Shown here: positions 1 to 51,506 of the stretch, piece after piece
Layout of the letters: the number at the start of each line of letters is the position of its first letter
Position numbering within the stretch: position 1 is the stretch's first letter
UHGV virus genome: UHGV-0335272
Source of the DNA: a virus
Direction: 5' to 3' (one strand)
DNA: 51,506 nucleotides
Translations under genes and position numbers: made by a program
Notes under the pieces: generated by a model
Told to the model about the DNA's origin: nothing
What the model saw: only the letters and a program-made list of their open reading frames with translations
Database searches by the model: none

Positions 1-494
1 AAACCAAGGTTTTTGACAAAGAGCACCGGGTCAGGGATATCCGCGCCGTTCTGGTCTTTGGCCAGCTTCTCCGCCAGCTTGTTCAGCACCGTGGTTGCAA
101 AGTTTGGATCGTTACCAAGGGCATCGGCCAGCTCTTTGAGCGTATCCAGCGTCTCAGGTGCGCTACCAGCAAGTGCGGCAAGCGCTTTGGCCACAAATTC
201 TGTCGTCGCCAGCTTTTTGCTGTTGTCACTGTTTGCAGGTGTGGGCGCAGTCGGCGTGCCGGTGAATGTCGGGCTGGCCTTTGTCGCGTACTGAGTATGC
301 GGGTCTGCTGCCGCGATGTGCGCAGCAAGGTCCGCTCCGCCTTTCTCAACCTGCTGCTTCAGGTATGACGTTCGTTTAGCCAGTTGCTTAGCCTGACGGT
401 TAGAAATCCCGTCAGGCCCACCCAGAACAGGGTCAGAGACCTCTATCTGGTAGATGCCGTCTTCCCACTGCGGGGTTTCAGGTAGGTTTGCCAT
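1..494 (-). CDS. Tail fibre protein, N-terminal fragment (gene continues beyond window start)
   Basis: Manual minus-strand translation from ATG at 494 is open to the window edge: MANLPETPQWEDGIYQIEVSDPVLGGPDG...KKLATTEFVAKALAALAG...TLDTLKELADALGNDPNF, typical tail-fibre N-terminal motifs; not in ORF track because no stop in window. Confidence 0.7.
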   Translation of the reverse strand, partial: MANLPETPQWEDGIYQIEVSDPVLGGPDGISNRQAKQLAKRTSYLKQQVEKGGADLAAHIAAADPHTQYATKASPTFTGTPTAPTPANSDNSKKLATTEFVAKALAALAGSAPETLDTLKELADALGNDPNFATTVLNKLAEKLAKDQNGADIPDPVLFVKNLG

Positions 495-496
495 GA

Positions 497-1075
497 TTAA
501 CTGCTCCCGTGGTTATAGCTGCCGTCATAGTTGACGGTGTTGTTGTAGCGAATTGCGACAGACTGATACTCCAGACTGGCAAGGTGACAGCGGGCCGGAG
601 CGAACGCGGCGAGGGTCTGTCGCAAAAGCGCAGCCTGGTCGTTAGTGATGGGCTGCCGGAGGATAACGCGATAAACCGCCCAGGCCTCGGCATCGCCATG
701 AACATAGATACCGTTGTATGTGTGTCTGCCGTCGTAGCCGATTTGACCGGTCCCCTCAATCAGGTCGACCTCGCCAAAACCAAAGCGACGGATGATCTCC
801 CGGATTGACCACGGCGTCCCCTTGTAGCGGTGCAGCTCAATGGCCGATTTAATCAGGGCACGGCGCACGTCATCAGCTTCAGCCAGTTCCCAGCCGTCGC
901 CGAACAGTGAGAACTGCTCGCACAGCCATGGCAGCGCAGAGCTGTCGACGATATCCACCAGGTAGACCATCAGGGCTTCCAGGTTGATGCTGTCCAGTCG
1001 CCCGGCCAGTCTGCCCAGCGTTCTGAGGCTGACATCCCCCTCAAGCGGTGGCGGAAGTTGTAGCGGTTCAGCCAT
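497..1075 (-). CDS. Tail/baseplate protein (P2 gpI-like, Mu gp48-like)
   Basis: 192-aa ORF immediately downstream of the J-like baseplate gene; position and sequence character fit the gpI family. Confidence 0.7.
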   Translation of the reverse strand: MAEPLQLPPPLEGDVSLRTLGRLAGRLDSINLEALMVYLVDIVDSSALPWLCEQFSLFGDGWELAEADDVRRALIKSAIELHRYKGTPWSIREIIRRFGFGEVDLIEGTGQIGYDGRHTYNGIYVHGDAEAWAVYRVILRQPITNDQAALLRQTLAAFAPARCHLASLEYQSVAIRYNNTVNYDGSYNHGSS

Positions 1076-2171
1076 CGGCTACCCCCGACATGGTGATGTT
1101 GATGGAGGTACAGTTGGCCCACTCGTTTTCCGCCACCACAACCAGCGCCAGACCGGGCAGTTCAACCTGATATACCCCTTCAACGGACAGGACGGCGTTA
1201 ATCTGTCCGGGCACGATATCCAGCCCCAGCTTTGCCCGACGAGCAGCGACCCAGCGCTGAATAGCATTATTGGCGGCGTCTTTTATCGAATTGACGTCCT
1301 GACCACGATAAACCGTGATGCGGGCATCGATGACGTAGTCCACCTGCACAGGCGTTTTTGCATGAACGGTATCGGTGAGCGGGCGGACTTTCTCATCCGA
1401 ACAGAAGCTCTCGACCAGCGTGAGGATGCTATTGTCCGGCAGACCGGTGCTGAGCAGCGGATACAGCTCGACAGTGCCGGGGACAGGGGAAAGAACGGCG
1501 ACGTCGACAATGCTGGGATGTGCCCCCATGGCATGAAAACGGTATGCACCACGGCTTCCGGCGTTAGTGAAGGACTCAGGAGCAAGCCTGATGCGCTCAC
1601 GCAGCCGGTCATTATCTTCCTGCTCTGACCCGCCAGAACTGGCGGAGAGATTGGTGACCTGCAGGTCAACGTTGTCAATCTCATCGAGCAACTGGCTGAC
1701 CTGAGCAGGCTGCCAGCCGTTACCGGCATCACCGGGTTCGGTACAGGTCGCCGTGATATTGACAAATTGCAGGCCCGCCTTCAGCACCACGTCCGCATCG
1801 GTGGCGAAGATAACGCTGTCGGAGGCACTGACACGGGTGCCTGCCGGTATCACTACATCCATCGCCATCGGTTCGTCGACAGCGAACTGGAGAGGTGTCG
1901 ATGCAGGCTGCGCGGCAAGGCGGTACACGCCAACAAGCTCGCCGAGGTAGTCAATCATCGGCTCACGGGCAAAGGCGACCAGATTCTGCTTCGCCGCCTC
2001 CTGTACTGCCACCCTGACCAGCATTTCGCGATAAGCCCAGAGGTCAATCAGCAGACGTTCGGCCTGTGCCGGATACAGCGTTTTACCGGCATCCGCCTCA
2101 TACTTCGCAATCATTTCTGCCGTGATTTTGTCGGCATCGCGTTCAATAAAATCGGGTTCTGTCAGCGCCAT
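1068..2171 (-). CDS. Baseplate J-like protein (Mu gp47-like)
   Basis: 367-aa ORF, baseplate J-like by sequence character and synteny between gpW-like and gpI-like genes. Confidence 0.75.
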   Translation of the reverse strand: MALTEPDFIERDADKITAEMIAKYEADAGKTLYPAQAERLLIDLWAYREMLVRVAVQEAAKQNLVAFAREPMIDYLGELVGVYRLAAQPASTPLQFAVDEPMAMDVVIPAGTRVSASDSVIFATDADVVLKAGLQFVNITATCTEPGDAGNGWQPAQVSQLLDEIDNVDLQVTNLSASSGGSEQEDNDRLRERIRLAPESFTNAGSRGAYRFHAMGAHPSIVDVAVLSPVPGTVELYPLLSTGLPDNSILTLVESFCSDEKVRPLTDTVHAKTPVQVDYVIDARITVYRGQDVNSIKDAANNAIQRWVAARRAKLGLDIVPGQINAVLSVEGVYQVELPGLALVVVAENEWANCTSINITMSGVADG

Positions 2172-2509
2172 AGCAGTTCCTGAGTCCGGGGTTGTCCGTC
2201 TGAGCCTTTCCAGCTCACCCGGAGCGTAAGATGTTCACCGTCAACGGCGGGTTTAACTGACGTCAGCTGGCAACGAGGCTCCCAGCGGCGAATGGCATCG
2301 ACGGACTCGCGCACGACGTGCGGAATGGCACGATCAACGGGCCAGTCGATATAAAGGTGCAGATTGCTGCCGAACTCCGGGCGGTGCGGGTCGCTGCCGC
2401 GAGGAGTGCGCAGAATGATTTGAATGGCCTGCCAGATATCATCCATCCCCTGGACGATTTCGCCGGGGGCCTGCATGGCCGGTTGCCAGAATACTGAGGT
2501 CGTTTTCAT
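2162..2509 (-). CDS. Baseplate wedge protein, GPW/gp25 family
   Basis: 115-aa ORF, size and position typical of GPW/gp25. Confidence 0.75.
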   Translation of the reverse strand: MKTTSVFWQPAMQAPGEIVQGMDDIWQAIQIILRTPRGSDPHRPEFGSNLHLYIDWPVDRAIPHVVRESVDAIRRWEPRCQLTSVKPAVDGEHLTLRVSWKGSDGQPRTQELLWR

Positions 2510-2564
2510 GGGGGCAGTATTGCCCCCGGAAGGGTTAGCCGATATTAAAGGCGTTTAAGAAGGT

Positions 2565-3161
2565 TCAGTGGGAGTGGTGATTGGAGTTTGCGCCATCAGA
2601 CAGCATGCTACCGGTGGCGTGGGCATTCCCTTCAATCTCGATATTGCCCTGAATGGTCGCGGTGGCACCTTCTCCGCCAGAGCCAGCCATGCCACCCTCG
2701 TAAGTGAGCTTACCCCTGACAAGCAGGTCCCCGGTTATTTCGGTCTGTGGCGCATCAATCGTGGCTTTCTGCGTTTTCACGAACACGTCAGCACTACACT
2801 CAATCACAAGATGCTCGATTCCACCCTTAATGGTGAGCGTATGGGTGCCCCGGTGGTAGCTGAACTCGGCCCCGTCGCTGAATGTTGTGCCGCGAACGCT
2901 CTTGTCGCTGAACGATGGTTTATCAACGTCGGAATAGACCGCGCCGAGGATCACGCCATCTTCGCCGTTTTCATCCAGCAGCACCTTGACCTGCTCCCCC
3001 ACATCAGGGAGCCAGTAATCTTTGTTGTTCTGGGTGTTGCGCTGCAGGACGTCCAGCCAGTTGGTGCGCATGTTGTCGCACTCGGGCAGCCGGACGCGGG
3101 CTTTCACGCCATCAGCATCAACGGCACTGACCGTACCGGTCTGCAGGGTTACGCCTGTCAT
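2565..3161 (-). CDS. Baseplate assembly/spike protein (gpV-like, Mu gp45-like)
   Basis: 198-aa ORF between hub and gpW-like genes. Confidence 0.7.
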   Translation of the reverse strand: MTGVTLQTGTVSAVDADGVKARVRLPECDNMRTNWLDVLQRNTQNNKDYWLPDVGEQVKVLLDENGEDGVILGAVYSDVDKPSFSDKSVRGTTFSDGAEFSYHRGTHTLTIKGGIEHLVIECSADVFVKTQKATIDAPQTEITGDLLVRGKLTYEGGMAGSGGEGATATIQGNIEIEGNAHATGSMLSDGANSNHHSH

Positions 3162-4327
3162 TTTTTCTTCTCCTTTATTACCGTGGATGTGCTGCCGTCT
3201 GGCTTGTAGACGGTGAGCGTCTGGGTCTTGCCGGTCTTATTGCCTTTCTTCGCCTTACCCCGCGTCACCGGCCCCCGCGCCACATCCAGCTCGGTCACGT
3301 AGCCGCTGCTGCGGTCAAGCGTATGGCGGGCAGTGGTTATCAGCCACGGCCCGGATAGCTGGCCAAAGCCTGACAGCTCAATTTTATTGCCTGCTGTTAG
3401 CTGGGATGCGCCCATCAGGGTCAGGGAACCGCTCTGCTGATATTCGTTGTGGCGGGCCAGTGCGGAATCAGCCTTAATGCGTGCGCTGTCCGGATCACTG
3501 ATGCGGCTGTTGACCTGAAGCCGGTCGGCGCTGGTGACCTTGCCGCCTTTGGTTTGCTTGCTGCTCTCGCTGGTCCCGCCGTCAGCCTCATACACAATCA
3601 GCTTTTTTGTGCTGCTCTTCTGGTGCTTGACCCTGGCGGATTTGTAGACCCGGTTGATGGTATCGCGAAGCGAGTAACGGGCCACGTCCTGCGGCTTCAG
3701 CTGACGCACCGGCTCCTGGCTGCGAAGCGTGGCCAGATGCGAAAATATCAGCTGGTCGCTGACAATCTTCACCGCATAGCCGTACTCGCTGGCGAGGCGG
3801 TGCAGAAAGGCCACGTCGGTCTCGGCGTACTGCGTCACCCGGTCAATTTTGATGACCTCGATGCTGCCGACCAGCTTCAGCTGATGCTTTTTGGCAATAC
3901 GCCCGGCGATGGCCGCTAGCGTTGTGCTCTCGAAGCCCCGGCTTGATTTCGTCCGTAGTGCGCTGTTGACCGAGGTGGCCACACCCCGGATGGATACAAC
4001 AGAGGCGGGCGAACTGACCTCTATCTCGTCGATAGAGAAGGTACCGCAGGACAGCAGTTTCTCGCCCTGGTAGCCCACCTTCAGTGTCAACGTGTCACCT
4101 TTACCCGGATACCATGCATCCAGCCAGCGACCATCGGTATCATCCAGCTCCACCTCGATGGTGTCGGACTCATTTTTGATGTTATCGCTGTACGTAATGC
4201 GGGTGACGTATGGGGTGATATCGCTGGTGATATTCTTTTTCAGGTACCACAGGGTGAACACCGGCGACAGCACGTCGCTGACGCCGGTCAGGGCAGACGA
4301 TACCTGCGAACTGCTTACCTCAGCCAT
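3158..4327 (-). CDS. Baseplate hub protein (P2 gpD / Mu P-like)
   Basis: 389-aa ORF with basic C-terminal tail, downstream of gpU/N-like gene. Confidence 0.75.
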   Translation of the reverse strand: MAEVSSSQVSSALTGVSDVLSPVFTLWYLKKNITSDITPYVTRITYSDNIKNESDTIEVELDDTDGRWLDAWYPGKGDTLTLKVGYQGEKLLSCGTFSIDEIEVSSPASVVSIRGVATSVNSALRTKSSRGFESTTLAAIAGRIAKKHQLKLVGSIEVIKIDRVTQYAETDVAFLHRLASEYGYAVKIVSDQLIFSHLATLRSQEPVRQLKPQDVARYSLRDTINRVYKSARVKHQKSSTKKLIVYEADGGTSESSKQTKGGKVTSADRLQVNSRISDPDSARIKADSALARHNEYQQSGSLTLMGASQLTAGNKIELSGFGQLSGPWLITTARHTLDRSSGYVTELDVARGPVTRGKAKKGNKTGKTQTLTVYKPDGSTSTVIKEKKK

Positions 4328-4527
4328 GGCGGAGTATCCTCTTCTGTCGTGGCATCTTCAGCCTCAATTACCGGGATAAGTAACAGCAGCCCGGAGGGTA
4401 GTACCGCCGTGATAGCCACGTGCGGGTTAGCGGCAATAATCCGGGGGTAGCCCATCGGGTCACCGTAGTACTTCCATGCCAGCGCATCCCAGCGCTCCCC
4501 GTCACGGGTGACATGTTCAAGAAACAT
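4315..4527 (-). CDS. Tail protein X-like small protein
   Basis: 70-aa ORF between gpU-like and gpD-like genes, conserved position of tail protein X. Confidence 0.6.
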   Translation of the reverse strand: MFLEHVTRDGERWDALAWKYYGDPMGYPRIIAANPHVAITAVLPSGLLLLIPVIEAEDATTEEDTPPWLR

Positions 4528-5411
4528 CAGACGCTCCTTGCCATTATTCTGGCTGCCATTGTGCTTAACCCCGGAGACATGCGGGTAAAAGTGGTGCTGG
4601 CGGAGTTCAGCTGACCGGAAACCGCATCCAGCGCCGCCGCGATATTGCTGCCGTCGACGCCGTTCAGCGCGGACTGTGCCTGCTGAACATACGAGGCGGC
4701 CTCACCGGTGGCCCGAGCCAGGCTGACAGCTTCCGGCATGGACTCTGCCAGCGCATTAAACGCCGGGATACTGCTCCCCAGTGAACCGGAGATGTTCCCC
4801 AGCCCGCTCATCAGCCCTGGTACACGGGTCAGCGCCACTGTCGGGTTATCCTTCATTTTCTGTGCAATCCGCACCGCGCTCATGGTGGTCTGGAGCACTG
4901 ACTGTGCCTGCTTCGCATAGTTGACGCCGTCCCGGACATACTGCGCCACGCCGGAAGGTGACGGAACCGCAGAAGATATCGCGCCTGTGCCCGGTACCTG
5001 TGCACGGATAGCGGGCGGCTTCAGAGGGTTTTTAGGGTCGCCGATGTACTCCCGGAGAGACGCGGTGGCATTGACGGCCAGCACGTTGCCGGTGCTGTCG
5101 GTCTGTTCACTGGTCGCGGTCACGTCGGTAATCACGAACCAGCCGCGATAGTCGCCGTTGCCAAAGACCAGCGCCAGCGCCTGATGAGCTTTCATCGCTG
5201 TTCTCAGGCGGGCCAGCTCGACGTCGGGCACACAATAATGCTGGTGAAAGACCAGGCTTATCTGGATTTCGTCCAGCTTGTCGCCAATGAACTGCAGGCC
5301 GGGCTTCCCTTCGATGCGGGCATGCTCGGCGTAATCGACGCCGAACGTCGCCTCGAAGCCGTCCCAGTAGGTAATCAGCTCAAACTCAATATCGCCCAGA
5401 ACTGCAAACAT
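4527..5411 (-). CDS. DNA circularization protein N / tail gpU-like (Mu gp43-like)
   Basis: 294-aa ORF immediately downstream of tape measure gene. Confidence 0.7.
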   Translation of the reverse strand: MFAVLGDIEFELITYWDGFEATFGVDYAEHARIEGKPGLQFIGDKLDEIQISLVFHQHYCVPDVELARLRTAMKAHQALALVFGNGDYRGWFVITDVTATSEQTDSTGNVLAVNATASLREYIGDPKNPLKPPAIRAQVPGTGAISSAVPSPSGVAQYVRDGVNYAKQAQSVLQTTMSAVRIAQKMKDNPTVALTRVPGLMSGLGNISGSLGSSIPAFNALAESMPEAVSLARATGEAASYVQQAQSALNGVDGSNIAAALDAVSGQLNSASTTFTRMSPGLSTMAARIMARSV

Positions 5412-7876
5412 CAGCTGTACCTCCTGCGCTGTTGCTGAGCCAGCAGACGCTCCAGCATTTTTTCCAGCTCGTGCACGCTCATATTCAGCGCACCGGTCAG
5501 CCCGGCTGGCGCTGCTGTCTCTTTGCCATTCAGGTAAAACTGAGGATTAAAGTCGACCTGAATACCACCAGACATTCCGCCACCGGATGCAGCTGCACCA
5601 CGGCCTGAATATCCCACAGCCATGATTTCTGGCGACGGGATACGGGGTACATCCGGTGTCATTTCTTCAGCCAGCCGCTGCCCGGCCAGCGCCGCAAGCG
5701 GAGTGGTGCGCTGCAGGCCGATGGCTGCTCCCTGTGCGATGTTGTCACCAAAGCCCATAAACACCCGGCTCGGTGAGTGAATGCCCAGTTTTTCTTTAAA
5801 CCAGCCGCCGACGCTGTCTCCCATGTCGGTGACGGTGGTTTTGAGCGAGTCCCATTTGTTTTTGATGCCGTTTATCAGCCCGTCGATAAGATGGCCACCG
5901 AAGTCAGTGAACTTCGCTGGCAGATCAACGCCGAGATATTTCAGCGCAGCCGCAAAGGCTTTGTAGAGCAGACCAACCGGCGACCAGTTCATCAGCAGCT
6001 TACCAATCCCCACGATACCGCCGTTAAACGCCGTTTTAATGTCTGCCCAGCGCTGTTTAAACCAGCCGCTGACCGCTCCCCAGTTGCGGTAAATAAGGTA
6101 AGCAGCCACAGCAACAGCGGTGATGACCAGACCGATAGGGTTCATCATCAGCGCCCGGCCAATCCAGAGAACTGCCCGTCCGACGAGCATAATGCCGCGA
6201 ACAAGACTGCCACCAAGTACACGCCCCAGCGTACCGGCCCCTCTGGCGACAGCGCTGAAGCCGGTCACTAACCAGCGGAGTTTGCCGCCTTCACCCAGTG
6301 CAAGGGTCAGACGAAGCCAGTTAGCTCGAAGCCTGACAACACTTCCCCATACGCTGGTAAATGGTGAGATAAGGAGATTCAGCCCCAGCTTGAGACCGAT
6401 GGTGGCCATCTTAAAGGCCAGTAATGCACCTACAACCTTAATAGTGCCGCTGACGAGCTGCGGGTTTGCCGCTATCCATTTGCCAACGCTGTTCATTAAG
6501 GGGATGAACGTTTCCCCCAACTGGATCAAAGCCGGGCGTAATGATTCTCCGATGCTAATGGCCGAGTCGTTAAAACCAATCTGGGTACTGCGCCAGCGTC
6601 CTTCGAGTGTGTCATTCTGTTTTGCTGCATCCTTGTCCAGGGTAGACATCGCAGAGGGAGTGTTCATTTCCTGTTTATTAGACTGGTACTTATCCCAGCC
6701 CTGGCGCATCGCCAGCAGATGGTTGACAGTCTGAATATCGGTGAACACTTCCGCCAGTCCAAAGGATTCCATCAACTTCTGCTGGCCTTCCTGATCGCCT
6801 CTTGATCCTGCAGCTTTCCATTGTTGTACGAATGCCTTGCCTTTACCGTCGATAAACCGGTTGGCAATCATCAGAGAGGCTTCATACTGAGAGAGTCCCT
6901 GGGCTACATAATTTTGCATTGACCCCTGATAGTCCACTCCGGCTTTGGCATATTTCTGAATGGTATCTCCGCGCCCCATCGCCGCCAGCCAGTTAGACAT
7001 ATTGGTGACTGCTTCCTCTGCAGAGCCGCTGCCTTTACCCACTTCCAGACTGGCGACAATCTGGGTTATGGCGTCTTTACCGTAAATACCACGGGCCGCG
7101 AAAGCTTTGGCCATACCGGGCAACGCTTTCGCCATATCCTTCAGTTCAAATGAGCCGAGCTTGGCCCCAGTTGCCGCAATCCCAAAAGCCTGCTCCAGCT
7201 CCTTCGCATCGGTAATTTTAAGCGCATCGCTGAAGGCATAGGTCATTTTGGCGAGGTCTGTCATATCCGCTTTGGTGGCTGTGGCTGCTTTGCCCAGCAT
7301 TCCGGCAAACTTTGCTGCCTGTTCCGGGTTCATACCATCAGCAACCAGTTGACCAACACCACCCAACAGAGACTCCTGCAGCTGGTTAACCCTGAGCGAT
7401 GCCTGACGAATAGCAGTACCGATTGCCTGCTCCTGACGTGCATCCAGATCGCCGGTCACGCTGATATCGCGAAGCTGGGACTCAAACGAGGCATATTGTT
7501 TGATTGAGGCCATAACTGGTGACCCCAGCGTTCTGCCTATGGCATAGGTTTCTGCCCCCTGCCCATAGAGCGCCATGCGGTTAGCTTTCTGCGCATCACT
7601 GGTGGCAGATACCGCCGACAGACGACGCTGCTGGCGCTCAACCTGTTCCATTGTTCGACCAACCCGCAACAGAGCATTGTTCAGGTTCTGCATGGAAGAT
7701 GTACCGAGGTGACCATAGCGGGCAATTTTCTGAGTTAAATTATCTTGCCGCTCCTGCAGACGGCGTGATGTATCGCCAAGGGAGTCGAGGGCGCGTCGGG
7801 TACCGCTGACGGCAGAACGGAAGCTGCTTCCGACAATCCCGCCAATAATGACGCCAACTGAAAATTCACTGGCCAC
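5411..7876 (-). CDS. Tail tape measure protein
   Basis: 821-aa ORF, A/G/L-rich with predicted coiled coil and hydrophobic C-terminal segments, downstream of tail chaperone. Confidence 0.85.
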   Translation of the reverse strand: MASEFSVGVIIGGIVGSSFRSAVSGTRRALDSLGDTSRRLQERQDNLTQKIARYGHLGTSSMQNLNNALLRVGRTMEQVERQQRRLSAVSATSDAQKANRMALYGQGAETYAIGRTLGSPVMASIKQYASFESQLRDISVTGDLDARQEQAIGTAIRQASLRVNQLQESLLGGVGQLVADGMNPEQAAKFAGMLGKAATATKADMTDLAKMTYAFSDALKITDAKELEQAFGIAATGAKLGSFELKDMAKALPGMAKAFAARGIYGKDAITQIVASLEVGKGSGSAEEAVTNMSNWLAAMGRGDTIQKYAKAGVDYQGSMQNYVAQGLSQYEASLMIANRFIDGKGKAFVQQWKAAGSRGDQEGQQKLMESFGLAEVFTDIQTVNHLLAMRQGWDKYQSNKQEMNTPSAMSTLDKDAAKQNDTLEGRWRSTQIGFNDSAISIGESLRPALIQLGETFIPLMNSVGKWIAANPQLVSGTIKVVGALLAFKMATIGLKLGLNLLISPFTSVWGSVVRLRANWLRLTLALGEGGKLRWLVTGFSAVARGAGTLGRVLGGSLVRGIMLVGRAVLWIGRALMMNPIGLVITAVAVAAYLIYRNWGAVSGWFKQRWADIKTAFNGGIVGIGKLLMNWSPVGLLYKAFAAALKYLGVDLPAKFTDFGGHLIDGLINGIKNKWDSLKTTVTDMGDSVGGWFKEKLGIHSPSRVFMGFGDNIAQGAAIGLQRTTPLAALAGQRLAEEMTPDVPRIPSPEIMAVGYSGRGAAASGGGMSGGIQVDFNPQFYLNGKETAAPAGLTGALNMSVHELEKMLERLLAQQQRRRYS

Positions 7877-8054
7877 GCTGGTTATCCTCTGAAAGCGAAA
7901 AAACGTAAGGGGAATATCGGAGAGGCATGCAGAACAGCCGCGAGTGGCGGCTGTCAGGTGATGAGGAGTTACTGATTGTCGCCGAACTCGCTTTTGATTT
8001 GCTCTTCAGCCTGCTCCAGCCACATCTCCAGATCGTCAGTATCGAGGGCATCAA
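7866..8054 (-). CDS. Small ORF between tail chaperone and tape measure; either frameshift extension of the chaperone or an independent 61-aa ORF
   Basis: Open in the -1 frame relative to the chaperone ORF for about 31 nt of overlap; GGGGGAG lies 4 nt upstream of an in-frame ATG; no canonical slippery heptamer seen. Confidence 0.3.
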   Translation of the reverse strand: MMPSILTIWRCGWSRLKSKSKASSATISNSSSPDSRHSRLFCMPLRYSPYVFSLSEDNQRGQ

Positions 8055-8071
8055 TCTCCCCCGGCTGAAAT

Positions 8072-8398
8072 CTAAACCACCTCGCCAGCAGTCCCTGTGC
8101 CTGCGTCAGCATCTTTGTCGCTCTTGCCCAACCCCGTGATTTGCTGAAATCGGGTCTGCAGCTCCAGATAATCGGCCAGGTCCATGTTGTCCATGTCCTC
8201 CGGGAGCAGGCCGGTACTGCGGGAAATCAGTGGTTCATCCCAGTCAGCCGGGTCTTTATGCGTTTTCTTGACCAGTTTGAGGTCTTTAACCGTCAGGCGC
8301 TTAAGGGTGAGTTGAGAAATGGAGTTACCTGCTGCCGTGGTGAAAGGGAACTGCAGGACAAAGATTTCTGCTTCTGTTTGGGTCTGTGACATGTTCAT
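8072..8398 (-). CDS. Tail assembly chaperone (P2 gpE-like)
   Basis: 108-aa acidic ORF upstream of tape measure; conserved position. Confidence 0.6.
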   Translation of the reverse strand: MNMSQTQTEAEIFVLQFPFTTAAGNSISQLTLKRLTVKDLKLVKKTHKDPADWDEPLISRSTGLLPEDMDNMDLADYLELQTRFQQITGLGKSDKDADAGTGTAGEVV

Positions 8399-8460
8399 GC
8401 TCCTGTGTAAGTTCAGGGCAGTATGCCTGGTGACGCGGGGAACAGATATTAAAGGGGATT

Positions 8461-8484
8461 AAGAAGAAAGGGGCCGAAGCCCCT
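8461..8484 (-). terminator. Putative intrinsic terminator inside tail operon
   Basis: Minus-strand GGGGC-TTCG-GCCCC hairpin followed by TTTCTTCTT, directly after the stop of ORF 8491..8772. Confidence 0.4.
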
Positions 8485-8490
8485 GTGATA

Positions 8491-8772
8491 TCAGTGAGTA
8501 CGAAACCCTTTGCAGTTGCGCAGAAAGGTAATGAGCATCGCTTTCCCTTCGGTTTTACCGATGCCGGTAAACCAGTGGTCAGGTGGCTCCCATGCCTCAA
8601 TCAGGTCAGCGAGCTTTCGTGCTTTAGAGCGTGTGCAGTCAATCGGGTCATTGGTTTTACGGGTATTAAAAAGGTTCTCCACCCCCGGAATATCGAGGAT
8701 GGTAAACCAGGTGCCATTCCCCATGCCAATCGAACCACAGTTCCCGCCTTTATCTTCGATCTCAACGGTCAT
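8491..8772 (-). CDS. Hypothetical protein (tail-region small ORF)
   Basis: 93-aa ORF overlapping upstream ORF by 11 nt, followed by hairpin terminator. Confidence 0.45.
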   Translation of the reverse strand: MTVEIEDKGGNCGSIGMGNGTWFTILDIPGVENLFNTRKTNDPIDCTRSKARKLADLIEAWEPPDHWFTGIGKTEGKAMLITFLRNCKGFRTH

Positions 8773-9055
8773 CGTGGTTCCCTGATGCCAGCTGGGACTT
8801 CAGCCTGTACCCCTCAAACTGCCACAGCGCTTCAGTCGCATTGTGCTGCGCTTTAGCGATGGCCACCTTCCTACCGGTCTCTTCATCGAACAACCCCGGA
8901 TGCGCCGTGGCGCTGAATCCACTGCTGACCATAAAGCCATCCGGCATCAGTGCGACAGCAATGGTCAGCGTGGTGCCCGGAAAGTGATGGGTCTGGTAAT
9001 TCAGCGACGCCACCAGGTCGTCTATCGTCTTGCGCTCAACTTTAGGTACCACCAT
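8762..9055 (-). CDS. Hypothetical protein (tail-region small ORF)
   Basis: 97-aa ORF starting 3 nt after tail tube stop. Confidence 0.5.
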   Translation of the reverse strand: MVVPKVERKTIDDLVASLNYQTHHFPGTTLTIAVALMPDGFMVSSGFSATAHPGLFDEETGRKVAIAKAQHNATEALWQFEGYRLKSQLASGNHDDR

Positions 9056-9057
9056 GA

Positions 9058-9579
9058 TTATCCCCCGATATTGATGCGATAGTCAGTCAACTGGTCAACG
9101 CCACCGACGCGGAAGATGTTGGCCAGATAGTCCAGCTCCAGCAGCTCTTCACCATCCAGTACCTGCTTGATGTATGTGCAGGTGAAGCTACTGGAGAACT
9201 CGGCATTCTCATGCTGCTTGAACGTCCCCAGCGGGTTCTTCTTGAACATGATCGTCAGGAAGGTGACCAGCGGGATTTCATCAATCAACCCCTGAGAGCT
9301 GTAGCGCTGAACACTGGAACGGCACTGCAGCGCCAGCGATTTATACGGGTTCGCGGCAGACAGCATCGCATCGCGGTAGAAGCTGTTCCACTTGATCTCT
9401 CCTTCCAGCTTGTCGAAGCCTGACGGGAGTTCCACCTTACCCACCATCCCCAGCGCTTTATGTTCCTGCATGGTCATCGACACGTCGGGGAGCTTGACCT
9501 CCTCGGCCCGGCCCAGCAGGTTAGCGCTATCCAGATAGATGTTGGCATTGGTGATGCGGTTGATCTCAATCTTTGCCAT
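9058..9579 (-). CDS. Tail tube protein
   Basis: 173-aa ORF directly downstream of sheath gene. Confidence 0.8.
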   Translation of the reverse strand: MAKIEINRITNANIYLDSANLLGRAEEVKLPDVSMTMQEHKALGMVGKVELPSGFDKLEGEIKWNSFYRDAMLSAANPYKSLALQCRSSVQRYSSQGLIDEIPLVTFLTIMFKKNPLGTFKQHENAEFSSSFTCTYIKQVLDGEELLELDYLANIFRVGGVDQLTDYRINIGG

Positions 9580-11006
9580 CAGCTATTCCCCTTCAGGGTT
9601 AAGAGGTATTCCGAAGTGATCTCGGTCTCATACGTCAGTCGCTCCAGCGGAGGCGGTGGCGTGTATTTGTAGCTCAGTAACAGGTGACCGGCGGCAAGTT
9701 CCGTCTCTTCGTTACGGGCAGGATCGAACCAGCATTTAAAGCCCAGCAGAGCGCCATCGCCAATCATCTTGCGCCCGTAGGCGTTTACCGACTCCGTCAG
9801 CGCATCAATCAGCGCCTGGGTGATGGGCATATCAATGTACTGCTGGCTGAAGTAGCGCAGGGACTCGTTGATCACATCGCCGGTGCGGCGAATGTTCTCA
9901 AAGTTGCGCATATGCGTAACCGTTGGCCATGCTGCTGTCCGGTTGCCCCACAGACGCAGGCCGCTGCCGTAGCTGCTGAAGACCGTGGTGATACCCTGTT
10001 CGTTGAGCAGGTTCACCTCGCTCTGCGGGTCGTCAATCATTGCTGAGAGCTGGCGCTCCACGCCGGTGATACCCAGAATCTCCTGATTGGAGGACGACCA
10101 CCAGTAGCCCTTGTCCAGGTCGACTTTGGCACGCAGACCCGCAGCTCGCTGACTCAGCGGCTCCAGTCGTTCGCTGTTGGTGGCCGCGTCGTACACCCTG
10201 ACGTGTGGGTAGCACAGACGGACGCGGTCGGAGCTGGTATTGAAGTTAATGGTGCCTTCCGGGCCACGCCCTGCCAGAGCCTGAGCAAAAGTGGTACCCA
10301 CCGGCGCGTCGATGTAGGTCACCGCGCCCAGCTTTTCAGCCATGGCGATAAGCTCAACCGAGACGCTGTTCTGGGTACAGAACACAGGGGCAATCAGGAT
10401 TTTTGCGAAGTAGCCAAACAGGTTGAAGCTGTCGTTAAGCAGCTTCATGCCGGTTCGGTTGCCTGCGGCATTAACGGCACCGATGATATCAGCCGGGGTG
10501 ACTTTGGTCGGATCAGCATAGTTATAGCTGGCCTTCACCGTTGCATCTGCGGCAATGCTCTTACCAAGGTTGGTAATCACCCCGGTCTGCGCATCAAGCG
10601 AGTAGTCCTGACCTTCCACATAAGGTTGACCATCGCTGTCTGGCTTCAGTACCAGCTGCGCGACCACAGGGTTAGCCAGCTTCGCTTTGCCCGTCGCCTT
10701 GTCGAACGTTACGTCTTCATCGGCCACAGCGGTTTTATGCGCAGACGGATCAAGCACGTTAATGACCAGAACGGTGCCTGCGCCATGGTCGTAGATCGCA
10801 TCCAGTGCCTGTGGAATTGTAAAGCCGGTGAGCTGGCTGCCAAACGCCGCTGCATCTTTCTCAGACAGACACTGCACCAGCGTATTGACGTCTCCCATTG
10901 GGGCGGTACCAATCAGGCCAATGACGGCGGATTTCACCGTTTTAACCGGGCGGGCACCGTTTTCCACCTCAATGGTTTCGACGCCATGCAGATAGTTAGC
11001 TGACAT
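9579..11006 (-). CDS. Tail sheath protein
   Basis: 475-aa ORF, contractile sheath family by sequence character and synteny. Confidence 0.85.
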   Translation of the reverse strand: MSANYLHGVETIEVENGARPVKTVKSAVIGLIGTAPMGDVNTLVQCLSEKDAAAFGSQLTGFTIPQALDAIYDHGAGTVLVINVLDPSAHKTAVADEDVTFDKATGKAKLANPVVAQLVLKPDSDGQPYVEGQDYSLDAQTGVITNLGKSIAADATVKASYNYADPTKVTPADIIGAVNAAGNRTGMKLLNDSFNLFGYFAKILIAPVFCTQNSVSVELIAMAEKLGAVTYIDAPVGTTFAQALAGRGPEGTINFNTSSDRVRLCYPHVRVYDAATNSERLEPLSQRAAGLRAKVDLDKGYWWSSSNQEILGITGVERQLSAMIDDPQSEVNLLNEQGITTVFSSYGSGLRLWGNRTAAWPTVTHMRNFENIRRTGDVINESLRYFSQQYIDMPITQALIDALTESVNAYGRKMIGDGALLGFKCWFDPARNEETELAAGHLLLSYKYTPPPPLERLTYETEITSEYLLTLKGNS

Positions 11007-11250
11007 GGGAGTCCTCCGTTTTCACATCGCTGTCGCCGCCGCTCCTGCGCTTTTGTGGCTGCACAGCCGGTGTGCTGGCGGGTTTATTCACTTCAGATAC
11101 CGGCGTCAGATGCTTCAGCGCCACCAGTACCTTCACATAGTCATGCTCCTCCGGCAGGGAAACATTCTTCCCCGGCCAGAGCAGGATTTCGGTTCCGTCC
11201 GACAGCGTGACGCCGCTGGCCGGGCCGGAATAGCGGTATTCTTTCATCAC
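10996..11250 (-). CDS. Hypothetical phage protein (Mu gp38-like position)
   Basis: 84-aa ORF between gp37-like and sheath genes. Confidence 0.5.
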   Translation of the reverse strand: MMKEYRYSGPASGVTLSDGTEILLWPGKNVSLPEEHDYVKVLVALKHLTPVSEVNKPASTPAVQPQKRRSGGDSDVKTEDSHVS

Positions 11251-11711
11251 TCGCTTTCCTCATAGTTCACTTCGGTTAACAGCGGGCCTGACGGTAAATC
11301 GCTGTCTTCGATAAAGACGCTTTCGGTTGCGAAGTCGAGAGCGTACTGCCACAGCCCCTTGACCTCACCGATAAACACTTCACGGGTCAGCCAGATACGA
11401 CGGCGGCAGTTCGGCGGGGTGTAGCCACCGAGGATGCGGCGGACTGCATCCAGAACGTCAATCGCACCTCTTTTACCGTTGAGCTGCCGGAAGACCACCG
11501 TGACGCAGAGCTGGATAGTCTGAGGCTGGATCACCGCACCAATATCATCGGGTTTGTCGAAGCGCGAACCGGCATAGCTCAGCAGCAACGCCCCGACAGG
11601 ATGATTCAGACGGTATTCGGACGGCTTTTCCGGGAAGTACTCCACCTGCAGCAGGGGCAGCTTCTCGCGCAACCGGGCCAGCACAGCATCGAGGACGGGC
11701 AGAACGTTCAT
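11247..11711 (-). CDS. Mu gp37-like virion protein
   Basis: 154-aa ORF, conserved position. Confidence 0.6.
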   Translation of the reverse strand: MNVLPVLDAVLARLREKLPLLQVEYFPEKPSEYRLNHPVGALLLSYAGSRFDKPDDIGAVIQPQTIQLCVTVVFRQLNGKRGAIDVLDAVRRILGGYTPPNCRRRIWLTREVFIGEVKGLWQYALDFATESVFIEDSDLPSGPLLTEVNYEESE

Positions 11712-12157
11712 CAGTATTTCTCCAGTAAGCCGTCGCGCCCGCCAAAGGTGGGCCGGCGTGCCCGCGCCCGGATTTCACCGGACTCAGGTACGTCTTTTTG
11801 AGTGGACTGCAGCCCCAGCGTCAGCTTCCCGTCGCGGATAGCCTCAAGCTGACGCCGGGCCTCTTTGTTATCGTCTTTGACGGTGTCAGGCAGATCACCT
11901 TCAGGACGACGGACATACAAGCGGTAACGCACCAGCGTGATGGCAATATCCCGCAGAACGGTAGGCACTTCTGCCAGCGGCAGGGTATAGCGACCACGAA
12001 GGTGCGCATCAATCAACTCCCCGGCGTAGCGAATACAGCTGTCCACAACCGTCACATTCACCGTGGCAGGGGTGTCGAAATCCACGACCTCGTTAGTGAG
12101 CTGAATCAGCGTTGACTCAGGCACTTGTTCCTGTAAATCCGCCAGGGTGCAGTACAT
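11711..12157 (-). CDS. Mu gp36-like head-tail joining protein
   Basis: ORF track gives 209 aa; trimmed to internal Met62 (MYCTLADLQEQ...) because the upstream gene ends at 12159. Confidence 0.55.
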   Translation of the reverse strand: MYCTLADLQEQVPESTLIQLTNEVVDFDTPATVNVTVVDSCIRYAGELIDAHLRGRYTLPLAEVPTVLRDIAITLVRYRLYVRRPEGDLPDTVKDDNKEARRQLEAIRDGKLTLGLQSTQKDVPESGEIRARARRPTFGGRDGLLEKY

Positions 12158-12158
12158 G

Positions 12159-12515
12159 TCACACCCCGCGAAGGATGCGGATAACATCACCTTCGGCCAG
12201 TGCTTCATCCAGCGCAATCCCGGCAGAAATGCCTGCCGGGGTCTCACCGGCTGCGGGGACCTGAGGAACGGCGCAGGCGTTTGCATCCGACTGAACGATC
12301 TGCCCTCTGGATACTGCCGCACCGGCCTCGACGGCAACAATACCCAGTACGTTGACCGGCGTTACATCACCGGCAGCGGCATCTACCTCTGCCACACCGA
12401 GCGCGACGGCTCCGGCCTGACAGGGCGCGTTGTCGGCACCGACAAAGCGCTGTTGCGTCAGCGCCGCGCTGGCCGTCACGGTAGTGGTCAGAATGACCTG
12501 TTGAGTTGTACCCAT
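12159..12515 (-). CDS. Small A/G/V-rich head-region protein (possible decoration protein)
   Basis: 118-aa ORF filling the gap between major head and gp36-like genes, start 11 nt after major head stop. Confidence 0.45.
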   Translation of the reverse strand: MGTTQQVILTTTVTASAALTQQRFVGADNAPCQAGAVALGVAEVDAAAGDVTPVNVLGIVAVEAGAAVSRGQIVQSDANACAVPQVPAAGETPAGISAGIALDEALAEGDVIRILRGV

Positions 12516-12525
12516 GACCGTCTCC

Positions 12526-13479
12526 TTATTTCACGATGTTGGTGACGAGATACCCGGCATCGCCACCGACCACGGCGACTTTGTAGATATCGGTATAACG
12601 GCAGTACTTCACCTTGCCGCCGACGCCGTCATATTTATCCGCCACCGGCATCCCTTTACGGCGCAGGGTGTAACCGAAGGACGGCTCGTTTTCGTCGGCG
12701 CTGTCGGTGCCCGGCTGGGGTTTGCCGACGTAATGCAGCATCAGATTGTCGCCCCAGATATCGGTCGGGACTTTGTCCTTGTTCTGCGCGTCTTTCATGG
12801 AGGCCATGGAGACCGGCTCGCCGATCACCACATCTTCCAGCTGGAAAAGGTCTTTCAGAATTTCGATGGTGATACGCTTGCGCTCGTTAGCACCAATCGC
12901 TGCCTGAATCGCCGGGTGGAACTTCAGTAGCGACATGACGCTGGCCCCCATGGTCATCAGGTTCGGACGCAGACCGGTAGCGTTACGTACCGCTTCAATC
13001 CCGCCCTCGATGATGCCAATCGGGTCACCCTTACCACCGCCCCAGCGGTCAGCCGCAGCCAGTGCTTTGACGTTAGCTGCACGGTAGACGTTTTTGTCCT
13101 GGGCCAGACGGGCCGCATATAGCTCGCGCTTGAGGTTGACGCCGCTCGTCACACGGCGAATGGCTTTGGCTTCTTCGTTGAACATCGACTCCGCCTGCTC
13201 GCGATAGTCAACCGGCGCGGCCAGATCGTGTTCGTTGAGAACCAGGTCCAGCTTGCCGGTTTTCTCGCGTACCAGAACGTTGCTGTCAGCCCCTACGGCA
13301 CGCTCGGTGTCGTACTCCACAAAGGCGGATTTACCGAAAGTCGGCACGGTCACACCTTCCTTATCGGTAAGGACAATGGGAAAAATGCGCTCGCCGATGA
13401 ACGCGGCATTTTTATAACCGCGAGCGATGCTGGTCAGCACCGGGTCAACGACGCGCTTACCCTTTAAATAGTCAGACAT
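12526..13479 (-). CDS. Major head subunit (Mu T-like)
   Basis: 317-aa ORF downstream of protease/scaffold gene. Confidence 0.85.
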   Translation of the reverse strand: MSDYLKGKRVVDPVLTSIARGYKNAAFIGERIFPIVLTDKEGVTVPTFGKSAFVEYDTERAVGADSNVLVREKTGKLDLVLNEHDLAAPVDYREQAESMFNEEAKAIRRVTSGVNLKRELYAARLAQDKNVYRAANVKALAAADRWGGGKGDPIGIIEGGIEAVRNATGLRPNLMTMGASVMSLLKFHPAIQAAIGANERKRITIEILKDLFQLEDVVIGEPVSMASMKDAQNKDKVPTDIWGDNLMLHYVGKPQPGTDSADENEPSFGYTLRRKGMPVADKYDGVGGKVKYCRYTDIYKVAVVGGDAGYLVTNIVK

Positions 13480-13492
13480 GTTCTCTCCTTAA

Positions 13493-14638
13493 TTACAGGC
13501 AGCGGGAGACAGCAGCGTCGTAGCTGATGCCTTCTTTTTTCGACAGTTCCAGCGCTTTCTGATGCAGCGCCAGACGTTCCGGGTCGGCTTCAGCAAACTC
13601 CGCTGACGTCGTTTTGATATCCGTGCTCACGCGGTCTTTGGTCGCATGCTCACTGAAATTCAGTACCGGTGCAGTGCCATCCAGCAGTGTCTTAAACGCC
13701 GTGGCCAGCGGGGTGCGGGTATCGCCCTCGGCGAACTCGACAGGCTTATCGCCACCGGCTACCGCATCAAGAATGGCAACAACAACCGGTTTTGCTGCCG
13801 GGGTCAGGCGACCCGCGCCGACCAGCTTCTCGGCAAAGGAGACGTTGTCCGCGTGCAGCTTGTCCTGCCTGTTCTTCGCTTCCTGTTCCGCCCGCTGGGT
13901 GGCTTCTGCTTTCAGACGCGTGTTTTCCGCCTGAAGCGCTTTGATTTCTTCTTCAGTCATGGTGCTGTTCTCTTGTTGAGGGTTGGGATTGTGTTCACTG
14001 AAGTCCGGTTCAGACTTCCCGGTGTCGCGGTAAGCCTCTTCGCGCAGGGAGTCCACCTGCCATGAAGGAAGCACCTTGTCGGTCTCGTCCAGCCCGAACT
14101 GGGCGATCAGAAAATCACGCAGACGGCCCCATAAAGAGGCGTTGGTGATATCACTCCAGTCGGCAAACTCCACGACGCCTTCTTCTTTCTCACCAAACGA
14201 GACCTGCTTCAGCCCCTTAATGGACGGTGGCTGCGCGCCCAGAAAACCGACATGACGCAGGTAAAGCGTGCCGGGCTTCGGGTTGTTCGGTGAGTCAGGG
14301 AGATAGAATGAGGCGGAGACCTTCTTGAATCGTCCGTTGCCCACCAGTTCGGCAAACTGCGGGTCGAGCTGGTCAGGCTCTGCCAGCAGATCGCCGCCGT
14401 TAAGCGACAGGGATTTCACCCAGCCCCACGCCGGGTCTTCCGTTTTGGGGTGGCCAATAACGAGTGGTGCTTCATGGACGGACGGGTCATAGGCTTTCAC
14501 GCAGGCGGCAAGATCGCTTTGCGTGAACGGCAGTTTCGTGCCGTGCATATCGGTATGAGTACCGGCTTTAAAAATGTGAATGGCTGGCATTTTGCTGTCC
14601 CGCGTTACGTTGTCGGGGACAGTCTCTGGAAAAAGCAT
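13493..14638 (-). CDS. Head maturation protease/scaffold (Mu I-like)
   Basis: 381-aa ORF with acidic coiled-coil C-terminal half; true start may be the internal Met17. Confidence 0.75.
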   Translation of the reverse strand: MLFPETVPDNVTRDSKMPAIHIFKAGTHTDMHGTKLPFTQSDLAACVKAYDPSVHEAPLVIGHPKTEDPAWGWVKSLSLNGGDLLAEPDQLDPQFAELVGNGRFKKVSASFYLPDSPNNPKPGTLYLRHVGFLGAQPPSIKGLKQVSFGEKEEGVVEFADWSDITNASLWGRLRDFLIAQFGLDETDKVLPSWQVDSLREEAYRDTGKSEPDFSEHNPNPQQENSTMTEEEIKALQAENTRLKAEATQRAEQEAKNRQDKLHADNVSFAEKLVGAGRLTPAAKPVVVAILDAVAGGDKPVEFAEGDTRTPLATAFKTLLDGTAPVLNFSEHATKDRVSTDIKTTSAEFAEADPERLALHQKALELSKKEGISYDAAVSRCL

Positions 14639-14804
14639 CAGCAGCGCTTTTAATCTGCTTTAGAAAAAATCGGGGGTATCAGTAAGGGGAATGTCACGCT
14701 GCGGGCAAATAGTGGTGCAAAGCGGGGGCTGTAAAGCCTTTATAAAGATAATACAGCCCCTCAGCGGCTGGCAATGATAAATCACCCGCCTGCAGAGGCA
14801 AAAC

Positions 14805-15263
14805 TCAGCGACGGGCCGCTGCTTCAAGATGGCGGACAATCGTATCGAGGATGGGGACAACCACTTCAGGTTGCAGCTCACCGTCCCCTGTCAGCGGCAG
14901 GAACGGACGTGCCGGAAGTTCGACGGACTCATTACGCCCCGTTTTACCACCGAACTGGTGAATCGGCCCATAAACGACATTAGTGCCAACCGCTGCCTGC
15001 CGGTCGTCATGGTCGGTTGATACTGACCCCATCAGACGCCCGGTATCCTGCAGTGTTTGTCCGTCGCGCTCTTCCGCTGCCAGCGAGGGAGTCCACCCCG
15101 GACGCCCCTCATCGAGAAAGTTAAACTGCGTTTCCGCCAGCAGGGTTCCGGCGATTTTGCGCATCGCGGGTTCCAGGTCTGTGGCAGCCAGGTCCAGAGC
15201 ACGGAGACTCCGGCGCAGGGATTCATCGTTAATGGTGATATTGACCAGGTTATCGGAAGCCAT
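14805..15263 (-). CDS. Virion morphogenesis protein (Mu G-like)
   Basis: ORF trimmed to Met64 (MASDNLVNITINDESL...) with GAGAGG RBS; upstream gene ends at 15266. Confidence 0.65.
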   Translation of the reverse strand: MASDNLVNITINDESLRRSLRALDLAATDLEPAMRKIAGTLLAETQFNFLDEGRPGWTPSLAAEERDGQTLQDTGRLMGSVSTDHDDRQAAVGTNVVYGPIHQFGGKTGRNESVELPARPFLPLTGDGELQPEVVVPILDTIVRHLEAAARR

Positions 15264-15265
15264 CG

Positions 15266-16087
15266 TTATCCTCTCAGTTCCTGCTGTGCCAGCGGTTGAA
15301 GCGTACCCTGATAGCGGGCAAGGTCGGGACGGTATGCTGCCCCCGGCGCATAAGACCAGCCGACGTCGGTGGCCACCTTCGTGGTGCCGGTATTGAAGGT
15401 GGCGACGTTCTGCATCTCGCCTGTTTTCTCTGAGACCAGCTTCAGCTCCCATCCCATGGCTGTGCCAGAATCTGCCACCTTCAGGCCACGGGCACGCACA
15501 TCTGCCGCGCTCAGGGCAATGACGCCACAGCGGCAGCGCCAGCCGTTCGGCGGGTAGAATGCCTGCCAGAACGGGTCATCATAGCGCAGCACCAGACCAT
15601 GCAGCGCCAGATGGCTCTTGCGGGTATGGCTGTCGTTGATGCCGGTGTACATCCAGTACGGCCTGTCGTCGACGTTCTCCATCTGCTCCGCCCAGCGACC
15701 GGCGCTGTAGAGTACGGACATATTGGTACGAAAAATGGTGTCGAGCCTCCACGGGCTGCCCTGCTGGATGGTGACCGGCTCGCCCGTTACCGGGTCAGTG
15801 GTGTCACGTGGCCCCCACCATCCCTTGCGCTGCAGCTCCGGCTCCAGCTGCTGGCGGAACCAGCGGTCAGTCTTGCCCTCATCCAGTGCCTGCTGCAGGG
15901 CGCTCCTGATATCTTCCAGAATATCCAGCCGGGTCACTTTGGCGACGGTAAAGGCGCGGGCATGGGCATCCTGCCACATCTCCTCCCAGTCCCAGGTGAA
16001 GCTATACCCTTTGGACTTCAGGTAGCTGATGGCCCGTTTTGGGGGCAGCGTCATGCAGTACGCCAGTTCAGCCGTTGTCACGCTCAT
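15266..16087 (-). CDS. Head morphogenesis protein (Mu F-like)
   Basis: ORF downstream of portal; start set at Met10 (overlaps portal 3' end by 20 nt). Confidence 0.7.
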   Translation of the reverse strand: MSVTTAELAYCMTLPPKRAISYLKSKGYSFTWDWEEMWQDAHARAFTVAKVTRLDILEDIRSALQQALDEGKTDRWFRQQLEPELQRKGWWGPRDTTDPVTGEPVTIQQGSPWRLDTIFRTNMSVLYSAGRWAEQMENVDDRPYWMYTGINDSHTRKSHLALHGLVLRYDDPFWQAFYPPNGWRCRCGVIALSAADVRARGLKVADSGTAMGWELKLVSEKTGEMQNVATFNTGTTKVATDVGWSYAPGAAYRPDLARYQGTLQPLAQQELRG

Positions 16088-17564
16088 GCACACGCCCCCA
16101 GACAGTTGCAACAAACATAATCCGTGCCAGCCGTTCCTGCAGGTCTTCAGCGTTCATCTGCGGGTACAGTTCGGCCAGCTCACCCAGCAGCTCAGACGGG
16201 TTGACGCCATCTTCAACCCGCTTAAACAGAGGAGCCAGTACGGGTTCGAGCGTGCCATTTAACGCGCCTCCGTTCACCAGAATATCCAGCGCGTCGTCCA
16301 GGGCCTGCTGTGCCTTTATATCGCCATCAATCGCCTCGGCAAATGACAGCGGCTGCATATTCTTCTGGCGCTCAGACGGTGGGGTCTCGTCAATATCGCC
16401 GTCCTGCAGCTGGTACTCACGCTTGAAGTATTGCGGGGTGAAGACCACACCGGCGCGGCTGAGTTTCTCGTCGCGGGTTGCCTGAGTATCGTCGACCGTT
16501 CCCTGTTCCCACATCTTCCAGACGGGACTGGCCACATCGCCGAAGTTCATCGACACCGCCATTTTGATGGCCTGGTTCACCGCACTTTCCACGATTTCGG
16601 CATCAGCGTCGCGGATATCATCCGTGACTTCCAGCCCGGCCTGCGCGGAGGCGCGGGTACTGTTGGCCTCGGTGGTCTGGTTCTGCCCCAGCAGGGCGAT
16701 GGAAATTTCACTGCGGGAAAGCGTTATCAGGTTCTGGTAAATTTCGCTGCTGTCGGCCTTGCCTGCGGCCTCCTTGATTTCAATGGAGGAATCGTCAGGG
16801 ATAGCGGCCACCGCGTCTTCCACCATTGCCTCCATGGAATCCAGCAGCAGGTCAATCTCGCCCTGGGCAGTCCCGCGCGGATGCTTGCCGATAACCCACG
16901 GTGAGCCGTACTTCTCGGCAAAGCGTACCCAGAACTTCATGCCGCCTTTTTTGAATGTCACGGGCCAGAAGCACATCGACAGGTCCGGGAAGCCATACGG
17001 GTTATCGTAGGTCGCGTCCTGACGCGGTACCACGAACTTGTTCAGCGGTACCGGCTCGCCTTCCAGCCCGGCGTCCTTGGCGCGAAAGCGCAGCAGGTTG
17101 TCGTTGTCGTACTGGAACCATTCCGGCGGTTTACCCACGATATCAGCGATGGCCCAGGATTTAACAGAGCGCCCCCACATGATCTCACAGGGCTGATACC
17201 CGTAGAGAACGGCGTCGGTCATCTCGCCAATGATGCGGGAAATATCCAGATCGTCGAGCATATCCCGGATAAAGCTGAACACTCGCGCCGGGGCATGTCC
17301 ACGCTCAAGACCACGCTCCAGCGACTTGACCGCCGCCTTGCGCCTGCGTATGCAGCCACCGACCAGCGGGTCGGTACGCAGCTCGCGATAGACGCGGATA
17401 TCCCGGCCCTGAGATTTCAGAATGGGGTCAGGGTTGGGCAGGTACATCCCCAGCCCAAAGAAGTCGATGGAGCGGCTGCGAGAGGCGATCTGCTCCGTCA
17501 GCGTTTTATTCGGTTCGGCAAAAGAGACAAACTCATTGGGTGAAACCCAGAGTCCACGGGCCAT
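16068..17564 (-). CDS. Portal protein (Mu gp29-like)
   Basis: 498-aa ORF immediately downstream of large terminase. Confidence 0.8.
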   Translation of the reverse strand: MARGLWVSPNEFVSFAEPNKTLTEQIASRSRSIDFFGLGMYLPNPDPILKSQGRDIRVYRELRTDPLVGGCIRRRKAAVKSLERGLERGHAPARVFSFIRDMLDDLDISRIIGEMTDAVLYGYQPCEIMWGRSVKSWAIADIVGKPPEWFQYDNDNLLRFRAKDAGLEGEPVPLNKFVVPRQDATYDNPYGFPDLSMCFWPVTFKKGGMKFWVRFAEKYGSPWVIGKHPRGTAQGEIDLLLDSMEAMVEDAVAAIPDDSSIEIKEAAGKADSSEIYQNLITLSRSEISIALLGQNQTTEANSTRASAQAGLEVTDDIRDADAEIVESAVNQAIKMAVSMNFGDVASPVWKMWEQGTVDDTQATRDEKLSRAGVVFTPQYFKREYQLQDGDIDETPPSERQKNMQPLSFAEAIDGDIKAQQALDDALDILVNGGALNGTLEPVLAPLFKRVEDGVNPSELLGELAELYPQMNAEDLQERLARIMFVATVWGRVHERDNG

Positions 17565-19087
17565 CAGTAATCCTCCAGCATACGGGCTGCCTGACGGCGA
17601 CGGCGAGAGCTTGCCTTCACCGGCCCTTTGTTAATTTCACGGCTGGCAAAGTACGCCAGCGCCAGCGCGATAGCTGAATCCCCATGACGTTTGCCATTAT
17701 CCGTCTTCGCTTTTGAGCGCTGTTCCGGCACGCGGGGAACGCCGTTTACCACCTGAACGGCCCGCAGGTCATCCAGCGTGTCTTCATCCTTCGGCAAATC
17801 CACAAGGTTGCCATCTTCCAGCGCAGCCTTGACCGGCGGCATATGCTCGCGATACCAGCCCTCGGTGGGCATGACCTGCTTAACCCGGCTGGAGCCATAG
17901 CGCTGCATGGCGTATTCGGCGAGGTAGGAGCCGTTACCACGGGCATCGAGCGCAGCACCCATCAGGTTTGGCAGGCCGTCCATCAGATACCACGCAATTT
18001 GCTCCTGCTGTTTGAACGGCACGTTGCGCAGCTCCAGCACGAACGGTACGCGACGCACCAGGTTCTTCTCCTGCAGCAGGGGATAGTCCACCGACAGATC
18101 ACCGCTGCGACCAAAGTCGCGCCCCAGGAAAGAACGCGCGTCAGCAGGCAGCGCTTCCAGCAACGGTTTGAGGTGTTCGTACAACCAGTCCTGCGTCTCG
18201 CTCCAGCGGACATCGTCAGGCTTCAGCTCGTAGCCCTCCGGGCAGGTCAGGCGCAACACCGGTGTGTCAGCCGACATACGGGACTCAATCAGGGCGCGGG
18301 ACAGCCAGGCTCCGCCGCCGTTAGCCGGAACACAGTCAAGCTCCTCCGATGCACCGGCACCGTAGAATTTGTACACCGATGCCATCCACGCCTGCTCGGA
18401 CGCTTTCGACCATTCTTTCCCGGTACGCAGGCAGACGCGGTGGAACAGTCCCTCGGACACGGCCTCCTGGAAAGTAATGCGATGTACGCTGCCCCCCTGA
18501 CGCCCGGCCCGGATATCACCGATAAGCGTATTGAACGGGTTATCGTCACCGTCATGGGTGGAGATAACGCGCACTTTACCGCCCCAGATAAGCATCGCCA
18601 GCGCCGCCTTCAGCAGCTCGTCCAGTTGCTCATGGAACGCTGCTTCATCAATAACGATGATGCCCTGACGGCCACGCAGGTTCGACGGTCGACTGGAGAG
18701 CGCGACAACGCGGAAACCGGAGTCGGGAAACTTGATGGTGTAGGTCTTGATGTGCTTGTCGTCTTCGTCCTCCTCCCAGAAACCCTCTTCGATTTCGCTG
18801 GCGGCATAGTTGAATGCCCGCGCCCACATCGCACACGCCTGGATATATTCGACGGTCATGTCCTGGTTATAGGCGATGTAATACACGTTCATCCCGCCCG
18901 CAGGTGCTGAAGAGGCTGCGGTCAGAACATCATCGGACGCTTCAGCCCAGGTGATACCGGTACGGCGGCTCTTCTCAATCACCTTGAGCGGCGACGTATC
19001 AGCCACCCAGCGCTGCTGGTAAGGCATCAGAACGGCGGGGATATCCAGCGCCGAGGTATCAGGCAAAACGGGAGCAAGCTGGCTCAT
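17564..19087 (-). CDS. Terminase large subunit
   Basis: 507-aa ORF between small terminase and portal genes. Confidence 0.8.
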   Translation of the reverse strand: MSQLAPVLPDTSALDIPAVLMPYQQRWVADTSPLKVIEKSRRTGITWAEASDDVLTAASSAPAGGMNVYYIAYNQDMTVEYIQACAMWARAFNYAASEIEEGFWEEDEDDKHIKTYTIKFPDSGFRVVALSSRPSNLRGRQGIIVIDEAAFHEQLDELLKAALAMLIWGGKVRVISTHDGDDNPFNTLIGDIRAGRQGGSVHRITFQEAVSEGLFHRVCLRTGKEWSKASEQAWMASVYKFYGAGASEELDCVPANGGGAWLSRALIESRMSADTPVLRLTCPEGYELKPDDVRWSETQDWLYEHLKPLLEALPADARSFLGRDFGRSGDLSVDYPLLQEKNLVRRVPFVLELRNVPFKQQEQIAWYLMDGLPNLMGAALDARGNGSYLAEYAMQRYGSSRVKQVMPTEGWYREHMPPVKAALEDGNLVDLPKDEDTLDDLRAVQVVNGVPRVPEQRSKAKTDNGKRHGDSAIALALAYFASREINKGPVKASSRRRRQAARMLEDY

Positions 19088-19632
19088 GTGGCAATCCCCA
19101 GAATTTCACGGCGCAGCGCCTGTACCGCATCGGTTGACAGACCACCCTTACGGGCAATCTTCTCGGCGTTGCTGGCCGCCAGCTGCGCTCTGGCCCGGAC
19201 TTCGGACTGGAACTTCTTGAGGTTGACGGACGCGCGGGACAGCGTGGCCACGTTCTTCGCCACCTTCGACAGCAGCGCCACGCGCTCTTTTGGATCAACT
19301 TCGCCTTCTTCCGCTTCCTGCAGCTGGACGATGCTCTCGAACAGCTCAGTCTGAATCAGGGCGATCACCGCCTCCGAACGCGCATCCTGATCGTCGGCAG
19401 CGCCCTCGGTCAGCATGCGGGCCGCTTCGGTGGCCGCACGGATAGCACCATAACGGCGCTCAATCTTCTGGCCATAGCGATGGATCGCCGATTTGCTGAT
19501 GACGTACCCCCGATCGCGCAGCAGGGTCTCCAGCTCGGTATATCCACTGAAACCGGACTCGTTAAGCGCCCGCTCAAGCCAGCGACGCACGTCTTCCGGC
19601 AGCTTGTCTATCGTGCTGCGTCTGGCCATCAT
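19084..19632 (-). CDS. Terminase small subunit (Mu gp27-like)
   Basis: 182-aa ORF with 4-nt overlap onto large terminase. Confidence 0.6.
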   Translation of the reverse strand: MMARRSTIDKLPEDVRRWLERALNESGFSGYTELETLLRDRGYVISKSAIHRYGQKIERRYGAIRAATEAARMLTEGAADDQDARSEAVIALIQTELFESIVQLQEAEEGEVDPKERVALLSKVAKNVATLSRASVNLKKFQSEVRARAQLAASNAEKIARKGGLSTDAVQALRREILGIAT

Positions 19633-19940
19633 TCACTCCAGTATTTTTCCGGCCGGGCAATGCCGGGGCCGCACTCCACGGTATATTCCACGAGGTCGAC
19701 ACCGAGTCGGGTCAGGTCGGCAAACCAGTCTCCGGAGGGTTTTTTCTCCAGATCAACCATCTTGCGGTCAGCCAGATAATCCAGTTCACGGCGCAGCTCC
19801 AGCTGCGTGGTGTCCGGGTAGATGGCGCGGGACACGTCCAGCAGCAGCGTCTCGCTGGCGGTGTACGGGCGGGTTTTGTTCAGAGCAACCAGCAGACTCC
19901 AGCGCAGGGATTCCCGGCGCACGCGGGCGATATCAACCAT
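19629..19940 (-). CDS. Hypothetical protein (Mu gp26-like position)
   Basis: ORF trimmed to internal ATG preceded by GGAGGT RBS. Confidence 0.5.
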   Translation of the reverse strand: MVDIARVRRESLRWSLLVALNKTRPYTASETLLLDVSRAIYPDTTQLELRRELDYLADRKMVDLEKKPSGDWFADLTRLGVDLVEYTVECGPGIARPEKYWSE

Positions 19941-28194: not shown

Positions 28195-29352
28195 ATGCTG
28201 GTACTGAAGCAACAACTGAAAGAGGCCCGCATCCCGCAGGCGGTGGTGGCAAGAGCCGTCGCCGTTTCCGAGGCCACGCTGGCCCAGATTGTGAACCATA
28301 ACGAGTGGCCCCGCACCAGCCCCGAAGAGGTGCGCCAGCGTCTGGCGTCCTGGCTGGAAAGTCAGGGGATTAATACAGCGAAGAGTTTTGATGCTGCACA
28401 GAGCGCTGCCACGCCCTGTACAGCGGGTACAACCAACCTCAGTGAGGAAGAGAACATGTTACTCAAAAAGCAGGTGTTATTTCCAGCAACTAAAAAAGCG
28501 TTTGGCCTTTTCCGTGACCCGTTCGCCGATGAAGCCATGCAGGGTGCGGACGATGTGTTCACCACGCCGGATATCCGCTACGTGCGTGAGGCGTTGTTCC
28601 AGACTGCCCGCCACGGTGGCTTTCTGGCGGTTATCGGCGAGTCCGGCGCGGGTAAATCCACGCTGCGCCGCGACCTGATTGAACGCGTCAACCGTGAGAA
28701 CGCGCCGGTGATTGTTATCGAGCCATACATCATCGCCATGGAAGACAACGACGTGAAGGGCAAAACCCTGAAGGCGGCAGCTATCGCCGAGGCCATTATC
28801 AGCACCATCGCACCGCTGGAGAGTATCAAACGCAGCCAGGACGCCCGCTTCCGCCAGCTGCACCGCGTCCTGAAGGACAGCAGTCAGGCGGGGTTCAGCC
28901 ACGTTCTGGTTATTGAGGAGGCCCACAGTCTGCCCATCCCGACGCTGAAGCACCTTAAACGCTTCTTTGAGCTGGAGTCCGGCTTCAAGAAACTGCTGTC
29001 CATCGTGCTGATTGGCCAGCCTGAACTGGCGGACAAACTGTCTGAACGCAACATGGAAGTCCGAGAGGTCGTCCAGCGCTGCGAGGTGGTTGAACTGCTG
29101 CCTCTGGACAACAGTCTTGAAGAGTTTCTGACGTTCAAACTGCAACGCGCCGGTAAGCAGCTGGCCGACATCATGGACGCCAGTGCAGTGGAGGCCATCC
29201 GCGCCCGCCTGAGCAATCTGGGCAGTAACCGTAAAAGCATGGTCAGCCTGCTGTATCCGCTGGCCGTCAGTAACCTGGTGATAGCAGCCATGAATCTGGC
29301 CGCTGAAATCGGGGTTCCGCAGGTCAACGCCGACGTCGTCAAGGGGGTTTAA
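28195..29352 (+). CDS. Transposition ATPase (MuB-like AAA+)
   Basis: 385 aa; Walker A GESGAGKST, Walker B VLVIEEAHSL; N-terminal HTH-like region. Confidence 0.8.
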   Translation: MLVLKQQLKEARIPQAVVARAVAVSEATLAQIVNHNEWPRTSPEEVRQRLASWLESQGINTAKSFDAAQSAATPCTAGTTNLSEEENMLLKKQVLFPATKKAFGLFRDPFADEAMQGADDVFTTPDIRYVREALFQTARHGGFLAVIGESGAGKSTLRRDLIERVNRENAPVIVIEPYIIAMEDNDVKGKTLKAAAIAEAIISTIAPLESIKRSQDARFRQLHRVLKDSSQAGFSHVLVIEEAHSLPIPTLKHLKRFFELESGFKKLLSIVLIGQPELADKLSERNMEVREVVQRCEVVELLPLDNSLEEFLTFKLQRAGKQLADIMDASAVEAIRARLSNLGSNRKSMVSLLYPLAVSNLVIAAMNLAAEIGVPQVNADVVKGV

Positions 29353-29354
29353 TC

Positions 29355-29624
29355 ATGAAATCCATCGCCGATATCAATCAGCAGATGAACAAGGTGCAGT
29401 CTGCCATTATGGCGCTCAACGCCATGAACACTACCGTGCAGAGCGTCATGATTGCGGGTAGTAAGCCGGTTATCCGCATCGCCCGCAACGGGCACTGTGC
29501 CCGCCTGCTGGAGCAGGGCAAAGCGAGTTATACCCATGTTGGTCATGACGGCTCAGGGCGCTTTCGTCAGGGCGTCTTTGAACTGCATGGCTGCCGTATT
29601 ACCTGGTCAGAGTCATTACATTAA
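29355..29624 (+). CDS. Hypothetical early protein
   Basis: 89-aa ORF immediately after B gene. Confidence 0.4.
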   Translation: MKSIADINQQMNKVQSAIMALNAMNTTVQSVMIAGSKPVIRIARNGHCARLLEQGKASYTHVGHDGSGRFRQGVFELHGCRITWSESLH

Positions 29625-29641
29625 CCATAAGGTGAACAGAG

Positions 29642-30253
29642 ATGAGCGAAGTAAATAAAGAAGACTACATGAAAGACCGCAAGGGGCGTCTGGTGCCGGT
29701 TGACCAGGTGTCTGACTATGACCTTGCGATGGATTCTTTCGTTAAAGAACAGGTTGCCGCCGCGAAAGTTAAACGCGATGAACTCAGCGACTTCAAGCGT
29801 CGTGCCTTTGACGAGTGCTATGCCTGGCTTGACCTTGTGGCCGAGAAGTACGGCAGAACGCGTGGCGGTGCCAAAGGCAACGTGACCTTCAGCAGCTTCG
29901 ACGGTGCTCAGCAGATCACCATCCGCGTGCAGGAAACCCTGACCTTCGGGCCAGAGCTGCAGATTGCCAAAGACCTGATAGACGAGTGCGTCACCGAGTG
30001 GTCGGAAGGCGCAAACGCCAACCTGCGAGCCATCATCAGCGATGCTTTTCAAGTGGACAAAGAGGGCCAGCTTAACACCGGACGTATTCTTTCCCTGCGC
30101 CGGGTCAAGATTCAGGACGAGCGCTGGAACCGGGCAATGGAGGCCATATCGGAATCACTGCAGGTGGCAATGTCCAAAACTTATATTAATTTCCGGGAGA
30201 AAGATAAACACGGGAAGCTAATTAATATTCCGTTAGATATCGCTGCCATTTAA
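29642..30253 (+). CDS. Hypothetical early protein (DUF3164-like by recollection)
   Basis: 203-aa ORF with RBS. Confidence 0.45.
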   Translation: MSEVNKEDYMKDRKGRLVPVDQVSDYDLAMDSFVKEQVAAAKVKRDELSDFKRRAFDECYAWLDLVAEKYGRTRGGAKGNVTFSSFDGAQQITIRVQETLTFGPELQIAKDLIDECVTEWSEGANANLRAIISDAFQVDKEGQLNTGRILSLRRVKIQDERWNRAMEAISESLQVAMSKTYINFREKDKHGKLINIPLDIAAI

Positions 30254-30331
30254 TTTTAATTCAATTTCTTTTTATTTCGGCGTCAGCGCCGTGGGCTTCT
30301 GCACGCCGAAAACAGTATTGAGGAATAAATC

Positions 30332-30544
30332 ATGTCCATCAAATGTTCCAACTGTAAGAAAGGTATCACCACCCTGAAGTTCAGCGACGCCAACGTCATT
30401 ACCTCTGGCAAATACCATGTACCAGCCGTCCTCATCACTCTGGTATGCCCGCACTGCAGCCAGCACTACTACACGGAAGTCCCGGCCATGGAGTTCATCC
30501 CCTGTGAAATGAAACAAGGAAAAGAGGCCTCCGATGAAAATTAA
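30332..30544 (+). CDS. Small Cys4 zinc-ribbon protein
   Basis: 70 aa with CSNC ... CPHC. Confidence 0.5.
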   Translation: MSIKCSNCKKGITTLKFSDANVITSGKYHVPAVLITLVCPHCSQHYYTEVPAMEFIPCEMKQGKEASDEN

Positions 30545-30737
30545 TCCATCAGCGGCAACGTGTTTAGAACGAATAAAGACTTTGAATGCTGATAACCAGC
30601 GTTCAGTCAGGGTTAATCTCGGTGTACTTAAAGCGGCTCGTAGTGAAATCCTGGCCCAGGTTGCGATAAACGGAAAAGGCGTCATGACCGATATGGTGCT
30701 CCATGCGTTAGACCACGCGATCAAGGAGGGCCGGTAA
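30534..30737 (+). CDS. Hypothetical small protein
   Basis: 67-aa ORF overlapping previous stop. Confidence 0.4.
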   Translation: MKINPSAATCLERIKTLNADNQRSVRVNLGVLKAARSEILAQVAINGKGVMTDMVLHALDHAIKEGR

Positions 30738-30739
30738 TC

Positions 30740-30910
30740 ATGTGGGTACTTATTTTGTGGATGTTCACATCAGGTACTGAAGGCGAAGGCCTTGTCATAA
30801 CATCTCCGGAATTTACTACTGAGAGTGCCTGCAGGGCAGCATTCCAGGAAGTTAAACGCGTCAATGCCGGTGAAATTTATCTTCGCGGTGTATGCACACC
30901 AAAGGACTAA
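30740..30910 (+). CDS. Hypothetical small protein (56 aa)
   Basis: Manually translated ORF MWVLILWMFTSGTEGEG..., below ORF-track size cutoff; tight spacing to neighbours. Confidence 0.3.
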   Translation: MWVLILWMFTSGTEGEGLVITSPEFTTESACRAAFQEVKRVNAGEIYLRGVCTPKD

Positions 30911-30913
30911 ATC

Positions 30914-31606
30914 ATGCCAATGACTGATAAAGAGAAAGTGCTGGAAAAGTTAAAAAAACTTCTGGCGCTGTCAAAATCTGATAATCCCCATGAAGCCTCA
31001 CTGGCACTGCAGCGTGTTCAGAAACTGATGCAGGCATACGGCATTACCCGTGACGATATCGCTCTCAGTGATATAGACGAAAGCATTAGCAACTACTGGG
31101 CTGCAGGCAGCGTTAATCCACCACGTTACATGCTGGGTCTGCTGGGCATCATCCAGGCTGCCTTTGGGGTGGAATCTATTATTCATTCAGGTCATAAACC
31201 CAGCGTTGGGTTTTACGGTAATAAAGACCGCGTTGAGCTGGCGTCTTATACCTGGGATGTTCTCGCCCGACAGCTTATTACGGCGCGAAAAAAACATATC
31301 GGGCAGCAGAATAAAAGAATCAAAAGCACGACAAAGACCAGCCGTGGCGACAAATTTGCCGAAGGTTGGGTACTGGCCGTGCGTAGTGAAGTGCAATTGT
31401 TTGCTATGACCCGTGAGGAACGGGAGCTGGCTCGACTCTGGCTCGAACAGAAATACCCTGATTCAGGCACAACTACGGGCCGTGAAGCTGGGAAATCACG
31501 TGACGCGGATTTGTCGCGCCATATCGGTTACAGAGAAGGGGAAAACGTTCGCCTGCATCAGCCTGTCAGCGGGCATGAGCAGCGGAAGCTGGGGAGTGGC
31601 TTATGA
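30914..31606 (+). CDS. Hypothetical early protein (DUF2786-like N-terminus by recollection)
   Basis: 230-aa ORF, N-terminal KVLEKLKKLLALSKSDNPHEASLALQRVQKLM. Confidence 0.45.
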   Translation: MPMTDKEKVLEKLKKLLALSKSDNPHEASLALQRVQKLMQAYGITRDDIALSDIDESISNYWAAGSVNPPRYMLGLLGIIQAAFGVESIIHSGHKPSVGFYGNKDRVELASYTWDVLARQLITARKKHIGQQNKRIKSTTKTSRGDKFAEGWVLAVRSEVQLFAMTREERELARLWLEQKYPDSGTTTGREAGKSRDADLSRHIGYREGENVRLHQPVSGHEQRKLGSGL

Positions 31607-31818
31607 TGGCTGAATATATTGTATGCGCCCTGTTCTGGTACTGCCTCGTGGGGTGGTGTAATGCTGAGCTGCACCGCCATTCAGGTTTTTGTTCACGATA
31701 CAGCGGCGCTAAATACTGGATTAGCTGGGCGGTAATGCTCCTTTGCTGGCCTGTAGCCCTTCCTTTATATGTTGACTATGTCAGAGGAAAATCGAAAGGT
31801 GAGGTCGATGATGACTAA
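31603..31818 (+). CDS. Small membrane protein
   Basis: 71 aa with two hydrophobic helices. Confidence 0.4.
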   Translation: MMAEYIVCALFWYCLVGWCNAELHRHSGFCSRYSGAKYWISWAVMLLCWPVALPLYVDYVRGKSKGEVDDD

Positions 31819-32236
31819 ACAGCGCCTCATTCAACTTATTCATATTGCCCGCAGCGACCTCCAGATGGATGAGGATACCTACCGCCAGATGCTGCAGGGG
31901 CTGACCGGCAAAGCCTCGACCAAAGGGATGGATATCACACAGCTAAACAGCGTGCTGGAATCCATGAAAAAGAAAGGTTTTCGCGTTAAGCCTGCCGGGA
32001 AATCCAGGTCCGGTTTACCGCTGGATAGCCATCCTCAGTCAAAGAAAATCCGTGCACTATGGCTTGAAATGGCTGCGGCAGGTGTCGTCCGTGACAGTTC
32101 AGAGCAGGCGCTGGCGCTATGGGTTAAACGGGAAACGGGCATCAGCGCGTTACGCTGGCTCAGCAATGAGCAGGCAAGTAGCGTTATTGAGAAACTGAAA
32201 AAGTGGCAGCGTAGGGCTGCGGGGGTGAAGCAATGA
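31808..32236 (+). CDS. GemA-like regulatory protein
   Basis: ORF trimmed to ATGATG with AGGTGAGG RBS; immediately upstream of mor. Confidence 0.6.
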   Translation: MMTKQRLIQLIHIARSDLQMDEDTYRQMLQGLTGKASTKGMDITQLNSVLESMKKKGFRVKPAGKSRSGLPLDSHPQSKKIRALWLEMAAAGVVRDSSEQALALWVKRETGISALRWLSNEQASSVIEKLKKWQRRAAGVKQ

Positions 32237-32622
32237 GCGACCTGAATCAGTTTCGTAGTAAAGGGCCGGAACTGTTGGTGGAACTGGCACAGCACACCTC
32301 TGAGACCGTCCGCGAGATTATTGATATCGAACCAGCAGTTGCCGACCAGATTGGTCAGGCCGTCGCGAACCGCATGATGCAGGTCTGGGGCGGCCAAAAC
32401 GTCTATTTCCCGATGGGCATGGTCTGGAAGGTCAGCCAGCGCGACCGTGAAATTTTCCTGGAGTTTGACGGGCGCAACCATCACGAACTGGCCCGTAAAT
32501 TTGGTGTTTCGCTACAGTGGGTTTACAGCGTGGTGAAGCGGGTCAGAAAAGAAGAACTGGATCGGATGCAGGGCAAACTGTTTGATGGTGAACCCGATGC
32601 CGATACGGGGAAAAAGGAGTAA
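32233..32622 (+). CDS. Mor/C-family transcriptional activator
   Basis: 129 aa; GGQNVYFP ... DGRNHHELARKFGVSLQWVYSVVKR matches Mor/C family pattern. Confidence 0.8.
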   Translation: MSDLNQFRSKGPELLVELAQHTSETVREIIDIEPAVADQIGQAVANRMMQVWGGQNVYFPMGMVWKVSQRDREIFLEFDGRNHHELARKFGVSLQWVYSVVKRVRKEELDRMQGKLFDGEPDADTGKKE

Positions 32623-32630
32623 TATCTGCA

Positions 32631-32783
<153 letters not shown>

Positions 32784-33713
32784 CGCGGCGGCGACATTGC
32801 GCTGGGCATTGGTGACGAAGTGCTCTCGCCCGTAATGTTCCCCGTGCTGCACCAGCTGCTGGGCCAGACGCTGATCACCACCGACGGGAAGACGCTGCTG
32901 GGGGCAGATGACAAGGCGGGTATCGCGGAGATCATGACGGCGCTGGCGGTGCTGAAGGGCAAAAACATCCCGCACGGGGATATCCGCGTGGCCTTTACGC
33001 CGGATGAAGAGGTCGGCAAGGGCGCGAAGCATTTCGACGTGGAAGCCTTTAACGCGCAGTGGGCCTATACCGTCGACGGCGGCGGCGTCGGTGAACTGGA
33101 GTATGAAAACTTCAATGCCGCGTCCGTCACGATCAAAATTGTCGGCAACAACGTTCATCCTGGCTCGGCGAAAGGCGTTATGGTGAACGCGCTGTCGCTG
33201 GCGTCCAGAATTCATGCAGAAGTCCCGGCGGAAGAGAGCCCTGAACAGACCGAAGGGTATGAAGGTTTCTATCACCTGACCAGCATCAAAGGCACCGTGG
33301 ACAGCGCGCAGATGCACTACATCATCCGCGATTTCGACCGCAAAGCCTTTGAGGCGCGCAAGCGCAAGATGATGGAGATCGCGAAGAAGGTCGGTAAAGG
33401 ATTACACCCAGATTGCTATATTGAGCTGATCATTGAAGACAGCTATTACAACATGCGCGAGAAGGTGATGGCGCATCCGCATATTCTCGATATTGCCCAG
33501 CAGGCGATGCGCGACTGCGATATTGAACCGCAGCTGAAGCCGATTCGCGGCGGCACCGACGGTTCTCAGCTGTCGTTTATGGGGCTGCCGTGCCCGAACC
33601 TGTTTACCGGTGGCTACAACTACCATGGCAAGCATGAGTTTGTGACGCTGGAAGGGATGGAAAAAGCGGTGAAGGTGATAGTACGGATAGCGGAGTTGAC
33701 CGCGAAGCGGTAA
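32784..33713 (+). pseudogene. pepT: Peptidase T, 5'-truncated by prophage insertion (3' ~300 codons present)
   Basis: Reading frame resumes at ...[25 protein letters not shown], matching internal PepT sequence; no upstream PepT N-terminus in window. Confidence 0.85.
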
Positions 33714-33756
33714 GAAAAAGCCCGGTGGCGAAGTGCTTACCGGGCATTAGAGCGAC

Positions 33757-34878
33757 TCAGTCCTCAAAGAACCAGTACCCGCTGTTGACCAGCGCGGCCA
33801 GCATCGCGAGGAAGGAAGGATCTTCCAGCGCATCGCCAAAGGTGTCGGCAGTGAGCACCAGATGGCTGGCAATGGCTTCCAGCGCCGGGCGGTGCGGAGA
33901 GTCCAGCTTCTCGCCGTTGACGAACACCTCTTCACCAATGCGCAGCACGCGCAACCCGCCCAGACGCGTCAGCTTATCGCCCTGCTGAAGCGCATCATAA
34001 ATCTCGTCAGCCTGATACGGCGGCTCCGGCGGCGCAACGTCCAGCTCATGACGAGACTGGCTGATAAACTCACCAAACCACTGTTTGAAGTGCTCCGGCT
34101 CGTTGATCAAATCCAGCATCATGCCGCGCAGCTTATCGAGTTCTTCTGGCAGAATATCCGCCGGATGCTCGCGCGCAGGCACATCAGGGTCGCTGTAACG
34201 ATAGCTGCCCAGCTCGCGCTGCAGAACATAGTCGGCAAATCCGCTGATCATCTCGCGGCCGCTCGGCGCGCGGAACCCCACGGAATAGTTGAGTGAGTTT
34301 TCCAGGGAGTAGCCTTCGTGAGGGAATCCCGGCGGGATGTAGAGAATATCACCCGGCTCCAGCTCTTCGTCGATAATCCCTTCAAACGGGTCAACCTGAA
34401 GCAGGTCAGGATGCGGGCAGTGCTGCTTCATCGGCACTTTTTCGCCCACGCGCCAGCGGCGGCGGCCCGTACCCTGAATGATGAACACGTCGTACTGGTC
34501 AAGATGTGGACCTACGCCGCCGCCCGGCACGGAGAAGGAGATCATCAGATCGTCCATGCGCCAGTCGGGCAGGGCGCGGAACGGGCGCATTAATGCGGCA
34601 GTCGGCTCGTGCCAGTGGTTGACCGCCTGCACCAGCAGCGACCAGTTGTTTTCACCGAGGTGATCGTAGCTTTCGAAAGGTCCGTGGCTAACCTGCCATT
34701 TCCCGTCCTGGTGGCTGACCAGACGGCTGTCGACTTCGTTTTCCATAGCCAGACCTGCCAGCTCGTCAGGCGAGATAGGGTCGACAAAATTGCTGAATCC
34801 GCGTTTCAGAACCACCGGGCGTTTTTGCCAGTAACGTTCAATAAACTCGGGCCAGTTAAGCGTTAAGTGATAATCCAT
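33757..34878 (-). CDS. roxA: Ribosomal protein L16 arginine hydroxylase (cupin/JmjC)
   Basis: 373 aa, near-identical in pattern to E. coli YcfD/RoxA; conserved pepT-ycfD-phoQ-phoP synteny. Confidence 0.85.
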   Translation of the reverse strand: MDYHLTLNWPEFIERYWQKRPVVLKRGFSNFVDPISPDELAGLAMENEVDSRLVSHQDGKWQVSHGPFESYDHLGENNWSLLVQAVNHWHEPTAALMRPFRALPDWRMDDLMISFSVPGGGVGPHLDQYDVFIIQGTGRRRWRVGEKVPMKQHCPHPDLLQVDPFEGIIDEELEPGDILYIPPGFPHEGYSLENSLNYSVGFRAPSGREMISGFADYVLQRELGSYRYSDPDVPAREHPADILPEELDKLRGMMLDLINEPEHFKQWFGEFISQSRHELDVAPPEPPYQADEIYDALQQGDKLTRLGGLRVLRIGEEVFVNGEKLDSPHRPALEAIASHLVLTADTFGDALEDPSFLAMLAALVNSGYWFFED

Positions 34879-34970
34879 AATTTTTTTATTCCGCAGGCTC
34901 TTACTGACTCGGATTATAACGGAAGCTCAGTCCCCCGGCTGCGAGATCCTCGCATTTTTCACATAACGGG

Positions 34971-36434
34971 TTAACTATCGTTCAATGTGGGCTGCTGGCG
35001 ACCAAAAATAACCTCCATTCTGGCGCCGCCCAGCAGGCTTTCACTGGTTTCTATTTTCCCGTCGTACTGGTCGACAATCTCACGGGCGACGGCCAATCCT
35101 ACGCCCTGGCCAGGACGTAGCGTATCGGCGCGCTGACCGCGATCGAACACCACGTCACGCTTATTGCGCGGGATGCCCGGACCATCATCCTCAACGATAA
35201 TATGCAGTTCGGTTTCCGTCTGACGCGCAGACACTTCCACGAACTCCAGGCAGTATTTGCAGGCGTTATCCAGCAGGTTACCCATCACTTCCATGAAGTC
35301 ATTTTTTTCACCCACAAAGCTTATCTCTGGCGAGATATCGAGGCTGATGTTCACCCCTTTACGCTGATACACCTTGTTGAGGGCGGACGTGAGGTTATCC
35401 AGAAGCGGGGCTACCGGGTGCAGCTCGCGGCTCAGAAGCGCGCTGCCGGAACGCATGCTGGCGCGGTGCAGGTAATAGCCAATTTGCTGGGAAATACGGC
35501 TGATCTGCTCCAGCATCACCGGCTCGGCATCATCGACGCTCAGCTTCGAACTGCGCATTGAACGCAGGGTACTTTGCATGACGGCCAGCGGAGTTTTCAG
35601 GCTGTGGGTCAGGTCGGTAAGGGTGGTACGGTATTTATCGTAGCGTTCGCGTTCACTTTTAAGCAGGCGGTTGAGGTTACGCACCAGGCTGGTGAGCTCA
35701 CGGGTGGTTTCCGGGTTCAGCTTCTCGCGATGATGTTCTTCCAGCTCACGAACCTCTTTCGCCAGTGATTCAATGGGGCGCAAGCTCCACCACGCCGCCA
35801 CCCACAGCAGCGGGATCACCAGCAGGAGATTCGCAGCCAGAACGTAGATGAACCAGCTCCAGACCATATAAGAACGCTTCAGCTCGACCGGAATGGTGTC
35901 GATCACCACGATGGTCAGCTGCGGCATGTTCAGCGTCGCTGGATAGAGGTTAATCGCGACGGAGTGCGTCATCTCCGTCTCGGCGTTGTCGGCGCGGATC
36001 TCGTTCAGCTTTTGCTGCAGGGAGCGATCTTCATGGATCAGCGAGCTGGTGGTGTTGAGATCGGCTTCAATTTCGTGAAATCCGTTGGTTTTGAGCCATT
36101 CCGGACGAATGCTTTTGACCAGCCAGGGAATATCACGCTGCGCCCACAGTAATTTCCCCTTTTCGTTATAAATCAGGGCCAGCGTTGGACTCTGCTGGTT
36201 GAGGTTTTCCGGCATTTCGACGGTGATTTGGTTGTTTTCCCACTTCGCCAGGGTATAAAACAGATTGCTTTCGCCACGCAGCAGCCGAAAGGTGGTTTTA
36301 TCAAAGCTGACGCTGTAGCCCACCAGGGCGACCATGCCGTAGGAGAGCGACAGCACCAGCACGACGGCAGCCGTGGCCAGTAAGAAACGAACCCGCAGCG
36401 AGAGGGGCAGTATGTGGCGTAAAATCCCTCTCAT
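34971..36434 (-). CDS. phoQ: Sensor histidine kinase PhoQ
   Basis: 487 aa, strongly resembles E. coli PhoQ throughout. Confidence 0.95.
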
Positions 36435-37106
36435 TTAGCGTAATTCGAACAGGTAGCCCTGGCCACGGACGGTGGTAATCACATCCTGCGGATACTGCGC
36501 CTGAATTTTCTTACGCAAACGCCCCATCAGCACGTCAATGGTATGGCTCTCGCGCAGTTCAGCATCAGGGTAAAGCTGGAGCATTAAGGAATCTTTGCTC
36601 ACCACTTTGCCATTGTTACGGATCAGCGTTTCCATGATGGTGTATTCGAAGGCGGTGAGCTTAATCACTTCATCATTGATCGCTAATTCCCGGCGGGAGA
36701 GATCGACCTGGAATGGCGGGATGGAAATAACCTGTGAAGCCAGCCCGCTGTTGCGGCGTAACAGCGCCTGCATGCGCGCCGCCACCTCTTCAATATGAAA
36801 CGGCTTGGTGACGTAATCGTCTGCACCCGCGCTGAGCACTTCAACCTTATCCTGCCAGCCTTCACGGGCGGTCAGAACCAGAACCGGCAGGGAGACATCG
36901 TGGCTGCGCCAGCGGCGAATTAGCGACAGACCGTCTTCGTCAGGCAACCCTAAATCGACAATGGCGATATCCGGCAGGTGTTCATTGAGATAATAATCGG
37001 CTTCTTTTGCATCTTCAGCATCGTCCACCTGATGTCCCATCTCCTGAAGCTGAACCTTCAGGTGATGGCGTAGTAATGCGTTATCCTCAACAACCAGTAC
37101 GCGCAT
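36435..37106 (-). CDS. phoP: Response regulator PhoP
   Basis: [19 protein letters not shown]... matches E. coli PhoP; start taken at second ATG. Confidence 0.95.
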
Positions 37107-37179
37107 CATCTCTTCTCCCTAAAAAATTGGTATGAATAGTTTAACGCTGATTATGGAGTTTGGAACCAGCGCTATGAAA

Positions 37180-38469
37180 TTAAATGACTTTTTTCATGCT
37201 CCCTATGCCTTGGGGGCGTCCTGGGGGCAAAGCTGTCGGCATCTGATTGTTCAGCATGTTGACCTGATCCTGGTTCATATCGCCAATCCACTTCGAATAA
37301 ACCTCATACACCATACGCGCATCCTCATGGCCCATCTGGCTGGCGATAAAGGACGGGTTCGCGCCGGCCATAAGCGTCCAGCAGGCGTAAGTATGCCGGG
37401 ACTGATAAGGGTTTCTCTCACGAATACCTGAAAGTTTAGTTCCCTGTCGCCAGCCATACGAAATCGAATTTTTAGAAAAATAGCTCTCATTCACTGAAGA
37501 TTTCTTTTCCGGCGAAAAAACGAAACGCAGATTTTGTTGTTCGGTTTTGCCGATTTCGCGATGATGAAAAATAATCTGCTGGCGCGGGTTGTTGCCGGTG
37601 ATTTCGTACTGCTCCAGCAGCGCATCATGCGCGGGCTTGAGCAACGTGATCGTTCTGATTCCCGCATCTGTTTTCGGCGGCACAAATACCCGTTTGTTTG
37701 TCAGACTCCTGGACACGTGTATCTCACCTTTTTTCAAATCAATGTCATCCCACGCCAGGGCGCAAATTTCGCCGGGCCTCATTCCCGTATGCACGGCAAC
37801 GATGATGATCAAAGCCAGTTTGCGGGGAAGGGCTGCAATTAGCGCCTGGTACTCATGAAGTAGAAGCGGATCGGGGTCTGCCTTAGATAGCTTGAGCCTG
37901 GATACGCCCTCATAAGGAGCGTGTAATATAAACTGACTTCGATTAGCAAGCTTCAGCATTTCTGATAAAACAGCCATCTGTTTATTGACCGTTGAGGGCG
38001 CGCGCCCCTTTTTAACCAGGTTAGGCATAGAAGGGTTTAACACGCAGCCCGTCAGCAGCTCTTTGCGATAATGCAGTATGTCGGCGTGTTGAATATCAGC
38101 CAGGGGGGTATTTTCTCCCACTACACGCTTCAGGGTGTTAACTGCAGATGTGAGTGAATGCAGAGTAGCTCCTGACACCTCCAGTGCTTTTGTCTCGATG
38201 AAAAAATCGCTCAGCTCACTGAACGTCGCGATCCGCTTTGTTGATGAGAATTTTTTAAGGGCCTTTGACTCAGGGAAGCGCGCCGCATAGTCGAACTGGC
38301 CGAACTGGATCTCACTTACGATGACGGCGCGAAGGTTTCCCGCCTTCTTGATGTTGCTGCTGTTAACCACCCAGCCACGGAGAACTTCGCGGCAGCGAAT
38401 GCCGCGATAGGTAAACGTTATCCTGATTTTTCCGTTATGAAGTTCAACGCCAGTTGGAAAGTTCATCAT
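37180..38469 (-). CDS. Tyrosine integrase (phage integrase family)
   Basis: 429 aa; C-terminal catalytic region with RHTYACW ... [11 protein letters not shown] pattern; first gene at prophage boundary. Confidence 0.85.
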
Positions 38470-38693
38470 GCTTCCTGAATAAATCTATTAATCAGCGGAA
38501 AGTTGTACCAGACCAAAGCGCGCTTGCTTTCCCCACCGGGTACCGCGGGTACTCGCTTAAAATGAACTCCTTCAATCCAGCATCCGAGGCGATAAGCTTT
38601 TATTTGCCTGTCATCCAGCCCCGTTTTCTCAGTTAGCTTTCCCGCCACCATCCACTCTTCATCGAAAATGATTTGCGCCATGCTTAACTCCAT
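38466..38693 (-). CDS. Excisionase-like protein
   Basis: 75-aa ORF overlapping int start by 4 nt. Confidence 0.5.
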
Positions 38694-38742
38694 GACGCCG
38701 CCACGATACCGCAGCGGCAGATAGTATATTGATTGTCAAAAA

Positions 38743-38982
38743 TCACCTGCCGAGTCCAGGGAGGCACTGGAGGTGCCTGGCACCGGTCATTGCCGTTGCC
38801 ACATAACTACGGGGGCGGTTAACAACCTCGACCGTAATTTTTCTCCCTTGGATCTTGACGGTGTAAAACGTCTGTTTGTCGTTGCGGCCATGCTCGCCGT
38901 ATTTGTCGAGATGGCATTTTAGAGCGGCGGCACATGCAGGCCCGCCGATGCTGTCTCCCTTGCTTCGGTTAATCAGACGCAC
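38743..38982 (-). CDS. Hypothetical small protein
   Basis: 79-aa ORF in early-left operon. Confidence 0.4.
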   Translation of the reverse strand: MRLINRSKGDSIGGPACAAALKCHLDKYGEHGRNDKQTFYTVKIQGRKITVEVVNRPRSYVATAMTGARHLQCLPGLGR

Positions 38983-40873
38983 AGGAGCCTTCCTGATGGT
39001 TTATAACGCCGCGGGCAAGTCCGGCGGCCATAGCCGGTAATTCCTCATACTGGTTGCAAAAGGCCGGGTTGGAGCATAAGCCCTGCAGGGCAGCAATGGT
39101 CAGCTGTTGCAGGTAGGTAACAGGCGAAAGCGGCGCGTTTGTCACAGGTGCTGGATCCGGCTCGGTTTTATGCTTTGCAGTAACGGCTGGTGGATCGAGC
39201 ACGACAGATTTTGGTGGTGCCGGGCGGCGGTATTCAACGATCGCATCAAGGGCGATTTTCTGACGCACGCTGATATCGTCAGACCAGCTATCCAGCATGG
39301 TGGTTGCCACGTCGTGGATCTCCTCGTCGGAGAACTCAGGAGACAGGCAAAATTCTGTGGTGGTGATATCGGCCATTAGCAGTGGAATAACATCAGAAAC
39401 GAGCTGGCCGGTGCCTGCCACCACATCTTCTGCTTCTTCTTTCCCCATGATGTTGGTGCGTCCAGAAATAAGGTCATTAAGCGCATGCAAAATCGCAAAG
39501 TCGCGATTATTTGGTGCAGGTGGTACTTCCTGTTTTTCGACCTCATTTGAGGGGGAATTATTAATCAGTGCATCAACAGAGAAGACTCCGCCGCCCAGGT
39601 TCTCCACCCGTGGTTGGTCAATCGCTTGCTCTTCTGGTGCCGGGCTCTGAGTGAATGCCTCGTTGAGTTCATTGTTGAGTTGCGCAGCTTCGCCTGGGCA
39701 AACTGCTGGTGGCAGAGCTTCGCCCGGTACAGTCGATTCGGTTTCATCATTTTCTTTTTTCTCAACATTAGTGCGAGGTTTAGGGCGGCAGGCTATATCA
39801 ACCGTTTTCTGGTCAGGGTTCGCATGGTCACGTTCAACCAGCTCGCGATTAATGTATTCACGCAAGGCAACAGGATCCATCCAAATGTTCTCCGGGGCGG
39901 ATTTAATCAGGGCGATAATGGCCGCACGGGAATAATCCAGAATGCCTGGGGTGCTGCGCAGTTTTTTCCACCACGCTGTAAAACGGGTGTCCTGTTCTGC
40001 TTCGGCCATGGCTTTCGCTGGAATCATGTATTTATTCGGGATCCAGTAAATGTCGATCTCGTCGTACATACTCAGAATGGCAACAGCCACTTCGATACGC
40101 AGCGTAGAGAGGTTATGAACCAGATCCGGGCTGCGGTCTGTCTTGTTACCACCGCCCAGTGTGGAGCCGGTGTCTGTACGGTTTTCTTCTGAGTTAGTGC
40201 TGTCAGCCAGAGGTCGCTTATCAACCGGGGTATCGATCCATTTAGCGATCTGCTTTTTGATGTCCGGCCACTGTGCAGAGTCTTTTGTATTTTCTCGTAT
40301 CCATGCGAGCAGCTGCTCCTGCCGTTCCGGAGCCAGCGCCAGCGCGCGGGTCTCTTTCGCCAGTGCTTCTGCAAGCTCGCGGGCAAAGCTGGGTTCATCA
40401 TCATTCTTCAGATCGACGATCTGGCCGTACTGCGCTGTAGTGATTCCAGGGACCGGGCCGAACAGTGCCAGGCAAGCTGCACGGGATGCCACGTCGAGCT
40501 GCGCGACAGTTTTAATTTCTTCCAGTGCCTTGTTGTCGTCCCATTCCGTCTTTTCTTCAGATTCTGGCTGTGGTGCTGCAGCTGGTTCACCTGCATTCAC
40601 ATTCCAGATAGCAACGGTATCGAAAAATTCAGATGAGAAGACATCAAGCTCAGGGCACGGTAAACCTTCACGGTGTTCCCAGATCTTCACTTTGAAGAAA
40701 TCATCAATATGTTCCGGGTGTTCAGCTGCCAGCTTGCCGAAAATAACGGCTTCAGCGATGGCTTTTGTTGCCGCATTAACTGCTGTGGCAAGCGGTTTTA
40801 AATCGGGGTGTTTTTTCAATGCTTTATCTTTTGGGAAATAAGCACCACCAAAAACTTTTAATTCAACAGACAT
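38969..40873 (-). CDS. Large acidic protein of unknown function (early-left operon)
   Basis: 634 aa, no P-loop or recognisable catalytic motif by eye; Pro/Glu-rich linker segments. Confidence 0.6.
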   Translation of the reverse strand: MSVELKVFGGAYFPKDKALKKHPDLKPLATAVNAATKAIAEAVIFGKLAAEHPEHIDDFFKVKIWEHREGLPCPELDVFSSEFFDTVAIWNVNAGEPAAAPQPESEEKTEWDDNKALEEIKTVAQLDVASRAACLALFGPVPGITTAQYGQIVDLKNDDEPSFARELAEALAKETRALALAPERQEQLLAWIRENTKDSAQWPDIKKQIAKWIDTPVDKRPLADSTNSEENRTDTGSTLGGGNKTDRSPDLVHNLSTLRIEVAVAILSMYDEIDIYWIPNKYMIPAKAMAEAEQDTRFTAWWKKLRSTPGILDYSRAAIIALIKSAPENIWMDPVALREYINRELVERDHANPDQKTVDIACRPKPRTNVEKKENDETESTVPGEALPPAVCPGEAAQLNNELNEAFTQSPAPEEQAIDQPRVENLGGGVFSVDALINNSPSNEVEKQEVPPAPNNRDFAILHALNDLISGRTNIMGKEEAEDVVAGTGQLVSDVIPLLMADITTTEFCLSPEFSDEEIHDVATTMLDSWSDDISVRQKIALDAIVEYRRPAPPKSVVLDPPAVTAKHKTEPDPAPVTNAPLSPVTYLQQLTIAALQGLCSNPAFCNQYEELPAMAAGLARGVINHQEGSCASD

Positions 40874-40904
40874 AATTACCTCTATAATTTTAGGGGGATG
40901 ATAT

Positions 40905-41138
40905 TTAGCGATATGGTTTTCGAATAACGCACCTTAAATTTTTTAACGCGTTACGTCTTTCTCTTTTTTCATTGCATTGCTCACATAAATAAATCGTGCG
41001 CTTAAAGGGATATATATCTGTTTTCCTTTCATGCATTTCCGATTTTTTATATTCGTGGCAGCAAACAGCGCAATGACAAATGATGTCATCCATATCAGTT
41101 AAGTTGTTGGCGTTTGTGATCGTAATAAGACATGCCAC
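40905..41138 (-). CDS. Small Cys-rich zinc-finger-like protein
   Basis: CHCAVCC ... CEQC cysteine pattern. Confidence 0.4.
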   Translation of the reverse strand: MACLITITNANNLTDMDDIICHCAVCCHEYKKSEMHERKTDIYPFKRTIYLCEQCNEKRERRNALKNLRCVIRKPYR

Positions 41139-41367
41139 AAGCGTTCTGCGCTTCTGCGAAGTTCACAGACAGCAAGCTAATGTGCTCAACAGCACAAATC
41201 GGGCAATGAAATTCACCGAGCACGTAGCCACCGTCAAGCACAACGGTTACGGGGCCAGAAGATGGCAGATGAACAACGCCAGAAATGGCACCGTTAATAT
41301 TAAAAGTTGCAAGGTCTTTATTGACGATAGCCAGGTTCATTTCTACGGTTGTAATAGTTGCTTTCAT
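41095..41367 (-). CDS. Hypothetical small protein
   Basis: 90-aa ORF; overlaps the next ORF by about 44 nt, so one of the two starts is probably wrong. Confidence 0.35.
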   Translation of the reverse strand: MKATITTVEMNLAIVNKDLATFNINGAISGVVHLPSSGPVTVVLDGGYVLGEFHCPICAVEHISLLSVNFAEAQNACGMSYYDHKRQQLN

Positions 41368-41434
41368 TTTACAGTCCTTAATTTAAGGTGTGAAAATCCC
41401 AGCCAGTTAAGGCATCGGTTTTAGGTTGGTCGAA

Positions 41435-41620
41435 TTAAATAACTTTTAGATTATTGCGCCATTCCTGATAAGGCTGGCGATGCACAACAAAATTTCTGTA
41501 TTTCCGTAATACTTTCCAGGCGGCATGGCATCCCGCAACATCGCGAAGAAATACTGAAGTTACGAGTTTTCCTTGTGCCCAGGCAATTTGTTGTTCCGGT
41601 GTTAATTGTGTCTTATCCAT
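41435..41620 (-). CDS. Hypothetical small protein
   Basis: ORF trimmed to MDKTQLTPEQQIAWAQGK... with upstream GGAG. Confidence 0.4.
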   Translation of the reverse strand: MDKTQLTPEQQIAWAQGKLVTSVFLRDVAGCHAAWKVLRKYRNFVVHRQPYQEWRNNLKVI

Positions 41621-42271
41621 ATATGAACACTCCACTATAAAACCTGATTTAAAAAGGGCGGTGTATACGTGGACCACGGGAAACGCATATACCACCAAGA
41701 ACTAAACACAGCCTCATGTTGCGATTACCCACAACTGGAAGCGCACTCAATCAATTTTGACTTAACGACAAAGCTCAAATTGGTGAGGCGAGTGCGCTCT
41801 CAATTGTGGGCGATTCATCTGCCCTGGTCCGGCGGCGCCACCTCGCCAGAGCAGATGTAAAGGGCAGTTACGCTGCCATGCGGCTTATTGGTCTGTGCAG
41901 GTATTTCAAGTCCTGCATCGTGGGGTTTGCTCTCCGCCCCAGGTTCTCCCCGCTACGCTTTAGCGCGCAACCTGAGAAAACCGCCTTCAAGCCTTTGGCT
42001 TACGCCACATTCATGAAACTGCCTGGACGAACTCGGAAAAGCTCAGTGCTTCTTCACCTTCCGCCAGACTGTTGAAATATTCTTCGTATGCTTTTTCCAT
42101 CTCGAACCCCTGTTGCTGCTTTGCTCGGCTTATCACCCTTATCGCCGGGTAGGCGGAACGTTTACTGATTACTGCGTGTTTTGTTGGTCTAAGTTTATAA
42201 AAAAATAAACCAATATGTAAAGTTAATGATAAACAAAAAGGCGTGAAAAATTGGATGTGGTTGAATTTGGA

Positions 42272-42297
42272 GAAAAAAAAGACCGCAACAGGCGGTC
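42272..42297 (-). terminator. Intrinsic terminator downstream of repressor gene
   Basis: Minus-strand GACCGC-CTGTT-GCGGTC hairpin followed by TTTTTTTT, 10 nt after the repressor stop. Confidence 0.6.
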
Positions 42298-42307
42298 TTT
42301 AGGGGAG

Positions 42308-42703
42308 TTAGTCTATTTCGAGGTCTTTGAGCATCTGAAGGATTTCTTGTTTGCTCTTGCCTTTAAGCCTTGCCTTGAGCTCATTGTCTATGGAGTTAAC
42401 TTGGGCCCTGAGGTTTACCATGTGCTGCTCTTTTTCCCATTCAGCAAGGCTGTCGAAAAGGTCTAGAAGTTCTTCATGGCGCGCGTCAAATGGACGAGGG
42501 GATCTTATCTCTTCACCCATAGGTTCTTCATCAAGATAACCAGGAGCCATGCCGTAATCTCGTTCAATACGGCGCGCAGCTCTCTCGCCGAACGACGCTT
42601 TGCCGTTGATCAGCTGTGAAAGGTAGCTCTTCTCTTTCTCCGGCAGGGTTCTGCTGGAAAACCATGCCGCTAGGCGCTTACGCCTGATTTCTTTTGTGTC
42701 CAT
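42308..42703 (-). CDS. Prophage repressor (HTH, CI-like, no peptidase domain)
   Basis: 131 aa; HTH-like segment EKSYLSQLINGKASFGERAARRIERDYGM; divergent from cro-like gene. Confidence 0.65.
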   Translation of the reverse strand: MDTKEIRRKRLAAWFSSRTLPEKEKSYLSQLINGKASFGERAARRIERDYGMAPGYLDEEPMGEEIRSPRPFDARHEELLDLFDSLAEWEKEQHMVNLRAQVNSIDNELKARLKGKSKQEILQMLKDLEID

Positions 42704-42743
42704 GCAGTCATTTTGATTAGTAATTTCTAAACAAGCAAAAACT

Positions 42744-42772
42744 TGACATTAATGTTTAGTGGTTTATAAACT
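42744..42772 (+). promoter_or_regulatory. Candidate early rightward promoter with overlapping palindromes
   Basis: TTGACA then 15 to 17 bp then TATAAA/TAAACT; GTTTATAAAC palindrome over the -10; CTAAAC ... GTTTAG inverted repeat. Confidence 0.4.
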
Positions 42773-42797
42773 TGCAACTCAACACACAGGAGCAATT

Positions 42798-43055
42798 ATG
42801 CAACTCAATGACTTTTTGAAAGCCGGTGGACCAAAGATCCGCAAGGCGCTGGAGCAACACCTTGGGATATCGAAATCTTACCTCTCCCAACTTGCAACGG
42901 GGCGAGCAGCTATTTCGCCGAGTCGATGCATCGTTATCGAAACCTTTACCGATGGAAAGGTTTCTCGTTCTGACATGCGGCCAAGCGATTGGGCTGAAAT
43001 TTGGCCTGATTACAAGCCAAAAAATAACACAACAGCTCAGGAGGATACTGACTGA
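42798..43055 (+). CDS. Cro-like HTH regulator
   Basis: ORF trimmed to MQLNDFLKAGGPKIRKALEQHLGISKSYLSQLATGR... with GGAG RBS. Confidence 0.6.
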   Translation: MQLNDFLKAGGPKIRKALEQHLGISKSYLSQLATGRAAISPSRCIVIETFTDGKVSRSDMRPSDWAEIWPDYKPKNNTTAQEDTD

Positions 43056-43507
43056 TGGAAATCAAAAAACTGGCATGTGAGCTGGAGTCCTGGGCGCAGG
43101 AAAAGGGCTGGAAGACAGTCACGCAGCTGATAACCCCGCATCACTTTGGCGATCTGCTTCAGCCATTGGATAACGTGACGGACCCTGACGAGTACGCGCG
43201 GCGCTTGCACAACAACAAGCAGATTATTCAGCGTGCATTCCGCAACGATACACCTAACTACCTGAAACAGGCTGAAGCCCTGAGCTATGCCATCCGCACC
43301 GCCATTGATAACGAGCTAGAGCAGAAAGACTGCATGCTCTACCGGGCGGCAAGGGTTAACAAAGAGTGTATCGAAGCCACCAATGCAGTCTTCACTGGCA
43401 AACCGCAACCGGTAATCCGCCGCGAGACTCTGGAAGCAATCGACGCGCTGGCGCAGCTGGTCGGCGTCAAAGTGAAGCTGGTTTCGACTTGTTCAAACGT
43501 AGCCTAG
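43055..43507 (+). CDS. Hypothetical regulatory protein (CII/YdaT-like position)
   Basis: 150-aa ORF directly after cro-like gene. Confidence 0.35.
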   Translation: MEIKKLACELESWAQEKGWKTVTQLITPHHFGDLLQPLDNVTDPDEYARRLHNNKQIIQRAFRNDTPNYLKQAEALSYAIRTAIDNELEQKDCMLYRAARVNKECIEATNAVFTGKPQPVIRRETLEAIDALAQLVGVKVKLVSTCSNVA

Positions 43508-43529
43508 TTCAGTTGTATCGAGGTGTTCT

Positions 43530-44447
43530 ATGAGCATGGAACTGATGGTTCAGGCGATGAAGGTCAAGGTAGGAAACCCGCTTCGTAAGCTGGTTCTGCT
43601 TAAGCTGGCCGATAACGCAAGTGACCAGGGCGAATGCTGGCCGAGTTATCAGCATATCGCTGATCAGTGTGAGATCAGCCGTCGTTCCGTCATGAATCAT
43701 GTTGCCGCGCTTTGCGAGTCTGGTCTGATGCGAAAAGAGACCAGATCGGGGCCGAAAGGCAATGGCAGCAATTTCTACCGACTAACCCTGAGCGGTGCAA
43801 ATACCAGTGCAAGGGTAGTGCAGGAGATTCACCAGAATGGTGAAGCAAATTCACCAGGGGCTGGTGCAGGAAATTCACCAGATGGTGCAGCACGTTCACC
43901 AGGGGATAGTGAAGGAGATTCACCCAGAATCAGTCACTCTTCTGAACCAGTCAAAGAACCAGAAAATACTTCTTGTCCGGAGGCTTCGCCGTCGGACGGA
44001 AAATTGACAAAAACCGAATTTTTAAAGCGCCACCCAGAAGCGGTGGTCTACAGCCCTGCAAAACGCCAGTGGGGCAGTCAGGAAGATTTGACCTGTGCGC
44101 AATGGATTTGGAAGCGCGTGCTGAAACTCTACGAGGAGGCCGCAACCTTTGACGGCGAGATCGTTCGTCCGAGAGAGCCGAACTGGACGGCCTGGGCGAA
44201 CGAAGTTCGTCTGATGCGCACCCTTGATGGCCGTAGCCACAAGCAAATTTGTGAAATGTTCAAGCGCGTCCAGAGCGATACGTTCTGGGTTCGCCAGGTC
44301 AAATGCCCGGCCAAACTGCGCGAAAAATGGGATGACCTGATTATCCGCCTGTCGGCGCCGGGCACAGGGCATTACCAGGCCGGTGGACGGGATATCAATC
44401 AGATCTCCCGTCCCGATAACACCGTTCCGCCAGGATTCAGGGGGTAA
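43530..44447 (+). CDS. Replication initiation protein (O-like, N-terminal HTH)
   Basis: N-terminal LRKLVLLKLADNASDQGECWPSYQHIADQCEISRRSVMNHVAALCESGLM; upstream of DnaC-like gene. Confidence 0.6.
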   Translation: MSMELMVQAMKVKVGNPLRKLVLLKLADNASDQGECWPSYQHIADQCEISRRSVMNHVAALCESGLMRKETRSGPKGNGSNFYRLTLSGANTSARVVQEIHQNGEANSPGAGAGNSPDGAARSPGDSEGDSPRISHSSEPVKEPENTSCPEASPSDGKLTKTEFLKRHPEAVVYSPAKRQWGSQEDLTCAQWIWKRVLKLYEEAATFDGEIVRPREPNWTAWANEVRLMRTLDGRSHKQICEMFKRVQSDTFWVRQVKCPAKLREKWDDLIIRLSAPGTGHYQAGGRDINQISRPDNTVPPGFRG

Positions 44448-44449
44448 AC

Positions 44450-45190
44450 ATGCAAAACGCAGGTTCCATTCTCGATCGCCTTCGCCGTGTCATTCCGCCG
44501 GGCGTAGAACCCAAATTTAAGAGCGCTGCAGAGCTGATGGCCTGGCAGCGGGAAGAAGGGCAAAAGCGCGCAGCTGAGATTGACAAGATCAACCAGCAGG
44601 CGCGGGCAGAGAAAATTTTCGGGCGATCCGGGATCCAGAACCTGCACCGCAGCTGCAGCTTCGCAAATTACAATGTGGAGGGCGACGGCCAGCGGCATGC
44701 GCTGAGTATGGCAAAGAGCTACGCGCAAAATTTTGGTACCGGCTTTGCCAGCTTCGTTTTCACCGGAAAGCCTGGTACCGGGAAAAACCACCTCTCAGCG
44801 GCGATCGGAAATTATCTGCTGAAACAGGGCCGAACGGTTCTGATTGTGACGGTGCCTGATCTGACCCTGCGCGCCCGTGCCTGCTATGACGAAGGTCGTT
44901 CTGAAGCCGCGCTGCTGGATGACCTCTGCAAAGTGGATCTGCTGGTGCTCGACGAAGTCGGCATTCAGCGCGACAGCCGCGGCGAGAAAGTTTTATTGAA
45001 CCAGATTATAGATCGCCGGCTGGCCGCTATGCGCCCGGTTGGCGTACTGACCAACCTGAATTACGACGTGCTTGTAGAGACCCTGGGGGCAAGGGTTATC
45101 GATCGCCTGCGCATGGATAACGGCATTTGGGTGAACTTTGACTGGGAGAGCTATCGCGGAAACGTTAGCCACCTGAGACCTGTTAAGTGA
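44450..45190 (+). CDS. DnaC-like helicase loader (IstB-like ATPase)
   Basis: Walker A GKPGTGKNHL, Walker B LLVLDEVG. Confidence 0.8.
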   Translation: MQNAGSILDRLRRVIPPGVEPKFKSAAELMAWQREEGQKRAAEIDKINQQARAEKIFGRSGIQNLHRSCSFANYNVEGDGQRHALSMAKSYAQNFGTGFASFVFTGKPGTGKNHLSAAIGNYLLKQGRTVLIVTVPDLTLRARACYDEGRSEAALLDDLCKVDLLVLDEVGIQRDSRGEKVLLNQIIDRRLAAMRPVGVLTNLNYDVLVETLGARVIDRLRMDNGIWVNFDWESYRGNVSHLRPVK

Positions 45191-45207
45191 ATTTTGAGGT
45201 GAAAATT

Positions 45208-45882
45208 ATGGAAACCGTATTGGATGCACTGAAAGCCATGAAAAAAGCAACATATCGCGAGGTTGCTGCCCGTCTGGATATCGAGCCCATTGAAGCGCTG
45301 AACATGCTGCGCGAGCAGAAAGAACAAGGGTTATGTGATTTTTACGATGGCGCATGGTCAATCGGTACAGCTAAAGAGCAGGCCAGGCAGCCGATCAAAC
45401 CTCAGGCAGCGGAGCCAGCGAATCAGGCTCCGCGCCTGAAAGGTGATGAACCAGCACCGGTTGATGTTGTGGCCATCCGCCAGTTGCTTGGAAAGAGCGG
45501 CTCTATGACCACCGCTGCGCTGGCTGCAGCTGTAAATCGTAATGCCCGCGGCATGGTCTCTGTAATGCTGTCTTTTGAGCGGCAGGGCGTGGTTATCAAA
45601 AACGGCGAGGGGAAGGGCGTGACATGGTCTCTGCCTGGAGCTGGTGAGGCCGCAGGCGTTACAGCCGAAGCTGCACAGCCAGAAAAAACAACTGCAGAAA
45701 TTATTGAGACCATCCCGGCATTCGCCTCTCGCCCTGATGACCTGATTATTCCGTCATCCCGTTATATCTCCGGTGAAATCCGCCGGACAAAAGCGAAGCT
45801 GTCAAACCTGCAGCGTCTTCAGGGCGCCGTTCGGGAGCTACGCCGCCATAAGCATCTGCTGGAGGGGCTGGGGAATGACTAA
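45208..45882 (+). CDS. Hypothetical protein
   Basis: ORF trimmed to METVLDALKAMKK... Confidence 0.45.
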   Translation: METVLDALKAMKKATYREVAARLDIEPIEALNMLREQKEQGLCDFYDGAWSIGTAKEQARQPIKPQAAEPANQAPRLKGDEPAPVDVVAIRQLLGKSGSMTTAALAAAVNRNARGMVSVMLSFERQGVVIKNGEGKGVTWSLPGAGEAAGVTAEAAQPEKTTAEIIETIPAFASRPDDLIIPSSRYISGEIRRTKAKLSNLQRLQGAVRELRRHKHLLEGLGND

Positions 45883-46105
45883 TTTACCGAAATGCCCTCA
45901 ATGCGGCATGGCCCCTTCACTGAGGGTTCGCAGCCGGGGAATGAACTGGGGTTCAGCAGAGGTCCGCTGTTCGAACGGTTGCCCTGGCATCCGAGCGGGA
46001 TTTTCGTTCCCGCCTGATGGTGAGGCAGCGGCCCGGCAGTTGCTTCAGGAAAAATGGAAAGAGCTTGTGGGAGGAATCAACGATGCCACGACCAAAAACT
46101 CATGA
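45875..46105 (+). CDS. Small zinc-ribbon protein (Lar-like restriction alleviation candidate)
   Basis: MTNLPKCPQCGMAPS...CSNGC cysteine pairs; overlaps neighbours. Confidence 0.35.
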   Translation: MTNLPKCPQCGMAPSLRVRSRGMNWGSAEVRCSNGCPGIRAGFSFPPDGEAAARQLLQEKWKELVGGINDATTKNS

Positions 46106-46349
46106 AGAGCGCACGGTGATGATTAACCGGATTATCGAACTGGTGAAAGAGCAGGGCCGTATCACGACGAAGGACGTCGTCGCGATGTTTAACCTGCACC
46201 GAACCACGGCAGAGAAGTACATCCGGATTGCCGTGCAACGTGGAGAGCTTATCCGTTACGGTCGCTGCGGTATTTTCCGTGACCAACGTGCAATTATCGA
46301 CTTTGACCTTAGCCGCTTTTCACAGCATAGAGTGGGTATGCAACCTTAA
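46083..46349 (+). CDS. Hypothetical HTH-like protein
   Basis: ORF trimmed to MPRPKTHEERTVMINRIIELVKEQGRITTKDV... Confidence 0.4.
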   Translation: MPRPKTHEERTVMINRIIELVKEQGRITTKDVVAMFNLHRTTAEKYIRIAVQRGELIRYGRCGIFRDQRAIIDFDLSRFSQHRVGMQP

Positions 46350-46656
46350 GTAAGACTTTCACCGCAAAAGGGCACATATCATTCTTAATTCAATGAAAGC
46401 GCGAACCCAATGGATGATTATCCAGGTCGATATGAACAGGCAACAACCTCTGGCTGGATAACTCCTGGTAGAGCTAGAATGACGATGCATTTATCACTGC
46501 TGTTTAATACAGATTAAAACAATGATGCTAAAATCTTGGTCTACATCAAAGATCTGTGTAACTGACTGATATTATTGAGTTGGTGTGATTTTGTTGTGGC
46601 TTATGACAAAATTTGATTGATCTTTTTTGTGGTTGTGACTAGAGGTCTTGTCAATT

Positions 46657-46697
46657 GGATTCATCGATCGATGAAAAAAGAATTGATCGATGAATCC
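46657..46697. promoter_or_regulatory. 13-bp perfect inverted repeat with GATC sites overlapping a candidate promoter
   Basis: GGATTCATCGATC - 15 bp - GATCGATGAATCC; TTGATC then 17 bp then TAAACT downstream; TTGTGGNTNTGAC direct repeats upstream. Confidence 0.45.
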
Positions 46698-46741
46698 TTT
46701 GATTCTAAACTAACAGTATTGAAGTAATCAGAGATTCAGTC

Positions 46742-47263
46742 ATGGCTAACAATTATTCAACTCAAGCTTTCTTCGATTTCCTGTACGAACTGCCTTCATT
46801 GGGACTCATCAATGAAGCAACTGCACGTAACCTGAAGAATTCAGCGTTGCTATTGCTCTCTGTTACCAAAATTCATAGTGATGATGATGTACGAGATCTA
46901 GACGTTGAAGACTTGATCGAGAAGTATATTGCGACCCAGTCCACGAAGCCTGGTGAATCTTCCATTCAAAGCTATCAAAGCCGATTTAAAAGCGCCGTTA
47001 ACAAGTTCGAGGAGTATGTGCGAGTGGGTACTATTGTAAACCAGTCAGATACTGACGGAAGCCAAGACGGATTTGATACTGCGGATCAGAATGCGGAGAA
47101 GATTAAACTGGGCAAGAGAGAGAAGGTGCAAGCCTTCAATTTGCCGATTGTAGTTCGCCCGGAGACAGGAACGATGATTACTGTCCAAGGCTTACCAACT
47201 GATCTCACTGCGGAAGATGCTGAGCGTATTCTTTCGGTATTAAAAGCGTATGTGCGTTCATGA
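46742..47263 (+). CDS. Hypothetical protein, AT-rich gene with own promoter and operator
   Basis: 173-aa ORF, clearly lower GC than flanking genes, preceded by a 390-bp AT-rich noncoding region. Confidence 0.55.
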   Translation: MANNYSTQAFFDFLYELPSLGLINEATARNLKNSALLLLSVTKIHSDDDVRDLDVEDLIEKYIATQSTKPGESSIQSYQSRFKSAVNKFEEYVRVGTIVNQSDTDGSQDGFDTADQNAEKIKLGKREKVQAFNLPIVVRPETGTMITVQGLPTDLTAEDAERILSVLKAYVRS

Positions 47264-47415
47264 AAAGAATTTGGGCCCAGCCTTTGGAGAGGAAGGGCCC
47301 GGATTGGGGATGTTGGAGCACCCGCAATCAGTACTGCGTACACAACAGTACAGTAGCGGATCCCCATATTTTAATCAAGTTTTAGGGAGGTGCTCCCCTG
47401 AGGCGAGGTTTATGT

Positions 47416-47589
47416 ATGGCTTTAAAAGACATCGCTACCAAACCGTTACCAGCCGGTTTTCGCTGGGTAAAATGCCGTTTCCGTAAAGCTCGTGCAAAGG
47501 CAGGGACTCCTGATTCTGAACGTAAGATTCTTGATGCTCATGCCTATGGTTACAAATGCTGGTCCTTTCCAGTGCGCACTAAGCACTAA
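47416..47589 (+). CDS. Possible small basic protein (57 aa)
   Basis: Manually found ORF MALKDIATKPLPAGFRWVKCRFRK...; GAGG upstream; ends 5 nt before terminator. Confidence 0.25.
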   Translation: MALKDIATKPLPAGFRWVKCRFRKARAKAGTPDSERKILDAHAYGYKCWSFPVRTKH

Positions 47590-47593
47590 GTTT

Positions 47594-47617
47594 TAAACCC
47601 GCTTCGGCGGGTTTTTT
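47594..47617 (+). terminator. Rho-independent terminator
   Basis: AAACCCGC-TTCG-GCGGGTTTTTTT. Confidence 0.65.
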
Positions 47618-47687
47618 TATGCCTAATGCCAAATATCCTTTAACATTTCGTGCTCTTAATCCATTGATCATTTTTCTGTATGGCGTC

Positions 47688-47703
47688 ACTGTATAAATAT
47701 ACA
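47688..47703. promoter_or_regulatory. LexA (SOS) box upstream of UmuD'-like gene
   Basis: CTGTATAAATATACAG matches CTGT-N8-ACAG; about 15 bp upstream of the gene. Confidence 0.55.
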
Positions 47704-47717
47704 GTTAATCATCAGGG

Positions 47718-51506: not shown

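What the first reader, a model, noticed from the sequence alone, without database searches (positions are those of the whole stretch)
7866..8398. Possible -1 programmed frameshift or separate small gene between tail chaperone and tape measure
The ORF 7866..8054 is in the -1 frame relative to the chaperone ORF and is open through the last ~10 chaperone codons, the arrangement expected for chaperone frameshift products. However, no canonical X XXY YYZ slippery heptamer is visible in the overlap, and a GGGGGAG motif precedes an in-frame ATG, so independent initiation is equally plausible.
Basis: seen in the sequence. Interest (0 to 1): 0.35.

Follow-up and report, generated by a model that had tools for sequence, protein, structure and literature searches.

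The report
Tail chaperone frameshift, other frame

Summary
All genes here are on the minus strand: tail tube (9058..9579), chaperone (8072..8398, Pfam Phage_TAC_7), tape measure (5411..7876).

It is in the -1 frame, stays open through about 11 chaperone codons, has no X_XXY_YYZ heptamer, and has GGGGGAG before an ATG. But it matches no protein family. It is interrupted or truncated in most relatives, and its codon third positions are the least variable columns, so it is not coding.

The conserved downstream ORF is in the other frame (+1, equivalent to -2): open 7969..8226, with a first ATG at 8112.
- It hits phrog_8286 (E 1e-31).
- NCBI annotates its homologues in relatives as "GpE family phage tail protein".
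- It aligns to the frameshift-encoded part of P2 gpE+E' (hhalign 92.5%, E 5e-7).
- It is present in 34 distinct related loci, where variation falls on its third codon positions.
- Most lineages have no start codon for it, so it is most likely made as a 142-aa fusion (143 aa if -2), as verified for Mu.

I could not pin down the slip site. It lies in the linker at about 8092..8122, where AAA_G (8116..8113) and GGG_A (8095..8092) are the only codons that allow +1 re-pairing.

This is an ordinary new member of a known kind.

The parts
8072..8398 (-). Tail assembly chaperone ORF (frame 0), 108 aa, stop TAG at 8074..8072
   Evidence: Pfam PF10109 Phage_TAC_7, E 4e-19, 68.9 bits against a cut-off of 25. 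phrog_166 'tail protein', E 4e-29. Homologues are annotated 'phage tail assembly protein'.
7969..8226 (-). E'-like extension frame (+1, equivalent to -2, relative to the chaperone). It is open from 8226, has its first ATG at 8112, its conserved core LLARWFRFQPGEIDALDTDDLEMWLEQAEEQIK starts at 8091, and its stop TAA is at 7971..7969.
   Evidence: frames and coordinates. phrog_8286 E 1e-31. PF06528 E 0.006-0.025 for the window peptide, and 12 of 15 family peptides match at E<=0.1. hhalign against the P2 gpE' part gives prob 92.5%, E 4.9e-7. Homologues are named 'GpE family phage tail protein'. Variable columns fall on its third codon positions.
8092..8122 (-). Linker in which the change from frame 0 to the +1 frame must occur. 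It contains the only two homotriplet frame-0 codons with +1 re-pairing potential: AAA_G (K95, 8116..8113) and GGG_A (G102, 8095..8092).
   Evidence: In the window group, frame-0 synonymous variation runs up to codon K92. Variation on +1-frame third positions only starts at or before the codons for QAQGLL. Site assignment is inference. XXX P-site codons are the most shift-prone (bioRxiv 10.1101/2025.10.02.679949).
7866..8054 (-).
   Evidence: No family hit. Not conserved in length or sequence. Its 3' half lies in intergenic DNA with indels that are not multiples of three. Its third codon positions are the least variable columns.
8058..8062 (-). Run of five G inside the extension (CCG GGG GAG = P G E). 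It lies after the frame-0 stop in this window, so frame-0 ribosomes cannot reach it here.
   Evidence: It is an indel hot spot in database sequences: P0035/37/48/53/61, P0058/74/75/76 and L008.
7934..7954 (-). Conserved stem-loop ACAGCCGC-CACTC-GCGGCTGT between the extension's stop and the tape measure start
   Evidence: The stem is kept, the loop varies, and the stem sequence is different but still pairs in L009.
5411..7876 (-). Tape measure protein gene, GTG start at 7876 preceded by AGAGGA
   Evidence: PF10145, E 4e-16. Homologues are annotated as tape measure. The start position is conserved.
9058..9579 (-). Tail tube protein gene (upstream context)
   Evidence: PF04985 Phage_tube, E 5e-54.

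Best explanation
This is the chaperone/extension gene pair of a BcepMu-like (Mu/P2-type) contractile-tail prophage.

Most ribosomes translate the chaperone ORF 8398..8072 and stop at TAG. A minority change to the +1 frame within the low-complexity linker (about 8122..8092) and continue to TAA at 7971..7969. The product is a fusion of 142 aa (143 aa if the shift is -2): the chaperone domain joined to a P2 gpE'-like helical segment, LLARWFRFQPGEIDALDTDDLEMWLEQAEEQIK.

By analogy with lambda gpG/gpGT, P2 gpE/gpE+E' and Mu gp41/Mu_56, the chaperone part would coat the tape measure protein and the extension would recruit tail tube subunits.

Shown here: the frame, homology, purifying selection and conservation of the +1 ORF, and the lack of a conserved start codon.

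Inferred: that the product is a fusion, the direction of the shift (+1 is favoured because no -2 re-pairing site exists in this linker), the site (AAA_G at 8116..8113 or GGG_A at 8095..8092), and the function.
For: - Gene order is tube, two small ORFs, chaperone, extension, tape measure.
- The +1 ORF hits phrog_8286 at 1e-31. Homologues are named 'GpE family phage tail protein'. The family profile aligns to the frameshift-encoded part of P2 gpE+E' (prob 92.5%, E 4.9e-7).
- The +1 arrangement is present in 34 distinct loci from Escherichia, Klebsiella, Xenorhabdus, Lonsdalea, Brenneria, Symbiopectobacterium and a Burkholderiaceae MAG, plus BcepMu.
- Variable columns switch from frame-0 third positions in the chaperone body (4/30/13 and 15/34/16 by +1-frame phase) to +1-frame third positions in the extension (4/3/18 and 16/13/30). 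TTTAGATTT versus TTCCGGTTC is four changes, all synonymous in the +1 frame and all non-synonymous in frame 0.
- Many lineages have no ATG/GTG/TTG in the +1 frame upstream of the conserved core. The ATGs that do exist sit at varying positions.
- The Mu record annotates a verified -2 shift into the same relative frame in the same Pfam family. P2 uses -1. The distant relative L028 carries the homologous extension in the -1 frame behind a lambda-type G_GGA_AAG heptamer, so in this family the extension is reached by recoding.
- Reviews state that tailed phages use -1, -2 or +1 at this position (PMC5009743).
Against: - No slip motif is conserved across the family.
- Homotriplet codons are not enriched in the frame-0 phase of the linker (55/49/28).
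- There is no hungry or stop codon after either candidate site.
- No conserved downstream RNA structure appeared in single-sequence folds, and there is no Rfam match.
- This window does have an ATG (8112) with a weak AAGAG 8 nt upstream, so separate initiation cannot be excluded here.
- No protein-level data exist.
Confidence: 0.7

Rival explanations
1. The +1-frame ORF is a separate small gene translated from its own ATG at 8112 (47 aa), as NCBI's annotation of relatives implies. No frameshift is involved.
For: ATG 8112 exists with an AAGAG 8 nt upstream. About 10 of 17 lineages have an ATG somewhere 6-13 codons before the conserved core, and Xenorhabdus has AAGGA 7 nt before its ATG. Gene callers annotate 40-73 aa proteins.
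Against: The ATG position is not conserved. ATG is absent in L002, L005, L013-L018, L021-L023 and the Symbiopectobacterium loci. In an Asp/Gly/Ala-rich linker, frame-0 GAT followed by a G-initial codon produces an ATG by composition alone. In P2, Mu and L028 the homologous segment has no start and is reached only by recoding.
Confidence: 0.15
2. One reading: a -1 programmed frameshift from the chaperone into ORF 7866..8054.
For: The -1 frame is open through the last ~11 chaperone codons and reaches the tape measure start.
Against: There is no slippery heptamer and no family hit. The ORF is interrupted or truncated in most relatives. Its third positions are the least variable columns. Its 3' half is indel-rich intergenic DNA that holds a conserved hairpin and the tape measure ribosome binding site. 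The peptide appears in databases only through indels at the G run.
Confidence: 0.02
3. One reading: 7866..8054 is an independent small gene starting at ATG 8051 after GGGGGAG.
For: There is a Shine-Dalgarno-like GGGGGAG 4 nt before the ATG.
Against: The GGGGGAGATTGATG bases are the codons P-G-E-I-D-A of the conserved +1-frame extension. The same non-conservation arguments apply as above.
Confidence: 0.03
4. An RF2-like +1 shift at the chaperone stop codon (GAG GUG GUU UAG A, with the Shine-Dalgarno-like GAGGUG just upstream).
For: GAGGUGGU can pair with the 16S 3' end. A stop codon follows GUU in this window.
Against: The +1-frame coding signal (LLARWF) begins at least 4 codons upstream of the stop. 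The TAG is absent in related phages, which read GTT CCG GTT. The Arg codon inside the Shine-Dalgarno-like motif varies AGG/CGG/AGA, so the motif itself is not what is conserved. tRNA-Val re-pairs poorly on UUU (my knowledge).
Confidence: 0.05

Closest known systems
Phage Mu gp41 / Mu_56 tail assembly chaperone, verified -2 frameshift (Xu, Hendrix & Duda 2004, as annotated in AF083977)
   Same: Same Pfam chaperone family (Phage_TAC_7, 'E, or 41 or 14'). Same position between tube and tape measure. The extension lies in the same relative frame (+1, equivalent to -2).
   Different: Mu slips on a run of five G (CGG_GGG_CGA), which allows perfect -2 re-pairing. The window's linker has no such run upstream of the conserved core, and its only G5 run lies after the frame-0 stop. 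The Mu extension aligns only loosely to this one.
Phage P2 gpE / gpE+E' (-1 frameshift on GGT TTT TTG)
   Same: The extension is homologous to the E' part: F/W-x-P-S/G-E-L/I ... L ... W ... A, with hhalign prob 92.5%. The gene order is the same.
   Different: P2 uses a -1 shift on a U-run heptamer. Here the extension is in the +1 frame and no heptamer exists.
Burkholderia phage BcepMu gp41/gp42/gp43
   Same: The closest named phage lineage (relative PhiKM is classified as Bcepmuvirus). gp42 lies in the +1 frame of gp41 and carries the homologous QPSEIAELDMDDYWHWV segment.
   Different: The GenBank record treats gp42 as the lambda-G analogue and gp43 as its slippage product. The comparison here indicates that gp41 plus gp42 is the chaperone/extension pair.
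Lambda gpG / gpGT (-1 on G_GGA_AAG)
   Same: The functional paradigm: two products at a fixed ratio, neither present in virions (PMC5009743). A distant relative of this family (L028) uses exactly this heptamer.
   Different: Different direction of shift. No detectable sequence similarity to lambda G or T was tested or claimed.

Membership tests
Frameshifted tail assembly chaperone pair (lambda G/GT, P2 E/E+E', Mu gp41/Mu_56) | Located between the tail tube/major tail gene and the tape measure gene | tested here: met
   Tube PF04985 at 9058..9579, chaperone at 8072..8398, tape measure PF10145 at 5411..7876. Relatives have the same order.
Frameshifted tail assembly chaperone pair (lambda G/GT, P2 E/E+E', Mu gp41/Mu_56) | A second ORF overlaps the 3' end of the chaperone ORF in another frame and lacks a conserved start of its own | tested here: met
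   The +1 frame is open 8226..7969 and overlaps about 50 chaperone codons. There is no conserved ATG/GTG/TTG across lineages.
Frameshifted tail assembly chaperone pair (lambda G/GT, P2 E/E+E', Mu gp41/Mu_56) | A recognisable slippery site in the overlap | tested here: inconclusive
   There is no X_XXY_YYZ heptamer and no G5 run upstream of the core. Only AAA_G and GGG_A permit +1 re-pairing. No motif is universal across 27 distinct linkers.
Frameshifted tail assembly chaperone pair (lambda G/GT, P2 E/E+E', Mu gp41/Mu_56) | A fusion protein is made at a low fixed ratio and is needed for tail assembly | not testable with these tools
   This needs proteomics, reporters or genetics.
Pfam PF10109 Phage_TAC_7 | Score above the curated gathering cut-off | tested here: met
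   68.9 bits against a cut-off of 25, E 4e-19.
Pfam PF06528 Phage_P2_GpE (the E' segment) | Score above the curated gathering cut-off | tested here: not met
   The window peptide scores 14.5-16.6 bits against a cut-off of 23.
Pfam PF06528 Phage_P2_GpE (the E' segment) | Homology to the P2 E' segment at the family/profile level | tested here: met
   12 of 15 family peptides match at E<=0.1. The family profile against P2 E' gives prob 92.5%, E 4.9e-7 over 34 columns. NCBI names homologues 'GpE family'.
Mu-type -2 frameshift | A frame-0 codon preceded by bases that allow re-pairing two nucleotides back (run of five identical bases or c1c2c1c2c3) | tested here: not met
   There is none in 8092..8122. 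Relatives L013, L014 and L021 do have GGGGG, and L001-type loci have GGC_GCA.
RF2-type +1 frameshift at a stop codon | The shift codon lies immediately before the frame-0 stop, with an upstream Shine-Dalgarno-like stimulator conserved among relatives | tested here: not met
   The +1 coding signal starts upstream of the stop. The stop position and the Shine-Dalgarno-like motif are not conserved.

The most novel reading that the evidence does not exclude
This widespread proteobacterial prophage family reaches its chaperone extension by a true +1 shift. The shift would have no stop or hungry codon and no single conserved site. Low-level slippage at any of several homotriplet codons (AAA, GGG, CCC), scattered through a permissive linker kept open in the +1 frame, would add up to the few percent of fusion protein needed. 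That would be a distributed shift zone rather than a discrete recoding signal, or else an unrecognised stimulator lies in the very conserved CTGCTGGCGAGGTGGTT block.
Probability: 0.2. Interest if true: 0.5.

Novelty: new member of a known kind. Interest (0 to 1): 0.22.

Why it matters
The main value is correct annotation. The real extension should be annotated as a joined chaperone-extension CDS in the +1/-2 frame, and 7866..8054 should not be called a gene.

The same correction applies widely. Matches were found in 637 of 5,426 complete E. coli genomes, where the extension, if annotated, is a separate 'GpE family' gene. It also applies to the BcepMu reference record.

For recoding specialists, the family is a compact natural series. 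Homologous extensions are reached by -1 (P2, L028), by -2 (Mu) and by an as yet unmapped +1/-2 event. Mapping the site here would show how a non-canonical forward shift is specified.

Tried and rejected
- RF2-like shift at GUU_UAG: rejected because relatives lack the stop and the +1 coding signal starts upstream.
- Shift at the GGGGG run 8062..8058: rejected for this window because frame 0 stops 10 nt earlier, and because LLARWFRFQ upstream of the run is under +1-frame selection. Database fusions at that run (P0035 and others, L008) look like indels or errors.
- Conserved slip motif: manual and scripted comparison of 27 distinct linkers found no universal site. Homotriplets are not enriched in the frame-0 phase.
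- Conserved downstream RNA structure: single-sequence folds of six lineages were inconsistent, and there was no significant Rfam hit. No alignment fold was run.
- Solved structures: no PDB sequence match to the fusion.
- NCBIfam: no hit for any of the three peptides.
- Searches that failed: the search for related loci with alignments A2 and A3 failed for lack of a conserved stretch. P0089 found nothing in viral contigs. The genome-wide pattern scan returned mostly chance hits, with only 13 true loci. Xu et al. 2004 is not held in the library, so the Mu site was read from the GenBank record.
Full report
**What is at the locus.** All relevant genes are on the minus strand.
- 9058..9579 is a tail tube protein (PF04985, E 5e-54).
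- 8072..8398 is a 108-aa tail assembly chaperone (PF10109 Phage_TAC_7, E 4e-19; phrog_166).
- 5411..7876 is the tape measure protein (PF10145). It starts at GTG 7876, behind AGAGGA.
- Related E. coli prophages and the phages PhiKM (classified as Bcepmuvirus), KP12 and Phi06_2974 B have the same order.

**Check of the observation.**
- ORF 7866..8054 is in the -1 frame of the chaperone.
- That frame is open from 8105, about 11 codons before the chaperone stop TAG at 8074..8072.
- There is no X_XXY_YYZ heptamer in the overlap.
- GGGGGAG precedes an in-frame ATG at 8051.

An ORF of this size is unremarkable. The same 7.5 kb contains 84 mechanical ORFs of at least 30 aa, including non-genic ones of 164-266 aa.

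**The third frame.** The +1 frame (equivalent to -2) is open from 8226 to TAA at 7971..7969, so it overlaps about 50 chaperone codons. It encodes ...KMLTQAQGLLARWFRFQPGEIDALDTDDLEMWLEQAEEQIKSEFGDNQ.
- This peptide hits phrog_8286 at E 1e-31. It hits PF06528 (Phage P2 GpE) only weakly, below the curated cut-off.
- The -1 peptide hits nothing in Pfam, PHROGs or NCBIfam.
- In RefSeq E. coli genomes, the equivalent +1 ORF is annotated 'GpE family phage tail protein'. Its database homologues carry the same name.
- A profile of the family's extension peptides aligns to the frameshift-encoded part of P2 gpE+E' with probability 92.5% and E 4.9e-7.
- 12 of 15 extension peptides tested (13 from this family, plus P2 and Mu) match PF06528 at E<=0.1.

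**Comparative evidence for the +1 frame.** I collected relatives from several sources:
- annotated phage and E. coli records (L001-L003);
- viral contigs (L004-L030);
- a genome-wide pattern scan (13 true loci from Xenorhabdus, Lonsdalea, Brenneria, Symbiopectobacterium, a Burkholderiaceae MAG and others);
- BcepMu itself.

In 34 distinct loci the conserved segment LLARWFRFQP(S/G)EI(D/E)...W...QIK is in the +1 frame of the chaperone.

The phase of variable alignment columns switches exactly as expected. Counts are given by +1-frame codon position 1/2/3.

| Region | Window group | L013 group | Dominant position |
|---|---|---|---|
| Chaperone body | 4/30/13 | 15/34/16 | frame-0 third positions |
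| Extension | 4/3/18 | 16/13/30 | +1-frame third positions |

A clear single case is TTTAGATTT in this window against TTCCGGTTC in PhiKM-type phages. The two differ at four bases. All four changes are synonymous in the +1 frame (F-R-F) and non-synonymous in frame 0, where they turn the stop TAG into CCG. The Leu, Ala and Arg codons before the Trp also vary only synonymously in the +1 frame (CTG/CTA/CTC; AGG/CGG/AGA).

**Evidence against the -1 ORF.**
- The third positions of the -1 frame are the least variable columns.
- The ORF keeps its length only in the closest relatives. It is shorter in L002, L005 and L009. It is cut by a stop about 70 nt before the extension's stop in most of the more distant relatives (L013-L022, L024-L027).
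- Its 3' half (7866..7968) is intergenic DNA. That stretch has indels that are not multiples of three, a conserved hairpin and the tape measure ribosome binding site.
- The peptide occurs in protein databases only in entries whose sequence is shifted by an indel at the G run (P0058, P0074-P0076).

**Fusion or separate gene.** This window has an ATG at 8112 with a weak AAGAG 8 nt upstream, so a separate 47-aa product cannot be excluded here. Several points argue against it as the general mechanism.
- Start codons are not conserved. L002, L005, L013-L018, L021-L023 and the Symbiopectobacterium loci have no ATG upstream of the core.
- Where an ATG exists, its position ranges from 6 to 13 codons before the Trp.
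- In an Asp/Gly/Ala-rich linker, a frame-0 GAT followed by a G-initial codon yields an ATG by composition alone.
- In every characterised relative the homologous segment is reached only by recoding:
  - P2 uses -1 at GGT TTT TTG.
  - Mu uses -2, annotated as verified, on CGG_GGG_CGA, into the same relative frame as here.
  - The distant relative L028 has the homologous LAWWFGWSPTELMELDLEDIPNWVEQ in the -1 frame, immediately behind a lambda-type G_GGA_AAG heptamer and with no start codon.
- Reviews state that tailed phages use -1, -2 or +1 at this position (PMC5009743; PMC2628397).

I therefore put 0.7 on a fusion made by a forward (+1) or -2 shift, and 0.15 on independent initiation.

**Where the shift occurs.**
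- In the window group, frame-0 synonymous changes continue through K92 (AAG/AAA).
- Variation restricted to +1-frame third positions is visible from the QAQGLL codons onward. The columns in between vary at all positions.
- This places the shift in about 8122..8092.
- In that stretch there is no sequence allowing -2 re-pairing. Only two codons allow perfect +1 re-pairing of the P-site tRNA: AAA_G (K95, 8116..8113) and GGG_A (G102, 8095..8092).
- Either site gives a 142-aa product.
- Weak conservation of the +1 peptide K-x-L-x-Q-A-Q-G-L-L across enterobacterial lineages slightly favours the upstream AAA_G region.
- No motif is universal across the family. All 27 distinct linkers have at least one frame-0 homotriplet, but homotriplets are not enriched in that phase (55/49/28).
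- The site is therefore unresolved.

I rejected an RF2-like shift at GUU_UAG_A and a shift at the downstream G5 run (8062..8058), for the reasons given under rivals. Single-sequence folds gave no consistent downstream structure, and Rfam gave nothing significant.

**Comparison with known systems.** This works like lambda G/GT, P2 E/E+E' and Mu gp41/Mu_56.
- Membership of the chaperone family (PF10109) is met.
- Membership of PF06528 is not met at the curated threshold for this single peptide, but homology is supported at profile level.
- It is not a -1 heptamer system, and it lacks Mu's G5 slip site.
- The closest named lineage is BcepMu. Its GenBank record assigns the G/T roles to gp42/gp43. 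The comparison here indicates that gp41/gp42 is the pair.

**Verdict.** This is an ordinary, widely distributed feature: a new member of a known kind. The one open point of modest interest is the unmapped, non-canonical forward shift site.

Noticed in passing
window 7934..7954 (-): A stem-loop of 8-9 bp (ACAGCCGC-CACTC-GCGGCTGT, followed by TCTGC) sits just after the extension's stop and before the tape measure start. Among enterobacterial relatives the stem is kept while the loop varies. L009 has a different stem sequence that still pairs. It could be a weak attenuator or an mRNA-stabilising hairpin.
   Followed up: partly
window 8469..8484 (-): A strong terminator-like hairpin (AGGGGCTTCGGCCCCT + TTCTTCTT) lies between the upstream small ORF 8491..8772 and the chaperone start. 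It falls in the middle of what should be one late tail operon.
   Followed up: no
window 8762..9055 (-) and 8491..8772 (-): Two small ORFs lie between the tube and chaperone genes: a Phage_gp49_66 family protein (PF13876, E 8e-13) and a phrog_1239 protein of unknown function. E. coli relative L001 has only one 93-aa ORF there, so the gp49-like gene may be an insertion.
   Followed up: partly
window 8058..8062 (-); proteins P0035, P0037, P0048, P0053, P0058, P0061, P0074-P0076; locus L008: The CCGGGGGAG run inside the extension is a hot spot of single-base length differences in database sequences. These give in-frame chaperone-extension fusions or reads into the -1 frame. They are probably assembly errors or defective prophages. 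Real length variation was not excluded.
   Followed up: partly
L031 (BcepMu AY539836) 2603..3364: The reference BcepMu record labels gp42 as the lambda-G analogue and gp43 as its slippage product. gp42 is in the +1 frame of gp41 and is the homologue of the extension described here. gp43 is a long ORF in GC-rich DNA with no support from this comparison.
   Followed up: partly
L028 1201..1600 and L029: AT-rich distant relatives (37% identity in the chaperone, where measured over its length in L028). In L028 the homologous extension lies in the -1 frame behind a lambda-type G_GGA_AAG heptamer; in L029 the same heptamer is present but its -1 ORF does not show the motif. So one protein family uses both backward and forward recoding.
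   Followed up: partly
window 8072..8091 (-) and the same block in L013-L030: The block CTGCTGGCGAGGTGGTT(C/T)CGGTTTCAGCCGAG is nearly invariant at the nucleotide level across lineages whose chaperones are only 45-60% identical. Most of this fits dual coding (the frame-0 tail ...AGEVVPVSAE and the +1 LLARWFRFQPSE). This window truncates the frame-0 tail with TAG, so that tail is dispensable.
   Followed up: partly

Follow-up and report, generated by a model that had tools for sequence, protein, structure and literature searches.

Two accessory genes, probably acquired independently and one encoding a predicted Acb4-type sponge, at the tube-chaperone junction of a BcepMu-like prophage

Two small genes in the tail operon of a transposable prophage, here called ORF-A and ORF-B, are independently acquired accessory genes and not core tail genes. 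They lie in the window analyzed here, the 51,506-nucleotide viral genome UHGV-0335272. Judged by its sequence, ORF-A is a member of the Acb4/PF13876 (N4 Gp49/Sf6 gp66) family and a predicted cyclic-nucleotide sponge, and ORF-B is an accessory gene of an uncharacterized family (phrog_1239, Sf6 gene 22-like). The two are probably separate pieces of cargo in a recurrent slot of BcepMu-like transposable prophages, a slot bounded by the tube gene stop codon and a conserved hairpin.

Organization of the Locus

The prophage is of BcepMu type, its nearest named phages being members of Bcepmuvirus. An rve-type transposase, an AAA+ B-like gene, and Mu gp36/gp37-like genes are encoded in the window, in agreement with an earlier sequence-only reading that called it a Mu-like prophage. 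The features that matter for the argument are as follows.

9579..11006, minus strand: tail sheath gene, from the ORF list, with orthologue annotation and Pfam PF04984 and PF17482
9058-9579, minus strand: tail tube gene, P2 FII-like (PF04985, E 4.6e-54), the upstream border of the slot
8762-9055, minus strand: ORF-A, 97 aa, ATG start
8491-8772, minus strand: ORF-B, 93 aa, ATG start
8459..8484, minus strand: terminator-like hairpin and T-rich tail (stem-loop 8484..8469, UUCG loop)
8072-8398, minus strand: tail assembly chaperone gene, P2 gpE-like (PF10109, E 4e-19), the downstream border of the slot
7969-8112: chaperone frameshift extension ORF, with a weak GpE match

ORF-A starts 2 nt past the tube gene stop codon and overlaps ORF-B by 11 nt (8762-8772). 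Between the ORF-B stop codon and the chaperone gene is a gap of 92 nt. Orthologues of the chaperone gene in relatives are labeled "phage tail assembly protein" and "GpE family". The pair of small overlapping ORFs, the hairpin, and the gap before the chaperone gene are thus all where the sequence-only reading had placed them. The last codons of the tube gene form a GGGGG Shine-Dalgarno-like run, which in the junction alignment serves whichever gene comes next. Sheath and tube form an abundant pair that is transcribed before the cargo, the sheath gene coming first.

Both ORFs are judged from sequence comparison to be real genes under purifying selection, because dN/dS against orthologues is low (ORF-A, 0.00-0.10; ORF-B, 0.03-0.17; 11-39 synonymous differences). 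Base composition gives the cargo no clear mark (57% GC in ORF-A and 51% in ORF-B, against 55% in the tube gene), and an Rfam scan of positions 7500-10000 returned nothing credible.

ORF-A and the Acb4 Family

ORF-A matches Pfam PF13876 with 49.1 bits (cut-off 27; E 8e-13) over 79 of the 82 model positions. This Pfam family is stated to be the Acb4 (anti-CBASS 4) family (bioRxiv 10.1101/2024.12.30.630793; 10.1101/2025.07.12.664507). A profile of 83 family sequences that includes ORF-A matches the Acb4 of the Bacillus phage SPO1, the founding member solved as a crystal structure (9e4w_A, PDB 9E4W), at E 1.9e-8. Searched as a single sequence against PDB sequences, ORF-A gave only spurious matches and did not find 9E4W, and it has no NCBIfam match. 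Genes of the PF13876 family also lie inside the structural modules of phiV10 and BcepMigl.

The predicted structure points the same way. An AlphaFold2 monomer model (pLDDT 85.6) has helices at residues 8-17 and 58-95 and strands at 19-24, 31-36, and 42-48. It displays the features of the Acb4 protomer, namely three antiparallel β-strands, an N-terminal helix, and long C-terminal helices in a dsRBD-like arrangement. In a Foldseek search of the PDB, the best 12 matches are all 9E4W chains (probability 1.00, TM ∼0.55-0.6), and dsRBD proteins rank next, just as dsRBD proteins are reported as structural neighbors of Acb4 itself in the Acb4 paper. SPO1 Acb4 (96 aa, against 97 aa) shares with ORF-A this α-β-β-β-α protomer, the long C-terminal helix, and two aromatic pocket residues, but identity between the two proteins is only ∼20% and most ligand contacts are replaced.

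A close look at the pocket gives a mixed picture. Both stacking aromatics of the SPO1 pocket are kept, F41 of ORF-A corresponding to F48 and F56 to F62. These two are the only identical residues among the 10 SPO1 ligand contacts; N63 is replaced by D57, and the others differ. When 82 family members, mostly ∼40% identical to ORF-A, are aligned, ORF-A has the commonest family residue at five of the 10 pocket positions (T29, F41, A51, F56, and D57). It departs from the consensus of its own clade at several near-invariant positions, including Q70 and T74, at which Arg is the family residue. Its long helix also carries a 4-residue insertion; neither the insertion nor the loss of the two clade-conserved arginines is shared with SPO1 Acb4. 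Because contacts and clade consensus have changed and the helix is interrupted by an insertion, the ligand of ORF-A could differ or binding could be lost.

The strongest competitor of an anti-CBASS sponge builds on these changes: ORF-A would have the Acb4 fold but would bind nucleotides of Thoeris, Pycsar, or type III CRISPR systems, or RNA. Replacement of eight of the 10 contact residues, the missing arginines, and the helix insertion speak for it, and the RNA option accords with a dsRBD-like ancestry, dsRBD proteins being the next-best structural matches. Set against this are the commonest-residue state of half of the pocket and the finding of Chang et al. that all eight of the diverse Acb4 homologues tested bound 3′3′-cGAMP despite their divergence. 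Another ligand is unlikely, though it deserves to be kept in mind.

Timing is a further difference from the SPO1 system. SPO1 is a lytic phage whose Acb4 binding activity is reported early in infection, whereas ORF-A belongs to a temperate transposable phage and sits in a late tail operon. Expression from that operon would come later than that of the SPO1 protein, which counts against the explanation preferred here.

ORF-B and the Sf6 Gene 22 Family

ORF-B aligns along its whole length (residues 1-93) with positions 1-96 of the 96-position PHROG 1239 profile at E 5.3e-45. Its match to DUF7739 (PF24881) reaches 19.3 bits, below the cut-off of 27 (E 0.0017). Since a precomputed PF24881 match is present for some close relatives, this kinship is probably real but marginal. 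NCBIfam has no match, and a single-sequence search against PDB sequences gave only spurious ones. The spurious PDB matches of the two ORFs include WD40 repeats and a homeobox. A literature search found no paper on DUF7739, PF24881, phrog_1239, Sf6 gene 22, or Yersinia phage fHe-Yen8-01.

The gene 22 protein of the Shigella phage Sf6 is ∼44% identical to ORF-B over 77% of its length and has the motifs NGTWF, TNDP, W-PP-W, and C-GF in common with it. Both are small unannotated accessory genes, but gene 22 belongs to the early-left (PL-type) accessory region of a podovirus, where it lies between abc2/DUF2737 and Ea22/Lar genes (its neighbors encode DUF2737, Ea22-like, Lar-like, and Abc2 proteins), and ORF-B to a late tail operon. 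Other homologues in podoviruses and siphoviruses likewise occupy early accessory regions of phages without a contractile tail, and some lie beside xis/int. No tube or chaperone gene is near an ORF-B homologue in 66 IMG/VR loci. One distant homologue, gp123 of Yersinia phage fHe-Yen8-01, is annotated as a "particle associated protein", which counts against the preferred explanation.

The ORF-B model is of high confidence and has an α/β fold most like those of two small protein inhibitors, the Neisseria DNA mimic DMP12 (3W1O) and CdiI of Burkholderia pseudomallei E479 (5J4A). This is a resemblance of fold and not membership in either family: sequence identity is 8-9%, Foldseek gives no significant E-value, and ORF-B, with a net charge of 0 and a pI of 6.7, is not acidic.

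A functional partnership with ORF-A, with ORF-B as a second sponge or as an inhibitor of a different arm of the same defense, would make the pair a small anti-defense island. Wherever Acb4 occurs in the slot it lies directly upstream of ORF-B and overlaps it, never without it; known sponges are smaller than 100 aa and often fused or clustered; and at 93 aa, with a confidently predicted fold, ORF-B is of the right kind. However, ORF-B is far commoner alone, all 66 other viral contigs with ORF-B homologues lack an Acb4 gene within 4 kb, and its α/β fold resembles no solved sponge in the PDB copy searched. Such a partnership is improbable, although it is not a negligible candidate.

A Hairpin Older than the Cargo

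Six nucleotides past the ORF-B stop codon, at 8484..8469, lies the hairpin AGGGGCTTCGGCCCCT, followed by TTCTTCTTAA. It has a 6-bp stem with five GC pairs, a UUCG loop, and a tail in which six of eight residues are T. The predicted free energy is −11.8 kcal/mol, but in a 61-nt context the z-score is only −1.6, which by itself makes the hairpin unremarkable. Taken with its position, the hairpin at 8469-8484 has the form of an intrinsic terminator, that is, a GC-rich stem-loop and U tract at a conserved site.

That conservation was surveyed by looking for terminator-like hairpins in the 130 nt that precede the chaperone gene, with the expectation set by dinucleotide shuffles. This shuffle control is the valid statistic here, as a covariation test on stems that had been selected as hairpins would be circular. 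Such a hairpin is present in 57 of the 80 related loci, compared with 2.7 expected, whether or not the locus carries cargo. It always lies 42-98 nt ahead of the chaperone gene, and its position is conserved though stem sequences differ between clades. Relatives with and without ORF-A or ORF-B alike keep the hairpin. BcepMu, which has no cargo, carries GGCCCGCTTCGGCGGGCC followed by TTTTTT at its tube/chaperone junction. Because the hairpin is present at the junction in relatives that lack cargo, it is judged ancestral: a putative terminator or attenuator of the tube gene, recognized by sequence, and not cargo-borne. The sequence-only reading had taken it as the terminator of the inserted module, a view that its presence in loci with any cargo or none, BcepMu included, contradicts.

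The GC-rich stem-loops after P2 FII and BcepMu gp40 likewise have a tube gene upstream and a chaperone gene downstream, and that of BcepMu shares the TTCG loop. The hairpin of the window differs from both in lying ∼570 nt from the tube stop codon, pushed away by two cargo genes, and the P2 hairpin lacks a T tract. A literature search on terminators after tube genes returned only papers on "tail terminator protein", and the comparisons with P2 and BcepMu come from their sequences. A terminator-like hairpin inside the structural operon is normal for a BcepMu-like tail module and is, alone, no sign of insertion.

Insertion History and Distribution

The evidence for insertion comes from gene content. 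In BcepMu, a Salmonella relative, and Pseudomonas phage Bise, the chaperone gene follows the tube gene directly. A tally of 78 species-level loci gives 39 without cargo, 10 with ORF-B as the sole cargo, 5 with a remnant of ORF-B, 5 with both Acb4 and ORF-B, and 19 in which other cargo fills the slot. Since BcepMu and about half of the 78 related species have no gene between tube and chaperone, both ORFs are judged to be insertions. ORF-A itself is a rare secondary insertion, a precise indel of ∼290 nt in the junction alignment, between the tube gene stop codon and ORF-B. The left and right junctions of ORF-A are similar (ATCGGGG/ATCAGGG), a likeness judged too short to interpret, and a search for repeats flanking the insertions revealed none, direct or inverted, that would point to an IS or transposon mechanism.

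The two genes are also inherited separately. ORF-B DNA is present in 640 of 5426 complete Escherichia coli genomes (∼12%) and ORF-A DNA in 2. These counts, together with the 66 contigs in which ORF-B homologues have no Acb4 nearby, do not bear out the suggestion of the sequence-only reading that the ORFs form a tightly coupled functional pair. Its broader interpretation, that these are inserted accessory genes and not core tail genes, holds up: half of the loci run directly from tube to chaperone, no tail-assembly domain is found in either ORF, profile searches place ORF-A in the Acb4 anti-defense family, and ORF-B homologues occur in early accessory regions of phages without contractile tails. 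Both arguments on which that interpretation had been built, the module's own terminator and the coupled pair, fall away.

A coupled module with its own terminator, either a toxin-antitoxin pair or a superinfection-exclusion defense cassette, is accordingly very improbable. The 11-nt overlap suggests translational coupling, and the same slot does hold a true toxin/immunity pair, a CdiA-CT RNase with CdiI, at a Neisseriaceae locus, and a DUF4145 protein with a HEPN-like protein in Iodobacter. Independent inheritance of the two ORFs and a terminator older than the cargo argue against this, neither ORF matches a PADLOC defense-system model at E up to 1, and ORF-A comes from a counter-defense family and not from a toxin family. 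Counter-defense fits the ORF pair better than defense. Another gene found as cargo in the slot encodes a cysteine-less ferredoxin.

The idea that both ORFs encode lineage-specific proteins for tail assembly or an accessory tail role (an additional chaperone, say, or a stabilizer of sheath and tube) draws on their place in the tail operon on the same strand without a promoter of their own, on the fixation of ORF-B in a large enterobacterial sub-lineage, and on the "particle associated" label of the distant homologue, but it can be set aside almost entirely. Pfam, PHROGs, and NCBIfam show no tail family in either ORF; both ORFs are missing from BcepMu and half of the relatives, in which the tube and chaperone proteins are conserved; ORF-B decays to 56-aa remnants in Photorhabdus prophages; and homologues of both lie outside tail modules in podoviruses and siphoviruses.

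Extra genes between morphogenetic genes have precedents. The morons of lambdoid phages (the Hendrix/Juhala concept) classically bring their own promoter and terminator, and anti-CRISPR loci nested in the head-morphogenesis operons of Mu-like Pseudomonas phages have their own promoter and an aca regulator. The slot resembles these in holding genes inserted between two that are neighbors in relatives, in the variable content of one fixed position, and in a cargo that would serve phage-host conflict and not virion assembly. It differs from a classical moron in that the putative terminator belongs to the host operon and the cargo has no detected promoter of its own. From the sole promoter-like site, at 9086..9057 with 9 of 12 matches, transcription would begin past the ORF-A ATG. 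The site is not convincing, and such sites occur at chance frequency (3 found against 2.1 expected).

Proposed History, Expression, and Function

The preferred explanation of two separately acquired cargo genes can be put as a sequence of steps. The ancestral order is tube gene, hairpin, chaperone gene. ORF-B was acquired by an enterobacterial sub-lineage, and ORF-A came later, just upstream of ORF-B, in a few members of that sub-lineage, including the phage of the window. Since no convincing promoter of their own is found and the cargo lies upstream of the hairpin, the two genes are probably cotranscribed from the late promoter with sheath and tube, whose messages are very abundant. Translation of the cargo probably makes use of the Shine-Dalgarno run at the tube gene end, and the ATGACCGTTGA overlap probably couples that of ORF-B to ORF-A.

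The analogy to SPO1 Acb4 and to the eight homologues of Chang et al. makes it most likely that ORF-A forms a homotetramer, the Acb4 assembly being a homotetrameric pinwheel with four pockets at its interfaces. This tetramer would sequester CBASS cyclic dinucleotides, so that the CBASS effector would never be activated. The presumed ligands are 3′3′-cGAMP, cUA, and, in Gram-negative clades, also cAA. A high dosage would suit a sponge that acts with 1:1 stoichiometry. ORF-B is most likely a small counter-defense or host-takeover protein that binds a host protein or ligand, and this is the weakest step of the proposal.

A bolder reading, possible but doubtful, would make the ORF-B family a new group of counter-defense proteins and the stretch from tube gene to attenuator a dedicated high-expression slot in which anti-defense and competition genes are swapped. 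The genes concerned would be Acb4, ORF-B, CdiA-CT/CdiI, DUF4145 with the HEPN-like protein, and the cysteine-less ferredoxin.

Significance

The junction between the tube stop codon and the hairpin is a fixed and easily recognized site, at which simple synteny suffices to collect new cargo genes. The ORF-B family, small and widespread in E. coli, is a cheap candidate for anti-defense screens. ORF-A places a predicted immune-signal sponge of the Acb4 type in a transposable prophage that is widespread among enterobacteria; 535 blocks of a public assembly index record this exact protein. It may offer a natural system for asking how a temperate phage uses an apparently late-expressed sponge and whether the prophage affects CBASS function in its lysogen.

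Layout of the locus and type of element

The window element is a BcepMu-like transposable prophage. Its tail gene cluster contains two small ORFs, ORF-A and ORF-B, followed by a hairpin. A sequence-only reading had described them accurately, with every feature in its place.

Features of the tail gene cluster
9579-11006, minus strand, tail sheath (ORF list)
9058-9579, minus strand, tail tube (PF04985, E 4.6e-54)
8762-9055, minus strand, ORF-A, 97 aa
8491-8772, minus strand, ORF-B, 93 aa
8484..8469, minus strand, hairpin AGGGGCTTCGGCCCCT with tail TTCTTCTTAA
between ORF-B and the chaperone gene, spacer of 92 nt
8072-8398, minus strand, gpE-type tail assembly chaperone (PF10109, E 4e-19)
7969-8112, minus strand, chaperone frameshift extension
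5411-7876, minus strand, tape measure (ORF list)

The tube stop codon is separated by 2 nt from the start of ORF-A, which overlaps ORF-B by 11 nt (ATGACCGTTGA). That both ORFs are real genes is shown by dN/dS against orthologues from other genomes (11-39 synonymous differences): values are 0.00-0.10 for ORF-A and 0.03-0.17 for ORF-B, with 0.01-0.03 for the tube gene.

The prophage also encodes an rve transposase (26415-28184), an AAA+ B-like protein (28195-29352), a CI-type repressor and Mu gp36/gp37-like head-tail proteins. Its host is a member of the Enterobacteriaceae other than E. coli, because the roxA-phoQ-phoP region is 78% identical to that of E. coli. A D12-class (Dam-like) N6-adenine DNA methyltransferase gene adjoining the repressor region (23082-23852, plus strand) is likely another anti-restriction accessory gene. 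A PepT-like M20 peptidase ORF of just 297 aa (32820-33713, plus strand) abuts the early (transposase) end and is followed by roxA, phoQ and phoP; the prophage may have inserted into pepT. Straight after phoP begins a second, lambdoid-type prophage (37180-51506), with genes for an integrase (37180-38469), an HTH_36 replication protein (43530-44447), a DnaC/IstB-like protein (44450-45190), a C-5 cytosine DNA methylase (48874-50361) and DUF1627.

Separate gain of ORF-A and ORF-B

ORF-A and ORF-B are both insertions, gained separately. By megablast, the 1.9-kb region matches many E. coli prophages and the phages PhiKM (Bcepmuvirus) and 'KP12', with ∼290 nt of the query missing from most matches. 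These relatives are annotated with a tube gene, a single hypothetical 93-aa gene and a chaperone gene; among the annotated matches, only E. coli GON1437 and JCH8249 have a 'Gp49 family protein' in addition. Junction alignment shows the presence or absence of ORF-A to be a clean indel. Where ORF-A is absent, the junction is ...ATCGGGGGC TGA CG GTG ACC... (tube stop codon, 2 nt and ORF-B start); where it is present, its ATG has that GGGGG run upstream, and the ORF-B start is an ATG within the final ORF-A codons. ORF-B itself is absent from BcepMu, in which 121 nt separate gp40 (tube) from gp41 (chaperone), from a Salmonella relative (gap of 51 nt) and from Pseudomonas phage Bise (gap of 5 nt).

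Profile scanning, with each species represented by a single genome, yielded 80 loci, 78 with a downstream chaperone gene. Half of these (39/78) have no cargo, defined by a gap of at most 200 nt; 10 have intact ORF-B only, 5 an ORF-B remnant, 5 an Acb4-type ORF with ORF-B, and 19 other inserts. Wherever an Acb4-type ORF (the family of ORF-A; see below) occupies the slot in these 78 loci, ORF-B lies downstream without exception, which fits a second insertion into an ORF-B-bearing lineage. The exact ORF-A protein is recorded in 535 blocks of a public assembly index, and the order tube, ORF-A, ORF-B, chaperone holds in every place among the matches listed.

The tight coupling of the two ORFs had been offered as a sign of an inserted module, an argument undone by their separate distributions. 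ORF-B DNA is present in 640 of 5426 complete E. coli genomes versus 2 of 5426 for ORF-A DNA, even at blastn sensitivity, and in none of the 66 IMG/VR contigs carrying an ORF-B homologue does a tube, chaperone or Acb4 gene lie within 4 kb of it. No flanking repeats, Rfam matches or compositional signal account for the entry of either ORF.

The hairpin before the chaperone gene

The hairpin had also been read as the pair's own terminator. Alone it is modest (-11.8 kcal/mol, z -1.6), and the decisive basis for assigning it is comparison with relatives, by which it is the tube gene's own predicted terminator, found also where cargo is absent. BcepMu, which lacks cargo, has GGCCCGCTTCGGCGGGCC then TTTTTT 30 nt past the tube gene; the Salmonella relative has TTCGGGGCTGCGGCCCCGAA then TTTAAAA, and P2 has a GC hairpin past FII. 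Among 80 loci whose spacer is at least 40 nt long, a terminator-like hairpin lies in the 130 nt immediately upstream of the chaperone gene at 57, versus 2.7 expected from dinucleotide shuffles. Stems differ by clade (AGGGGC..GCCCCT, AGGGAGAG..CTCTCCCT, AAGGAGGG..CCCTCCTT, GTCGGTG..CGCCGAC and AACGGCCCGC..GCGGGCCGTT), and the distance to the chaperone gene is always 42-98 nt, for gaps of 88 through 2124 nt. Cargo thus usually lies between the tube stop codon and a pre-existing hairpin; in the exceptions, a Neisseriaceae locus (L075) and several Pectobacterium loci, the hairpin is ahead of the cargo.

Other cargo in the slot

The slot is a hotspot for cargo, its contents varying widely among related loci (L numbers; coordinates within each locus). 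Pectobacterium and Symbiopectobacterium have a 66-aa ORF, and Chromobacterium has PAAR-containing genes. Six Pectobacterium species have a 110-aa, plant-type ferredoxin-like protein without cluster cysteines (L049 4540-4872, also L051, L053, L055, L057 and L058; PF00111, 21.6 bits); with its cluster-binding cysteines replaced (..PYSSRAGADPSSAA..), it is apparently a degenerate ferredoxin without a cofactor. Neisseriaceae bacterium TC5R-5 (L075) has a CdiA-CT RNase-A-type toxin domain protein (4596-5486; PF18431, E 1e-31) and a CdiI_2 immunity protein (5496-5843; PF18593, E 1e-17), inserted past the tube gene's hairpin rather than ahead of it. Iodobacter sp. BJB302 (L088 4685-6541) has a 2.1-kb insert with three ORFs, for a DUF4145 protein, a HEPN-like protein of 221 aa and a 91-aa product; it resembles a defence-type cassette lodged within a tail operon. 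In Pantoea stewartii ATCC 8199, an IS4-type DDE transposase gene (PF01609; L020 5132-6091) between ORF-B and the chaperone gene probably disrupts that prophage's tail operon. Lonsdalea spp. (L043-L047, ∼4520-4930) have a 350-405-nt tube-to-hairpin spacer with only Arg/Pro-rich, implausible ORFs, possibly a non-coding element or the remains of a gene.

In Photorhabdus spp. (L031-L035, ∼4510-4680), ORF-B is reduced between tube gene and hairpin to a 56-aa, N-terminally truncated remnant, and in L034 not even the remnant scores. As these remnants show, cargo can degenerate while the prophage keeps its tail module. Together with the diversity of the slot, they mark it as a site for accessory genes rather than for tail components. 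The earlier proposal of an accessory insertion rather than core tail genes was right.

ORF-A is a new member of the Acb4 family

ORF-A matches Pfam PF13876 (Phage_gp49_66) with 49.1 bits (threshold 27). The founder of this family, anti-CBASS 4 (Acb4) of Bacillus phage SPO1, has 96 aa, assembles into a pinwheel tetramer holding four 3'3'-cGAMP, binds cUA and other cGAMP isomers, and alone is enough to overcome a CBASS system in vivo; 8 of 8 homologues tested bind cGAMP, and cAA too where the phage has a Gram-negative host (bioRxiv 10.1101/2024.12.30.630793; 10.1101/2025.07.12.664507). An 83-member family profile including ORF-A matches the SPO1 Acb4 structure, PDB 9E4W (E 1.9e-8). The AlphaFold2 model of ORF-A (pLDDT 85.6) has a helix, three strands and a long helix, as described for Acb4; its best 12 PDB matches are 9E4W chains only, with dsRBD proteins next, the same pattern that the Acb4 paper gives for Acb4 itself.

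Several sequence features call for caution. Only 2 of 10 SPO1 Acb4 contact residues are identical in ORF-A, F41 (= F48) and F56 (= F62), and ORF-A has the commonest residue at 5 of the 10 positions among 82 aligned family members, mostly ∼40% identical to it. Two arginines near-invariant in its clade are missing, and its long helix has a 4-residue insertion. Membership of the Acb4 family is well supported; the exact ligand is putative. PF13876 genes also lie within structural modules of other phages (phiV10 p03 and BcepMigl gp36).

ORF-B belongs to an uncharacterised family

ORF-B is an accessory gene rather than a tail gene, and its family is known but as yet uncharacterised. The match to phrog_1239 (unknown function) has E 5e-45, and the score for DUF7739 is slightly under threshold. 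When 1.84 billion representatives were searched exhaustively with HMMER, no more than 62 relatives emerged, almost all of them ∼93 aa long, with the motifs NGTWF, TNDP, W-PP-W and C-GF in common. The Sf6 homologue, gene 22, lies in the early-left operon with DUF2737/Abc2 on one side and Ea22-like/Lar-like genes on the other. Homologues also occur in HK75 and CUS-3, between rdgC and int in Edwardsiella phage EPP-1, amid EaA/EaE genes near xis and int in Enterobacter phage vB_Ecl_MII_001, and in ∼95-kb phages including Yersinia fHe-Yen8-01. The genes around the homologues on the 66 IMG/VR contigs are highly mosaic. As a tentative working hypothesis, possible though held with more doubt than confidence, ORF-B could be a counter-defence or host-takeover inhibitor.

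The homologue in fHe-Yen8-01, a 92-kb lytic phage, is gp123 (L007 3001-3309; 38% identical), which is annotated 'particle associated protein' and has an ADP-ribosyltransferase toxin gene nearby; no publication was found by which to check its detection in virions.

Expression and significance of the cargo

No credible separate promoter was found for ORF-A or ORF-B, promoter-like matches being of chance number; from the one candidate (9086..9057), transcription would begin inside ORF-A. In the most economical model, the cargo would be transcribed as part of the abundant late message for sheath and tube, ahead of an attenuator that would reduce expression of the genes for chaperone, tape measure and baseplate, and ORF-B translation would be coupled to that of ORF-A. 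A sponge that acts stoichiometrically would be well served by high dosage. In its working, the arrangement resembles a moron, or the anti-CRISPR loci that lie within morphogenetic operons of Mu-like Pseudomonas phages; unlike both, the window cargo uses the transcription signals of its host operon.

The locus is largely explained by work from 2024-2025. ORF-B represents a testable candidate family, and the tube-chaperone slot is a synteny-defined place to find further cargo.

What the first reader, a model, noticed from the sequence alone, without database searches (positions are those of the whole stretch)
14639..14804. 165-bp noncoding gap with a long hairpin inside the head-gene operon
Between the G-like and protease/scaffold genes, the minus strand carries a 9-bp stem (GGGGCTGTA ... 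TACAGCCCC) with an 18-nt AT-rich loop and no strong U-tract. It could be a processing site, attenuator or a late-promoter element.
Basis: seen in the sequence. Interest (0 to 1): 0.2.

Follow-up and report, generated by a model that had tools for sequence, protein, structure and literature searches.

The report
Operon-boundary hairpin upstream of a late promoter

Summary
The 9-bp stem with an 18-nt loop exists exactly as described (minus strand, 14760-14725). The window holds a BcepMu-type transposable prophage. The true G-to-protease gap is 214 bp (14591-14804), because the protease starts at ATG 14590.

The gap contains four elements:
1. The hairpin.
2. A 60-nt C-rich, G-poor tract.
3. A Mor/C-type activator box (14665-14646), then 21 nt, then a -10 hexamer (GAGACT, 14626-14621). 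This layout holds in 48 of 51 relatives, and the same box marks three other late operons in the window.
4. A covarying stem-loop (14622-14595) that hides the ribosome-binding site only in read-through RNA.

So the promoter idea is right for the gap but wrong for the hairpin.

The outer stem is clade-specific. Only the core TTTATAAAG is conserved, down to about 49% protease identity, and it appears in either orientation. Sister lineages follow the same hairpin with a proper U-tract; this window has only CGCUUUGC. Phage Mu has a hairpin of the same build at the same position.

The best reading is a leaky terminator or 3'-end-protecting stem within an operon insulator (confidence about 0.5). A Mu-like strong gyrase site was tested with a reconstructed, Mu-validated matrix and not found. 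The finding is ordinary, with one unexplained detail.

The parts
14805..15263 (-). G-like virion morphogenesis gene, the last gene of the upstream late unit (holin to G). Its stop codon TGA is at 14807-14805.
   Evidence: Pfam Phage_tail_S, E = 4.9e-22. The start at 15263 follows the KP12 and PhiKM annotations.
14725..14760 (-). The reported hairpin: 9-bp outer stem (14760-14752 with 14733-14725), internal loop, 4-bp inner stem, apical tetraloop. It is a 36-bp near-palindrome.
   Evidence: -18.4 kcal/mol, z = -2.96. It is single-copy in the window. The outer stem is present only in the closest clades.
14737..14746 (-). Invariant core TTTATAAAGG (palindrome CTTTATAAAG at 14747-14738). With CTTTAC it forms the 16-mer at 14746-14731.
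   Evidence: Identical in all 23 distinct relatives first aligned, including Burkholderia phage BcepMu. The core TTTATAAAG is present in about 55 of 70 distinct protease-selected loci, down to about 49% protease identity, at variable distance from the ATG. It sits at the apex of clade-specific palindromes and appears as the reverse complement in one clade.
14666..14724 (-). C-rich, G-poor untranslated tract between the hairpin and the promoter box (candidate Rho-loading region).
   Evidence: C exceeds G in 49 of 49 distinct relatives: mean C 0.38, G 0.17, median C/G 2.56. An equal-length stretch upstream of the core has C 0.30 and G 0.30.
14646..14665 (-). Activator box of the late promoter for the protease/scaffold operon (the counterpart of Mu P_I): TTCTAAAGCAGATTAAAAGC, core 14662-14648.
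   Evidence: Nearly universal in relatives and at a fixed distance from the ATG. It is the top matrix hit in the prophage at 29.0 bits. A matrix built from orthologues of this box alone recovers the boxes of three other late operons.
14621..14626 (-). -10 hexamer GAGACT (relatives have CAGACT, CAAACT, GACACT and others). The predicted transcription start is near 14614.
   Evidence: An nAnnnT hexamer lies exactly 21 nt after the box in 48 of 51 distinct contexts. Other offsets give at most 4 of 47, apart from an echo at +23. The spacer sequence has diverged while its length is fixed. In Burkholderia-type clades, and at the baseplate promoter, the ATG lies 6-7 nt after the hexamer, as expected for leaderless mRNA.
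14595..14622 (-). Stem-loop CTGTCCCCG ... CG-GGGACAG, running from the last two bases of the -10 to 5 nt before the ATG and covering the Shine-Dalgarno-like GGGA. Its left arm lies at or upstream of the predicted start, so it can form only in read-through RNA.
   Evidence: All 17 clade representatives fold this way using different sequences. Native mean -13.9 kcal/mol against -8.0 for left/right chimeras, p = 4.5e-7.
13493..14590 (-). Protease/scaffold gene (counterpart of Mu I), with its true start at ATG 14590.
   Evidence: Homologues. KP12 annotates the equivalent start. The ATG at 14638 falls inside the promoter spacer.
32233..32622 (+). The prophage's only Mor/C-family transcription activator, the presumed reader of the boxes.
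   Evidence: Pfam Mor PF08765, E = 1e-42. The orthologues are annotated as late activators in BcepMu, phiE255 and PhiKM.
22017..22061 (-). Sister late promoter upstream of the holin: box 22061-22042, -10 GATGCT at 22022-17.
8420..8483 (-). Sister late promoter upstream of the tail-chaperone gene: canonical terminator GGGGCTTCGGCCCC (8483-8470) plus T-tract, abutting box 8464-8445, -10 CATACT at 8425-20.
2509..2560 (-). Sister late promoter upstream of the baseplate W-like gene: box 2560-2541, -10 AATACT at 2521-16, ATG at 2509 (leaderless geometry).

Best explanation
The hairpin marks the 3' boundary of the first late transcription unit (holin, lysis genes, terminase, portal, F, G). On the late mRNA it forms a stable GC-clamped stem 44 nt after the G stop codon. 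There it acts as a leaky intrinsic terminator, and/or as the stem that protects the upstream message's 3' end after the RNA is terminated further downstream.

It is the first of four elements that together insulate the protease/scaffold operon from read-through:
1. The hairpin.
2. A 60-nt C-rich, G-poor untranslated tract suited to Rho loading.
3. An activator-dependent promoter, read by the prophage's Mor-family protein, that restarts transcription near 14614.
4. A stem-loop whose 5' arm lies upstream of that start. Only read-through RNA can fold it and bury the ribosome-binding site.

What is shown: the anatomy, the promoter geometry, the covariation of element 4 and the composition of element 2. 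What is inferred: termination, Rho involvement and translational masking.

The invariant AT-rich core of the hairpin is not explained by this model.
For: - Position: immediately downstream of the last gene of a co-oriented late block and upstream of a promoter that needs an activator.
- The same prophage uses a terminator-then-promoter layout at the tail-chaperone gap, with a canonical terminator abutting the box.
- The closest sister lineages keep the same hairpin and follow it with a proper U-tract: PhiKM type AGGGGCTGTA...TACAGCCTCT then GUUUUAUAA; L169/L170 then UUUUCCCC.
- Across 24 flank clusters a T-run lies within 30 nt downstream in 8 (background 0.14, p = 0.015) but upstream in only 1.
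- Mu has, at the same position, a hairpin of the same build (9-bp stem, internal loop, 4-bp inner stem; -19.8 kcal/mol, z = -4.2) followed by UUUUAUCUU.
- The hairpin is locally non-random.
- The spacer is C-rich and G-poor in 49 of 49 relatives.
- The read-through-only stem-loop covaries, p = 4.5e-7.
Against: - In this window the tail is only CGCUUUGC, and the terminator scan does not call the hairpin.
- Family-wide arm complementarity is only marginal: native -14.9 against chimeras -13.0 kcal/mol, p = 0.043. Several clades have no outer stem.
- A terminator does not explain why the loop centre is the invariant part, why the element appears as its reverse complement in one clade, or why its spacing to the promoter box tends to whole helical turns (p about 0.03).
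- The antisense strand folds as well or better in most clusters, so there is no sign of selection on the sense RNA.
- No transcript data were available.
Confidence: 0.5

Rival explanations
1. The element works as double-stranded DNA. The invariant core (alternating CTTTA/TAAAG blocks with an 11-bp period) would be a binding site for a phage or host protein, for example an extra site for the Mor-family activator, which in Mu binds as a tetramer over two sites. Alternatively it is a fixed bend that assists the promoter about 8 helical turns downstream. On this view the hairpin potential is a by-product of dyad symmetry.
For: - Sequence-level invariance of the core while both arms vary.
- The same 21-nt element occurs as its reverse complement in clade L205/208/213/215/220.
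- Read on the opposite strand, it ranks 11th of about 68,000 positions with the promoter-box matrix (9.8 bits) and matches some box variants at 13 of 16 positions.
- 12 of 16 unique core-to-box spacings fall within a quarter turn of an integer number of turns.
- Mor and C bind as tetramers over an A site and a B site (bioRxiv 10.1101/2025.05.02.651988).
Against: - Three unrelated coding-region positions score as well as it does, and BcepMu's own copy scores below 4.6 bits.
- The core does not change in clades where the box changes.
- The phasing statistic is weak and its data points are not phylogenetically independent.
- About 12 of the most distant relatives lack the core but keep the promoter.
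- No binding protein can be named.
Confidence: 0.25
2. It is the functional counterpart of the central strong gyrase site (SGS) that phage Mu carries in the same G-I gap, helping prophage ends to synapse for replicative transposition.
For: - The Mu record annotates the gyrase cut site 20 bp after the G stop codon, in the homologous gap.
- The gap lies at 51% of the BcepMu genome and 52% of KP12.
- Whether other transposable phages have such a site is stated as an open question (PMC5977238).
- The core is a GC-flanked TnAn block, like those in the Mu SGS right arm.
Against: - A gyrase matrix was reconstructed from 282 published cleavage sites with their scores. It ranks the held-out Mu SGS 3rd in the Mu genome at the annotated cut.
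- With that matrix the gap is unremarkable: peak-rank 215 in this prophage (7.5 bits), 87 in KP12, 312 in PhiKM, 71 in BcepMu and 194 in phiE255.
- This fails the criterion fixed beforehand (top 3 and at least 10 bits).
- The central position follows from gene order alone.
Confidence: 0.05
3. The hairpin region is itself a sigma-70 promoter: TTTACA (14733-14728) as the -35, with the AT-rich palindrome as an UP-like element.
For: An unrelated low-GC phage family carries the identical CCTTTATAAAGGCTTTACA exactly 17 bp upstream of TATAAA-type hexamers (L051, L060, L072, L095, L108, L111, L117, L140). TTTACA matches the consensus at 5 of 6 positions.
Against: At 17 +/- 1 bp downstream this family has no consistent -10: TATTTG/TATTCG in this clade, TTTAAT in clade B, and nothing in PhiKM, the Pectobacterium clade or BcepMu. 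The right flank CTTTAC is lost in distant clades that keep the core.
Confidence: 0.07
4. The 9-bp stem has no function of its own. It is a lineage-specific extension of a small conserved palindrome, fixed by drift.
For: The outer arms are absent or different in most clades. Perfect 9-bp stems are not rare in the window.
Against: The stem is kept, with only pairing-compatible changes, across many enterobacterial genera and in the 87%-identical PhiKM lineage, and it is lengthened in L169/L170. It is locally significant.
Confidence: 0.1

Closest known systems
The G-I intergenic region of phage Mu (end of the lys late transcript, strong gyrase site, and C-dependent promoter P_I)
   Same: Same two flanking genes and gene order. 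A gap of about 200 bp at mid-genome. A hairpin of the same build (9-bp outer stem, internal loop, 4-bp inner stem) after the G stop codon. A late promoter dependent on a Mor/C-family activator in front of the protease gene (PMC2582627, PMC4461284).
   Different: There is no detectable sequence similarity. Mu's hairpin has a clear U-tract and this one does not. Mu's gap scores as a strong gyrase site and this one does not. That the Mu lys transcript ends at this hairpin is my recollection of Zha, Zhao and Howe, J Bacteriol 1994; I could not retrieve the paper.
Mor/C-dependent promoters of Mu (Pm, Plys, P_I, P_P, Pmom)
   Same: This applies to the box at 14665-14646, not to the hairpin. There is a recognisable -10, no -35 (1 of 6 matches), an imperfect dyad whose axis falls near -42 (Mu: -43.5), an activator of the same Pfam family encoded by the phage, and the same box in front of several late operons.
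   Different: The box sequence is unrelated to the Mu sites (TAAAGCnGATTAAAA against TTAT-N6-ATAA). The centre is about 1.5 bp closer to the -10. A single activator replaces the Mor-then-C cascade. Some promoters give leaderless mRNAs.
Intrinsic (Rho-independent) terminators
   Same: A GC-rich stem shortly after a stop codon, at -18 kcal/mol. Sister lineages add a U-tract.
   Different: In this window the tail is CGCUUUGC. The nominal loop is 18 nt (4 nt once the inner stem forms). The apical sequence is conserved, which terminators do not require.
Fold-back inhibition of read-through transcripts in IS10/Tn10 (from memory: Davis, Simons and Kleckner, Cell 1985)
   Same: This applies to the second stem-loop (14622-14595). 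Its 5' arm lies upstream of the element's own transcription start, so only externally initiated RNA can pair and hide the ribosome-binding site.
   Different: Here it sits inside a phage late region rather than at a transposon end, and the effect on translation is inferred, not measured.

Membership tests
Intrinsic terminator | Stable GC-rich hairpin just downstream of a stop codon on the transcribed strand | tested here: met
   9-bp stem with 6 G-C pairs, 44 nt after the G stop codon, -18.4 kcal/mol, z = -2.96.
Intrinsic terminator | Run of U (about 5 of 8) immediately after the stem | tested here: not met
   In the window the tail is CGCUUUGC (3 of 8), and the scan does not call it. The feature is met in the sister lineages PhiKM type (GUUUUAUAA) and L169/L170 (UUUUCCCC). 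A T-run lies downstream in 8 of 24 clusters, p = 0.015.
Intrinsic terminator | Hairpin maintained by compensatory change across relatives | tested here: inconclusive
   Native against chimeric arms: -14.9 against -13.0 kcal/mol, p = 0.043. Strong in some clusters, absent in others. No sense-strand bias.
Mor/C-dependent late promoter (the hairpin itself) | Imperfect dyad centred near -43.5, with a -10 hexamer at the matching distance | tested here: not met
   Best match 9.8 bits, on the opposite strand, with no nAnnnT at +21. Its distance to the gene varies from -129 to -190.
Mor/C-dependent late promoter (box at 14665-14646) | Phage-encoded Mor/C activator; a -10 present; no -35; a dyad near -43.5; recurrence at other late operons | tested here: met
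   Mor family, E = 1e-42. nAnnnT at +21 in 48 of 51 contexts. The -35 position matches 1 of 6. The dyad axis is near -42, calibrated on Pmom. The matrix recovers three other late gaps. Actual activation was not tested.
Mu-type strong gyrase site | Location in the G-I gap near the genome centre | tested here: met
   51% of the BcepMu genome and 52% of KP12. The Mu cut site is annotated in the homologous gap.
Mu-type strong gyrase site | Outstanding match to the 130-bp gyrase motif (the Mu SGS is the best site in Mu with the published matrix) | tested here: not met
   With the reconstructed matrix the held-out Mu SGS ranks 3rd at 11.2 bits. The window gap ranks 215th at 7.5 bits, and the relatives rank 71st to 312th. 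Caveat: the matrix is a reconstruction and reflects the E. coli enzyme.
Mu-type strong gyrase site | Gyrase cleavage, and dependence of replication on the site | not testable with these tools
   Needs Topo-Seq or in vitro cleavage, and deletion mutants.
Any curated RNA family (Rfam 15) | Covariance-model match | tested here: not met
   No match at E up to 1 in 14400-15000, on either strand.

The most novel reading that the evidence does not exclude
The invariant core TTTATAAAG, flanked by CTTTA/TAAAG blocks at an 11-bp period, is a dedicated double-stranded DNA site: a second docking site for the tetrameric Mor-family activator, or an architectural bend. It is kept in helical phase with the protease-operon promoter and works in either orientation. 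If so, BcepMu-type transposable phages would hold a previously undescribed upstream control element at the genome centre, where Mu keeps its gyrase site.
Probability: 0.15. Interest if true: 0.55.

Novelty: new member of a known kind. Interest (0 to 1): 0.3.

Why it matters
The hairpin by itself matters little; it looks like one more operon-boundary stem. The value is in the context it led to, in three respects.

- A consistent, testable map of late transcription for a widespread group of enterobacterial and Burkholderia transposable prophages: four activator boxes with fixed geometry, two apparently leaderless messages, and a gap built to stop read-through from being translated. A relative of this gap region was found in 637 of 5,426 complete E. 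coli genomes.
- A corrected start for the protease gene.
- A first computational answer (negative, with caveats) to the open question of whether these phages carry a Mu-like central gyrase site.

Tried and rejected
- **Sense-strand G·U selection.** By eye, nearly all arm substitutions seemed to keep pairing as G·U on the sense strand. The global test went the other way: the antisense strand folds better in most clusters. Dropped.
- **Gyrase surrogates.** A W/S dot product with the published consensus ranked the Mu SGS poorly. The Pearson version gave only peak-rank 18, and 10-11-bp periodicity power failed outright. A count matrix from 282 sites gave r = 0.80 with the authors' scores but ranked the Mu SGS 53rd. 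All were rejected as unvalidated. Only the symmetric ridge reconstruction passed.
- **RNAalifold on the -10-to-ATG region.** It found nothing because MAFFT could not keep the arms in register. Replaced by an alignment-free chimera test.
- **Automated outermost-helix picking for the U-tract count.** It mis-assigned helix ends. Replaced by a simple T-run/A-run count.
- **Hairpin as a recurring motif.** The 9-mer, the 18-mer and the dyad pattern are single-copy in the window.
- **Small ORFs in the gap.** KP12 annotates 41 codons, equivalent to window 14785-14660, and phiE255 annotates gp7. Indels that are not multiples of three, and a 23-nt length difference between clades, argue against coding.
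- **Literature.** Oram et al. 2006 and the Mu lys-terminator paper are not held. The published gyrase matrix sheet was cut off in storage.

Full report
**What is there**

On the minus strand, GGGGCTGTA (14760-14752) pairs with TACAGCCCC (14733-14725) around an 18-nt AT-rich loop. The loop contains a further 4-bp stem, so the element is a 36-bp near-palindrome. It folds at -18.4 kcal/mol (z = -2.96, 1 of 200 shuffles), and the opposite strand folds about equally well. It is single-copy in the window. Perfect 9-bp stems are not rare at window scale: about 10 distinct, against 4 expected. No U-run follows the stem, and the terminator scan does not call it.

**Context**

The window carries a BcepMu-type transposable prophage with its late genes on the minus strand: terminase, Mu-type portal, F, a G-like gene (14805-15263), protease/scaffold, then major head. 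It encodes a single Mor/C-family activator at 32233-32622 (Pfam Mor, E = 1e-42). Close relatives occur in Klebsiella phage KP12, in Escherichia phages, and in 637 of 5,426 complete E. coli genomes.

**Conservation**

I used 20 loci from many enterobacterial genera, the phages PhiKM, BcepMu and phiE255, and an unbiased set of 80 viral contigs chosen only by protease homology, at 47-99% identity. The findings:

- The 9-bp outer stem is confined to the closest clades.
- The centre of the loop, TTTATAAAG(G), is what is conserved. It is identical in every sequence of the first alignment, including Burkholderia BcepMu. It is present in about 55 of 70 distinct protease-selected loci, down to about 49% protease identity, at a variable distance from the gene (-129 to -190).
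- The core always sits at the apex of some palindrome, but the arms differ by clade. In two clades the core is duplicated. In one clade the whole 21-nt element appears as its reverse complement.
- Arm complementarity across 24 clusters is only marginally better than in chimeras (p = 0.043), and there is no sense-strand bias.

**The promoter is elsewhere in the gap**

A second box, TAAAGCnGATTAAAA (window 14662-14648), is nearly universal and lies at a fixed distance from the ATG. The evidence that it is part of a late promoter:

- Exactly 21 nt downstream, 48 of 51 distinct contexts carry an nAnnnT hexamer (here GAGACT, 14626-14621). Other offsets give at most 4 of 47, apart from an echo at +23. 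The spacer sequence has diverged freely at constant length.
- A matrix built from these orthologues alone picks out, as its next best hits in the 34-kb prophage, boxes in the three other late-region gaps: holin 22061-22042, baseplate 2560-2541 and tail chaperone 8464-8445. Each has nAnnnT at +21. The same holds in PhiKM, BcepMu and phiE255.
- The dyad axis falls near -42 and there is no -35. Mu's Mor and C sites are 16-bp imperfect dyads centred at -43.5 on promoters that have a -10 but lack a -35 (PMC2582627, PMC4287176). I calibrated the geometry on Pmom.
- In Burkholderia-type clades, and at the baseplate promoter, the ATG lies 6-7 nt after the hexamer, the spacing expected for leaderless mRNA. 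This independently supports the -10 assignment.

It follows that the protease starts at ATG 14590 and the gap is 214 bp.

**Two further elements**

- The 60 nt between the hairpin and the box are C-rich and G-poor in 49 of 49 distinct relatives (C 0.38, G 0.17), as in Rho-loading tracts.
- A stem-loop runs from the last bases of the -10 to just before the ATG (14622-14595). It is present in every enteric-type clade with different sequences (native -13.9 against chimeras -8.0 kcal/mol, p = 4.5e-7). Its left arm is upstream of the predicted start, so only read-through RNA can fold it and hide the ribosome-binding site.

**Reading of the hairpin**

It lies 44 nt after the last stop codon of the holin-to-G unit, at the head of a gap that otherwise looks designed to neutralise read-through. 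The same prophage places a canonical terminator directly against the tail-chaperone promoter box.

Sister lineages keep this hairpin and add a proper U-tract (PhiKM type GUUUUAUAA; L169/L170 UUUUCCCC). T-runs lie downstream in 8 of 24 clusters but upstream in only 1. Mu has a hairpin of the same build, followed by UUUUAUCUU, at the same place. From memory, that is where the Mu lys transcript ends; I could not retrieve the paper.

I therefore read the hairpin as a leaky terminator and/or a 3'-end-protecting stem, with confidence about 0.5. Termination, Rho action and translational masking are all inferred.

**What this does not explain**

- The invariance of the loop centre.
- Its orientation independence.
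- A weak tendency of the core-to-box spacing towards whole helical turns: 12 of 16 unique spacings, p about 0.03, not phylogenetically independent.

A DNA-level site is the main rival. Read on the opposite strand the core region scores 9.8 bits with the box matrix (rank 11 of about 68,000). But three coding-region positions score alike, BcepMu's own copy scores below 4.6 bits, and there is no -10 at +21.

A sigma-70 promoter with TTTACA as the -35 is used by an unrelated low-GC phage family carrying the identical sequence. This family has no consistent -10 at the right distance.

**Gyrase site**

Mu's central strong gyrase site lies in the homologous gap, and whether other transposable phages have one is an open question (PMC5977238). 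The published matrix was not available and simple surrogates failed validation. I therefore reconstructed the matrix:

- Input was 282 published cleavage sites with the authors' scores and the W3110 sequence. The coordinates were verified by the quinolone G/C signature.
- A symmetric ridge regression, anchored on the published consensus in the register of maximal self-symmetry, gave a cross-validated r of about 0.82.
- It ranks the held-out Mu SGS 3rd in the Mu genome, at the annotated cut. The held-out scrambled control scores 3.5, against 2.5 published.
- Against a criterion fixed beforehand (top 3 and at least 10 bits), the gap fails in this prophage (7.5 bits, rank 215) and in KP12, PhiKM, BcepMu and phiE255 (ranks 71-312).

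Rfam has no match.

**Verdict**

The hairpin is an ordinary kind of element, an operon-boundary stem in a Mu-like late region, with one unexplained conserved core. The more informative results are by-products: the late-promoter map, the read-through-only stem-loop, the leaderless starts, the corrected gene start and the negative gyrase-site test.

Noticed in passing
window 22017-22061, 8420-8464 and 2516-2560 (minus strand), with 14621-14665: Four late promoters share one layout: a box (consensus TTnTAAAGCnGATTAAAAG, or the variant CTTAA-N4-CTTTAATAT), then 21 nt, then an nAnnnT hexamer. They lie upstream of the holin, the protease, the tail-chaperone gene and the baseplate W-like gene. The same set is found in PhiKM, BcepMu and phiE255.
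   Followed up: yes
window 14595-14622 (minus strand): A covarying stem-loop runs from the -10 hexamer to the ribosome-binding site of the protease gene. Its 5' arm lies upstream of the predicted transcription start, so it should form only in read-through RNA (native against chimera, p = 4.5e-7).
   Followed up: yes
window 2509-2521; L025 (BcepMu) 30769-30823 and 18836-18880: The start codon lies 6-7 nt after the -10 hexamer (AATACT-GCCCCC-ATG, CAACAT-GGCCGC-ATG, GATGAT-GGGCGCC-ATG). This implies leaderless mRNAs for the baseplate gene in both lineages and for the protease gene in Burkholderia-type phages. BcepMu's annotated gp32 start, an ATG inside the hexamer, is probably too early.
   Followed up: partly
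window 14666-14724 (minus strand): The tract between the hairpin and the promoter box is C-rich and G-poor in all 49 distinct relatives (median C/G 2.56). This is the composition expected of a Rho-loading site in untranslated RNA.
   Followed up: partly
window 14588-14638; L001 (KP12) 18178-18303; L028 (phiE255) 4975-5106: The first ATG of the protease ORF (14638) lies inside the promoter spacer, so the start is 14590. The small hypothetical ORFs that KP12 and phiE255 annotate in this gap are probably not genes, because indels between clades do not preserve a reading frame.
   Followed up: partly
L030 (PhiKM) 30842-30861, minus strand; window 22887-22906: PhiKM has a good box (19.5 bits) with CATCAT at +21 upstream of its DNA adenine methylase, recalling Mu's late mom gene. 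Upstream of the window's methylase (23082-23852) there is only a weak box (9.6 bits) with no hexamer at +21.
   Followed up: no
L051, L060, L072, L095, L108, L111, L117, L140 (IMG/VR contigs, 31-42% GC): An unrelated low-GC phage family carries the identical CCTTTATAAAGGCTTTACA exactly 17 bp upstream of TATAAA-type hexamers, so there it is an UP-like element plus -35 of a sigma-70 promoter.
   Followed up: no
L029 (Chromohalobacter phage YPCBV-1) 18449-18734: [quoted passage not shown] The reconstructed gyrase matrix nevertheless ranks the gap only 120th in that genome.
   Followed up: partly
window 8461-8483 (minus strand): A textbook intrinsic terminator (GGGGC-TTCG-GCCCC plus TTTCTTCTT) has a U-tract that doubles as the upstream half of the tail-chaperone promoter box. 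BcepMu and phiE255 have the same arrangement with a different stem and the same TTCG loop.
   Followed up: partly
L027 (Mu) 25590 and 18817: With the reconstructed gyrase matrix, two Mu positions score as high as or higher than the known gyrase site. This probably reflects imperfection in the reconstruction, since the published matrix ranks the known site first.
   Followed up: no

Follow-up and report, generated by a model that had tools for sequence, protein, structure and literature searches.

The window, by which we mean the whole stretch of DNA analysed (51,506 nucleotides, virus genome UHGV-0335272), contains a segment of bacterial chromosome with prophage on both sides. At its right end, just upstream of phoP, this segment meets the integrase end of a lambdoid prophage. 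The features that matter for the argument are the following.

32784..37155, no strand assigned: chromosomal segment 'pepT-roxA-phoQ-phoP, 97.6 % identical to the prophage-free contig L003 and 99.99 % to contig L011 (blastn)
33757..34878, minus strand: roxA/ycfD, downstream of phoQ
34971..36434, minus strand: phoQ, sensor kinase of 487 aa, intact, collinear with phoQ of L001-L010 (PhoQ_Sensor/HATPase_c)
36435..37109, minus strand: phoP, response regulator of 224 aa, intact by translation, identical to the protein of prophage-free genomes (Response_reg and Trans_reg_C)
37110..37141, minus strand: retained host phoP leader, identical or nearly identical to that of prophage-free relatives in the alignment
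37142..37155, minus strand: att core CATAATCAGCGTTA, 14 bp, common to attB, attL, attR and attP; homology with prophage-free genomes ends at 37155
37156..37179, minus strand: phage-derived, integrase-proximal DNA of 24 nt in the place of the PhoP box, without similarity to attB
37180..38469, minus strand: tyrosine integrase (int), 429 aa, Rac IntR-like (Pfam Arm-DNA-bind_2 PF12167, 4.7e-24; Phage_integrase PF00589, 3e-19)
37211..37228, minus strand: two GCCCCCA(A/G)G repeats in the 3' end of int (starts at 37228 and 37217; motif search), candidate arm-type Int sites
38466..38693, minus strand: putative excisionase (DUF1233; Pfam PF06806, 4.5e-19), adjoining int
38743..51506, no strand assigned: early region of a lambdoid prophage, by gene content, running off the right end of the window
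42308..42703, minus strand: repressor-like regulator, on the strand opposite to the CII-like activator
50707..51309: Q-like antiterminator

The phoP product begins with MMRVLVVED. Both phoP and int lie on the minus strand, the TAA of int occupying 37182..37180 upstream of phoP as initially reported, and the 70-nt gap between them reads int-TAA-TTTCATAGCGCTGGTTCCAAACTC-CATAATCAGCGTTA-AACTATTCATACCAATTTTTTAGGGAGAAGAG-ATG. The preliminary description, made from the sequence of the window, had placed the prophage about 70 bp upstream of phoP; this distance is correct for the integrase stop codon, whereas the junction itself lies only 33-46 nt upstream of the ATG. The same description listed a -10-like TTAAAC and a ribosome-binding site as retained, and both are indeed present in the gap: the ribosome-binding site AGGGAGAAGAG at 37120..37110 in the leader, and the -10-like TAAACT at 37143..37138 (GTTAAACT), most of which falls within the retained leader. 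It also noted that the expected neighbour purB was missing, and a tblastn search of the window found no purB anywhere in it. In the left part of the window, a 334-aa ORF at 26901..27905 was considered as an IS110 transposase and rejected, having no Pfam match and lying antisense to a Mu-like transposase gene.

The integrase ORF is full length and includes both the arm-binding and the catalytic domain. Its closest phage relatives are the integrases of Escherichia phage PHB10 (50 % identity) and Rac (IntR, 49 %), followed by those of Stx-converting phages (43 %); among the sequenced phage genomes in the collection, none had a closely matching int or attP. The early region encodes an exonuclease-like protein (634 aa), a CII-like activator, O-like, DnaC-like, Ren-like and UmuD-like proteins, a C5 methylase and RusA. 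Genes follow the order of lambda, with int-xis, the repressor/cII region, replication genes, nin-region genes and Q, and the late region lies beyond the window. With its int, xis, repressor-like, CII-like, O/P-like, RusA and Q-like genes, the element was rightly called lambdoid.

We compared the locus with contigs encoding exactly the PhoP protein of the window, nine of them prophage-free (L001-L008 and L010) and one a lysogen with the same int beside phoP (L009, OW849320.1). The gene order in the prophage-free contigs is icd-rluE-nudJ-mnmA-hflD-purB-phoP-phoQ-roxA-pepT. Between purB and phoP they carry the purB TAA, a GC-rich hairpin with a T-run that was called as a terminator, CCCC, GGTTTActcaaTGTTTA, TCCCCACAACAA and CATAATCAGCGTTAAACTATTC leading on to phoP; the native layout is purB, terminator, PhoP box GGTTTActcaaTGTTTA, 12 nt, core CATAATCAGCGTTA, phoP. 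A perfect PhoP box was present in all nine prophage-free loci (GGTTTACTCAATGTTTA, with the variant GGTTTACTAAATGTTTA and its ctaaa spacer in L001). L009 and the window diverge from the other contigs upstream of the core. In the alignment the window matches the prophage-free loci only from CATAATCAGCG onward, and the blastn match to L003 (97.6 % over 4372 bp) ends exactly at 37155. Relatives with the same PhoP protein but no prophage thus have a different upstream region (purB, terminator, PhoP box), and the window has phage sequence where 9/9 of them carry the box, which bears out the earlier proposal that the PhoP box had been displaced by phage-derived DNA.

The phoP promoter of Salmonella belongs to architecture I (Zwir 2012, PMC3335776): one direct PhoP box precedes the -10 at a distance of 12 nt, and 58 bp of DNA (-52 to +5) suffice for transcription that responds to Mg2+ and depends on PhoP. 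In E. coli a constitutive promoter, P2, lies upstream of P1 (PMC3750022). The prophage-free Enterobacter loci have the box GGTTTActcaaTGTTTA, exactly 12 nt and then CATAAT, and the geometry in E. coli is the same (TGGTTTAtttaaTGTTTA-12-CATAAT). Because this spacing between box and hexamer matches architecture I (PMC3335776), the first six bases of the core, CATAAT at 37155..37150, are the predicted -10 of the PhoP-activated phoP promoter P1, and the other eight would reach approximately to its start site. The window retains this CATAAT (37155..37150) and the leader downstream of it. A scan of the phoP strand from 37110 to 37900 for (T/G)GTTTA-N5-(T/G)GTTTA with up to two mismatches found no match, in agreement with the earlier failure to see a clean GTTTA direct repeat upstream of phoP, and the phage sequence aligned to the box matches it at 1/6 bases in each half-site. 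Nor does the att core reconstitute the box, a possibility raised in the preliminary description, as CATAATCAGCGTTA starts 12 nt downstream of it. The retained TAAACT could be part of a promoter that is still working.

A search of IMG/VR with the integrase yielded 80 loci with integrases 83-100 % identical to that of the window. In every locus that reached far enough (~50), the core lies exactly 24 nt after the int stop codon, and a phoP leader and phoP come next (attL). The 24-nt length is invariant and its sequence is conserved among 21 distinct phage variants, while the phoP leaders differ among lysogen loci, indicating that the attL loci come from different host lineages. A longer phage-derived core, extending to a T-for-A difference in the leader (AATTTTTT versus AATTATTT), was rejected since the leader varies with host lineage among lysogens.

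The opposite junction, attR, emerged from a search for the PhoP box, followed by one for the core with the first distal phage bases CATAATCAGCGTTAGACTG. It consists of purB, terminator, PhoP box, 12 nt, CATAATCAGCGTTA, GACTG and a conserved arm with 3-4 copies of TGCCCCCAA, and occurs in 7 IMG/VR and 21 metagenome contigs, a few contigs belonging to both sets; three further metagenome hits, about the number expected for a 19-mer, were regarded as chance matches and left out of this count. After the core, the host sequence continues with AACTA and that of the phage with GACTG. Both junctions are joined on one 13.3-kb contig (L098, the same as L029 and L110), which reads purB, attR, a 12.6-kb remnant, int, attL, phoP. 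In metagenome contig L115, which shows the attP form, 24 nt lie between the core and an integrase 94 % identical to that of the window, and the distal arm comes after the core. This contig, together with unoccupied attB sites within the same species, is indirect evidence that the phage integrates and excises. The motif TGCCCCCAA, in 3 or 4 copies in the int-distal arm of the attR/attP loci, is the same GCCCCCA motif as that in the 3' end of int, and the repeats on both arms are plausible arm-type Int sites. Our pattern scans of IMG/VR did not recover the far end of the window's own prophage lineage, because viral contigs derived from isolates have been cut off short of that arm.

We conclude that a Rac/lambda-like prophage has its int-proximal junction, attL by the lambda convention, at 37107..37182, and we consider this anatomy secure. 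The attB, attL and attR sequences show that insertion separates phoPQ from its PhoP box and that precise excision would rejoin the two. As we picture the process, an IntR-like integrase would recombine at a 14-bp core that coincides with the -10 and start-site region of the PhoP-activated P1. In the attL half, phoPQ keeps only the -10, the leader and the ribosome-binding site; 24 nt of phage-derived sequence and the int 3' end stand in place of the box. By analogy with E. coli, an equivalent of the constitutive P2 would be removed as well and remain beside purB. On excision, phoP would regain exactly its native promoter.

The complementary half of the promoter is found at attR, which in other lysogens has the box, the 12-nt spacer, the -10 and approximately the +1, followed by phage DNA. 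The box of the window's own lineage has presumably been relocated in the same way to an attR beside purB, as judged from these other lysogens; the claim that the box was displaced is accordingly correct in that it is gone from the phoP side, and needs amending in that, among the other lysogens, it is relocated to attR and not lost. Such an attR carries a nearly complete minimal P1 promoter, directed into the int-distal arm of the prophage. In about half of the 21 distinct attR/attP loci whose downstream sequence is long enough, the first real gene after the core encodes an SOS-response-associated peptidase (SRAP; Pfam PF02586, 3.4e-51), co-oriented and starting 333-339 nt on. Several of the other loci have a different co-oriented ORF in first position and four have one on the opposite strand; UmuC/UmuD-like genes lie further into the distal arm. 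In one contig (L093) there was no convincing terminator between the core and the SRAP gene, and the latter has its own promoter-like site. On this arrangement PhoP may plausibly drive transcription into the prophage, although in some variants no gene would be reached.

We also considered whether the lysogens have acquired another PhoP box, and scanned 6 kb upstream of the core on both strands in 50 lysogen loci; as a control, prophage-free loci gave the perfect box at -29. The one candidate, TGTTTATTGACCGTTGA, was rejected as a replacement: it is reversed, has 2 mismatches and falls within the coding sequence of int, 840 nt upstream of the core. It is conserved in 49/50 loci and encodes the peptide TVNKQMAV within the integrase, so that its conservation is explained by coding constraint. 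No other positionally conserved box-like site was found in the 6 kb upstream of the core in the 50 loci. On these scans there is no replacement PhoP box in usable range (6 kb upstream), and phoPQ in the lysogens is probably no longer positively autoregulated.

Transcription of phoPQ from the phage side was then assessed. A simple promoter scan gave TTCATA-17-CATAAT at 37178..37150 (9/12 match) as the only minus-strand match within 36900-38800; promoter-like matches in the region are in total at chance frequency. The -35-like TTCATA (37178..37173) is phage DNA and the -10 is that of the core. This hexamer reads TTCAT[GA] in 17/21 distinct phage variants, and its conservation together with the 24-nt spacing could equally reflect Int or IHF binding. 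No terminator was found between int and phoP, and folding of 37100..37215 gave an unremarkable energy (z = -0.63). Since, in addition, the purB terminator that normally insulates phoP sits at attR in lysogens, read-through from int is possible. We propose that phoPQ may be transcribed independently of PhoP, from the hybrid promoter (TTCATA, 17 nt, CATAAT), by read-through from int, or both. After induction, read-through of the phage's leftward early operon could add to phoPQ transcription.

The coding sequences bear on the state of the operon. Complete phoP ORFs in 50 lysogen loci encode 224 aa in 46 cases, 223 in two, 225 in one and 206 in one (Citrobacter youngae). The last of these is frameshifted, and phoP is intact in the other 49/50 complete loci, which encode 21 distinct proteins; phoQ is intact in the window and, where visible, in several lysogen genomes. 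With phoP intact, and phoQ too where it can be seen, the operon seems to be under selection and is presumably expressed. Lysogens with an intact phoP are common, which means either that autoregulation is dispensable in these hosts or that it has been replaced in a way that our scans did not detect.

Integration of a Rac/lambda-like prophage at the phoPQ P1 core, cutting the promoter in two and with an inferred loss of autoregulation, is the best explanation of the findings as a whole (probability about 0.8). A rival reading would be that nothing has been displaced, either because the upstream sequence is ancestral for the lineage or because the att core rebuilds the box. We found nothing in its favour and regard it as practically negligible, given that prophage-free genomes with an identical PhoP carry purB and the box, that the core begins 12 nt downstream of the box and that attR junctions keep the box on the purB side.

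Two other explanations accept the displacement and differ in what becomes of phoPQ, and we consider both of them unlikely. Autoregulation might be preserved if a PhoP box elsewhere in the left end of the prophage drove PhoP-dependent read-through via int-xis. There is a precedent in Yersinia (PMC2650801): a gene has been inserted 5' of phoP there, and the box upstream of this gene still drives phoPQ as part of a co-transcript. In the prophage, int, xis and two more genes are co-oriented with phoP with no terminator before it. The only site in our scan that could serve, TGTTTATTGACCGTTGA, is kept in 49/50 loci at 840 nt upstream of the core; yet it has 2 mismatches, is in reverse orientation and is under int coding constraint, and none of the known PhoP promoter architectures accommodates such a distance between box and -10 (PMC3335776). 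The 6 kb upstream contain no other positionally conserved box-like site. Conversely, phoPQ might be silenced or weakly expressed in lysogens, so that the prophage would act as a knock-down of PhoPQ. Removal of the PhoP box and, by analogy with E. coli, of P2 would favour this outcome, as would the weakness of the phage -35-like element (3-4/6). However, phoP intact in 49/50 loci (21 distinct proteins) and an intact phoQ suggest that the operon is still selected and expressed, and the junctions persist in lineages with a decayed int. We therefore retain integration at the P1 core with a probable loss of feedback as the preferred explanation.

The same junction was found in ~50 viral contigs, in 21 metagenome attR junctions and in 9 species-representative genomes. 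The last figure comes from a search of ~100,000 species-representative genomes with a 49-nt attL-specific pattern. Its matches were, by genus:

Citrobacter: C. werkmanii NBRC 105721, C. youngae ATCC 29220, C. gillenii, C. braakii ATCC 51113, C. koseri NCTC10786 and C. portucalensis A60
Lelliottia: L. nimipressuralis
Enterobacter: Enterobacter genomosp. O and E. mori LMG 25706

Type strains are among the carriers (E. mori LMG 25706, C. werkmanii NBRC 105721 and C. braakii ATCC 51113). C. youngae has only a fragment of int (residues 127-269), and int appears frameshifted in C. portucalensis and C. koseri; these decayed-int junctions are either fossilised or the product of assembly errors. Prophage integration here is recurrent and spans at least three genera. 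The preliminary description had placed the possible effect on autoregulation "in this strain"; the junction is real here, but so limited a scope does not fit a site that recurs in at least three genera. No int-phoP junction was found among 5,426 E. coli genomes (0/5,426), and at the position of the core E. coli has CATAATC-GCGTTA, with 1 nt deleted. E. coli was rejected as the host of the window's prophage, as only phoP matches, at ~80 % identity. With Lelliottia nimipressuralis and Enterobacter genomosp. O the window shares 92 % identity, and with E. mori 88 %; judging by these identities, its host is an Enterobacter-like organism.

A literature search, which covered few subscription papers, returned no description of a prophage or att site at purB/phoP. 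We see here a tyrosine-integrase att site of known type, with its target within the phoPQ promoter. With lambda-type attL/attR junctions made by tyrosine integrases, in particular those of Rac (IntR, attB in ttcA) and e14 (IntE, attB in icd), the element shares an integrase with both domains beside an excisionase, a short identical core in the four att forms and the lambdoid gene order; candidate arm-type motifs lie on both sides. The integrase is only ~49 % identical to IntR. Unlike the sites of Rac and e14, the core is located in a promoter (-10/+1 of phoPQ P1) and not in a coding region or tRNA gene, and the phage brings no duplicate of the displaced part, so that a regulatory element is separated and not reconstituted.

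Elements that act as insertion-site regulators include the Listeria phage phi10403S in comK, Stx phages in mlrA/yehV and SpyCIM1 in mutL. The prophage at phoP resembles them in that it resides in the gene or region of a host regulator and that precise excision would restore the locus. Whereas those elements interrupt a coding sequence or operon, the cut made here parts the activator site from the -10 and start site, and a cut at this position would result in a reciprocal promoter exchange. The decayed int in some Citrobacter genomes, if correctly assembled, argues against switching by excision in those hosts.

The closest functional analogue is an engineered deletion of the PhoP box in Salmonella (Perez et al. 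2009, strain EG14338). Both the deletion mutant and the lysogens keep the phoPQ coding region and leader and lose the box 12 nt from the -10. The Salmonella mutant is unable to grow in 10 µM Mg2+ (PMC2650801). In contrast to that mutant, the lysogens arose naturally and recurrently in wild strains and their state is potentially reversible by excision; phage DNA also gives them a new upstream sequence, with possible read-through. For E. coli, experiments and modelling point to a higher maximal output under strong stimulus as the main effect of the feedback (PMC7808668). Yersinia pestis, in which the box lies upstream of y1795, shares with the lysogens the insertion of DNA between the ancestral position of the box and phoP. 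The intervening DNA is here a prophage, of ~40 kb or more in related prophage contigs and a 12.6-kb remnant in L098.

PhoP/PhoQ is a master regulator of Mg2+ homeostasis, lipid A modification and virulence in enteric bacteria, and its positive autoregulation is conserved across the family. Work by Shin et al. 2006 is said to have found that both virulence and the transcription surge require phoPQ autoregulation. Colistin heteroresistance in the Enterobacter cloacae complex has been linked to PhoPQ. Against this background, the lysogens look like natural, recurrent and potentially reversible "box-deletion" mutants. If autoregulation is lost in them, lysogeny would change the dynamics and amplitude of the PhoP regulon as well as PhoPQ-dependent colistin heteroresistance in the Enterobacter cloacae complex, and control over phage cargo would pass to a host virulence regulator.

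A more far-reaching and tentative proposal, of which we are doubtful, is that a phage family has specialised on the -10/+1 region of phoPQ P1 and exchanges promoters with its host: P1 at attR would drive distal cargo, phoPQ would be phage-driven, and the feedback would be switched by integration and excision. Were this true, SRAP, then umuDC-like and other cargo would be driven by P1 under low Mg2+, antimicrobial-peptide or intracellular conditions, and phoPQ transcription would be coupled to prophage induction via int read-through. Integration and excision would then toggle PhoPQ feedback, altering virulence-related output and polymyxin (colistin) heteroresistance in Enterobacter and Citrobacter.

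The attP arrangement, in which the integrase is followed by the 24 nt phage spacer, the 14-bp att core and the integrase-distal arm, was found in a metagenome contig (ERZ1106981 NODE_1975) whose integrase shares 94% identity with that of the window. In this contig, once oriented, the core sits near position 3548. The contig represents a phage genome, excised or free, or else a tandem prophage. An imperfect inverted repeat (TAGCGCTGGTT / AATCAGCGTTA; window 37142..37174, minus strand) extends across spacer and core and is conserved in this phage family. The fold energy at the repeat was not unusual (z = -0.63), and the repeat may serve to bind a protein instead of folding as RNA.

A hint about the core itself came from IMGVR_UViG_3300001368_000037, in which, at 4720..4745, unrelated sequence is joined to the integrase-distal arm and SRAP gene. 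This join may reflect integration at a secondary site or the swapping of a module. Identity begins only at AGCGTTAGACTG, which hints that the AGCGTTA part of the core may be the strand-exchange region. In E. coli N3 (370..410), the PhoP box is separated from CATAAT by 12 nt, the same geometry, and the equivalent of the core is CATAATCGCGTTA, which has a 1-nt deletion. This deletion may explain why a scan of 5,426 E. coli genomes did not find the int-phoP prophage junction in any of them.

On a 13,268-bp contig (L098), attR and attL bracket a degraded 12.6-kb element in which the SRAP gene is frameshifted and umuC is in fragments; this element resembles a remnant in decay, and it still keeps the PhoP box apart from phoP. 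The integrase adjoining phoP was fragmentary or frameshifted in C. youngae ATCC 29220, C. portucalensis A60 and C. koseri NCTC10786, and phoP of the C. youngae assembly has an apparent frameshift near residue 200. The defects in these three genomes could mean that the junctions are fossilised, or could stem from errors in sequencing.

Across the whole window, we counted 19 PhoP-box-like matches (≤2 mismatches), none of which lies close to phoP, compared with 6.3 expected from shuffles. The AT-rich composition of the phage DNA probably accounts for this excess.

The left end of the window (1..32783) is occupied by a second prophage of the Mu-like transposable type, unrelated to the lambdoid one, with the following genes:

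16068-17564, Portal_Mu gene
23082-23852, Dam-like methylase gene
26415-28184, rve transposase gene
28195-29352, MuB-like AAA_22 gene

DUF3164, tail sheath, tape measure and baseplate J are also encoded. Unlike in Mu, early (+) and late (-) genes are divergent. The right end of this prophage (...TCTAATCA at 32783) lies within pepT and reduces PepT to residues 99-408 (32784..33713); pepT is intact in a 99.99% identical metagenome contig (L011). A 4.37-kb chromosomal islet, phoP-phoQ-roxA-'pepT (32784..37155), is flanked by prophage on both sides.

In the lambdoid prophage, a UmuD-like gene (47718..48050) and a gene for a C5 cytosine methylase (48874..50361) lie in the nin-like region, and in relatives the far end holds SRAP and umuDC-like genes. 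Taken together, these genes indicate a cargo skewed to DNA-damage tolerance.

What the first reader, a model, noticed from the sequence alone, without database searches (positions are those of the whole stretch)
38969..40873. 634-aa acidic protein of unknown function dominating the early-left operon
Where lambdoid phages usually carry recombination (exo/bet or recET) and kil functions, this prophage has a single large ORF with no nucleotide-binding or nuclease motif I can recognise, Pro/Glu-rich linkers and several Cys near the C-terminus. No N-like antiterminator or exo/bet genes are present. Large early-left accessory genes are often anti-host or defence functions.
Basis: inference. Interest (0 to 1): 0.55.

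Follow-up and report, generated by a model that had tools for sequence, protein, structure and literature searches.

The report
Nuclease-less RecE relative in a prophage
The 634-aa gene is a real, conserved prophage protein that keeps the mysterious non-catalytic front part of the RecE recombination exonuclease but has two small helical modules where the nuclease should be, so the database name "exonuclease VIII" is wrong and its function is still unknown.

Summary
The ORF (38969-40873, minus strand, 634 aa, pI 4.6) is real and under purifying selection (dN/dS about 0.15). It is not an orphan. Residues 232-399 are 40% identical to E. coli RecE 238-406 (E 2e-28), and residues 6-212 match Qin YdfE (Pfam YdfE_N/YdfE_C).

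It is not an exonuclease VIII, despite that NCBI name. It has no PD-(D/E)XK or DnaQ domain, it scores 113 bits against a 1269-bit NCBIfam cut-off, and no recT, bet, erf, exo or gam lies nearby.

A confident AF2 model shows five small folded domains joined by acidic, proline-rich disordered linkers. The last two domains (modules A and B) sit where relatives carry a PD-(D/E)XK nuclease (RecE) or a DnaQ-like nuclease (mEp460/YdfE type).

The protein matches the "RecE-2" nuclease-less proteins mentioned, with unknown role, by Zheng et al. 2025.

About 90 related prophages show the same layout: a small Cys-rich protein, then RecE-2, a small ORF, xis and int. They have no strand-annealing protein and show strong one-strand Chi enrichment.

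My best reading is a non-catalytic scaffold or adaptor acting on recombination or replication intermediates. That mechanism is inferred, not shown. I found no evidence for a defence or anti-host role.

The parts
38969..40873 (-). Complete RecE-2-type gene (634 aa plus stop)
   Evidence: ORF listing. Full-length match to phrog_26058. More than 200 homologous clusters. dN/dS 0.15-0.26.
40571..40873 (-). Domain D1, aa 1-101, alpha/beta fold (Pfam YdfE_N type)
   Evidence: AF2 pLDDT about 79-92, with strands at 6-12, 28-34, 63-66, 88-91 and 96-99. Homologues 85-96% identical carry precomputed PF27430 YdfE_N. BLASTP to E. coli YdfE gives E 1e-10 over aa 6-212. dN/dS 0.03-0.11 against close orthologues.
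40208..40522 (-). Domain D2, aa 118-222, helical (Pfam YdfE_C type)
   Evidence: AF2 pLDDT 83-93. PF27432 YdfE_C on homologues. Covered by the YdfE alignment.
39770..40189 (-). Domain D3, aa 229-368, helical 'RecE core' shared with true RecE proteins
   Evidence: 40% identity to E. coli RecE 238-406, E 2e-28. phrog_607 'exonuclease VIII' E 1.6e-48. NF007259 positions 243-406. AF2 pLDDT 78-96.
39515..39769 (-). Disordered acidic linker, aa 369-453, containing conserved short motifs (ENLGGGVFSVDAL at about aa 424-436; SNEVEKQEV at about aa 442-450)
   Evidence: pLDDT below 50. Net charge -13. dN/dS 0.3-0.9, i.e. relaxed. Even so, Q420, E424, L426, G429 and S432 are at least 90% conserved across 76 sequences of 43-91% identity. 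The motifs recur in divergent members.
39215..39514 (-). Module A, aa 454-553, helical bundle, family-specific
   Evidence: AF2 pLDDT 86-94. Found only in 500-730-aa proteins that also end in module B; 52 clusters in 1.84 billion representatives. dN/dS 0.10-0.17. Net charge -12.
38972..39121 (-). Module B, aa 585-634, helical hairpin (consensus LTYxQQLTIAALQGLCANPAY....DDLPxMAxxLAxxVI). It occupies the position of the nuclease domain in RecE.
   Evidence: The motif always lies 39-46 residues from the C-terminus. Q, L, AA, G and NP positions are invariant in 28 divergent sequences. P0170 has a RecE-type N-terminal region (Pfam Exonuc_VIII; by my reading of its sequence close to E. coli RecE over ~600 aa) that ends in module B instead of the nuclease. 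dN/dS 0.07-0.13.
40905..41138 (-). Small Cys-rich (CxC..CC ... CxxC) basic-tailed protein immediately upstream. The likely true start is the ATG at 41093 (62 aa).
   Evidence: ORF listing. A CxxC...CxxC/H mini-ORF lies directly upstream of the gene in 83 of 88 related loci, with 59 distinct sequences. The alignment has invariant Cys columns. Homology to Rac YdaE is not significant.
41095..41367 (-). 90-aa ORF (phrog_2434), homologue of the gene directly upstream of Gifsy-2 recE
   Evidence: phrog_2434 E 7.9e-40. 40% identity, E 2e-16, to Gifsy-2 STM1010.
38743..38982 (-). DUF4060 79-aa ORF overlapping the 3' end of the gene by 14 nt (possible translational coupling)
   Evidence: PF13269 E 3e-27. 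The GTG start is preceded by AGGAAGG inside the 634-aa ORF. A homologue is present downstream in 62 of 94 related loci, so it is not universal.
37180..38693 (-). Integrase and excisionase marking the left prophage end next to phoP
   Evidence: PF00589 and Arm-DNA-bind_2. phrog_539 excisionase. phoP and phoQ ORFs lie at 34971-37109.
39186..39193 (+). Chi site (GCTGGTGG) inside the gene, on the strand opposite to its coding strand
   Evidence: Part of a one-strand Chi enrichment.
39705..39712 (+). Second Chi site inside the gene, same orientation

Best explanation
**Identity (shown).** The gene encodes a nuclease-less member of the RecE/YdfE family of lambdoid early-left proteins. It is of the kind called "RecE-2" by Zheng et al. 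2025.
- It keeps the three N-terminal non-catalytic domains that RecE-type and YdfE-type exonucleases share: YdfE_N, YdfE_C and the RecE core.
- At the position where relatives carry a PD-(D/E)XK 5'-3' exonuclease (RecE) or a DnaQ-like 3'-5' exonuclease (mEp460/CP-933P/YdfE type), it carries two small helical modules, A and B.
- The modules are joined by disordered acidic linkers that contain conserved short motifs.
- It is a functional, selected protein, not a decaying remnant and not an exonuclease.

**Mode of action (inferred).**
- It most likely acts without catalysis, as a multivalent protein-protein scaffold or adaptor expressed from pL early in lytic growth.
- The N-terminal RecE-like platform would supply whatever targeting or tethering RecE's unexplained N-terminal 600 residues supply.
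- Modules A and B would replace the built-in nuclease with an oligomerisation and/or docking head for a partner supplied in trans.
- The host prophages have no annealing protein, nuclease or RecBCD inhibitor and are strongly enriched in correctly oriented Chi sites. I therefore favour coupling to host RecBCD/RecA-dependent recombination that makes packageable concatemers.
- The conserved basic zinc-ribbon-like mini-protein upstream is a possible DNA-binding partner.

**My confidence by step.** Identity about 0.9. Non-catalytic adaptor mode about 0.55. The specific link to the host Chi/RecBCD pathway about 0.2. The overall confidence value refers to identity plus the non-catalytic adaptor mode.
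For: **Homology.**
- RecE core: 40% identity, E 2e-28.
- phrog_607 E 1.6e-48, and phrog_2489/2082 'exonuclease' families over aa 6-420.
- YdfE_N and YdfE_C on homologues 85-96% identical, and BLASTP to YdfE E 1e-10.

**No nuclease.**
- No Pfam match. RecE itself gives PF12684 at residues 615-850.
- NF007259 scores 113 bits against a 1269-bit cut-off.
- AF2 model has mean pLDDT 75.9. All domains after aa 101 are helical.

**Head swapping.**
- The mEp460 823-aa relative carries the Rv2179c-like DnaQ exonuclease at residues 642-813.
- P0170 has a RecE-type N-terminal region (Pfam Exonuc_VIII; by eye close to E. coli RecE) followed by module B.
- Module B is always the extreme C-terminus.

**Selection.** dN/dS is 0.03-0.17 in the folded modules and 0.3-0.9 in the linkers.

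**Context.**
- Ten genome loci and 80 viral loci share the layout small ORFs, RecE-2, small ORF, xis, int.
- tblastn with RecT, Exo, Bet, Gam, Erf, Abc1, Abc2 and Arf finds nothing in the window or 91 loci.
- Chi counts are 236 on one strand against 6 on the other in 820 kb of related loci. Control octamers average 9-14. In the window's prophage part the counts are 5 against 0.
- This matches the "no Rec module, high Chi" class (PMC12315714, section 16).
- A Cys-rich mini-ORF lies upstream in 83 of 88 loci.

**Literature.**
- The RecE N-terminal region is of unknown function but improves linear-linear recombination (PMC11611040, section 2.3).
- RecE-2 proteins lack a nuclease and their role is unknown (PMC12315714, section 12).
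Against: - No partner, oligomeric state or activity has been tested. The adaptor model rests on architecture and context alone.
- No folded domain has an informative structural neighbour.
- All modules are acidic and none looks DNA-binding, so any DNA association would have to be indirect.
- In one relative (P0170), module B co-occurs with a complete gam-bet-exo module. That includes a RecBCD inhibitor. It does not fit a RecBCD-specific role for module B.
- The Chi enrichment may simply reflect the absence of a Rec module and have nothing to do with this protein.
- The neighbours are not universal. DUF4060 is in 62 of 94 loci. BLAST-detectable homologues of the window's Cys-rich ORF are in 64 of 94 loci.
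- The related loci are redundant and come mostly from the Enterobacter/Citrobacter group.
Confidence: 0.55

Rival explanations
1. It is an anti-host or anti-defence factor. The large acidic early protein would act as a DNA mimic or inhibitor of a host DNA enzyme or defence system, for example RecBCD or restriction. This is.
For: - The protein is strongly acidic: pI 4.64, net charge -42, with acidic disordered linkers.
- It sits in the early-left operon among accessory genes.
- It has no catalytic motif.
- Its function is unknown in the literature (PMC12315714, section 12).
Against: - It has no similarity to Gam, Abc2, Abc1 or Ral.
- It has no PADLOC match.
- True RecE's N-terminal 600 residues are just as acidic, with net charge -53. 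Acidity is therefore a family trait, not a mimicry signature.
- Phages that inhibit RecBCD mostly lack Chi (PMC12315714). These prophages instead carry many Chi sites in one orientation.
- The structure is a string of small globular domains, not an elongated DNA-like surface.
Confidence: 0.15
2. It is an evolutionary remnant. A RecE gene lost its nuclease domain and recT by deletion and now persists without function.
For: - recT and the nuclease domain are absent although the gene sits exactly at the recE position.
- Related truncated genes exist: E. coli ydfE is an IS2-truncated pseudogene, and one viral locus (L068) carries a frameshifted copy.
Against: - dN/dS is 0.15-0.26 overall and 0.07-0.17 in the C-terminal modules.
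- Length is conserved at about 600-660 aa in most of 89 loci.
- The C-terminal modules are not out-of-frame RecE sequence. They form a conserved family of their own: 52 clusters, 33-62% identity among the full-length members.
- They fold confidently in the AF2 model.
- The same head is combined with different N-terminal domain types.
Confidence: 0.06
3. It is a prophage-encoded defence or superinfection-exclusion protein expressed for the benefit of the lysogen.
For: - Early-left regions often harbour exclusion genes such as sieB and rexAB (established knowledge).
- The function is unknown.
Against: - The gene is co-oriented with and downstream of the repressor-controlled leftward operon, with no promoter-like site of its own directly upstream.
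- It has no PADLOC hit.
- It has no effector-like domain such as a nuclease, NTPase, TIR or transmembrane segment.
Confidence: 0.04
4. It is a genuine exodeoxyribonuclease VIII, as NCBI and JGI annotate it, with a divergent and unrecognised nuclease domain.
For: - The sources name it 'exodeoxyribonuclease VIII'.
- It is homologous to the RecE central region.
Against: - The NCBIfam equivalog score is 113 bits against a 1269-bit cut-off, and only the central 160 residues match.
- It has no PF12684 or PF16473 match.
- tblastn with the RecE nuclease domain and the DnaQ domain finds nothing.
- The C-terminal 180 residues are confidently predicted all-helical, with no beta-sheet. A PD-(D/E)XK or DnaQ core needs a beta-sheet.
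- It has no structural match to any nuclease.
Confidence: 0.02

Closest known systems
RecE (exonuclease VIII) of the E. coli Rac prophage and Gifsy-type RecE
   Same: - It occupies the same position in the lambdoid early-left operon, just upstream of xis and int.
- It shares the conserved central region: RecE 238-406, 40% identity.
- It has the same acidic 'beads on a string' build.
- It has similar upstream companions. ORF90 matches Gifsy-2 STM1010 at E 2e-16, and a small Cys-rich protein sits at the YdaE position.
   Different: - It has no PD-(D/E)XK nuclease domain and no adjacent recT.
- Its N-terminal domain is YdfE-type, not PF06630. A profile comparison is inconclusive at 23% probability.
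- It has the extra modules A and B.
- It lacks the RGEFVxGISDP motif and the CxxC..CxxC stretch that I see by eye in E. coli RecE (my reading of the sequences).
"RecE-2" proteins of lambdoid phages (Zheng, Casjens, Davidson, Amundsen, Smith, Genome Res 2025, PMC12315714)
   Same: [quoted passage not shown] All three features hold here.
   Different: - The paper gives no sequences in the text held here, and its supplements were unavailable. Identity with their set therefore cannot be checked.
- The paper assigns no function and does not describe the domain architecture, the A and B modules or the link to Chi-rich genomes.
YdfE of the E. coli Qin prophage and its intact relatives (mEp460 / CP-933P 823-aa 'exonuclease')
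   Same: - It shares the YdfE_N and YdfE_C N-terminal domains (phrog_2082 and phrog_5943).
- It has the same operon position directly before xis and int, with no annealing protein.
   Different: - Intact YdfE-type proteins end in a DnaQ-like Rv2179c-type 3'-5' exonuclease. This protein ends in modules A and B.
- K-12 ydfE itself is an IS2-truncated pseudogene.
Lambda Gam and P22 Abc2 (anti-RecBCD proteins of the same operon)
   Same: They are early-left operon proteins that act by protein-protein interaction rather than catalysis. Gam is acidic.
   Different: - There is no sequence similarity.
- The size and architecture are very different.
- The host prophages are Chi-rich, the opposite of phages that inhibit RecBCD (PMC12315714).

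Membership tests
RecE / exodeoxyribonuclease VIII (NCBIfam NF007259 equivalog) | Whole-protein score above the curated equivalog cut-off | tested here: not met
   The score is 112.8 bits against a cut-off of 1269. Only residues 226-386 match model positions 243-406. E. coli RecE scores 1830 bits.
RecE / exodeoxyribonuclease VIII | C-terminal PD-(D/E)XK (RecB-like) nuclease domain (PF12684; RecE 564/606-866) | tested here: not met
RecE / exodeoxyribonuclease VIII | Conserved central non-catalytic region (RecE about 238-365) | tested here: met
   BLASTP 40% identity, E 2e-28. phrog_607 E 1.6e-48.
RecE / exodeoxyribonuclease VIII | N-terminal Exonuc_VIII domain (PF06630) | tested here: inconclusive
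   No HMM hit. hhalign of the D1 profile against RecE-type N-termini gives 23% probability, E 9e-4, in a sensible register. Other module-B proteins (P0155, P0170) do carry PF06630.
RecE / exodeoxyribonuclease VIII | Adjacent gene for the partner annealing protein RecT | tested here: not met
   The downstream genes are DUF4060, xis and int. There is no tblastn hit to RecT, Bet or Erf in the window or in 91 related loci.
RecE / exodeoxyribonuclease VIII | 5'-3' dsDNA exonuclease activity | not testable with these tools
   This requires a biochemical assay.
RecE-2 (nuclease-less RecE relatives, PMC12315714) | Distant homology to Rac or Gifsy RecE | tested here: met
RecE-2 (nuclease-less RecE relatives, PMC12315714) | No nuclease domain by structure prediction | tested here: met
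RecE-2 (nuclease-less RecE relatives, PMC12315714) | Encoded in the early left operon of a lambdoid (pro)phage | tested here: met
   The order is int, xis, this gene, then a cI-like repressor, cro, cII-like gene, O-like and DnaC-like replication genes, RusA and Q.
YdfE family (Pfam PF27430 YdfE_N + PF27432 YdfE_C) | The two N-terminal YdfE domains | tested here: met
   Both families are precomputed on all listed homologues of 85-96% identity. Direct BLASTP to K-12 YdfE gives E 1e-10 over aa 6-212. The local Pfam copy lacks these models, so the HMMs were not run on this exact sequence.
YdfE family, intact form (mEp460 / CP-933P exonuclease) | C-terminal DnaQ-like Rv2179c-type exonuclease (PF16473) | tested here: not met
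   The domain is present in mEp460 at 642-813. It is absent here (tblastn).
Anti-RecBCD proteins (Gam, Abc2) | Sequence similarity to Gam (PF06064) or Abc2 | tested here: not met
Known anti-phage defence systems (PADLOC-DB) | Match to any defence-system protein model | tested here: not met
   No family at E<=0.01 for this protein or its five neighbours.

The most novel reading that the evidence does not exclude
The N-terminal region shared by RecE, YdfE-type exonucleases and this protein is an autonomous 'delivery platform' with interchangeable heads: a PD-(D/E)XK nuclease, a DnaQ nuclease, or the non-catalytic A+B head. In the A+B version the head oligomerises and docks a host enzyme such as RecBCD. 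A Chi-rich phage with no recombination genes of its own would then steer host recombination onto its DNA. The conserved basic zinc-ribbon mini-protein would serve as the DNA-binding subunit. If correct, this protein is a natural separation-of-function allele that reveals what RecE's unexplained 600 N-terminal residues do.
Probability: 0.15. Interest if true: 0.75.

Novelty: new member of a known kind. Interest (0 to 1): 0.45.

Why it matters
- **An old open question becomes testable.** RecE's N-terminal ~600 residues are still described as "of unknown function" in a 2023 review (PMC11611040), although they boost linear-linear recombination used in direct cloning. This family keeps that region under purifying selection with no nuclease and no RecT. 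The region must therefore do something on its own. A deletion or pull-down experiment in an Enterobacter prophage could show what.
- **Modular evolution.** One scaffold is combined with three alternative heads.
- **A widespread annotation error.** Hundreds of 'exodeoxyribonuclease VIII' entries lack any nuclease.
- **A candidate factor in a newly described phage class.** These are the lambdoid phages that have no Rec module but are rich in Chi sites.
- **Limits.** The protein family itself is already in the databases and has been noted in the literature. The function remains inferred.

Tried and rejected
1. **First AF2 run.** An alignment of sequences 85-96% identical gave a useless model with pLDDT 39.7. 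I rebuilt the alignment with 43-91% identical sequences found through a second homologue search.
3. **Profile search with module B.** A search against PDB sequences returned only designed helical repeats.
4. **NAR 2026 'miniRecE E121-T222'.** I considered it as evidence for a nuclease-independent N-terminal activity. Residues 121 and 222 of full-length RecE are P and L. The numbering fits an M+RecE587-866 construct, so the fragment lies in the nuclease domain and is irrelevant here.
5. **Homology of the small neighbouring ORFs to Rac genes.** Comparisons to RcbA, RacC and YdaE gave no BLAST similarity. A profile comparison of the Zn-ribbon ORFs with YdaE-like proteins was not significant: probability 2%.
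6. **Hidden annealing protein upstream.** The ORFs of 120 aa or more on the same strand, from about 8 kb upstream of the gene, in 89 loci are repressors, antisense artefacts or rare unknowns.
7. **Module B in other phyla.**
   - The Oscillospiraceae hits are chance matches in a membrane protein.
   - The Spirulina-type hits are 65-aa stand-alone proteins without a conserved neighbourhood: one lies next to a ParA-like gene and one does not.
8. **E. coli search.** A DNA search of complete E. coli genomes with modules A+B found nothing.
9. **First literature search.** Word-start matching of 'RecE' hit 'receptor', so the search was wasted.
10. **YdfE and YdaE literature.** No functional studies were found.
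Full report
**1. The observation**

The window carries an ATG-to-TAA ORF of 634 codons at 38969..40873 on the minus strand. An AGAGG ribosome-binding sequence lies 7 nt before the ATG.

The gene is in the leftward early operon of a lambdoid prophage inserted beside phoP and phoQ. The gene order is:
- phoQ and phoP, 34971-37109
- integrase, 37180-38469
- excisionase, 38466-38693
- a 79-aa DUF4060 ORF, 38743-38982, overlapping the big ORF by 14 nt
- the 634-aa ORF
- a Cys-rich 62/77-aa ORF, 40905-41138
- a 90-aa ORF, 41095-41367
- an 87-aa ORF
- a cI-like repressor, 42308-42703
- then rightward: cro, cII-like, O-like and DnaC-like genes, a nin region with RusA, and Q

The protein is acidic, with pI 4.64 and net charge -42. 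It has Pro/Asp/Glu-rich linkers and three Cys in its last 35 residues. No other early-left ORF exceeds 90 aa. tblastn with RecT, lambda Exo/Bet/Gam/N and P22 Erf/Abc1/Abc2/Arf finds nothing in the window.

**2. It is a real, selected gene**

A first homologue search returned more than 120 clusters of 630-640 aa at 85-96% identity. Almost all are from Enterobacter species. A second search seeded with a distant member extended the family down to about 43% identity, in Yokenella, Leclercia and others.

Pairwise dN/dS against orthologues from Enterobacter, Citrobacter, Lelliottia and Buttiauxella is 0.15-0.26 overall. It is 0.03-0.17 in the folded modules and 0.3-0.9 in the linkers. That pattern is expected for a functional multi-domain protein with flexible spacers.

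The window most likely comes from a member of the Enterobacter cloacae complex. This is an inference.

**3. What it is related to**

- Pfam (local copy) and PDB sequence searches find nothing.
- PHROGs places the whole protein in phrog_26058, of unknown function.
- PHROGs also matches residues 227-411 to the 'exonuclease VIII' family phrog_607 (E 1.6e-48).
- Residues 6-420 match other 'exonuclease' families.
- Direct BLASTP shows residues 232-399 are 40% identical to E. coli K-12 RecE residues 238-406 (E 2e-28). That stretch lies in RecE's non-catalytic N-terminal part.
- The precomputed Pfam labels on the close homologues are PF27430 YdfE_N and PF27432 YdfE_C.
- Residues 6-212 align with the Qin prophage pseudogene product YdfE (E 1e-10).

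**4. It is not an exonuclease**

- E. coli RecE has PF06630 at residues 2-178 and the PD-(D/E)XK domain PF12684 at 615-850. The 634-aa protein has neither.
- It scores 113 bits against the NCBIfam exonuclease VIII equivalog, whose cut-off is 1269 bits.
- tblastn against phage genomes never extends past residue 447.
- With a diverse 76-sequence alignment, AlphaFold2 gives a confident model with mean pLDDT 75.9. pTM is 0.30 because the domains are independent.

The model has these parts:

| Part | Residues | Predicted structure |
|---|---|---|
| D1 | 1-101 | alpha/beta |
| D2 | 118-222 | helical |
| D3, the RecE core | 229-368 | helical |
| Linker | 369-453 | disordered |
| Module A | 454-553 | helical bundle |
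| Linker | 554-584 | disordered |
| Module B | 585-629 | helical hairpin |

Nothing after residue 101 contains a beta-sheet. A PD-(D/E)XK or DnaQ nuclease core needs one.

The name 'exodeoxyribonuclease VIII' attached to these proteins by NCBI and JGI is therefore an over-extension from the shared central region.

**5. The C-terminal head and the modular family**

An exhaustive HMMER search of 1.84 billion representative proteins with residues 401-634 found only 52 clusters. In the proteins long enough to tell (about 500-730 aa) the match lies at the extreme C-terminus.

The module B motif has the consensus LTYxQQLTIAALQGLCANPAY....DDLPxMAxxLAxxVI. It always sits 39-46 residues from the end.

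The member sequences show free shuffling of a small set of modules:
- The N-domain is either YdfE-type or RecE PF06630-type (P0155, P0170).
- The RecE core may be present or absent.
- An RGEFVxGISDP motif, also present in E. coli RecE, is optional.
- Module A is optional.
- Module B is always present.

Two comparisons are especially telling.
- P0170 has a RecE-type N-terminal region (Pfam Exonuc_VIII). By my reading of its sequence it is close to E. coli RecE over about 600 residues. It ends in module B in place of the nuclease domain.
- The intact YdfE-type protein of phage mEp460 (823 aa) ends in a DnaQ-like Rv2179c-type 3'-5' exonuclease at residues 642-813.

One N-terminal platform therefore carries three alternative heads: a PD-(D/E)XK nuclease, a DnaQ nuclease, or the non-catalytic A+B.

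The 'disordered' linker also holds short motifs that are conserved across the family (ENLGGGVFSVDAL and SNEVEKxEV). This is typical of hub or adaptor proteins.

**6. Genomic context in relatives**

I collected 18 genome loci, 10 of them Enterobacteriaceae, and 80 IMG/VR loci carrying a module-B gene.

- Gene length is 594-663 aa in most of them.
- The layout is constant: small ORFs, RecE-2, one or two small ORFs, xis, int, prophage end.
- The ORFs of 120 aa or more on the same strand upstream are repressors, antisense artefacts or rare unknowns.
- tblastn with RecT, the RecE nuclease domain, lambda Exo/Bet/Gam, P22 Erf/Abc1/Abc2/Arf and the mEp460 DnaQ domain gives zero hits in the window plus 91 loci. 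The RecE N-terminal region hits 87 of them.
- Divergent members with a PF06630 N-domain (P0144, P0155, P0159) show the same pattern: Kil or KilR, a small ORF, RecE-2, a small ORF, xis and int, with no recombination genes.
- The single exception is P0170, which is followed by gam, bet and exo.

Two companions are notable.
- In 83 of 88 loci the ORF ending just upstream is a 55-80-aa protein with a CxxC...CxxC/H pattern and a basic tail. There are 59 distinct sequences.
  - Canonical RecE phages (Rac, Gifsy-2, Klebsiella phage 5) carry the zinc-binding YdaE-like protein at a similar place.
  - Profile comparison does not establish homology between the two sets.
- The window's 90-aa ORF is a clear homologue (E 2e-16) of the gene directly upstream of Gifsy-2 recE.

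RecE-2 thus keeps RecE's upstream neighbourhood and lacks only the nuclease and recT.

DUF4060 downstream is common but not universal, in 62 of 94 loci.

**7. Chi sites**

The prophage part of the window (14.3 kb) has five Chi octamers, all on the plus strand, which is opposite to the gene. Two of them lie inside the gene. The 37-kb host part has one.

In the 80 viral loci (820 kb, redundant) there are 236 Chi sites on the strand opposite to RecE-2 and 6 on the same strand. Sixty same-composition control octamers average 9-14 per strand.

This matches the class described by Zheng et al. 2025. Lambdoid phages without a Rec module and without a RecBCD inhibitor accumulate Chi in one orientation and profit from host RecBCD (PMC12315714, abstract and section 16).

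[quoted passage not shown] The present protein fits that description. I could not verify set membership because the supplements are not held.

**8. How it most likely works**

*Shown:*
- It is a functional, non-nuclease member of the RecE/YdfE family.
- It is built of small acidic domains and conserved linear motifs.
- It has a family-specific helical head at the place of the nuclease.
- It is encoded in prophages that lack their own annealing protein, nuclease or RecBCD inhibitor and are Chi-rich.

*Inferred:*
- It acts as a multivalent scaffold or adaptor rather than as an enzyme.
- The N-terminal platform would do whatever it does in RecE. That region's function is unknown, but it is required in cis for efficient linear-linear recombination (PMC11611040, section 2.3, citing Fu et al. 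2012).
- Module B is a 40-residue amphipathic hairpin with an invariant small-residue face (AAxxG). It is a plausible oligomerisation element that replaces the tetramerising nuclease domain.
- Module A and the linear motifs are candidate docking sites for a partner supplied in trans.
- Given the Chi signature, a host recombination enzyme is the most attractive partner. The co-occurrence of module B with Gam in P0170 cautions against naming RecBCD.
- The basic Cys-rich mini-protein could provide DNA binding, which the acidic scaffold lacks.

None of these steps is tested.

**9. Rivals**

- *Anti-host or DNA-mimic inhibitor.* This is possible because the protein is acidic and early. However, acidity is shared with RecE's own N-terminus. 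There is no similarity to known inhibitors, and Chi enrichment argues against RecBCD inhibition.
- *Decaying remnant.* This is contradicted by selection and by conservation of the head.
- *Lysogen defence.* There are no supporting features.
- *Cryptic nuclease.* This is contradicted by every sequence and structure test.

**10. Novelty and score**

The family is in the public databases under a misleading name. It has Pfam and PHROG entries, and its class has been noted in a 2025 paper. It is therefore a new member of a known, functionally uncharacterised kind.

This analysis adds:
- the domain map
- the three-head modularity
- the constancy of the context: no annealing protein, a Cys-rich partner ORF and one-strand Chi enrichment
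- evidence of selection

The value lies in offering a natural separation-of-function version of RecE's unexplained N-terminal region. I score interest at 0.45.

Noticed in passing
window 37180-51506 (Chi at 39186, 39705, 48571, 49089, 50008, all + strand); also loci L025-L104: Chi octamers are strongly enriched and all lie on one strand in this prophage arm. Across 80 related viral loci the counts are 236 against 6, while control octamers average 9-14. The 37-kb host part of the window has a single Chi. This fits the 'no Rec module, high Chi' lambdoid class of Zheng et al. 2025.
   Followed up: partly
window 40905-41138 (-); upstream ORFs in L005-L013, L025-L104, L109: A 55-80-aa protein with a CxxC...CxxC/H pattern and a basic tail lies immediately upstream of the RecE-2 gene in 83 of 88 loci, even though its sequence diverges beyond BLAST detection. 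Canonical RecE phages have the zinc-binding YdaE-like protein at a similar place. Homology between the two sets was not demonstrable.
   Followed up: partly
L023:3860-6331 (phage mEp460) and L004:5079-5999 (E. coli K-12 ydfE): The intact YdfE-type 823-aa 'exonuclease' carries a DnaQ-like Rv2179c-type 3'-5' exonuclease domain at its C-terminus. It is followed directly by xis and int with no annealing protein. K-12 ydfE is the IS2-truncated N-terminal third of such a gene.
   Followed up: partly
L108:6001-9819 (contig carrying P0170): This is a hybrid arrangement. A RecE-type N-terminal region (Pfam Exonuc_VIII) ends in module B and is followed by a lambda-type gam-bet-exo module. It looks like a recombination junction inside a RecE linker.
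   Followed up: no
L014:25-399, L016:1525-1731, L017:4583-4780: Stand-alone 65-68-aa proteins in Spirulina-like cyanobacterial MAGs match the whole of module B (FRQQLIIAAVQGLCANP...DLAExAVAIAEAVI). One sits after a ParA-like ATPase gene and another does not. Their function is unknown.
   Followed up: partly
window 36435-38469; L005, L006, L007, L010: The prophage is integrated directly beside phoP. The integrase stop lies about 70 bp from the phoP start. The same int-phoP-phoQ junction occurs in Enterobacter, Citrobacter and Lelliottia genomes. Other family members use an ompW-proximal site (L002, L003).
   Followed up: no
window 38743-38982 (-) and 38969-38982: The DUF4060 ORF starts at a GTG inside the last 14 nt of the 634-aa ORF, behind an AGGAAGG sequence. 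This suggests translational coupling. The same 14-nt overlap is seen in L002.
   Followed up: partly
homologues P0001-P0120, P0173-P0278: Most database copies are named 'exodeoxyribonuclease VIII' or 'exonuclease family protein' by NCBI and JGI, although they lack any nuclease domain. The name seems to be propagated from the shared central region.
   Followed up: yes
L068:6285-7411: One IMG/VR prophage carries a copy of the gene split by a frameshift into 154-aa and 242-aa pieces. It is an occasional pseudogenised copy.
   Followed up: no
L039:4596-5450 and L051:4767-5474: A few related prophages carry an extra 235-284-aa early-left protein with repeated H(x)EALEI(D/N) motifs. It matches no PHROG family.
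   Followed up: no
window 22001-25000 and 30001-31000: Pockets of low G+C (0.42-0.47) lie within otherwise 0.57-0.60 G+C host sequence. They may be islands and were not examined.
   Followed up: no
window 47718-51309: The nin region encodes a UmuD-like protein, an HNH-related small protein, a 495-aa DNA methyltransferase, a RusA-type resolvase and a Q-like antiterminator. RusA is the only recognisable recombination enzyme in the part of the prophage covered by the window.
   Followed up: partly

Follow-up and report, generated by a model that had tools for sequence, protein, structure and literature searches.

A candidate mobile, pseudoknotted RNA of about 200 nt in the early-left leader of a Qin/dicBF-type prophage

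The viral genome UHGV-0335272 (51,506 nt; this whole stretch of DNA is referred to below as the window) raises a simple question: what is the role of the ~600 bp that separate the repressor gene from the early-left genes and that seem to encode so little? The preliminary description of this interval (41699-42307) had pointed out that no ORF of 60 aa or more is found on the transcribed strand, and this is the case, the ORFs of the minus strand being of 33, 40 and 41 aa only. It should be noted that 600 bp on one strand without a 60-aa ORF is not unusual by chance. The features that do go beyond chance are the folding of the minus strand, the conservation of a block of ~200 nt, and base-pair covariation. 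Thus, the folding energy of the interval is -188.3 kcal/mol on the minus strand versus -160.0 ± 6.2 kcal/mol in shuffled sequences (z = -4.5, none of 100 shuffles being as low), while z is -2.7 for the plus strand. Based on sequence comparisons, we propose that the interval comprises the control region and the leader of an early-left operon of the Qin/dicBF prophage type, in which the early-left promoter/operator (pL/oL), a small gene (ydfB), a structured RNA that we named element C, a long hairpin, a conserved seed motif and a leader terminator all lie on the minus strand.

The repressor gene (42308..42703, minus strand, from the ORF list) encodes a DicA-like protein of 131 aa. Its match to the NCBIfam DicA model is weak and limited to the C-terminus (E 1.4e-5; 24.9 bits versus a curated cut-off of 101), and the identical protein was found in 737 blocks of the collection. 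The divergent neighbour is a cro-like gene of the YdaS/HTH_3 type, which exceeds the cut-off of 30 with 43.7 bits for YdaS_toxin, and the neighbours of the identical repressor in public assemblies are recorded as YdaT and YdfE_N/YdfE_C. These matches suggest immunity genes of the Qin/Rac type, tentatively so for the repressor. The strong terminator that had been placed directly 3' of the repressor gene was recovered by a terminator scanner at 42270..42300 (minus strand). This intrinsic terminator starts 8 nt past the repressor stop and consists of a stem of 9 pairs, 5 of them G-C (42300-42278), followed by a U-run with the tail TTTTTTTT (eight T).

About 50 nt beyond this terminator, and directed away from the repressor gene, we found a sigma-70-like leftward promoter with a -35 hexamer TTTACA (42221-42216), an 18-nt spacer and a -10 hexamer TAAACT (42197-42192), in which 9 of the 12 positions match. 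The 34-nt segment that contains it (42191..42224, minus strand) repeats 42740-42773 in inverted orientation with 76% complementarity; at the latter site, the rightward promoter pR (TTGACA-18-TAAACT) and its operator oR precede the cro-like gene. The pL/oL-type control region suggested earlier is supported by its hexamers and by this inverted repetition. Judging from its sequence, the layout of pL/oL and pR/oR is as expected if one repressor serves both, and we infer that the repressor would bind at pL/oL; transcription from pL is predicted to start near 42185. An N/nut system was also considered and rejected: boxA is absent within one mismatch on both sides of the immunity region and no N-like protein was found, the first genes having 2 R+K residues among their first 25.

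The 5' leader contains a conserved segment, CCGCCUACCCGGCGAUAAGGGUGAUAAGCC (42127..42156, minus strand), which is nearly invariant in 25 leaders under different promoters, is also kept in prophages with other cargo, and has a similar counterpart, GUUCCGCUCCCCCGGCGUUAAGGGG, ahead of ydfA in L003, the Qin-like phage vB_EcoM-606R7. It is followed by a 29-aa ORF, MEKAYEEYFNSLAEGEEALSFSEFVQAVS (42011..42100, minus strand), located inside the 41-aa ORF and beginning at the ATG at 42100. This ORF, at first rated merely possible, aligns with the annotated YdfB of phage vB_EcoM-606R7 (...MEKAYEEYFEGLAEGEEALSFSEFKQALS...). Moreover, its variable columns are distributed 6/7/14 over codon positions 1/2/3 in 25 distinct leaders, the full ORF is retained in 22 of these 25, and all four GCN codons are seen at one of its Ala positions. 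Given this homology, the codon-position bias, the retention of the ORF and the GCN variants, the sequence comparison indicates that it is a real gene, homologous to ydfB, and not noise. Its UGA stop codon overlaps the 5' edge of element C.

When the interval was compared by blastn with phage and E. coli collections, only the part from 41793 to 42013 was conserved, with an identity of 85% in Citrobacter phage phiNP (C. rodentium DBS100/phiNP) and of 90% in three E. coli prophages. In each of them it is found in a gap of ~1 kb that separates the repressor from the first early-left gene and has no annotation. The comparison for conserved noncoding blocks, one of the checks proposed beforehand, yields a sharply bounded block of ~200 nt, carried by otherwise unrelated phages. 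Element C (41811..42007, minus strand) measures 197-208 nt across its members and extends from UGGCG(A/U)AAGCC to UG(A/G)AUCG. Pattern scans yielded 69 IMG/VR viral contigs, six species-representative genomes (Atlantibacter, Enterobacter, Buttiauxella, Leclercia and Phytobacter among them) and 19 metagenome contigs, and about 100 loci were found overall; most members were retrieved by exact patterns inside the element, which inflates its apparent invariance at these positions. In the 78 mapped loci, as well as in a divergent metagenome copy (L084), the element is placed 3' of the repressor gene, in the same orientation, and 5' of the early-left genes. There is one copy per locus, in a single orientation relative to pL.

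A secondary structure of element C was derived with RNAalifold and manual inspection, giving seven helices and a pseudoknot, or 10 helical segments in all with the pseudoknot among them. From 5' to 3' on the minus strand, these comprise the hairpin H1 (42006-41997), whose GNRA tetraloop is conserved as GAAA or GUAA, the nested helix pair H3/H3b (41976-41938), H4 (41940-41922), the variable hairpin H5 (41917-41896), the 5-bp hairpin H6 with its CGUAA loop (41877-41863; GGCAG-CGUAA-CUGCC) and the long 3' hairpin H7 (41857-41816). The pseudoknot is formed by 3 bp between CUU in the 5' linker (about 41990-41988) and AAG in the H3b loop. A long-range GGC/GCC helix and a GGGG/CCCC hairpin with an 11-nt loop are also present.

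In a MAFFT alignment of 58 distinct sequences, 98.6% of the cells pair and 14 pairs are changed on both sides. Since this alignment placed the divergent copy L084 one column off, a model-based alignment was used instead: a covariance model without the pseudoknot (R1) was built, and 67 distinct sequences, L084 among them, were re-aligned. Here 98.7% of the cells pair, compared with 33-47% when the partners are slid by 1-3 columns. Both sides are changed in 20 of the 52 pairs, as opposed to 9.3 ± 1.3 in shuffles, and none of 500 shuffles reaches the observed value; many of these compensatory cells reflect descent within three or four clades rather than independent changes, in a family that is shallow (effective sequence number of R1, 1.02). 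The 5' half of the element is nearly invariant and its helices rest mainly on L084, which, folded alone, gives the same helices as the model. Of the three pseudoknot pairs, two show compensatory changes (five from C-G to G-C, one from U-A to G-C), a result that R1 cannot have biased because it contained no pseudoknot. As for the strand, the 218 G-U cells in the 58 sequences allow a distinction, with 98.6% pairing on the minus strand versus 91.9% on the opposite one, which indicates that the RNA belongs to the strand read from pL. Taken together, these data leave us highly confident that element C is a genuine functional RNA structure of the minus strand.

R1 matches the window at 41809-42015 (minus strand) with 242 bits. 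By contrast, the 4227 models of Rfam 15 gave no match in the window at the gathering threshold, and chance-level ones only at E <= 10. On 25 related loci, Rfam at the gathering threshold returned tRNA matches only. A match to the isrK terminator was at chance level and was dismissed. A likeness to the RNase P M1 RNA (shared GAGAGCAAACC..CGAUG) was likewise attributed to chance, its score being reached by 0, 7, 27 and 18 of 300 shuffles in four variants; this match is lost in one group of element C sequences (L041 group). The literature searches that we ran gave no described equivalent of element C.

Within two nucleotides of element C begins a hairpin of 83 nt (41728..41810, minus strand) with a stem of ~21 bp and a folding energy of -38.8 kcal/mol, which constitutes a putative RNase III site. 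Its 3' strand, GUGCGCUUCCAGUUGUGG, is identical at 17 of 18 positions to the hairpin upstream of the genuine DicF gene in L003, in which the Rfam DicF model (RF00039) scored 73.4 bits as a positive control; the same model gave no match at E <= 10 in the window between 41400 and 42800. DicF is released from the polycistronic dicBp transcript by two enzymes, RNase III, which yields a species of 190 nt, and RNase E, which yields one of 53 nt (PMC10448788). Counting these 190 nt back from the DicF terminator, which is our own arithmetic on a size and not a published coordinate, the RNase III end would fall in the homologous hairpin strand, and by analogy RNase III may cleave the hairpin at 41728..41810. 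A hairpin of this type lies directly 3' of element C in 45 of the 78 loci.

Further downstream, a conserved single-stranded motif of 16 nt, GCUGUGUUUAGUUCUU (41697..41712, minus strand; consensus GCUGUGUGUAGUCUU), immediately precedes terminator hairpins of at least five different kinds in 31 distinct leaders. Base-pairing small RNAs are usually built in this way, with a conserved single-stranded motif ahead of a terminator that varies. The motif is a putative sRNA seed and, with the terminator, forms a putative base-pairing sRNA module in the position of DicF. Its pairing with the translation start of E. coli ftsZ was no better than that of shuffled sequence, as assessed by a crude method. 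The terminator itself (41652..41696, minus strand; GGUGGUAUAUGCG, a 14-nt loop, CGUAUACACCGCC and CUUUUU; -16 to -17 kcal/mol) straddles the left edge of the interval and is a second one beside that of the repressor gene, missed by the simple scanner. By our own count, an intrinsic terminator separates element C from the first early-left gene in ~50 of 66 distinct leaders. In the window, this gene encodes 61 aa (41438..41620, minus strand), with GUGGAG upstream of the ATG at 41620, in agreement with the 61-aa call in NCBI assemblies; the TTG of an 87-aa version overlapping the leader terminator is probably not the true start.

The distribution of element C tells us how it behaves as a module. 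It is combined with two types of repressor, either LexA/CI-type proteins of ~210-250 aa or small ones of 131-163 aa, and with two unrelated sets of early-left genes. It is also the sole DNA that the phage shares with phiNP (41811-42007 versus phiNP 35943-36139, 84.8%), and the two have no specific protein in common; no partner protein shared with phiNP was found. Eight contexts of the identical 131-aa repressor were read, of which four carry ydfB and element C. The leader in assembly GCA_003940765.1 is identical to that of the window. In two others (L105 and L108), the same repressor, promoter, 5' leader hairpin and seed-terminator are present, the seed motif being retained despite the missing element, and the downstream 61-aa, 90-aa and YdfE-like genes are kept. 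There, small protein genes occupy the slot of ydfB and element C, and R1 detected no copy of the element. A different leader RNA (module A), located in the put position of sister leaders and absent from the window according to nhmmer, fills this slot in L106 and L107. The small proteins that replace ydfB and element C in the L105-L108 set had no Pfam or PADLOC match. This comparison indicates a slot of variable content, flanked by the 5' leader and the seed-terminator, in which element C is one option among several. Given the sharing with phiNP, the mixing of repressors and gene sets, and the replacements in L105 and L108, we consider it probable that element C is an exchangeable accessory RNA cargo, comparable to a 'moron' module, and does not belong to the core regulatory machinery.

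These observations can be assembled into a working model. Upon removal of the DicA-like repressor, pL/oL would fire leftward and the resulting transcript would contain, in order, the short conserved 5' hairpin, the 29-aa ydfB, element C, the ~21-bp DicF-type hairpin, the seed motif with its intrinsic terminator, and the first early-left gene. Element C would therefore be made only on induction or infection. A cut by RNase III in the adjoining hairpin would free it from the leader, and the released molecule, presumably a stable folded RNA, could act in trans by binding a conserved component of the host or of a competing phage. Since unpaired nucleotides are invariant and the fold includes a GNRA loop and a pseudoknot, the structure model suggests that recognition occurs through shape rather than by simple base pairing. 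From sequence comparisons, element C is most likely cut out of the pL transcript as a stable non-coding RNA; for the whole chain, from the pL leader through RNase III release to a folded RNA acting on a host or competitor target, we rate the chances at about even. The small RNA mentioned among the candidate functions in the preliminary description is in this sense supported in spirit, and would correspond to two entities: the covariation-supported structured RNA of ~200 nt and a separate seed-terminator module in the DicF position.

The frequent terminator 3' of element C fits a cis-acting read-through function equally well, and it is here that the most serious competing explanation arises. 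Element C could be a processive antiterminator or anti-Rho RNA, like put of HK022 or EAR of Bacillus, modifying the transcribing RNA polymerase in cis for read-through of the leader terminator and of Rho sites in the leader, which is long and untranslated. At the mapped loci it is always in the pL leader, 5' of the early-left genes; the ~50 leaders with a downstream terminator include that of the window (41696-41652); the phage has neither boxA nor an Arg-rich N-like protein; and unpaired nucleotides that hardly vary are what one would expect if a conserved host machine, e.g., RNA polymerase, were bound. Yet L105 and L108, which have neither element C nor module A, agree with the window in promoter, leader hairpin, terminator and downstream genes, and this exchange of the slot weakens the need for element C in reading through the leader terminator. 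Similarly, Qin-type leaders express dicB beyond the DicF terminator without any element C (PMC10448788), at least 11 leaders with the element have no detectable downstream terminator, and leaders of the L002 type show a terminator-like hairpin upstream of it as well. Furthermore, element C begins ~180 nt past the predicted start, behind a translated ORF, and resemblance to put is absent: comparison of the window and of the element with the HK022 immunity region (L079; put sequences read from the HK022 genome) gave no blastn, nhmmer or R1 match, and nhmmer linked neither element C nor module A to put. An RNA-based antitermination element, one of the functions initially envisaged for the interval, is consequently not retained as the main reading, in view of the missing put resemblance, the distance from the predicted start and the absence from L105 and L108, and we hold it to be unlikely.

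Other explanations would grant element C a more passive role, a chemical activity, or no role as RNA. It lies between the ydfB stop and the long hairpin, directly abutting both, and its structure is very stable, as one would expect of a scaffold that acts in cis by blocking 3'-5' exonucleases or RNase E, and so stabilising the ydfB message, or by setting the folding of the RNase III site, without any independent function. Against this, ydfB is missing from more than half of the element C loci, RNase III-type hairpins occur without the element, and the sequence of loops and junction is conserved far beyond the needs of a roadblock, so that such a scaffold appears rather improbable. A multi-helix junction with a pseudoknot, a nearly invariant core flanked by the variable peripheral hairpins H5 and H7, and the conserved GNRA tetraloop would also befit a self-cleaving ribozyme cutting the leader or an orphan riboswitch-like sensor. 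We see little chance of this: no Rfam ribozyme or riboswitch matches, we recognised no conserved cleavage-site signature, the sequence directly 3' of the element differs between leaders and so offers no consistent expression platform, and the next gene is 190 to >900 nt away, which speaks against a riboswitch. Finally, the block might act as DNA, as a recombination or binding site, might encode an 89-aa antisense ORF (41806-42075, plus strand), or might be a selfish repeat devoid of function. Its sharp edges are typical of mosaic exchange, and the opposite-strand ORF is open in 41 of 58 sequences. The variable columns of this ORF are nevertheless spread 26/27/20 over the codon positions, 17 of the 58 sequences have no open frame and the alignment contains frame-shifting indels; the ORF was accordingly rejected as non-coding, and element C has no coding signature on either strand. 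As regards a function at the DNA level, the G-U pairs tie the structure to the transcribed strand, and the element occurs as a single copy per locus in one orientation relative to pL. We regard this last group of explanations as very improbable.

Returning to the preferred reading, that of an RNA released from the pL leader and acting in trans, what could be its wider significance? To our knowledge, few phage-encoded regulatory RNAs are understood. DicF, of the dicBF operon, reshapes host cell division and metabolism. In many enterobacterial prophages, a platform of the dicBF type carries a much larger folded RNA, which appears to move as a unit between unrelated phages, the behaviour expected of an accessory function in host takeover or anti-defence. 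This RNA is now defined by its coordinates, a pseudoknotted secondary-structure model and a covariance model, and natural prophages 'with' and 'without' it share identical immunity regions. There is also a hint of a wider, unannotated phenomenon, in which early-left leaders of 0.5 to >1 kb consist of exchangeable structured RNA modules. We therefore put forward, tentatively and with somewhat less than even confidence, that element C may be the founder of a new class of mobile non-coding RNAs that contain a pseudoknot and are carried by phages. These would be carried as leader 'RNA cargo' beside tRNA-like, put-position two-stem and seed-terminator modules, in multi-RNA precursors cut by RNase III, and would act in trans on a host machine or defence during the first minutes of induction.

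How does element C compare with known systems? The position to the left of the repressor and pL recalls the N-leader and nutL of lambda, whose leader also has an RNase III hairpin. It differs from nutL in that boxA, searched with up to one mismatch, and an Arg-rich N-like protein are both missing, and H6 is boxB-like in shape only. Element C and the putL and putR RNAs of HK022 are alike in being structured, cis-encoded and located 5' of terminators in the early leader of a lambdoid-type phage that lacks N. The read-through promoted by put depends on the zinc-binding domain of beta'. The put RNAs are ~70 nt long and are situated at the very start of the transcript (PMC9378689). Unlike these two stem-loops at or near the pL +1, element C has ~200 nt, lies ~180 nt downstream behind a translated ORF, and is dispensable in prophages with the same terminator.

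Larger structured RNAs provide further points of comparison. EAR, the eps-associated RNA of Bacillus, is a larger pseudoknotted leader RNA and a processive antiterminator acting on downstream terminators; it would be the nearest precedent if antitermination were the right explanation. It differs from element C in belonging to a chromosomal operon of Firmicutes, and Rfam gave no match here. ROOL, GOLLD and YrlA, the latter a bacterial Y-RNA-like molecule, are structured non-coding RNAs of temperate phages. A tRNA-like module, a trait of YrlA, is also present in sister leaders of element C. ROOL and GOLLD are larger than element C, which is distinguished from all three RNAs by the lack of a covariance-model match and of Ro/Rsr or RtcB neighbours.

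The closest relative is the dicBF leader of Qin, which is organised as dicA, dicBp and ydfA-ydfB-ydfC-dicF-dicB. In the window, element C takes the place of ydfC, and it resembles DicF neither in sequence nor in structure: it is four times longer, combines seven helices with a pseudoknot and does not have its own terminator, and the seed motif GCUGUGUUUAGUUCUU in the DicF position also differs from the one of DicF. In both leaders, by contrast, the repressor gene, weakly DicA-like in our case, precedes its terminator and a leftward promoter, a homologue of ydfB is present in the leader and a YdfE-like gene downstream, the 3' strand of the long hairpin is nearly identical to that of the hairpin 5' of DicF, and a short RNA module ends at an intrinsic terminator ahead of the next genes. 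In Qin, RNase III and RNase E are known to process this leader into a non-coding RNA (PMC10448788). As far as the sequences allow us to judge, the content is thus new, a pseudoknotted RNA of ~200 nt without Rfam relative or literature match, and the platform that carries it is a known one, a dicBF-type leader with a small RNA processed by RNase III.

At the end of the early-left (pL) leader of the window, before the first early-left gene, the conserved motif GCUGUGUGUAGUCUU is followed by a terminator (41652-41712, minus strand), in the position that the DicF small RNA holds in the Qin dicBF operon. In 31 distinct related leaders, this motif directly abuts a terminator hairpin on its 3' side, and these hairpins are of at least five different kinds. 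Judged from the sequence, the motif and its terminator are built like small RNAs that work by base pairing, and the motif would be the conserved seed. In a crude test, this candidate paired no better than random with the region around the start of E. coli ftsZ.

The 87-aa ORF of the mechanical list (41435-41698, minus strand) starts at a TTG that falls inside the leader terminator. The real first early-left gene is likely the 61-aa version, which begins at ATG 41620 with GUGGAG upstream; this is the form called in NCBI assemblies. Public assemblies also record YdfE_N/YdfE_C (Pfam) for the 634-aa early-left protein (38969-40873, minus strand) and YdaT_toxin for the 150-aa protein encoded after cro (43055-43507, plus strand), while our local Pfam search of the two proteins found none of these domains. 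A segment of the 634-aa protein is common to RecE/exonuclease VIII (NCBIfam).

Between the 5' leader and the seed-terminator module, the window carries a 29-aa ydfB homologue and element C, a conserved structured RNA of ~200 nt (41811-42007, minus strand). In prophages with an identical repressor, this slot is occupied by pairs of small ORFs, convergent or overlapping, encoding 117/106 aa in L105 (3587-4237), 64/84 aa in L106 (3661-4087) and 98/77 aa in L108 (3616-4123). Searches of these ORFs against Pfam and PADLOC gave 0 matches. The slot behaves like an accessory-gene hotspot.

In sister phages, the early-left leader forms an array of differing structured modules that is free of ORFs and 0.5 to >1 kb long. 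Such arrays lie downstream of element C in L001 (Citrobacter phage phiNP; about 2700-3300, minus strand), L013, L020, L029, L041, L050, L053, L057, L059 and others. Most of their modules are closed by stems of the form CACAAC..GAGAGCAYUG / CAGUGCUCUC..GUUGUGG, and several contain T-arm-like GGUUCGAUUCC hairpins. The pL leader of L053 contains a tRNA-like element (1077-1203, minus strand) that matches the Rfam tRNA model with 43.9 bits; a 64-nt insert replaces its anticodon arm, and its acceptor stem is formed by the recurring leader motif GUGGUU/AACCAC. The arrays look like a multi-RNA precursor, and no annotation of this kind was found in the records examined. The leaders of L002 (about 2850-2900, minus strand, upstream of element C) and L012 (about 6020-6080, minus strand, directly after element C) also contain hairpins that resemble terminators, with the pattern CUGGC..GCCAGCUUUUUA(A)GGGCACAAC, and there are therefore several potential stop points per leader.

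Module B, a block of ~170 nt with the closing strands AGGUAUCUUCGGGAGGGG...CCCCGCCCGAAGAUACCU and without a match in Rfam, recurs in several leaders and can lie on either side of element C, following it in L042 and standing between it and module A in L029, L041, L051, L055, L059 and L062. Module A is a ~70-nt element with the layout CAACAGCGAACAGGCAGGACGCCCACGAAGUAGCCGCC-CCAGGCGUAUGAAGAUGG-GGAUGAUUCGC, whose second stem shows compensatory changes between loci. Absent from the window, it starts immediately 3' of the early-left promoter (pL -10) in 42 loci and 47 phage records, and is unannotated in these 47 records. The loci with module A directly after the pL -10 include L001, L013, L015, L029, L041, L047-L070, L106 and L107, and further phages carrying it are SfV, SfII, SfIV, ST64B, ZF40, mEp237, YeP1-3 and AH07. 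An nhmmer search found no link between module A and putL of HK022; in position and size, the two elements are alike.

Follow-up and report, generated by a model that had tools for sequence, protein, structure and literature searches.

What does an AT-rich noncoding stretch with a GATC-bearing palindrome control when it stands in the interior of a prophage, directly ahead of a 173-codon gene? The locus belongs to the virus genome UHGV-0335272, and the whole 51,506-nt stretch that was analysed (called the window here) is a lambdoid-type enterobacterial prophage. A sequence-only reading had taken positions 46350–47263 as one unit, a horizontally acquired cargo gene with its own controlled promoter. 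The mobility and the promoter stand: relatives occur at differing prophage sites and, in one case, next to an integron integrase. The single gene does not, and neither does the end at 47263, as the unit continues to approximately 47620 with a structured RNA, a micro-ORF and a terminator (Table 1). In our best explanation, the palindrome and the gene behind it form the 5′ portion of a prophage accessory cassette that is autonomous and horizontally mobile, in which an operator and promoter, a regulatory protein (A) and an RNA gate control a small payload protein (B) in the service of the lysogen. We give this explanation about an even chance of being right.

Table 1. Features of the cassette and of the spacer upstream of it; positions are those of the window.
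Feature	Position	Strand	Description
AT-rich spacer upstream of the cassette	46350–46656	.	GC 0.33–0.44; ~300 bp without DNA match in most relatives
Direct repeat, copy 1	46594–46607		14 nt, TTGTGGCTTATGAC
Direct repeat, copy 2	46627–46639		13 nt, TTGTGGTTGTGAC
Dyad, putative operator	46657–46697	.	41 bp; 16-nt arms 46657–46672 and 46682–46697
Dyad core boxes	46665–46670; 46684–46689		CGATCG; TGATCG; one GATC each
A-tract between the dyad arms	46674–46682	+	AAAAAAGAA; candidate proximal UP-element subsite
Sigma-70-type promoter	46683–46711	+	−35 TTGATC (46683–46688), 17-nt spacer, −10 TAAACT (46706–46711)
Gene A	46742–47263	+	173 aa; full-length match to phrog_2602 (function unassigned), E 3e-75
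Structured RNA	47264–47415	+	~150 nt; covariation, fold z-score
P1	47269–47283/47290–47304	+	hairpin just after the stop codon of A
P2	47305–47311/47360–47366	+	
P3	47322–47325/47356–47359	+	
P4	47331–47336/47346–47351	+	hairpin
P6	47382–47387/47396–47401	+	hairpin
Pseudoknot	47316–47321/47390–47395	+	GAGCAC with GTGCTC; P2/P3 internal loop to P6 loop
Putative Shine-Dalgarno sequence of B	47405–47408	+	GAGG, 4 nt past the 3′ arm of P6; read from sequence
Micro-ORF B	47416–47589	+	57 aa, basic, two Cys; phrog_33859
Intrinsic terminator	47595–47621	+	8-bp GC-rich stem, T-run

The gap ahead of gene A is indeed noncoding and AT-rich, as had been proposed. Its 392 bp (46350–46741) contain no ORF of at least 60 aa, the sole ORF found being one of 43 aa on the minus strand, and the GC content drops to 0.325–0.395 compared with 0.53–0.61 in the flanking genes. 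The direct repeats described within it are two similar copies rather than one sequence repeated exactly. They differ by a 1-nt indel, and copy 1 is one base too long to fit TTGTGGNTNTGAC. When a gap of 3–4 nt is allowed, the repeat pattern has two matches against 0.22 expected. Anything like these repeats is kept only in the closest relatives (L014–L018).

The palindrome is exact and somewhat larger than first described. Its inner arms of 13 nt are perfect (GGATTCATCGATC at 46657–46669 and the exact reverse complement at 46685–46697), and the 16-nt arms are complementary at 15 of 16 positions (94%), with 9 nt between them. The exact 13-mer is unique within the 51.5-kb window. One GATC lies in each arm (46666–46669 and 46685–46688). 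The promoter that the dyad was said to overlap is also conserved: all 16 related promoters examined have TTGATC unchanged, and in 12 of them TA[ACG]ACT follows after a spacer of 17 nt. It agrees with the consensus at 8/12 positions, which is below the threshold of the promoter scanner and is the reason why the scanner did not list it. Transcription would start at approximately 46718. The dyad overlaps the −35 element and brackets an A-tract. An A-rich segment of 8–9 nt is found between the arms in 10/16 promoters, the others carrying AGAATTTT, AGAAGGTT or TCTTTTTG; going by the consensus AAAAAARNR, we presume that the A-tract is possibly an UP element.

Among the 16 related promoters, 10–15 of the 16 dyad positions are kept; no variation occurs in the cores CGATCG and TGATCG or in the outer GATT/AA.C. 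The same boxes, at other spacings, are also present in the Erwinia and Pantoea-type clades, whose A proteins are only 35–41% identical. The palindrome itself is absent from the Stx clade and from the distant homologues, where other dyads occupy the same place relative to the promoter. The Stx clade lacks both boxes and has a different palindrome, CAAGACTtgAGTCTTG, that abuts a TTGCAT-17 nt-TAAACT promoter. In the distant cassette L076, the dyad GACGCG-N9-CGCGTC stands beside TTGACA; a further dyad, different again, precedes a promoter-like sequence in L079. Distant cassettes, as far as examined, thus repeat the dyad at the promoter but not its sequence, and this suggests that its binder is encoded by the cassette.

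The GATC sites had been thought to point to methylation-sensitive regulation. In 31 distinct promoter regions we counted 56 GATC sites against 6.6 expected, a comparison uncorrected for relatedness, and they occupy fixed positions at −76 and −57 from the ATG of A. Judged from sequence, such fixed sites would allow Dam sensitivity, and the conserved CGATCG/TGATCG core could equally be the recognition sequence of a protein. Dam-sensitive promoters include those of Mu mom, IS10 pIN, pap and agn43. Like these, the cassette has GATC in its regulatory boxes and in the −35 element at conserved positions, but its conserved core is a 6-bp palindrome and thus wider than GATC. The dyad might therefore be explained by methylation with no part for A: Dam and a host factor such as SeqA, or a different methylation-sensitive binder, would read the boxes, or methylation would affect the −35 TTGATC itself. 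The promoter would then respond to replication, or to how incoming or replicating DNA is methylated, and A would serve elsewhere. Nothing in the boxes is better conserved than GATC, whose positions are fixed across the clades of the window, Erwinia and the Pantoea type; the Stx clade has lost the boxes yet retains one GATC just after the −10; and the conserved helices of A show no co-variation with the arms. However, more than GATC is conserved, namely CGATCG/TGATCG with the symmetry of the GATT/AATC flanks. The distant cassettes L076 and L060 have no GATC at all, and L076 and L079 still have a dyad beside the promoter. The two GATC sites are 19 bp apart, which is no whole number of helical turns. 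We consider it unlikely that methylation accounts for the dyad without A.

In the preferred reading, the dyad is an operator for a protein, and the protein encoded just downstream is the obvious one to look at. The ORF is genuine, with a full-length PHROG match and many homologues; clustering at 50% identity divides the family into 533 clusters, almost all of which are 156–206 aa long and match across both domains. In the AlphaFold2 model, residues 1–95 form a four-helix domain (pLDDT of approximately 90), residues 97–128 form a disordered acidic linker, and residues 131–170 form a β-β-α domain. The protein is acidic overall. Its modelled N-terminal domain clearly has the integrase core-binding (SAM-like) fold of tyrosine recombinases. 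The fold is like that of the recombinase core-binding domains of lambda Int (CB, 2oxo), 3nrw, XerA and IntI4, at a sequence identity of 7–13%, and at least four distant family members give sub-threshold matches to Pfam Phage_int_SAM. The statement that A has no recognisable motif is correct for the sequence libraries and is superseded for its fold. No family was found for A in Pfam, NCBIfam or PADLOC, and the C-terminal domains alone gave nothing significant in Pfam. In the PADLOC-DB 2.0 scan, A of the window had no hit and its relatives only scattered weak ones (E ≥0.003). A search of the PDB by sequence returned nothing significant and no solved relative. Foldseek gave no significant match in BFVD or in the PDB; the top PDB match, a bacterial COMMD-like protein with a similar layout of a helical part and a β/α part, has an E of 0.15 and is so only a lead.

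By its predicted structure, A itself is not a recombinase; only its N-terminal domain belongs, by fold, to the integrase core-binding class. Compared with tyrosine recombinases, it has only 173 aa and lacks the arm-binding N-terminal domain as well as the catalytic domain with its R-H-R-Y active site, as the chain ends at residue 173 with an unrelated β-β-α domain of 40 aa. No match to Pfam Phage_integrase was obtained. The recombinase-derived repressors MrpR (SPβ) and SroF (phi3T) have a full inactive recombinase body, whereas A has no such body. The best-conserved part of A is a C-terminal motif, PIPLR.G..V.I..LP.DLT..EAERI, which matches nothing known.

A second gene, B, follows A in the window and in approximately 35 related loci identified by tblastn, always after a spacer of 147–161 nt. 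Relative to the window copy, the substitutions in B number 86/47/323 at codon positions 1/2/3, a bias indicating that B is coding and under strong purifying selection. Within the window clade, B is 85–100% identical where A is 60–80% identical. B is hydrophilic, and three types of micro-ORF, spanning 40–59 aa, can be distinguished. B1, the type of the window (43–59 aa), has the pattern ...GYRW..CR[FY]R...LDA..YGY.[AC]W.F.V. B2 (47 aa) is characterised by MATAICNKCGNSCDVIFRPY...CGC and weak zinc-ribbon/treble-clef matches. B3 (40–44 aa) is the type of VT2-Sakai, Oslo and L068. The distribution of the types does not follow the phylogeny of A, and all three occur within the Stx-like A clade, in which A is 64–77% identical. 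None of the three matches a family in Pfam or NCBIfam, and the AlphaFold2 model of B, with a pLDDT of 59, is too poor for a fold search. The B3 ORF of VT2-Sakai is unannotated; a GeneMark CDS on the opposite strand covers it. Downstream of B, every locus has a GC-rich stem-loop; only the Vibrio one lacks the T-run.

The region between A and B is a structured RNA. We aligned 22 distinct spacers, and RNAalifold returned P1 and the long-range P2/P3 helix with compensatory changes; to this structure we added P4, P6 and the pseudoknot. In the full structure, 90.1% of the cells are paired, compared with 34–44% when the partners are slid by 1–3 columns, and 24/42 pairs have changed on both sides. None of 500 shuffles reaches the observed values in four of the five measures. 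The window RNA on its own folds better than all 200 of its shuffles (z = −3.97). The pseudoknot is realised by nine different sequence pairs across 11 lineages, including GAGCAC/GTGCTC, GGTTACC/GGTAACC, GGTCTC/GAGACC, GGGAAAC/GTTTCCC and GGCAAGC/GCTTGCC, and its 3′ strand lies 20–26 nt upstream of the ATG of B in all lineages. The nucleotides TAGYGGAT and TCAAG are conserved. With a covariance model built from the alignment, the RNA was also located immediately 3′ of distant homologues of A (L005, L066, L076, L079 and L077). The RNA of the Stx clade was missed by this model (R1); its P1, P2, P4, P6 and pseudoknot (GGAGCCC/GGGCT) were identified by eye, and of these the complementarity of the pseudoknot was confirmed by script.

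A search of Rfam 15, which includes C4 and the known riboswitches and ribozymes, gave no match to 47264–47415 at E up to 10, and the cassettes of 14 related loci gave none at the gathering threshold. TRF reported no repeat array in 46300–47720 beyond a trivial 7-nt duplication (2.1 copies). We rejected a protein-coding spacer (ORF 47250–47486): the spacer lengths differ by non-multiples of three, and the compensatory substitutions in the helices also count against it. The prophage sRNAs AsxR/AgvB and Pas, which are located near PR′/stx or near lysis and structural genes, were rejected as the identity of the RNA. Operon-embedded structured RNAs that control downstream translation or termination are known from the immI region of P1/P7 (c4 RNA-icd-ant) and from P4 (CI RNA). 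The cassette likewise has a structured RNA in a phage operon, just upstream of a tiny ORF. Unlike the c4 arrangement, it has no C4 match, no complementary target repeats were seen, and a protein gene precedes the RNA.

The extent of the cassette can be read from the limits of DNA homology. To the left, blastn homology with most relatives ends at 46658, within the left dyad arm (at 46589–46612 for L014–L018), and to the right it ends at 47616–47620, at the end of the terminator. These limits define a mobile block of approximately 0.96 kb (~46657–47620) that comprises the dyad and promoter, A, the spacer, B and the terminator; the AT-rich stretch upstream of the dyad would then be mostly outside the block. 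The DNA of 46350–47600 had no match among E. coli genomes (megablast) or phage records (blastn), and its relatives were reached by protein-level searches only.

In the window, the cassette is located in a nin-type region, after the replication genes. Upstream are, in this order, a replication initiator (HTH_36), a DnaC-like loader, a DUF1627 gene, a 76-aa ORF and a DUF977/Ren-like gene; downstream are a UmuD-like ORF, a Ref-like HNH nuclease and a cytosine methylase, with RusA and the antiterminator Q gene further downstream in the closely related prophage L069. The possibility that the ORF is merely a known nin-region gene can be set aside: it is the neighbours, and not A, that match the DUF977/Ren-like, UmuD-like and Ref-like families, and A and B have no homology to named nin or ren genes and match only PHROGs with no assigned function. 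In the assembly collection, 208 blocks list a protein identical to A. At each of the four places shown, it lies between the DUF977 and UmuD-like genes, and in two of these another two-gene insert is present directly 3′ of A. The extra inserts mark the site as a hotspot for accessory DNA.

Elsewhere, the surroundings differ. In VT2-Sakai, phage Oslo and a Proteus prophage, cassette homologues come directly after cI and share its strand, with a terminator before them and N after them; others lie between tail genes or beside a type I methylase and a WYL-domain gene. A Vibrio cassette adjoins the integron integrase gene intI, after an attC-like sequence that was read by eye. Of 5,426 complete E. 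coli genomes, 234 have the Stx-clade variant, which in E. coli O157:H7 Sakai is carried by the Stx2 phage VT2-Sakai; RefSeq labels the E. coli copies 'hypothetical protein'. Plasmids are nearly devoid of the family (8/72,556 records). The layout of A, RNA and microprotein holds down to approximately 25% identity in A; at two Wenzhouxiangella loci, a membrane-protein gene follows the A homologue directly and there is no RNA. In literature searches we found no description of gene A, the RNA or the micro-ORFs, and a paper that mentions the cI–N interval of Stx2a phages treats operators only.

The cI–N interval of lambdoid phages holds exclusion genes that are expressed in the lysogen, for example rexAB of lambda and stk of 933W. 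The cassettes of VT2-Sakai, Oslo and the Proteus prophage share their slot with rexAB; RexA and RexB have no sequence or fold relation to the cassette, which adds an RNA and a microprotein. This suggests a function that serves the lysogen, with superinfection exclusion or defence the likeliest and a toxin-antitoxin-like module otherwise. As A has no match in Pfam, NCBIfam or PADLOC and B has none in Pfam or NCBIfam, the argument for defence or exclusion is one of genomic position only.

A toxin-antitoxin-like module for addiction or abortive infection would have A as antitoxin and autorepressor, B as a small toxin and the RNA as a limit on the translation of B. A two-gene operon with a promoter dyad, in which a protein with a DNA-binding fold comes first and a small conserved protein second, agrees with such an arrangement. 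Shuffling of partners (here B1, B2 and B3) is typical of these modules, and the Vibrio copy, with its attC-like sequence identified by eye, is beside intI, where self-promoted toxin-antitoxin cassettes are common. Like type II and type III toxin-antitoxin operons, the cassette is compact and self-promoted, has a promoter dyad and swaps partner genes. However, A and B matched none of the known toxin or antitoxin families in the libraries searched, the plasmid records are almost empty of the cassette, and a conserved 150-nt pseudoknot between the genes is foreign to type II systems. Type III systems (ToxIN-like) have a tandem-repeat antitoxin RNA, whereas the RNA of the cassette is single-copy and pseudoknotted and has no such repeats. 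B, with only 57 aa in the window and 40–59 aa across the types, is also hydrophilic. We regard such a module as improbable. The pattern of sites and the near-absence from plasmids fit exclusion or defence better than addiction of the plasmid type. The resemblance to toxin-antitoxin operons and to P1 c4-icd-ant is one of layout only, and we rate the cassette as lying outside the known kinds of system.

The partner of A deserves separate consideration. Its putative recognition helices (TARNLKNS and Y.SRFKS) are nearly invariant between clades with differing dyads, and residues of A that track the three arm variants were sought and none was found. Such invariance would fit the binding of a conserved partner, for example the RNA, better than that of a variable dyad. 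A may thus bind the downstream RNA instead of, or besides, the dyad; the pair would then be a ribonucleoprotein that acts as a sensor or translational regulator of B, and the dyad would simply be the operator of some other factor. Across the clades, A and the RNA stay constant while B is swapped, and the most conserved polar and basic residues of A are invariant where the conserved RNA nucleotides are shared but the dyad is not. Against this, core-binding domains are known for binding DNA, we found no precedent for RNA binding by them, and the A homologues of the two Wenzhouxiangella loci do without any RNA. We think this ribonucleoprotein reading distinctly unlikely. Far less credible still is a dyad that serves mobility and not transcription, as a core-type recombination site at the cassette boundary recognised by A: the left homology limit of most relatives does fall on the left arm (46658), and inverted arms of 13–16 nt with a short spacer resemble the core sites of recombinases, whose core-binding fold A has, but no second copy of the arm exists at the other end or elsewhere in the window, A lacks a catalytic domain, and the conserved −35 element is the right arm itself; promoter function suffices to account for the conservation.

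Returning to the reading of an operator that controls a protein, an RNA gate and a payload, we propose the following mechanism. The cassette's own promoter probably drives its transcription in the lysogen. The dyad would be the operator: a dimeric protein that occupies both boxes would sit over the −35 element and the UP-like A-tract and thereby repress transcription. The likeliest binder is A, and the result would be negative autoregulation. The centre of the dyad lies near −41 of the inferred start, a position that activators use too. The Dam state of the two GATC sites may alter the binding of the protein or the recognition of the −35 element. The pseudoknotted RNA ends beside the Shine-Dalgarno sequence of B and may set or gate the translation of B, which would be the swappable payload; A and the RNA would be the constant part, for regulation or sensing. 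As no terminator is predicted ahead of the cassette, transcription from the early-right operon would also read through it in lytic growth. A bolder version, possible but doubtful, would have A and the pseudoknotted RNA form a ribonucleoprotein or riboswitch-like core that licenses the swappable microprotein, for example upon superinfection, while the promoter reads the Dam state. If this version is true, it would give a function to an unannotated RNA and a micro-ORF beside cI in the Stx2 phage of Sakai.

Neither the A family nor the RNA, which is absent from Rfam 15, nor any of the three types of microprotein belongs to a described family. The module that they form is common in enterobacterial prophages, and the VT2-Sakai copy occupies the classical slot of exclusion genes by cI. 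Whatever the role of the cassette, there is good support for the RNA as a candidate new RNA family, and the micro-ORFs correct existing annotations, such as that covering B3 of VT2-Sakai. Should the cassette act in defence, exclusion or the control of the host, an RNA-based module would join the accessory repertoire of prophages, and a stand-alone integrase core-binding domain would have a role.

The architecture of the cassette is conserved in the Stx2 phage VT2-Sakai (NC_000902.1). There, the region behind orf22 (VT2-Sap23) is arranged as in the window, and the coordinates of its parts are collected in the table with those of the window features. The 40-aa ORF in this region is unannotated. 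It is overlapped by a GeneMark CDS annotated on the opposite strand, VT2-Sap22 (locus 5624-5785); this annotation is probably spurious.

Features of the cassette neighbourhood in the window and in VT2-Sakai
Feature	Sequence	Coordinates	Position
Structured spacer, unannotated 40-aa ORF, terminator	MSTYNLNDQFDREVHVNAYERIRHGNLEHVCEHYRSRPHR (ORF)	VT2-Sakai locus 5514-5830	behind orf22
GATC-containing short motif	AGATCTGTGTAAC	window 46547-46560	~-190 from A start codon
GATC-containing short motif	TTGATTGATCTTTT	window 46613-46625	~-122 from A start codon
LexA-type SOS box, perfect	CTGTATAAATATACAG	window 47689-47704	~15-25 nt 5' of UmuD-like ORF
UmuD-like ORF		window 47718/47727-48050	
Small Cys-rich ORF	...CPQCG...CSNGC...	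window 45773-46105	overlaps DUF1627 gene end

Both GATC-containing motifs upstream of the dyad are found again, each in a subset of the relatives and at about the distance from the start of A given in the table: the distal one in L025-L030 and the proximal one in L014-L018.

When the model of protein A (46742-47263) was compared with the PDB using Foldseek, no significant match was obtained. The top-ranking entry was 9q6a (E 0.15), a COMMD-like protein from bacteria whose domain arrangement is comparable, with a helical N-terminal part and a small, oligomerising β/α domain at the C-terminus. It may offer a lead on the C-terminal domain of A.

A complete cassette is also present in Vibrio proteolyticus (L008, 1250-2487), flanked on one side by a sequence that resembles attC on visual inspection (GCTAAC...GTTAGAGC) and on the other by the gene for an integron integrase, next to rplT/infC. 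It may occupy the first cassette position in a chromosomal integron, oriented towards intI.

Upstream of the cassette in the window lies the Cys-rich ORF, a candidate that we take to resemble Lar/RalR-type restriction-alleviation proteins. On the downstream side, the SOS box is the only occurrence of CTGT-N8-ACAG in a pattern search of the window; its perfect form upstream of the UmuD-like ORF makes SOS control of this gene probable.

In L016, Rfam RF00383, the IS1222-type ribosomal frameshift element, matches at 5756-5873 with 156.6 bits, ~0.9 kb downstream of the cassette, which indicates that an IS3-family element is inserted nearby. The L069 genome encodes an A protein identical to that of the window; in this genome, the gene at 5812-6522, just 3' of the antiterminator Q gene, weakly matches the Pfam family KwaB (Kiwa defence). 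In L071/L072, which share a prophage lineage with the window, an extra insert (4028-4866) directly 3' of the cassette terminator holds two genes, whose products are 119 and 158 aa long; the 158-aa one weakly matches Peptidase_M78. This insert marks the interval from DUF977 to the UmuD-like gene as an insertion hotspot.
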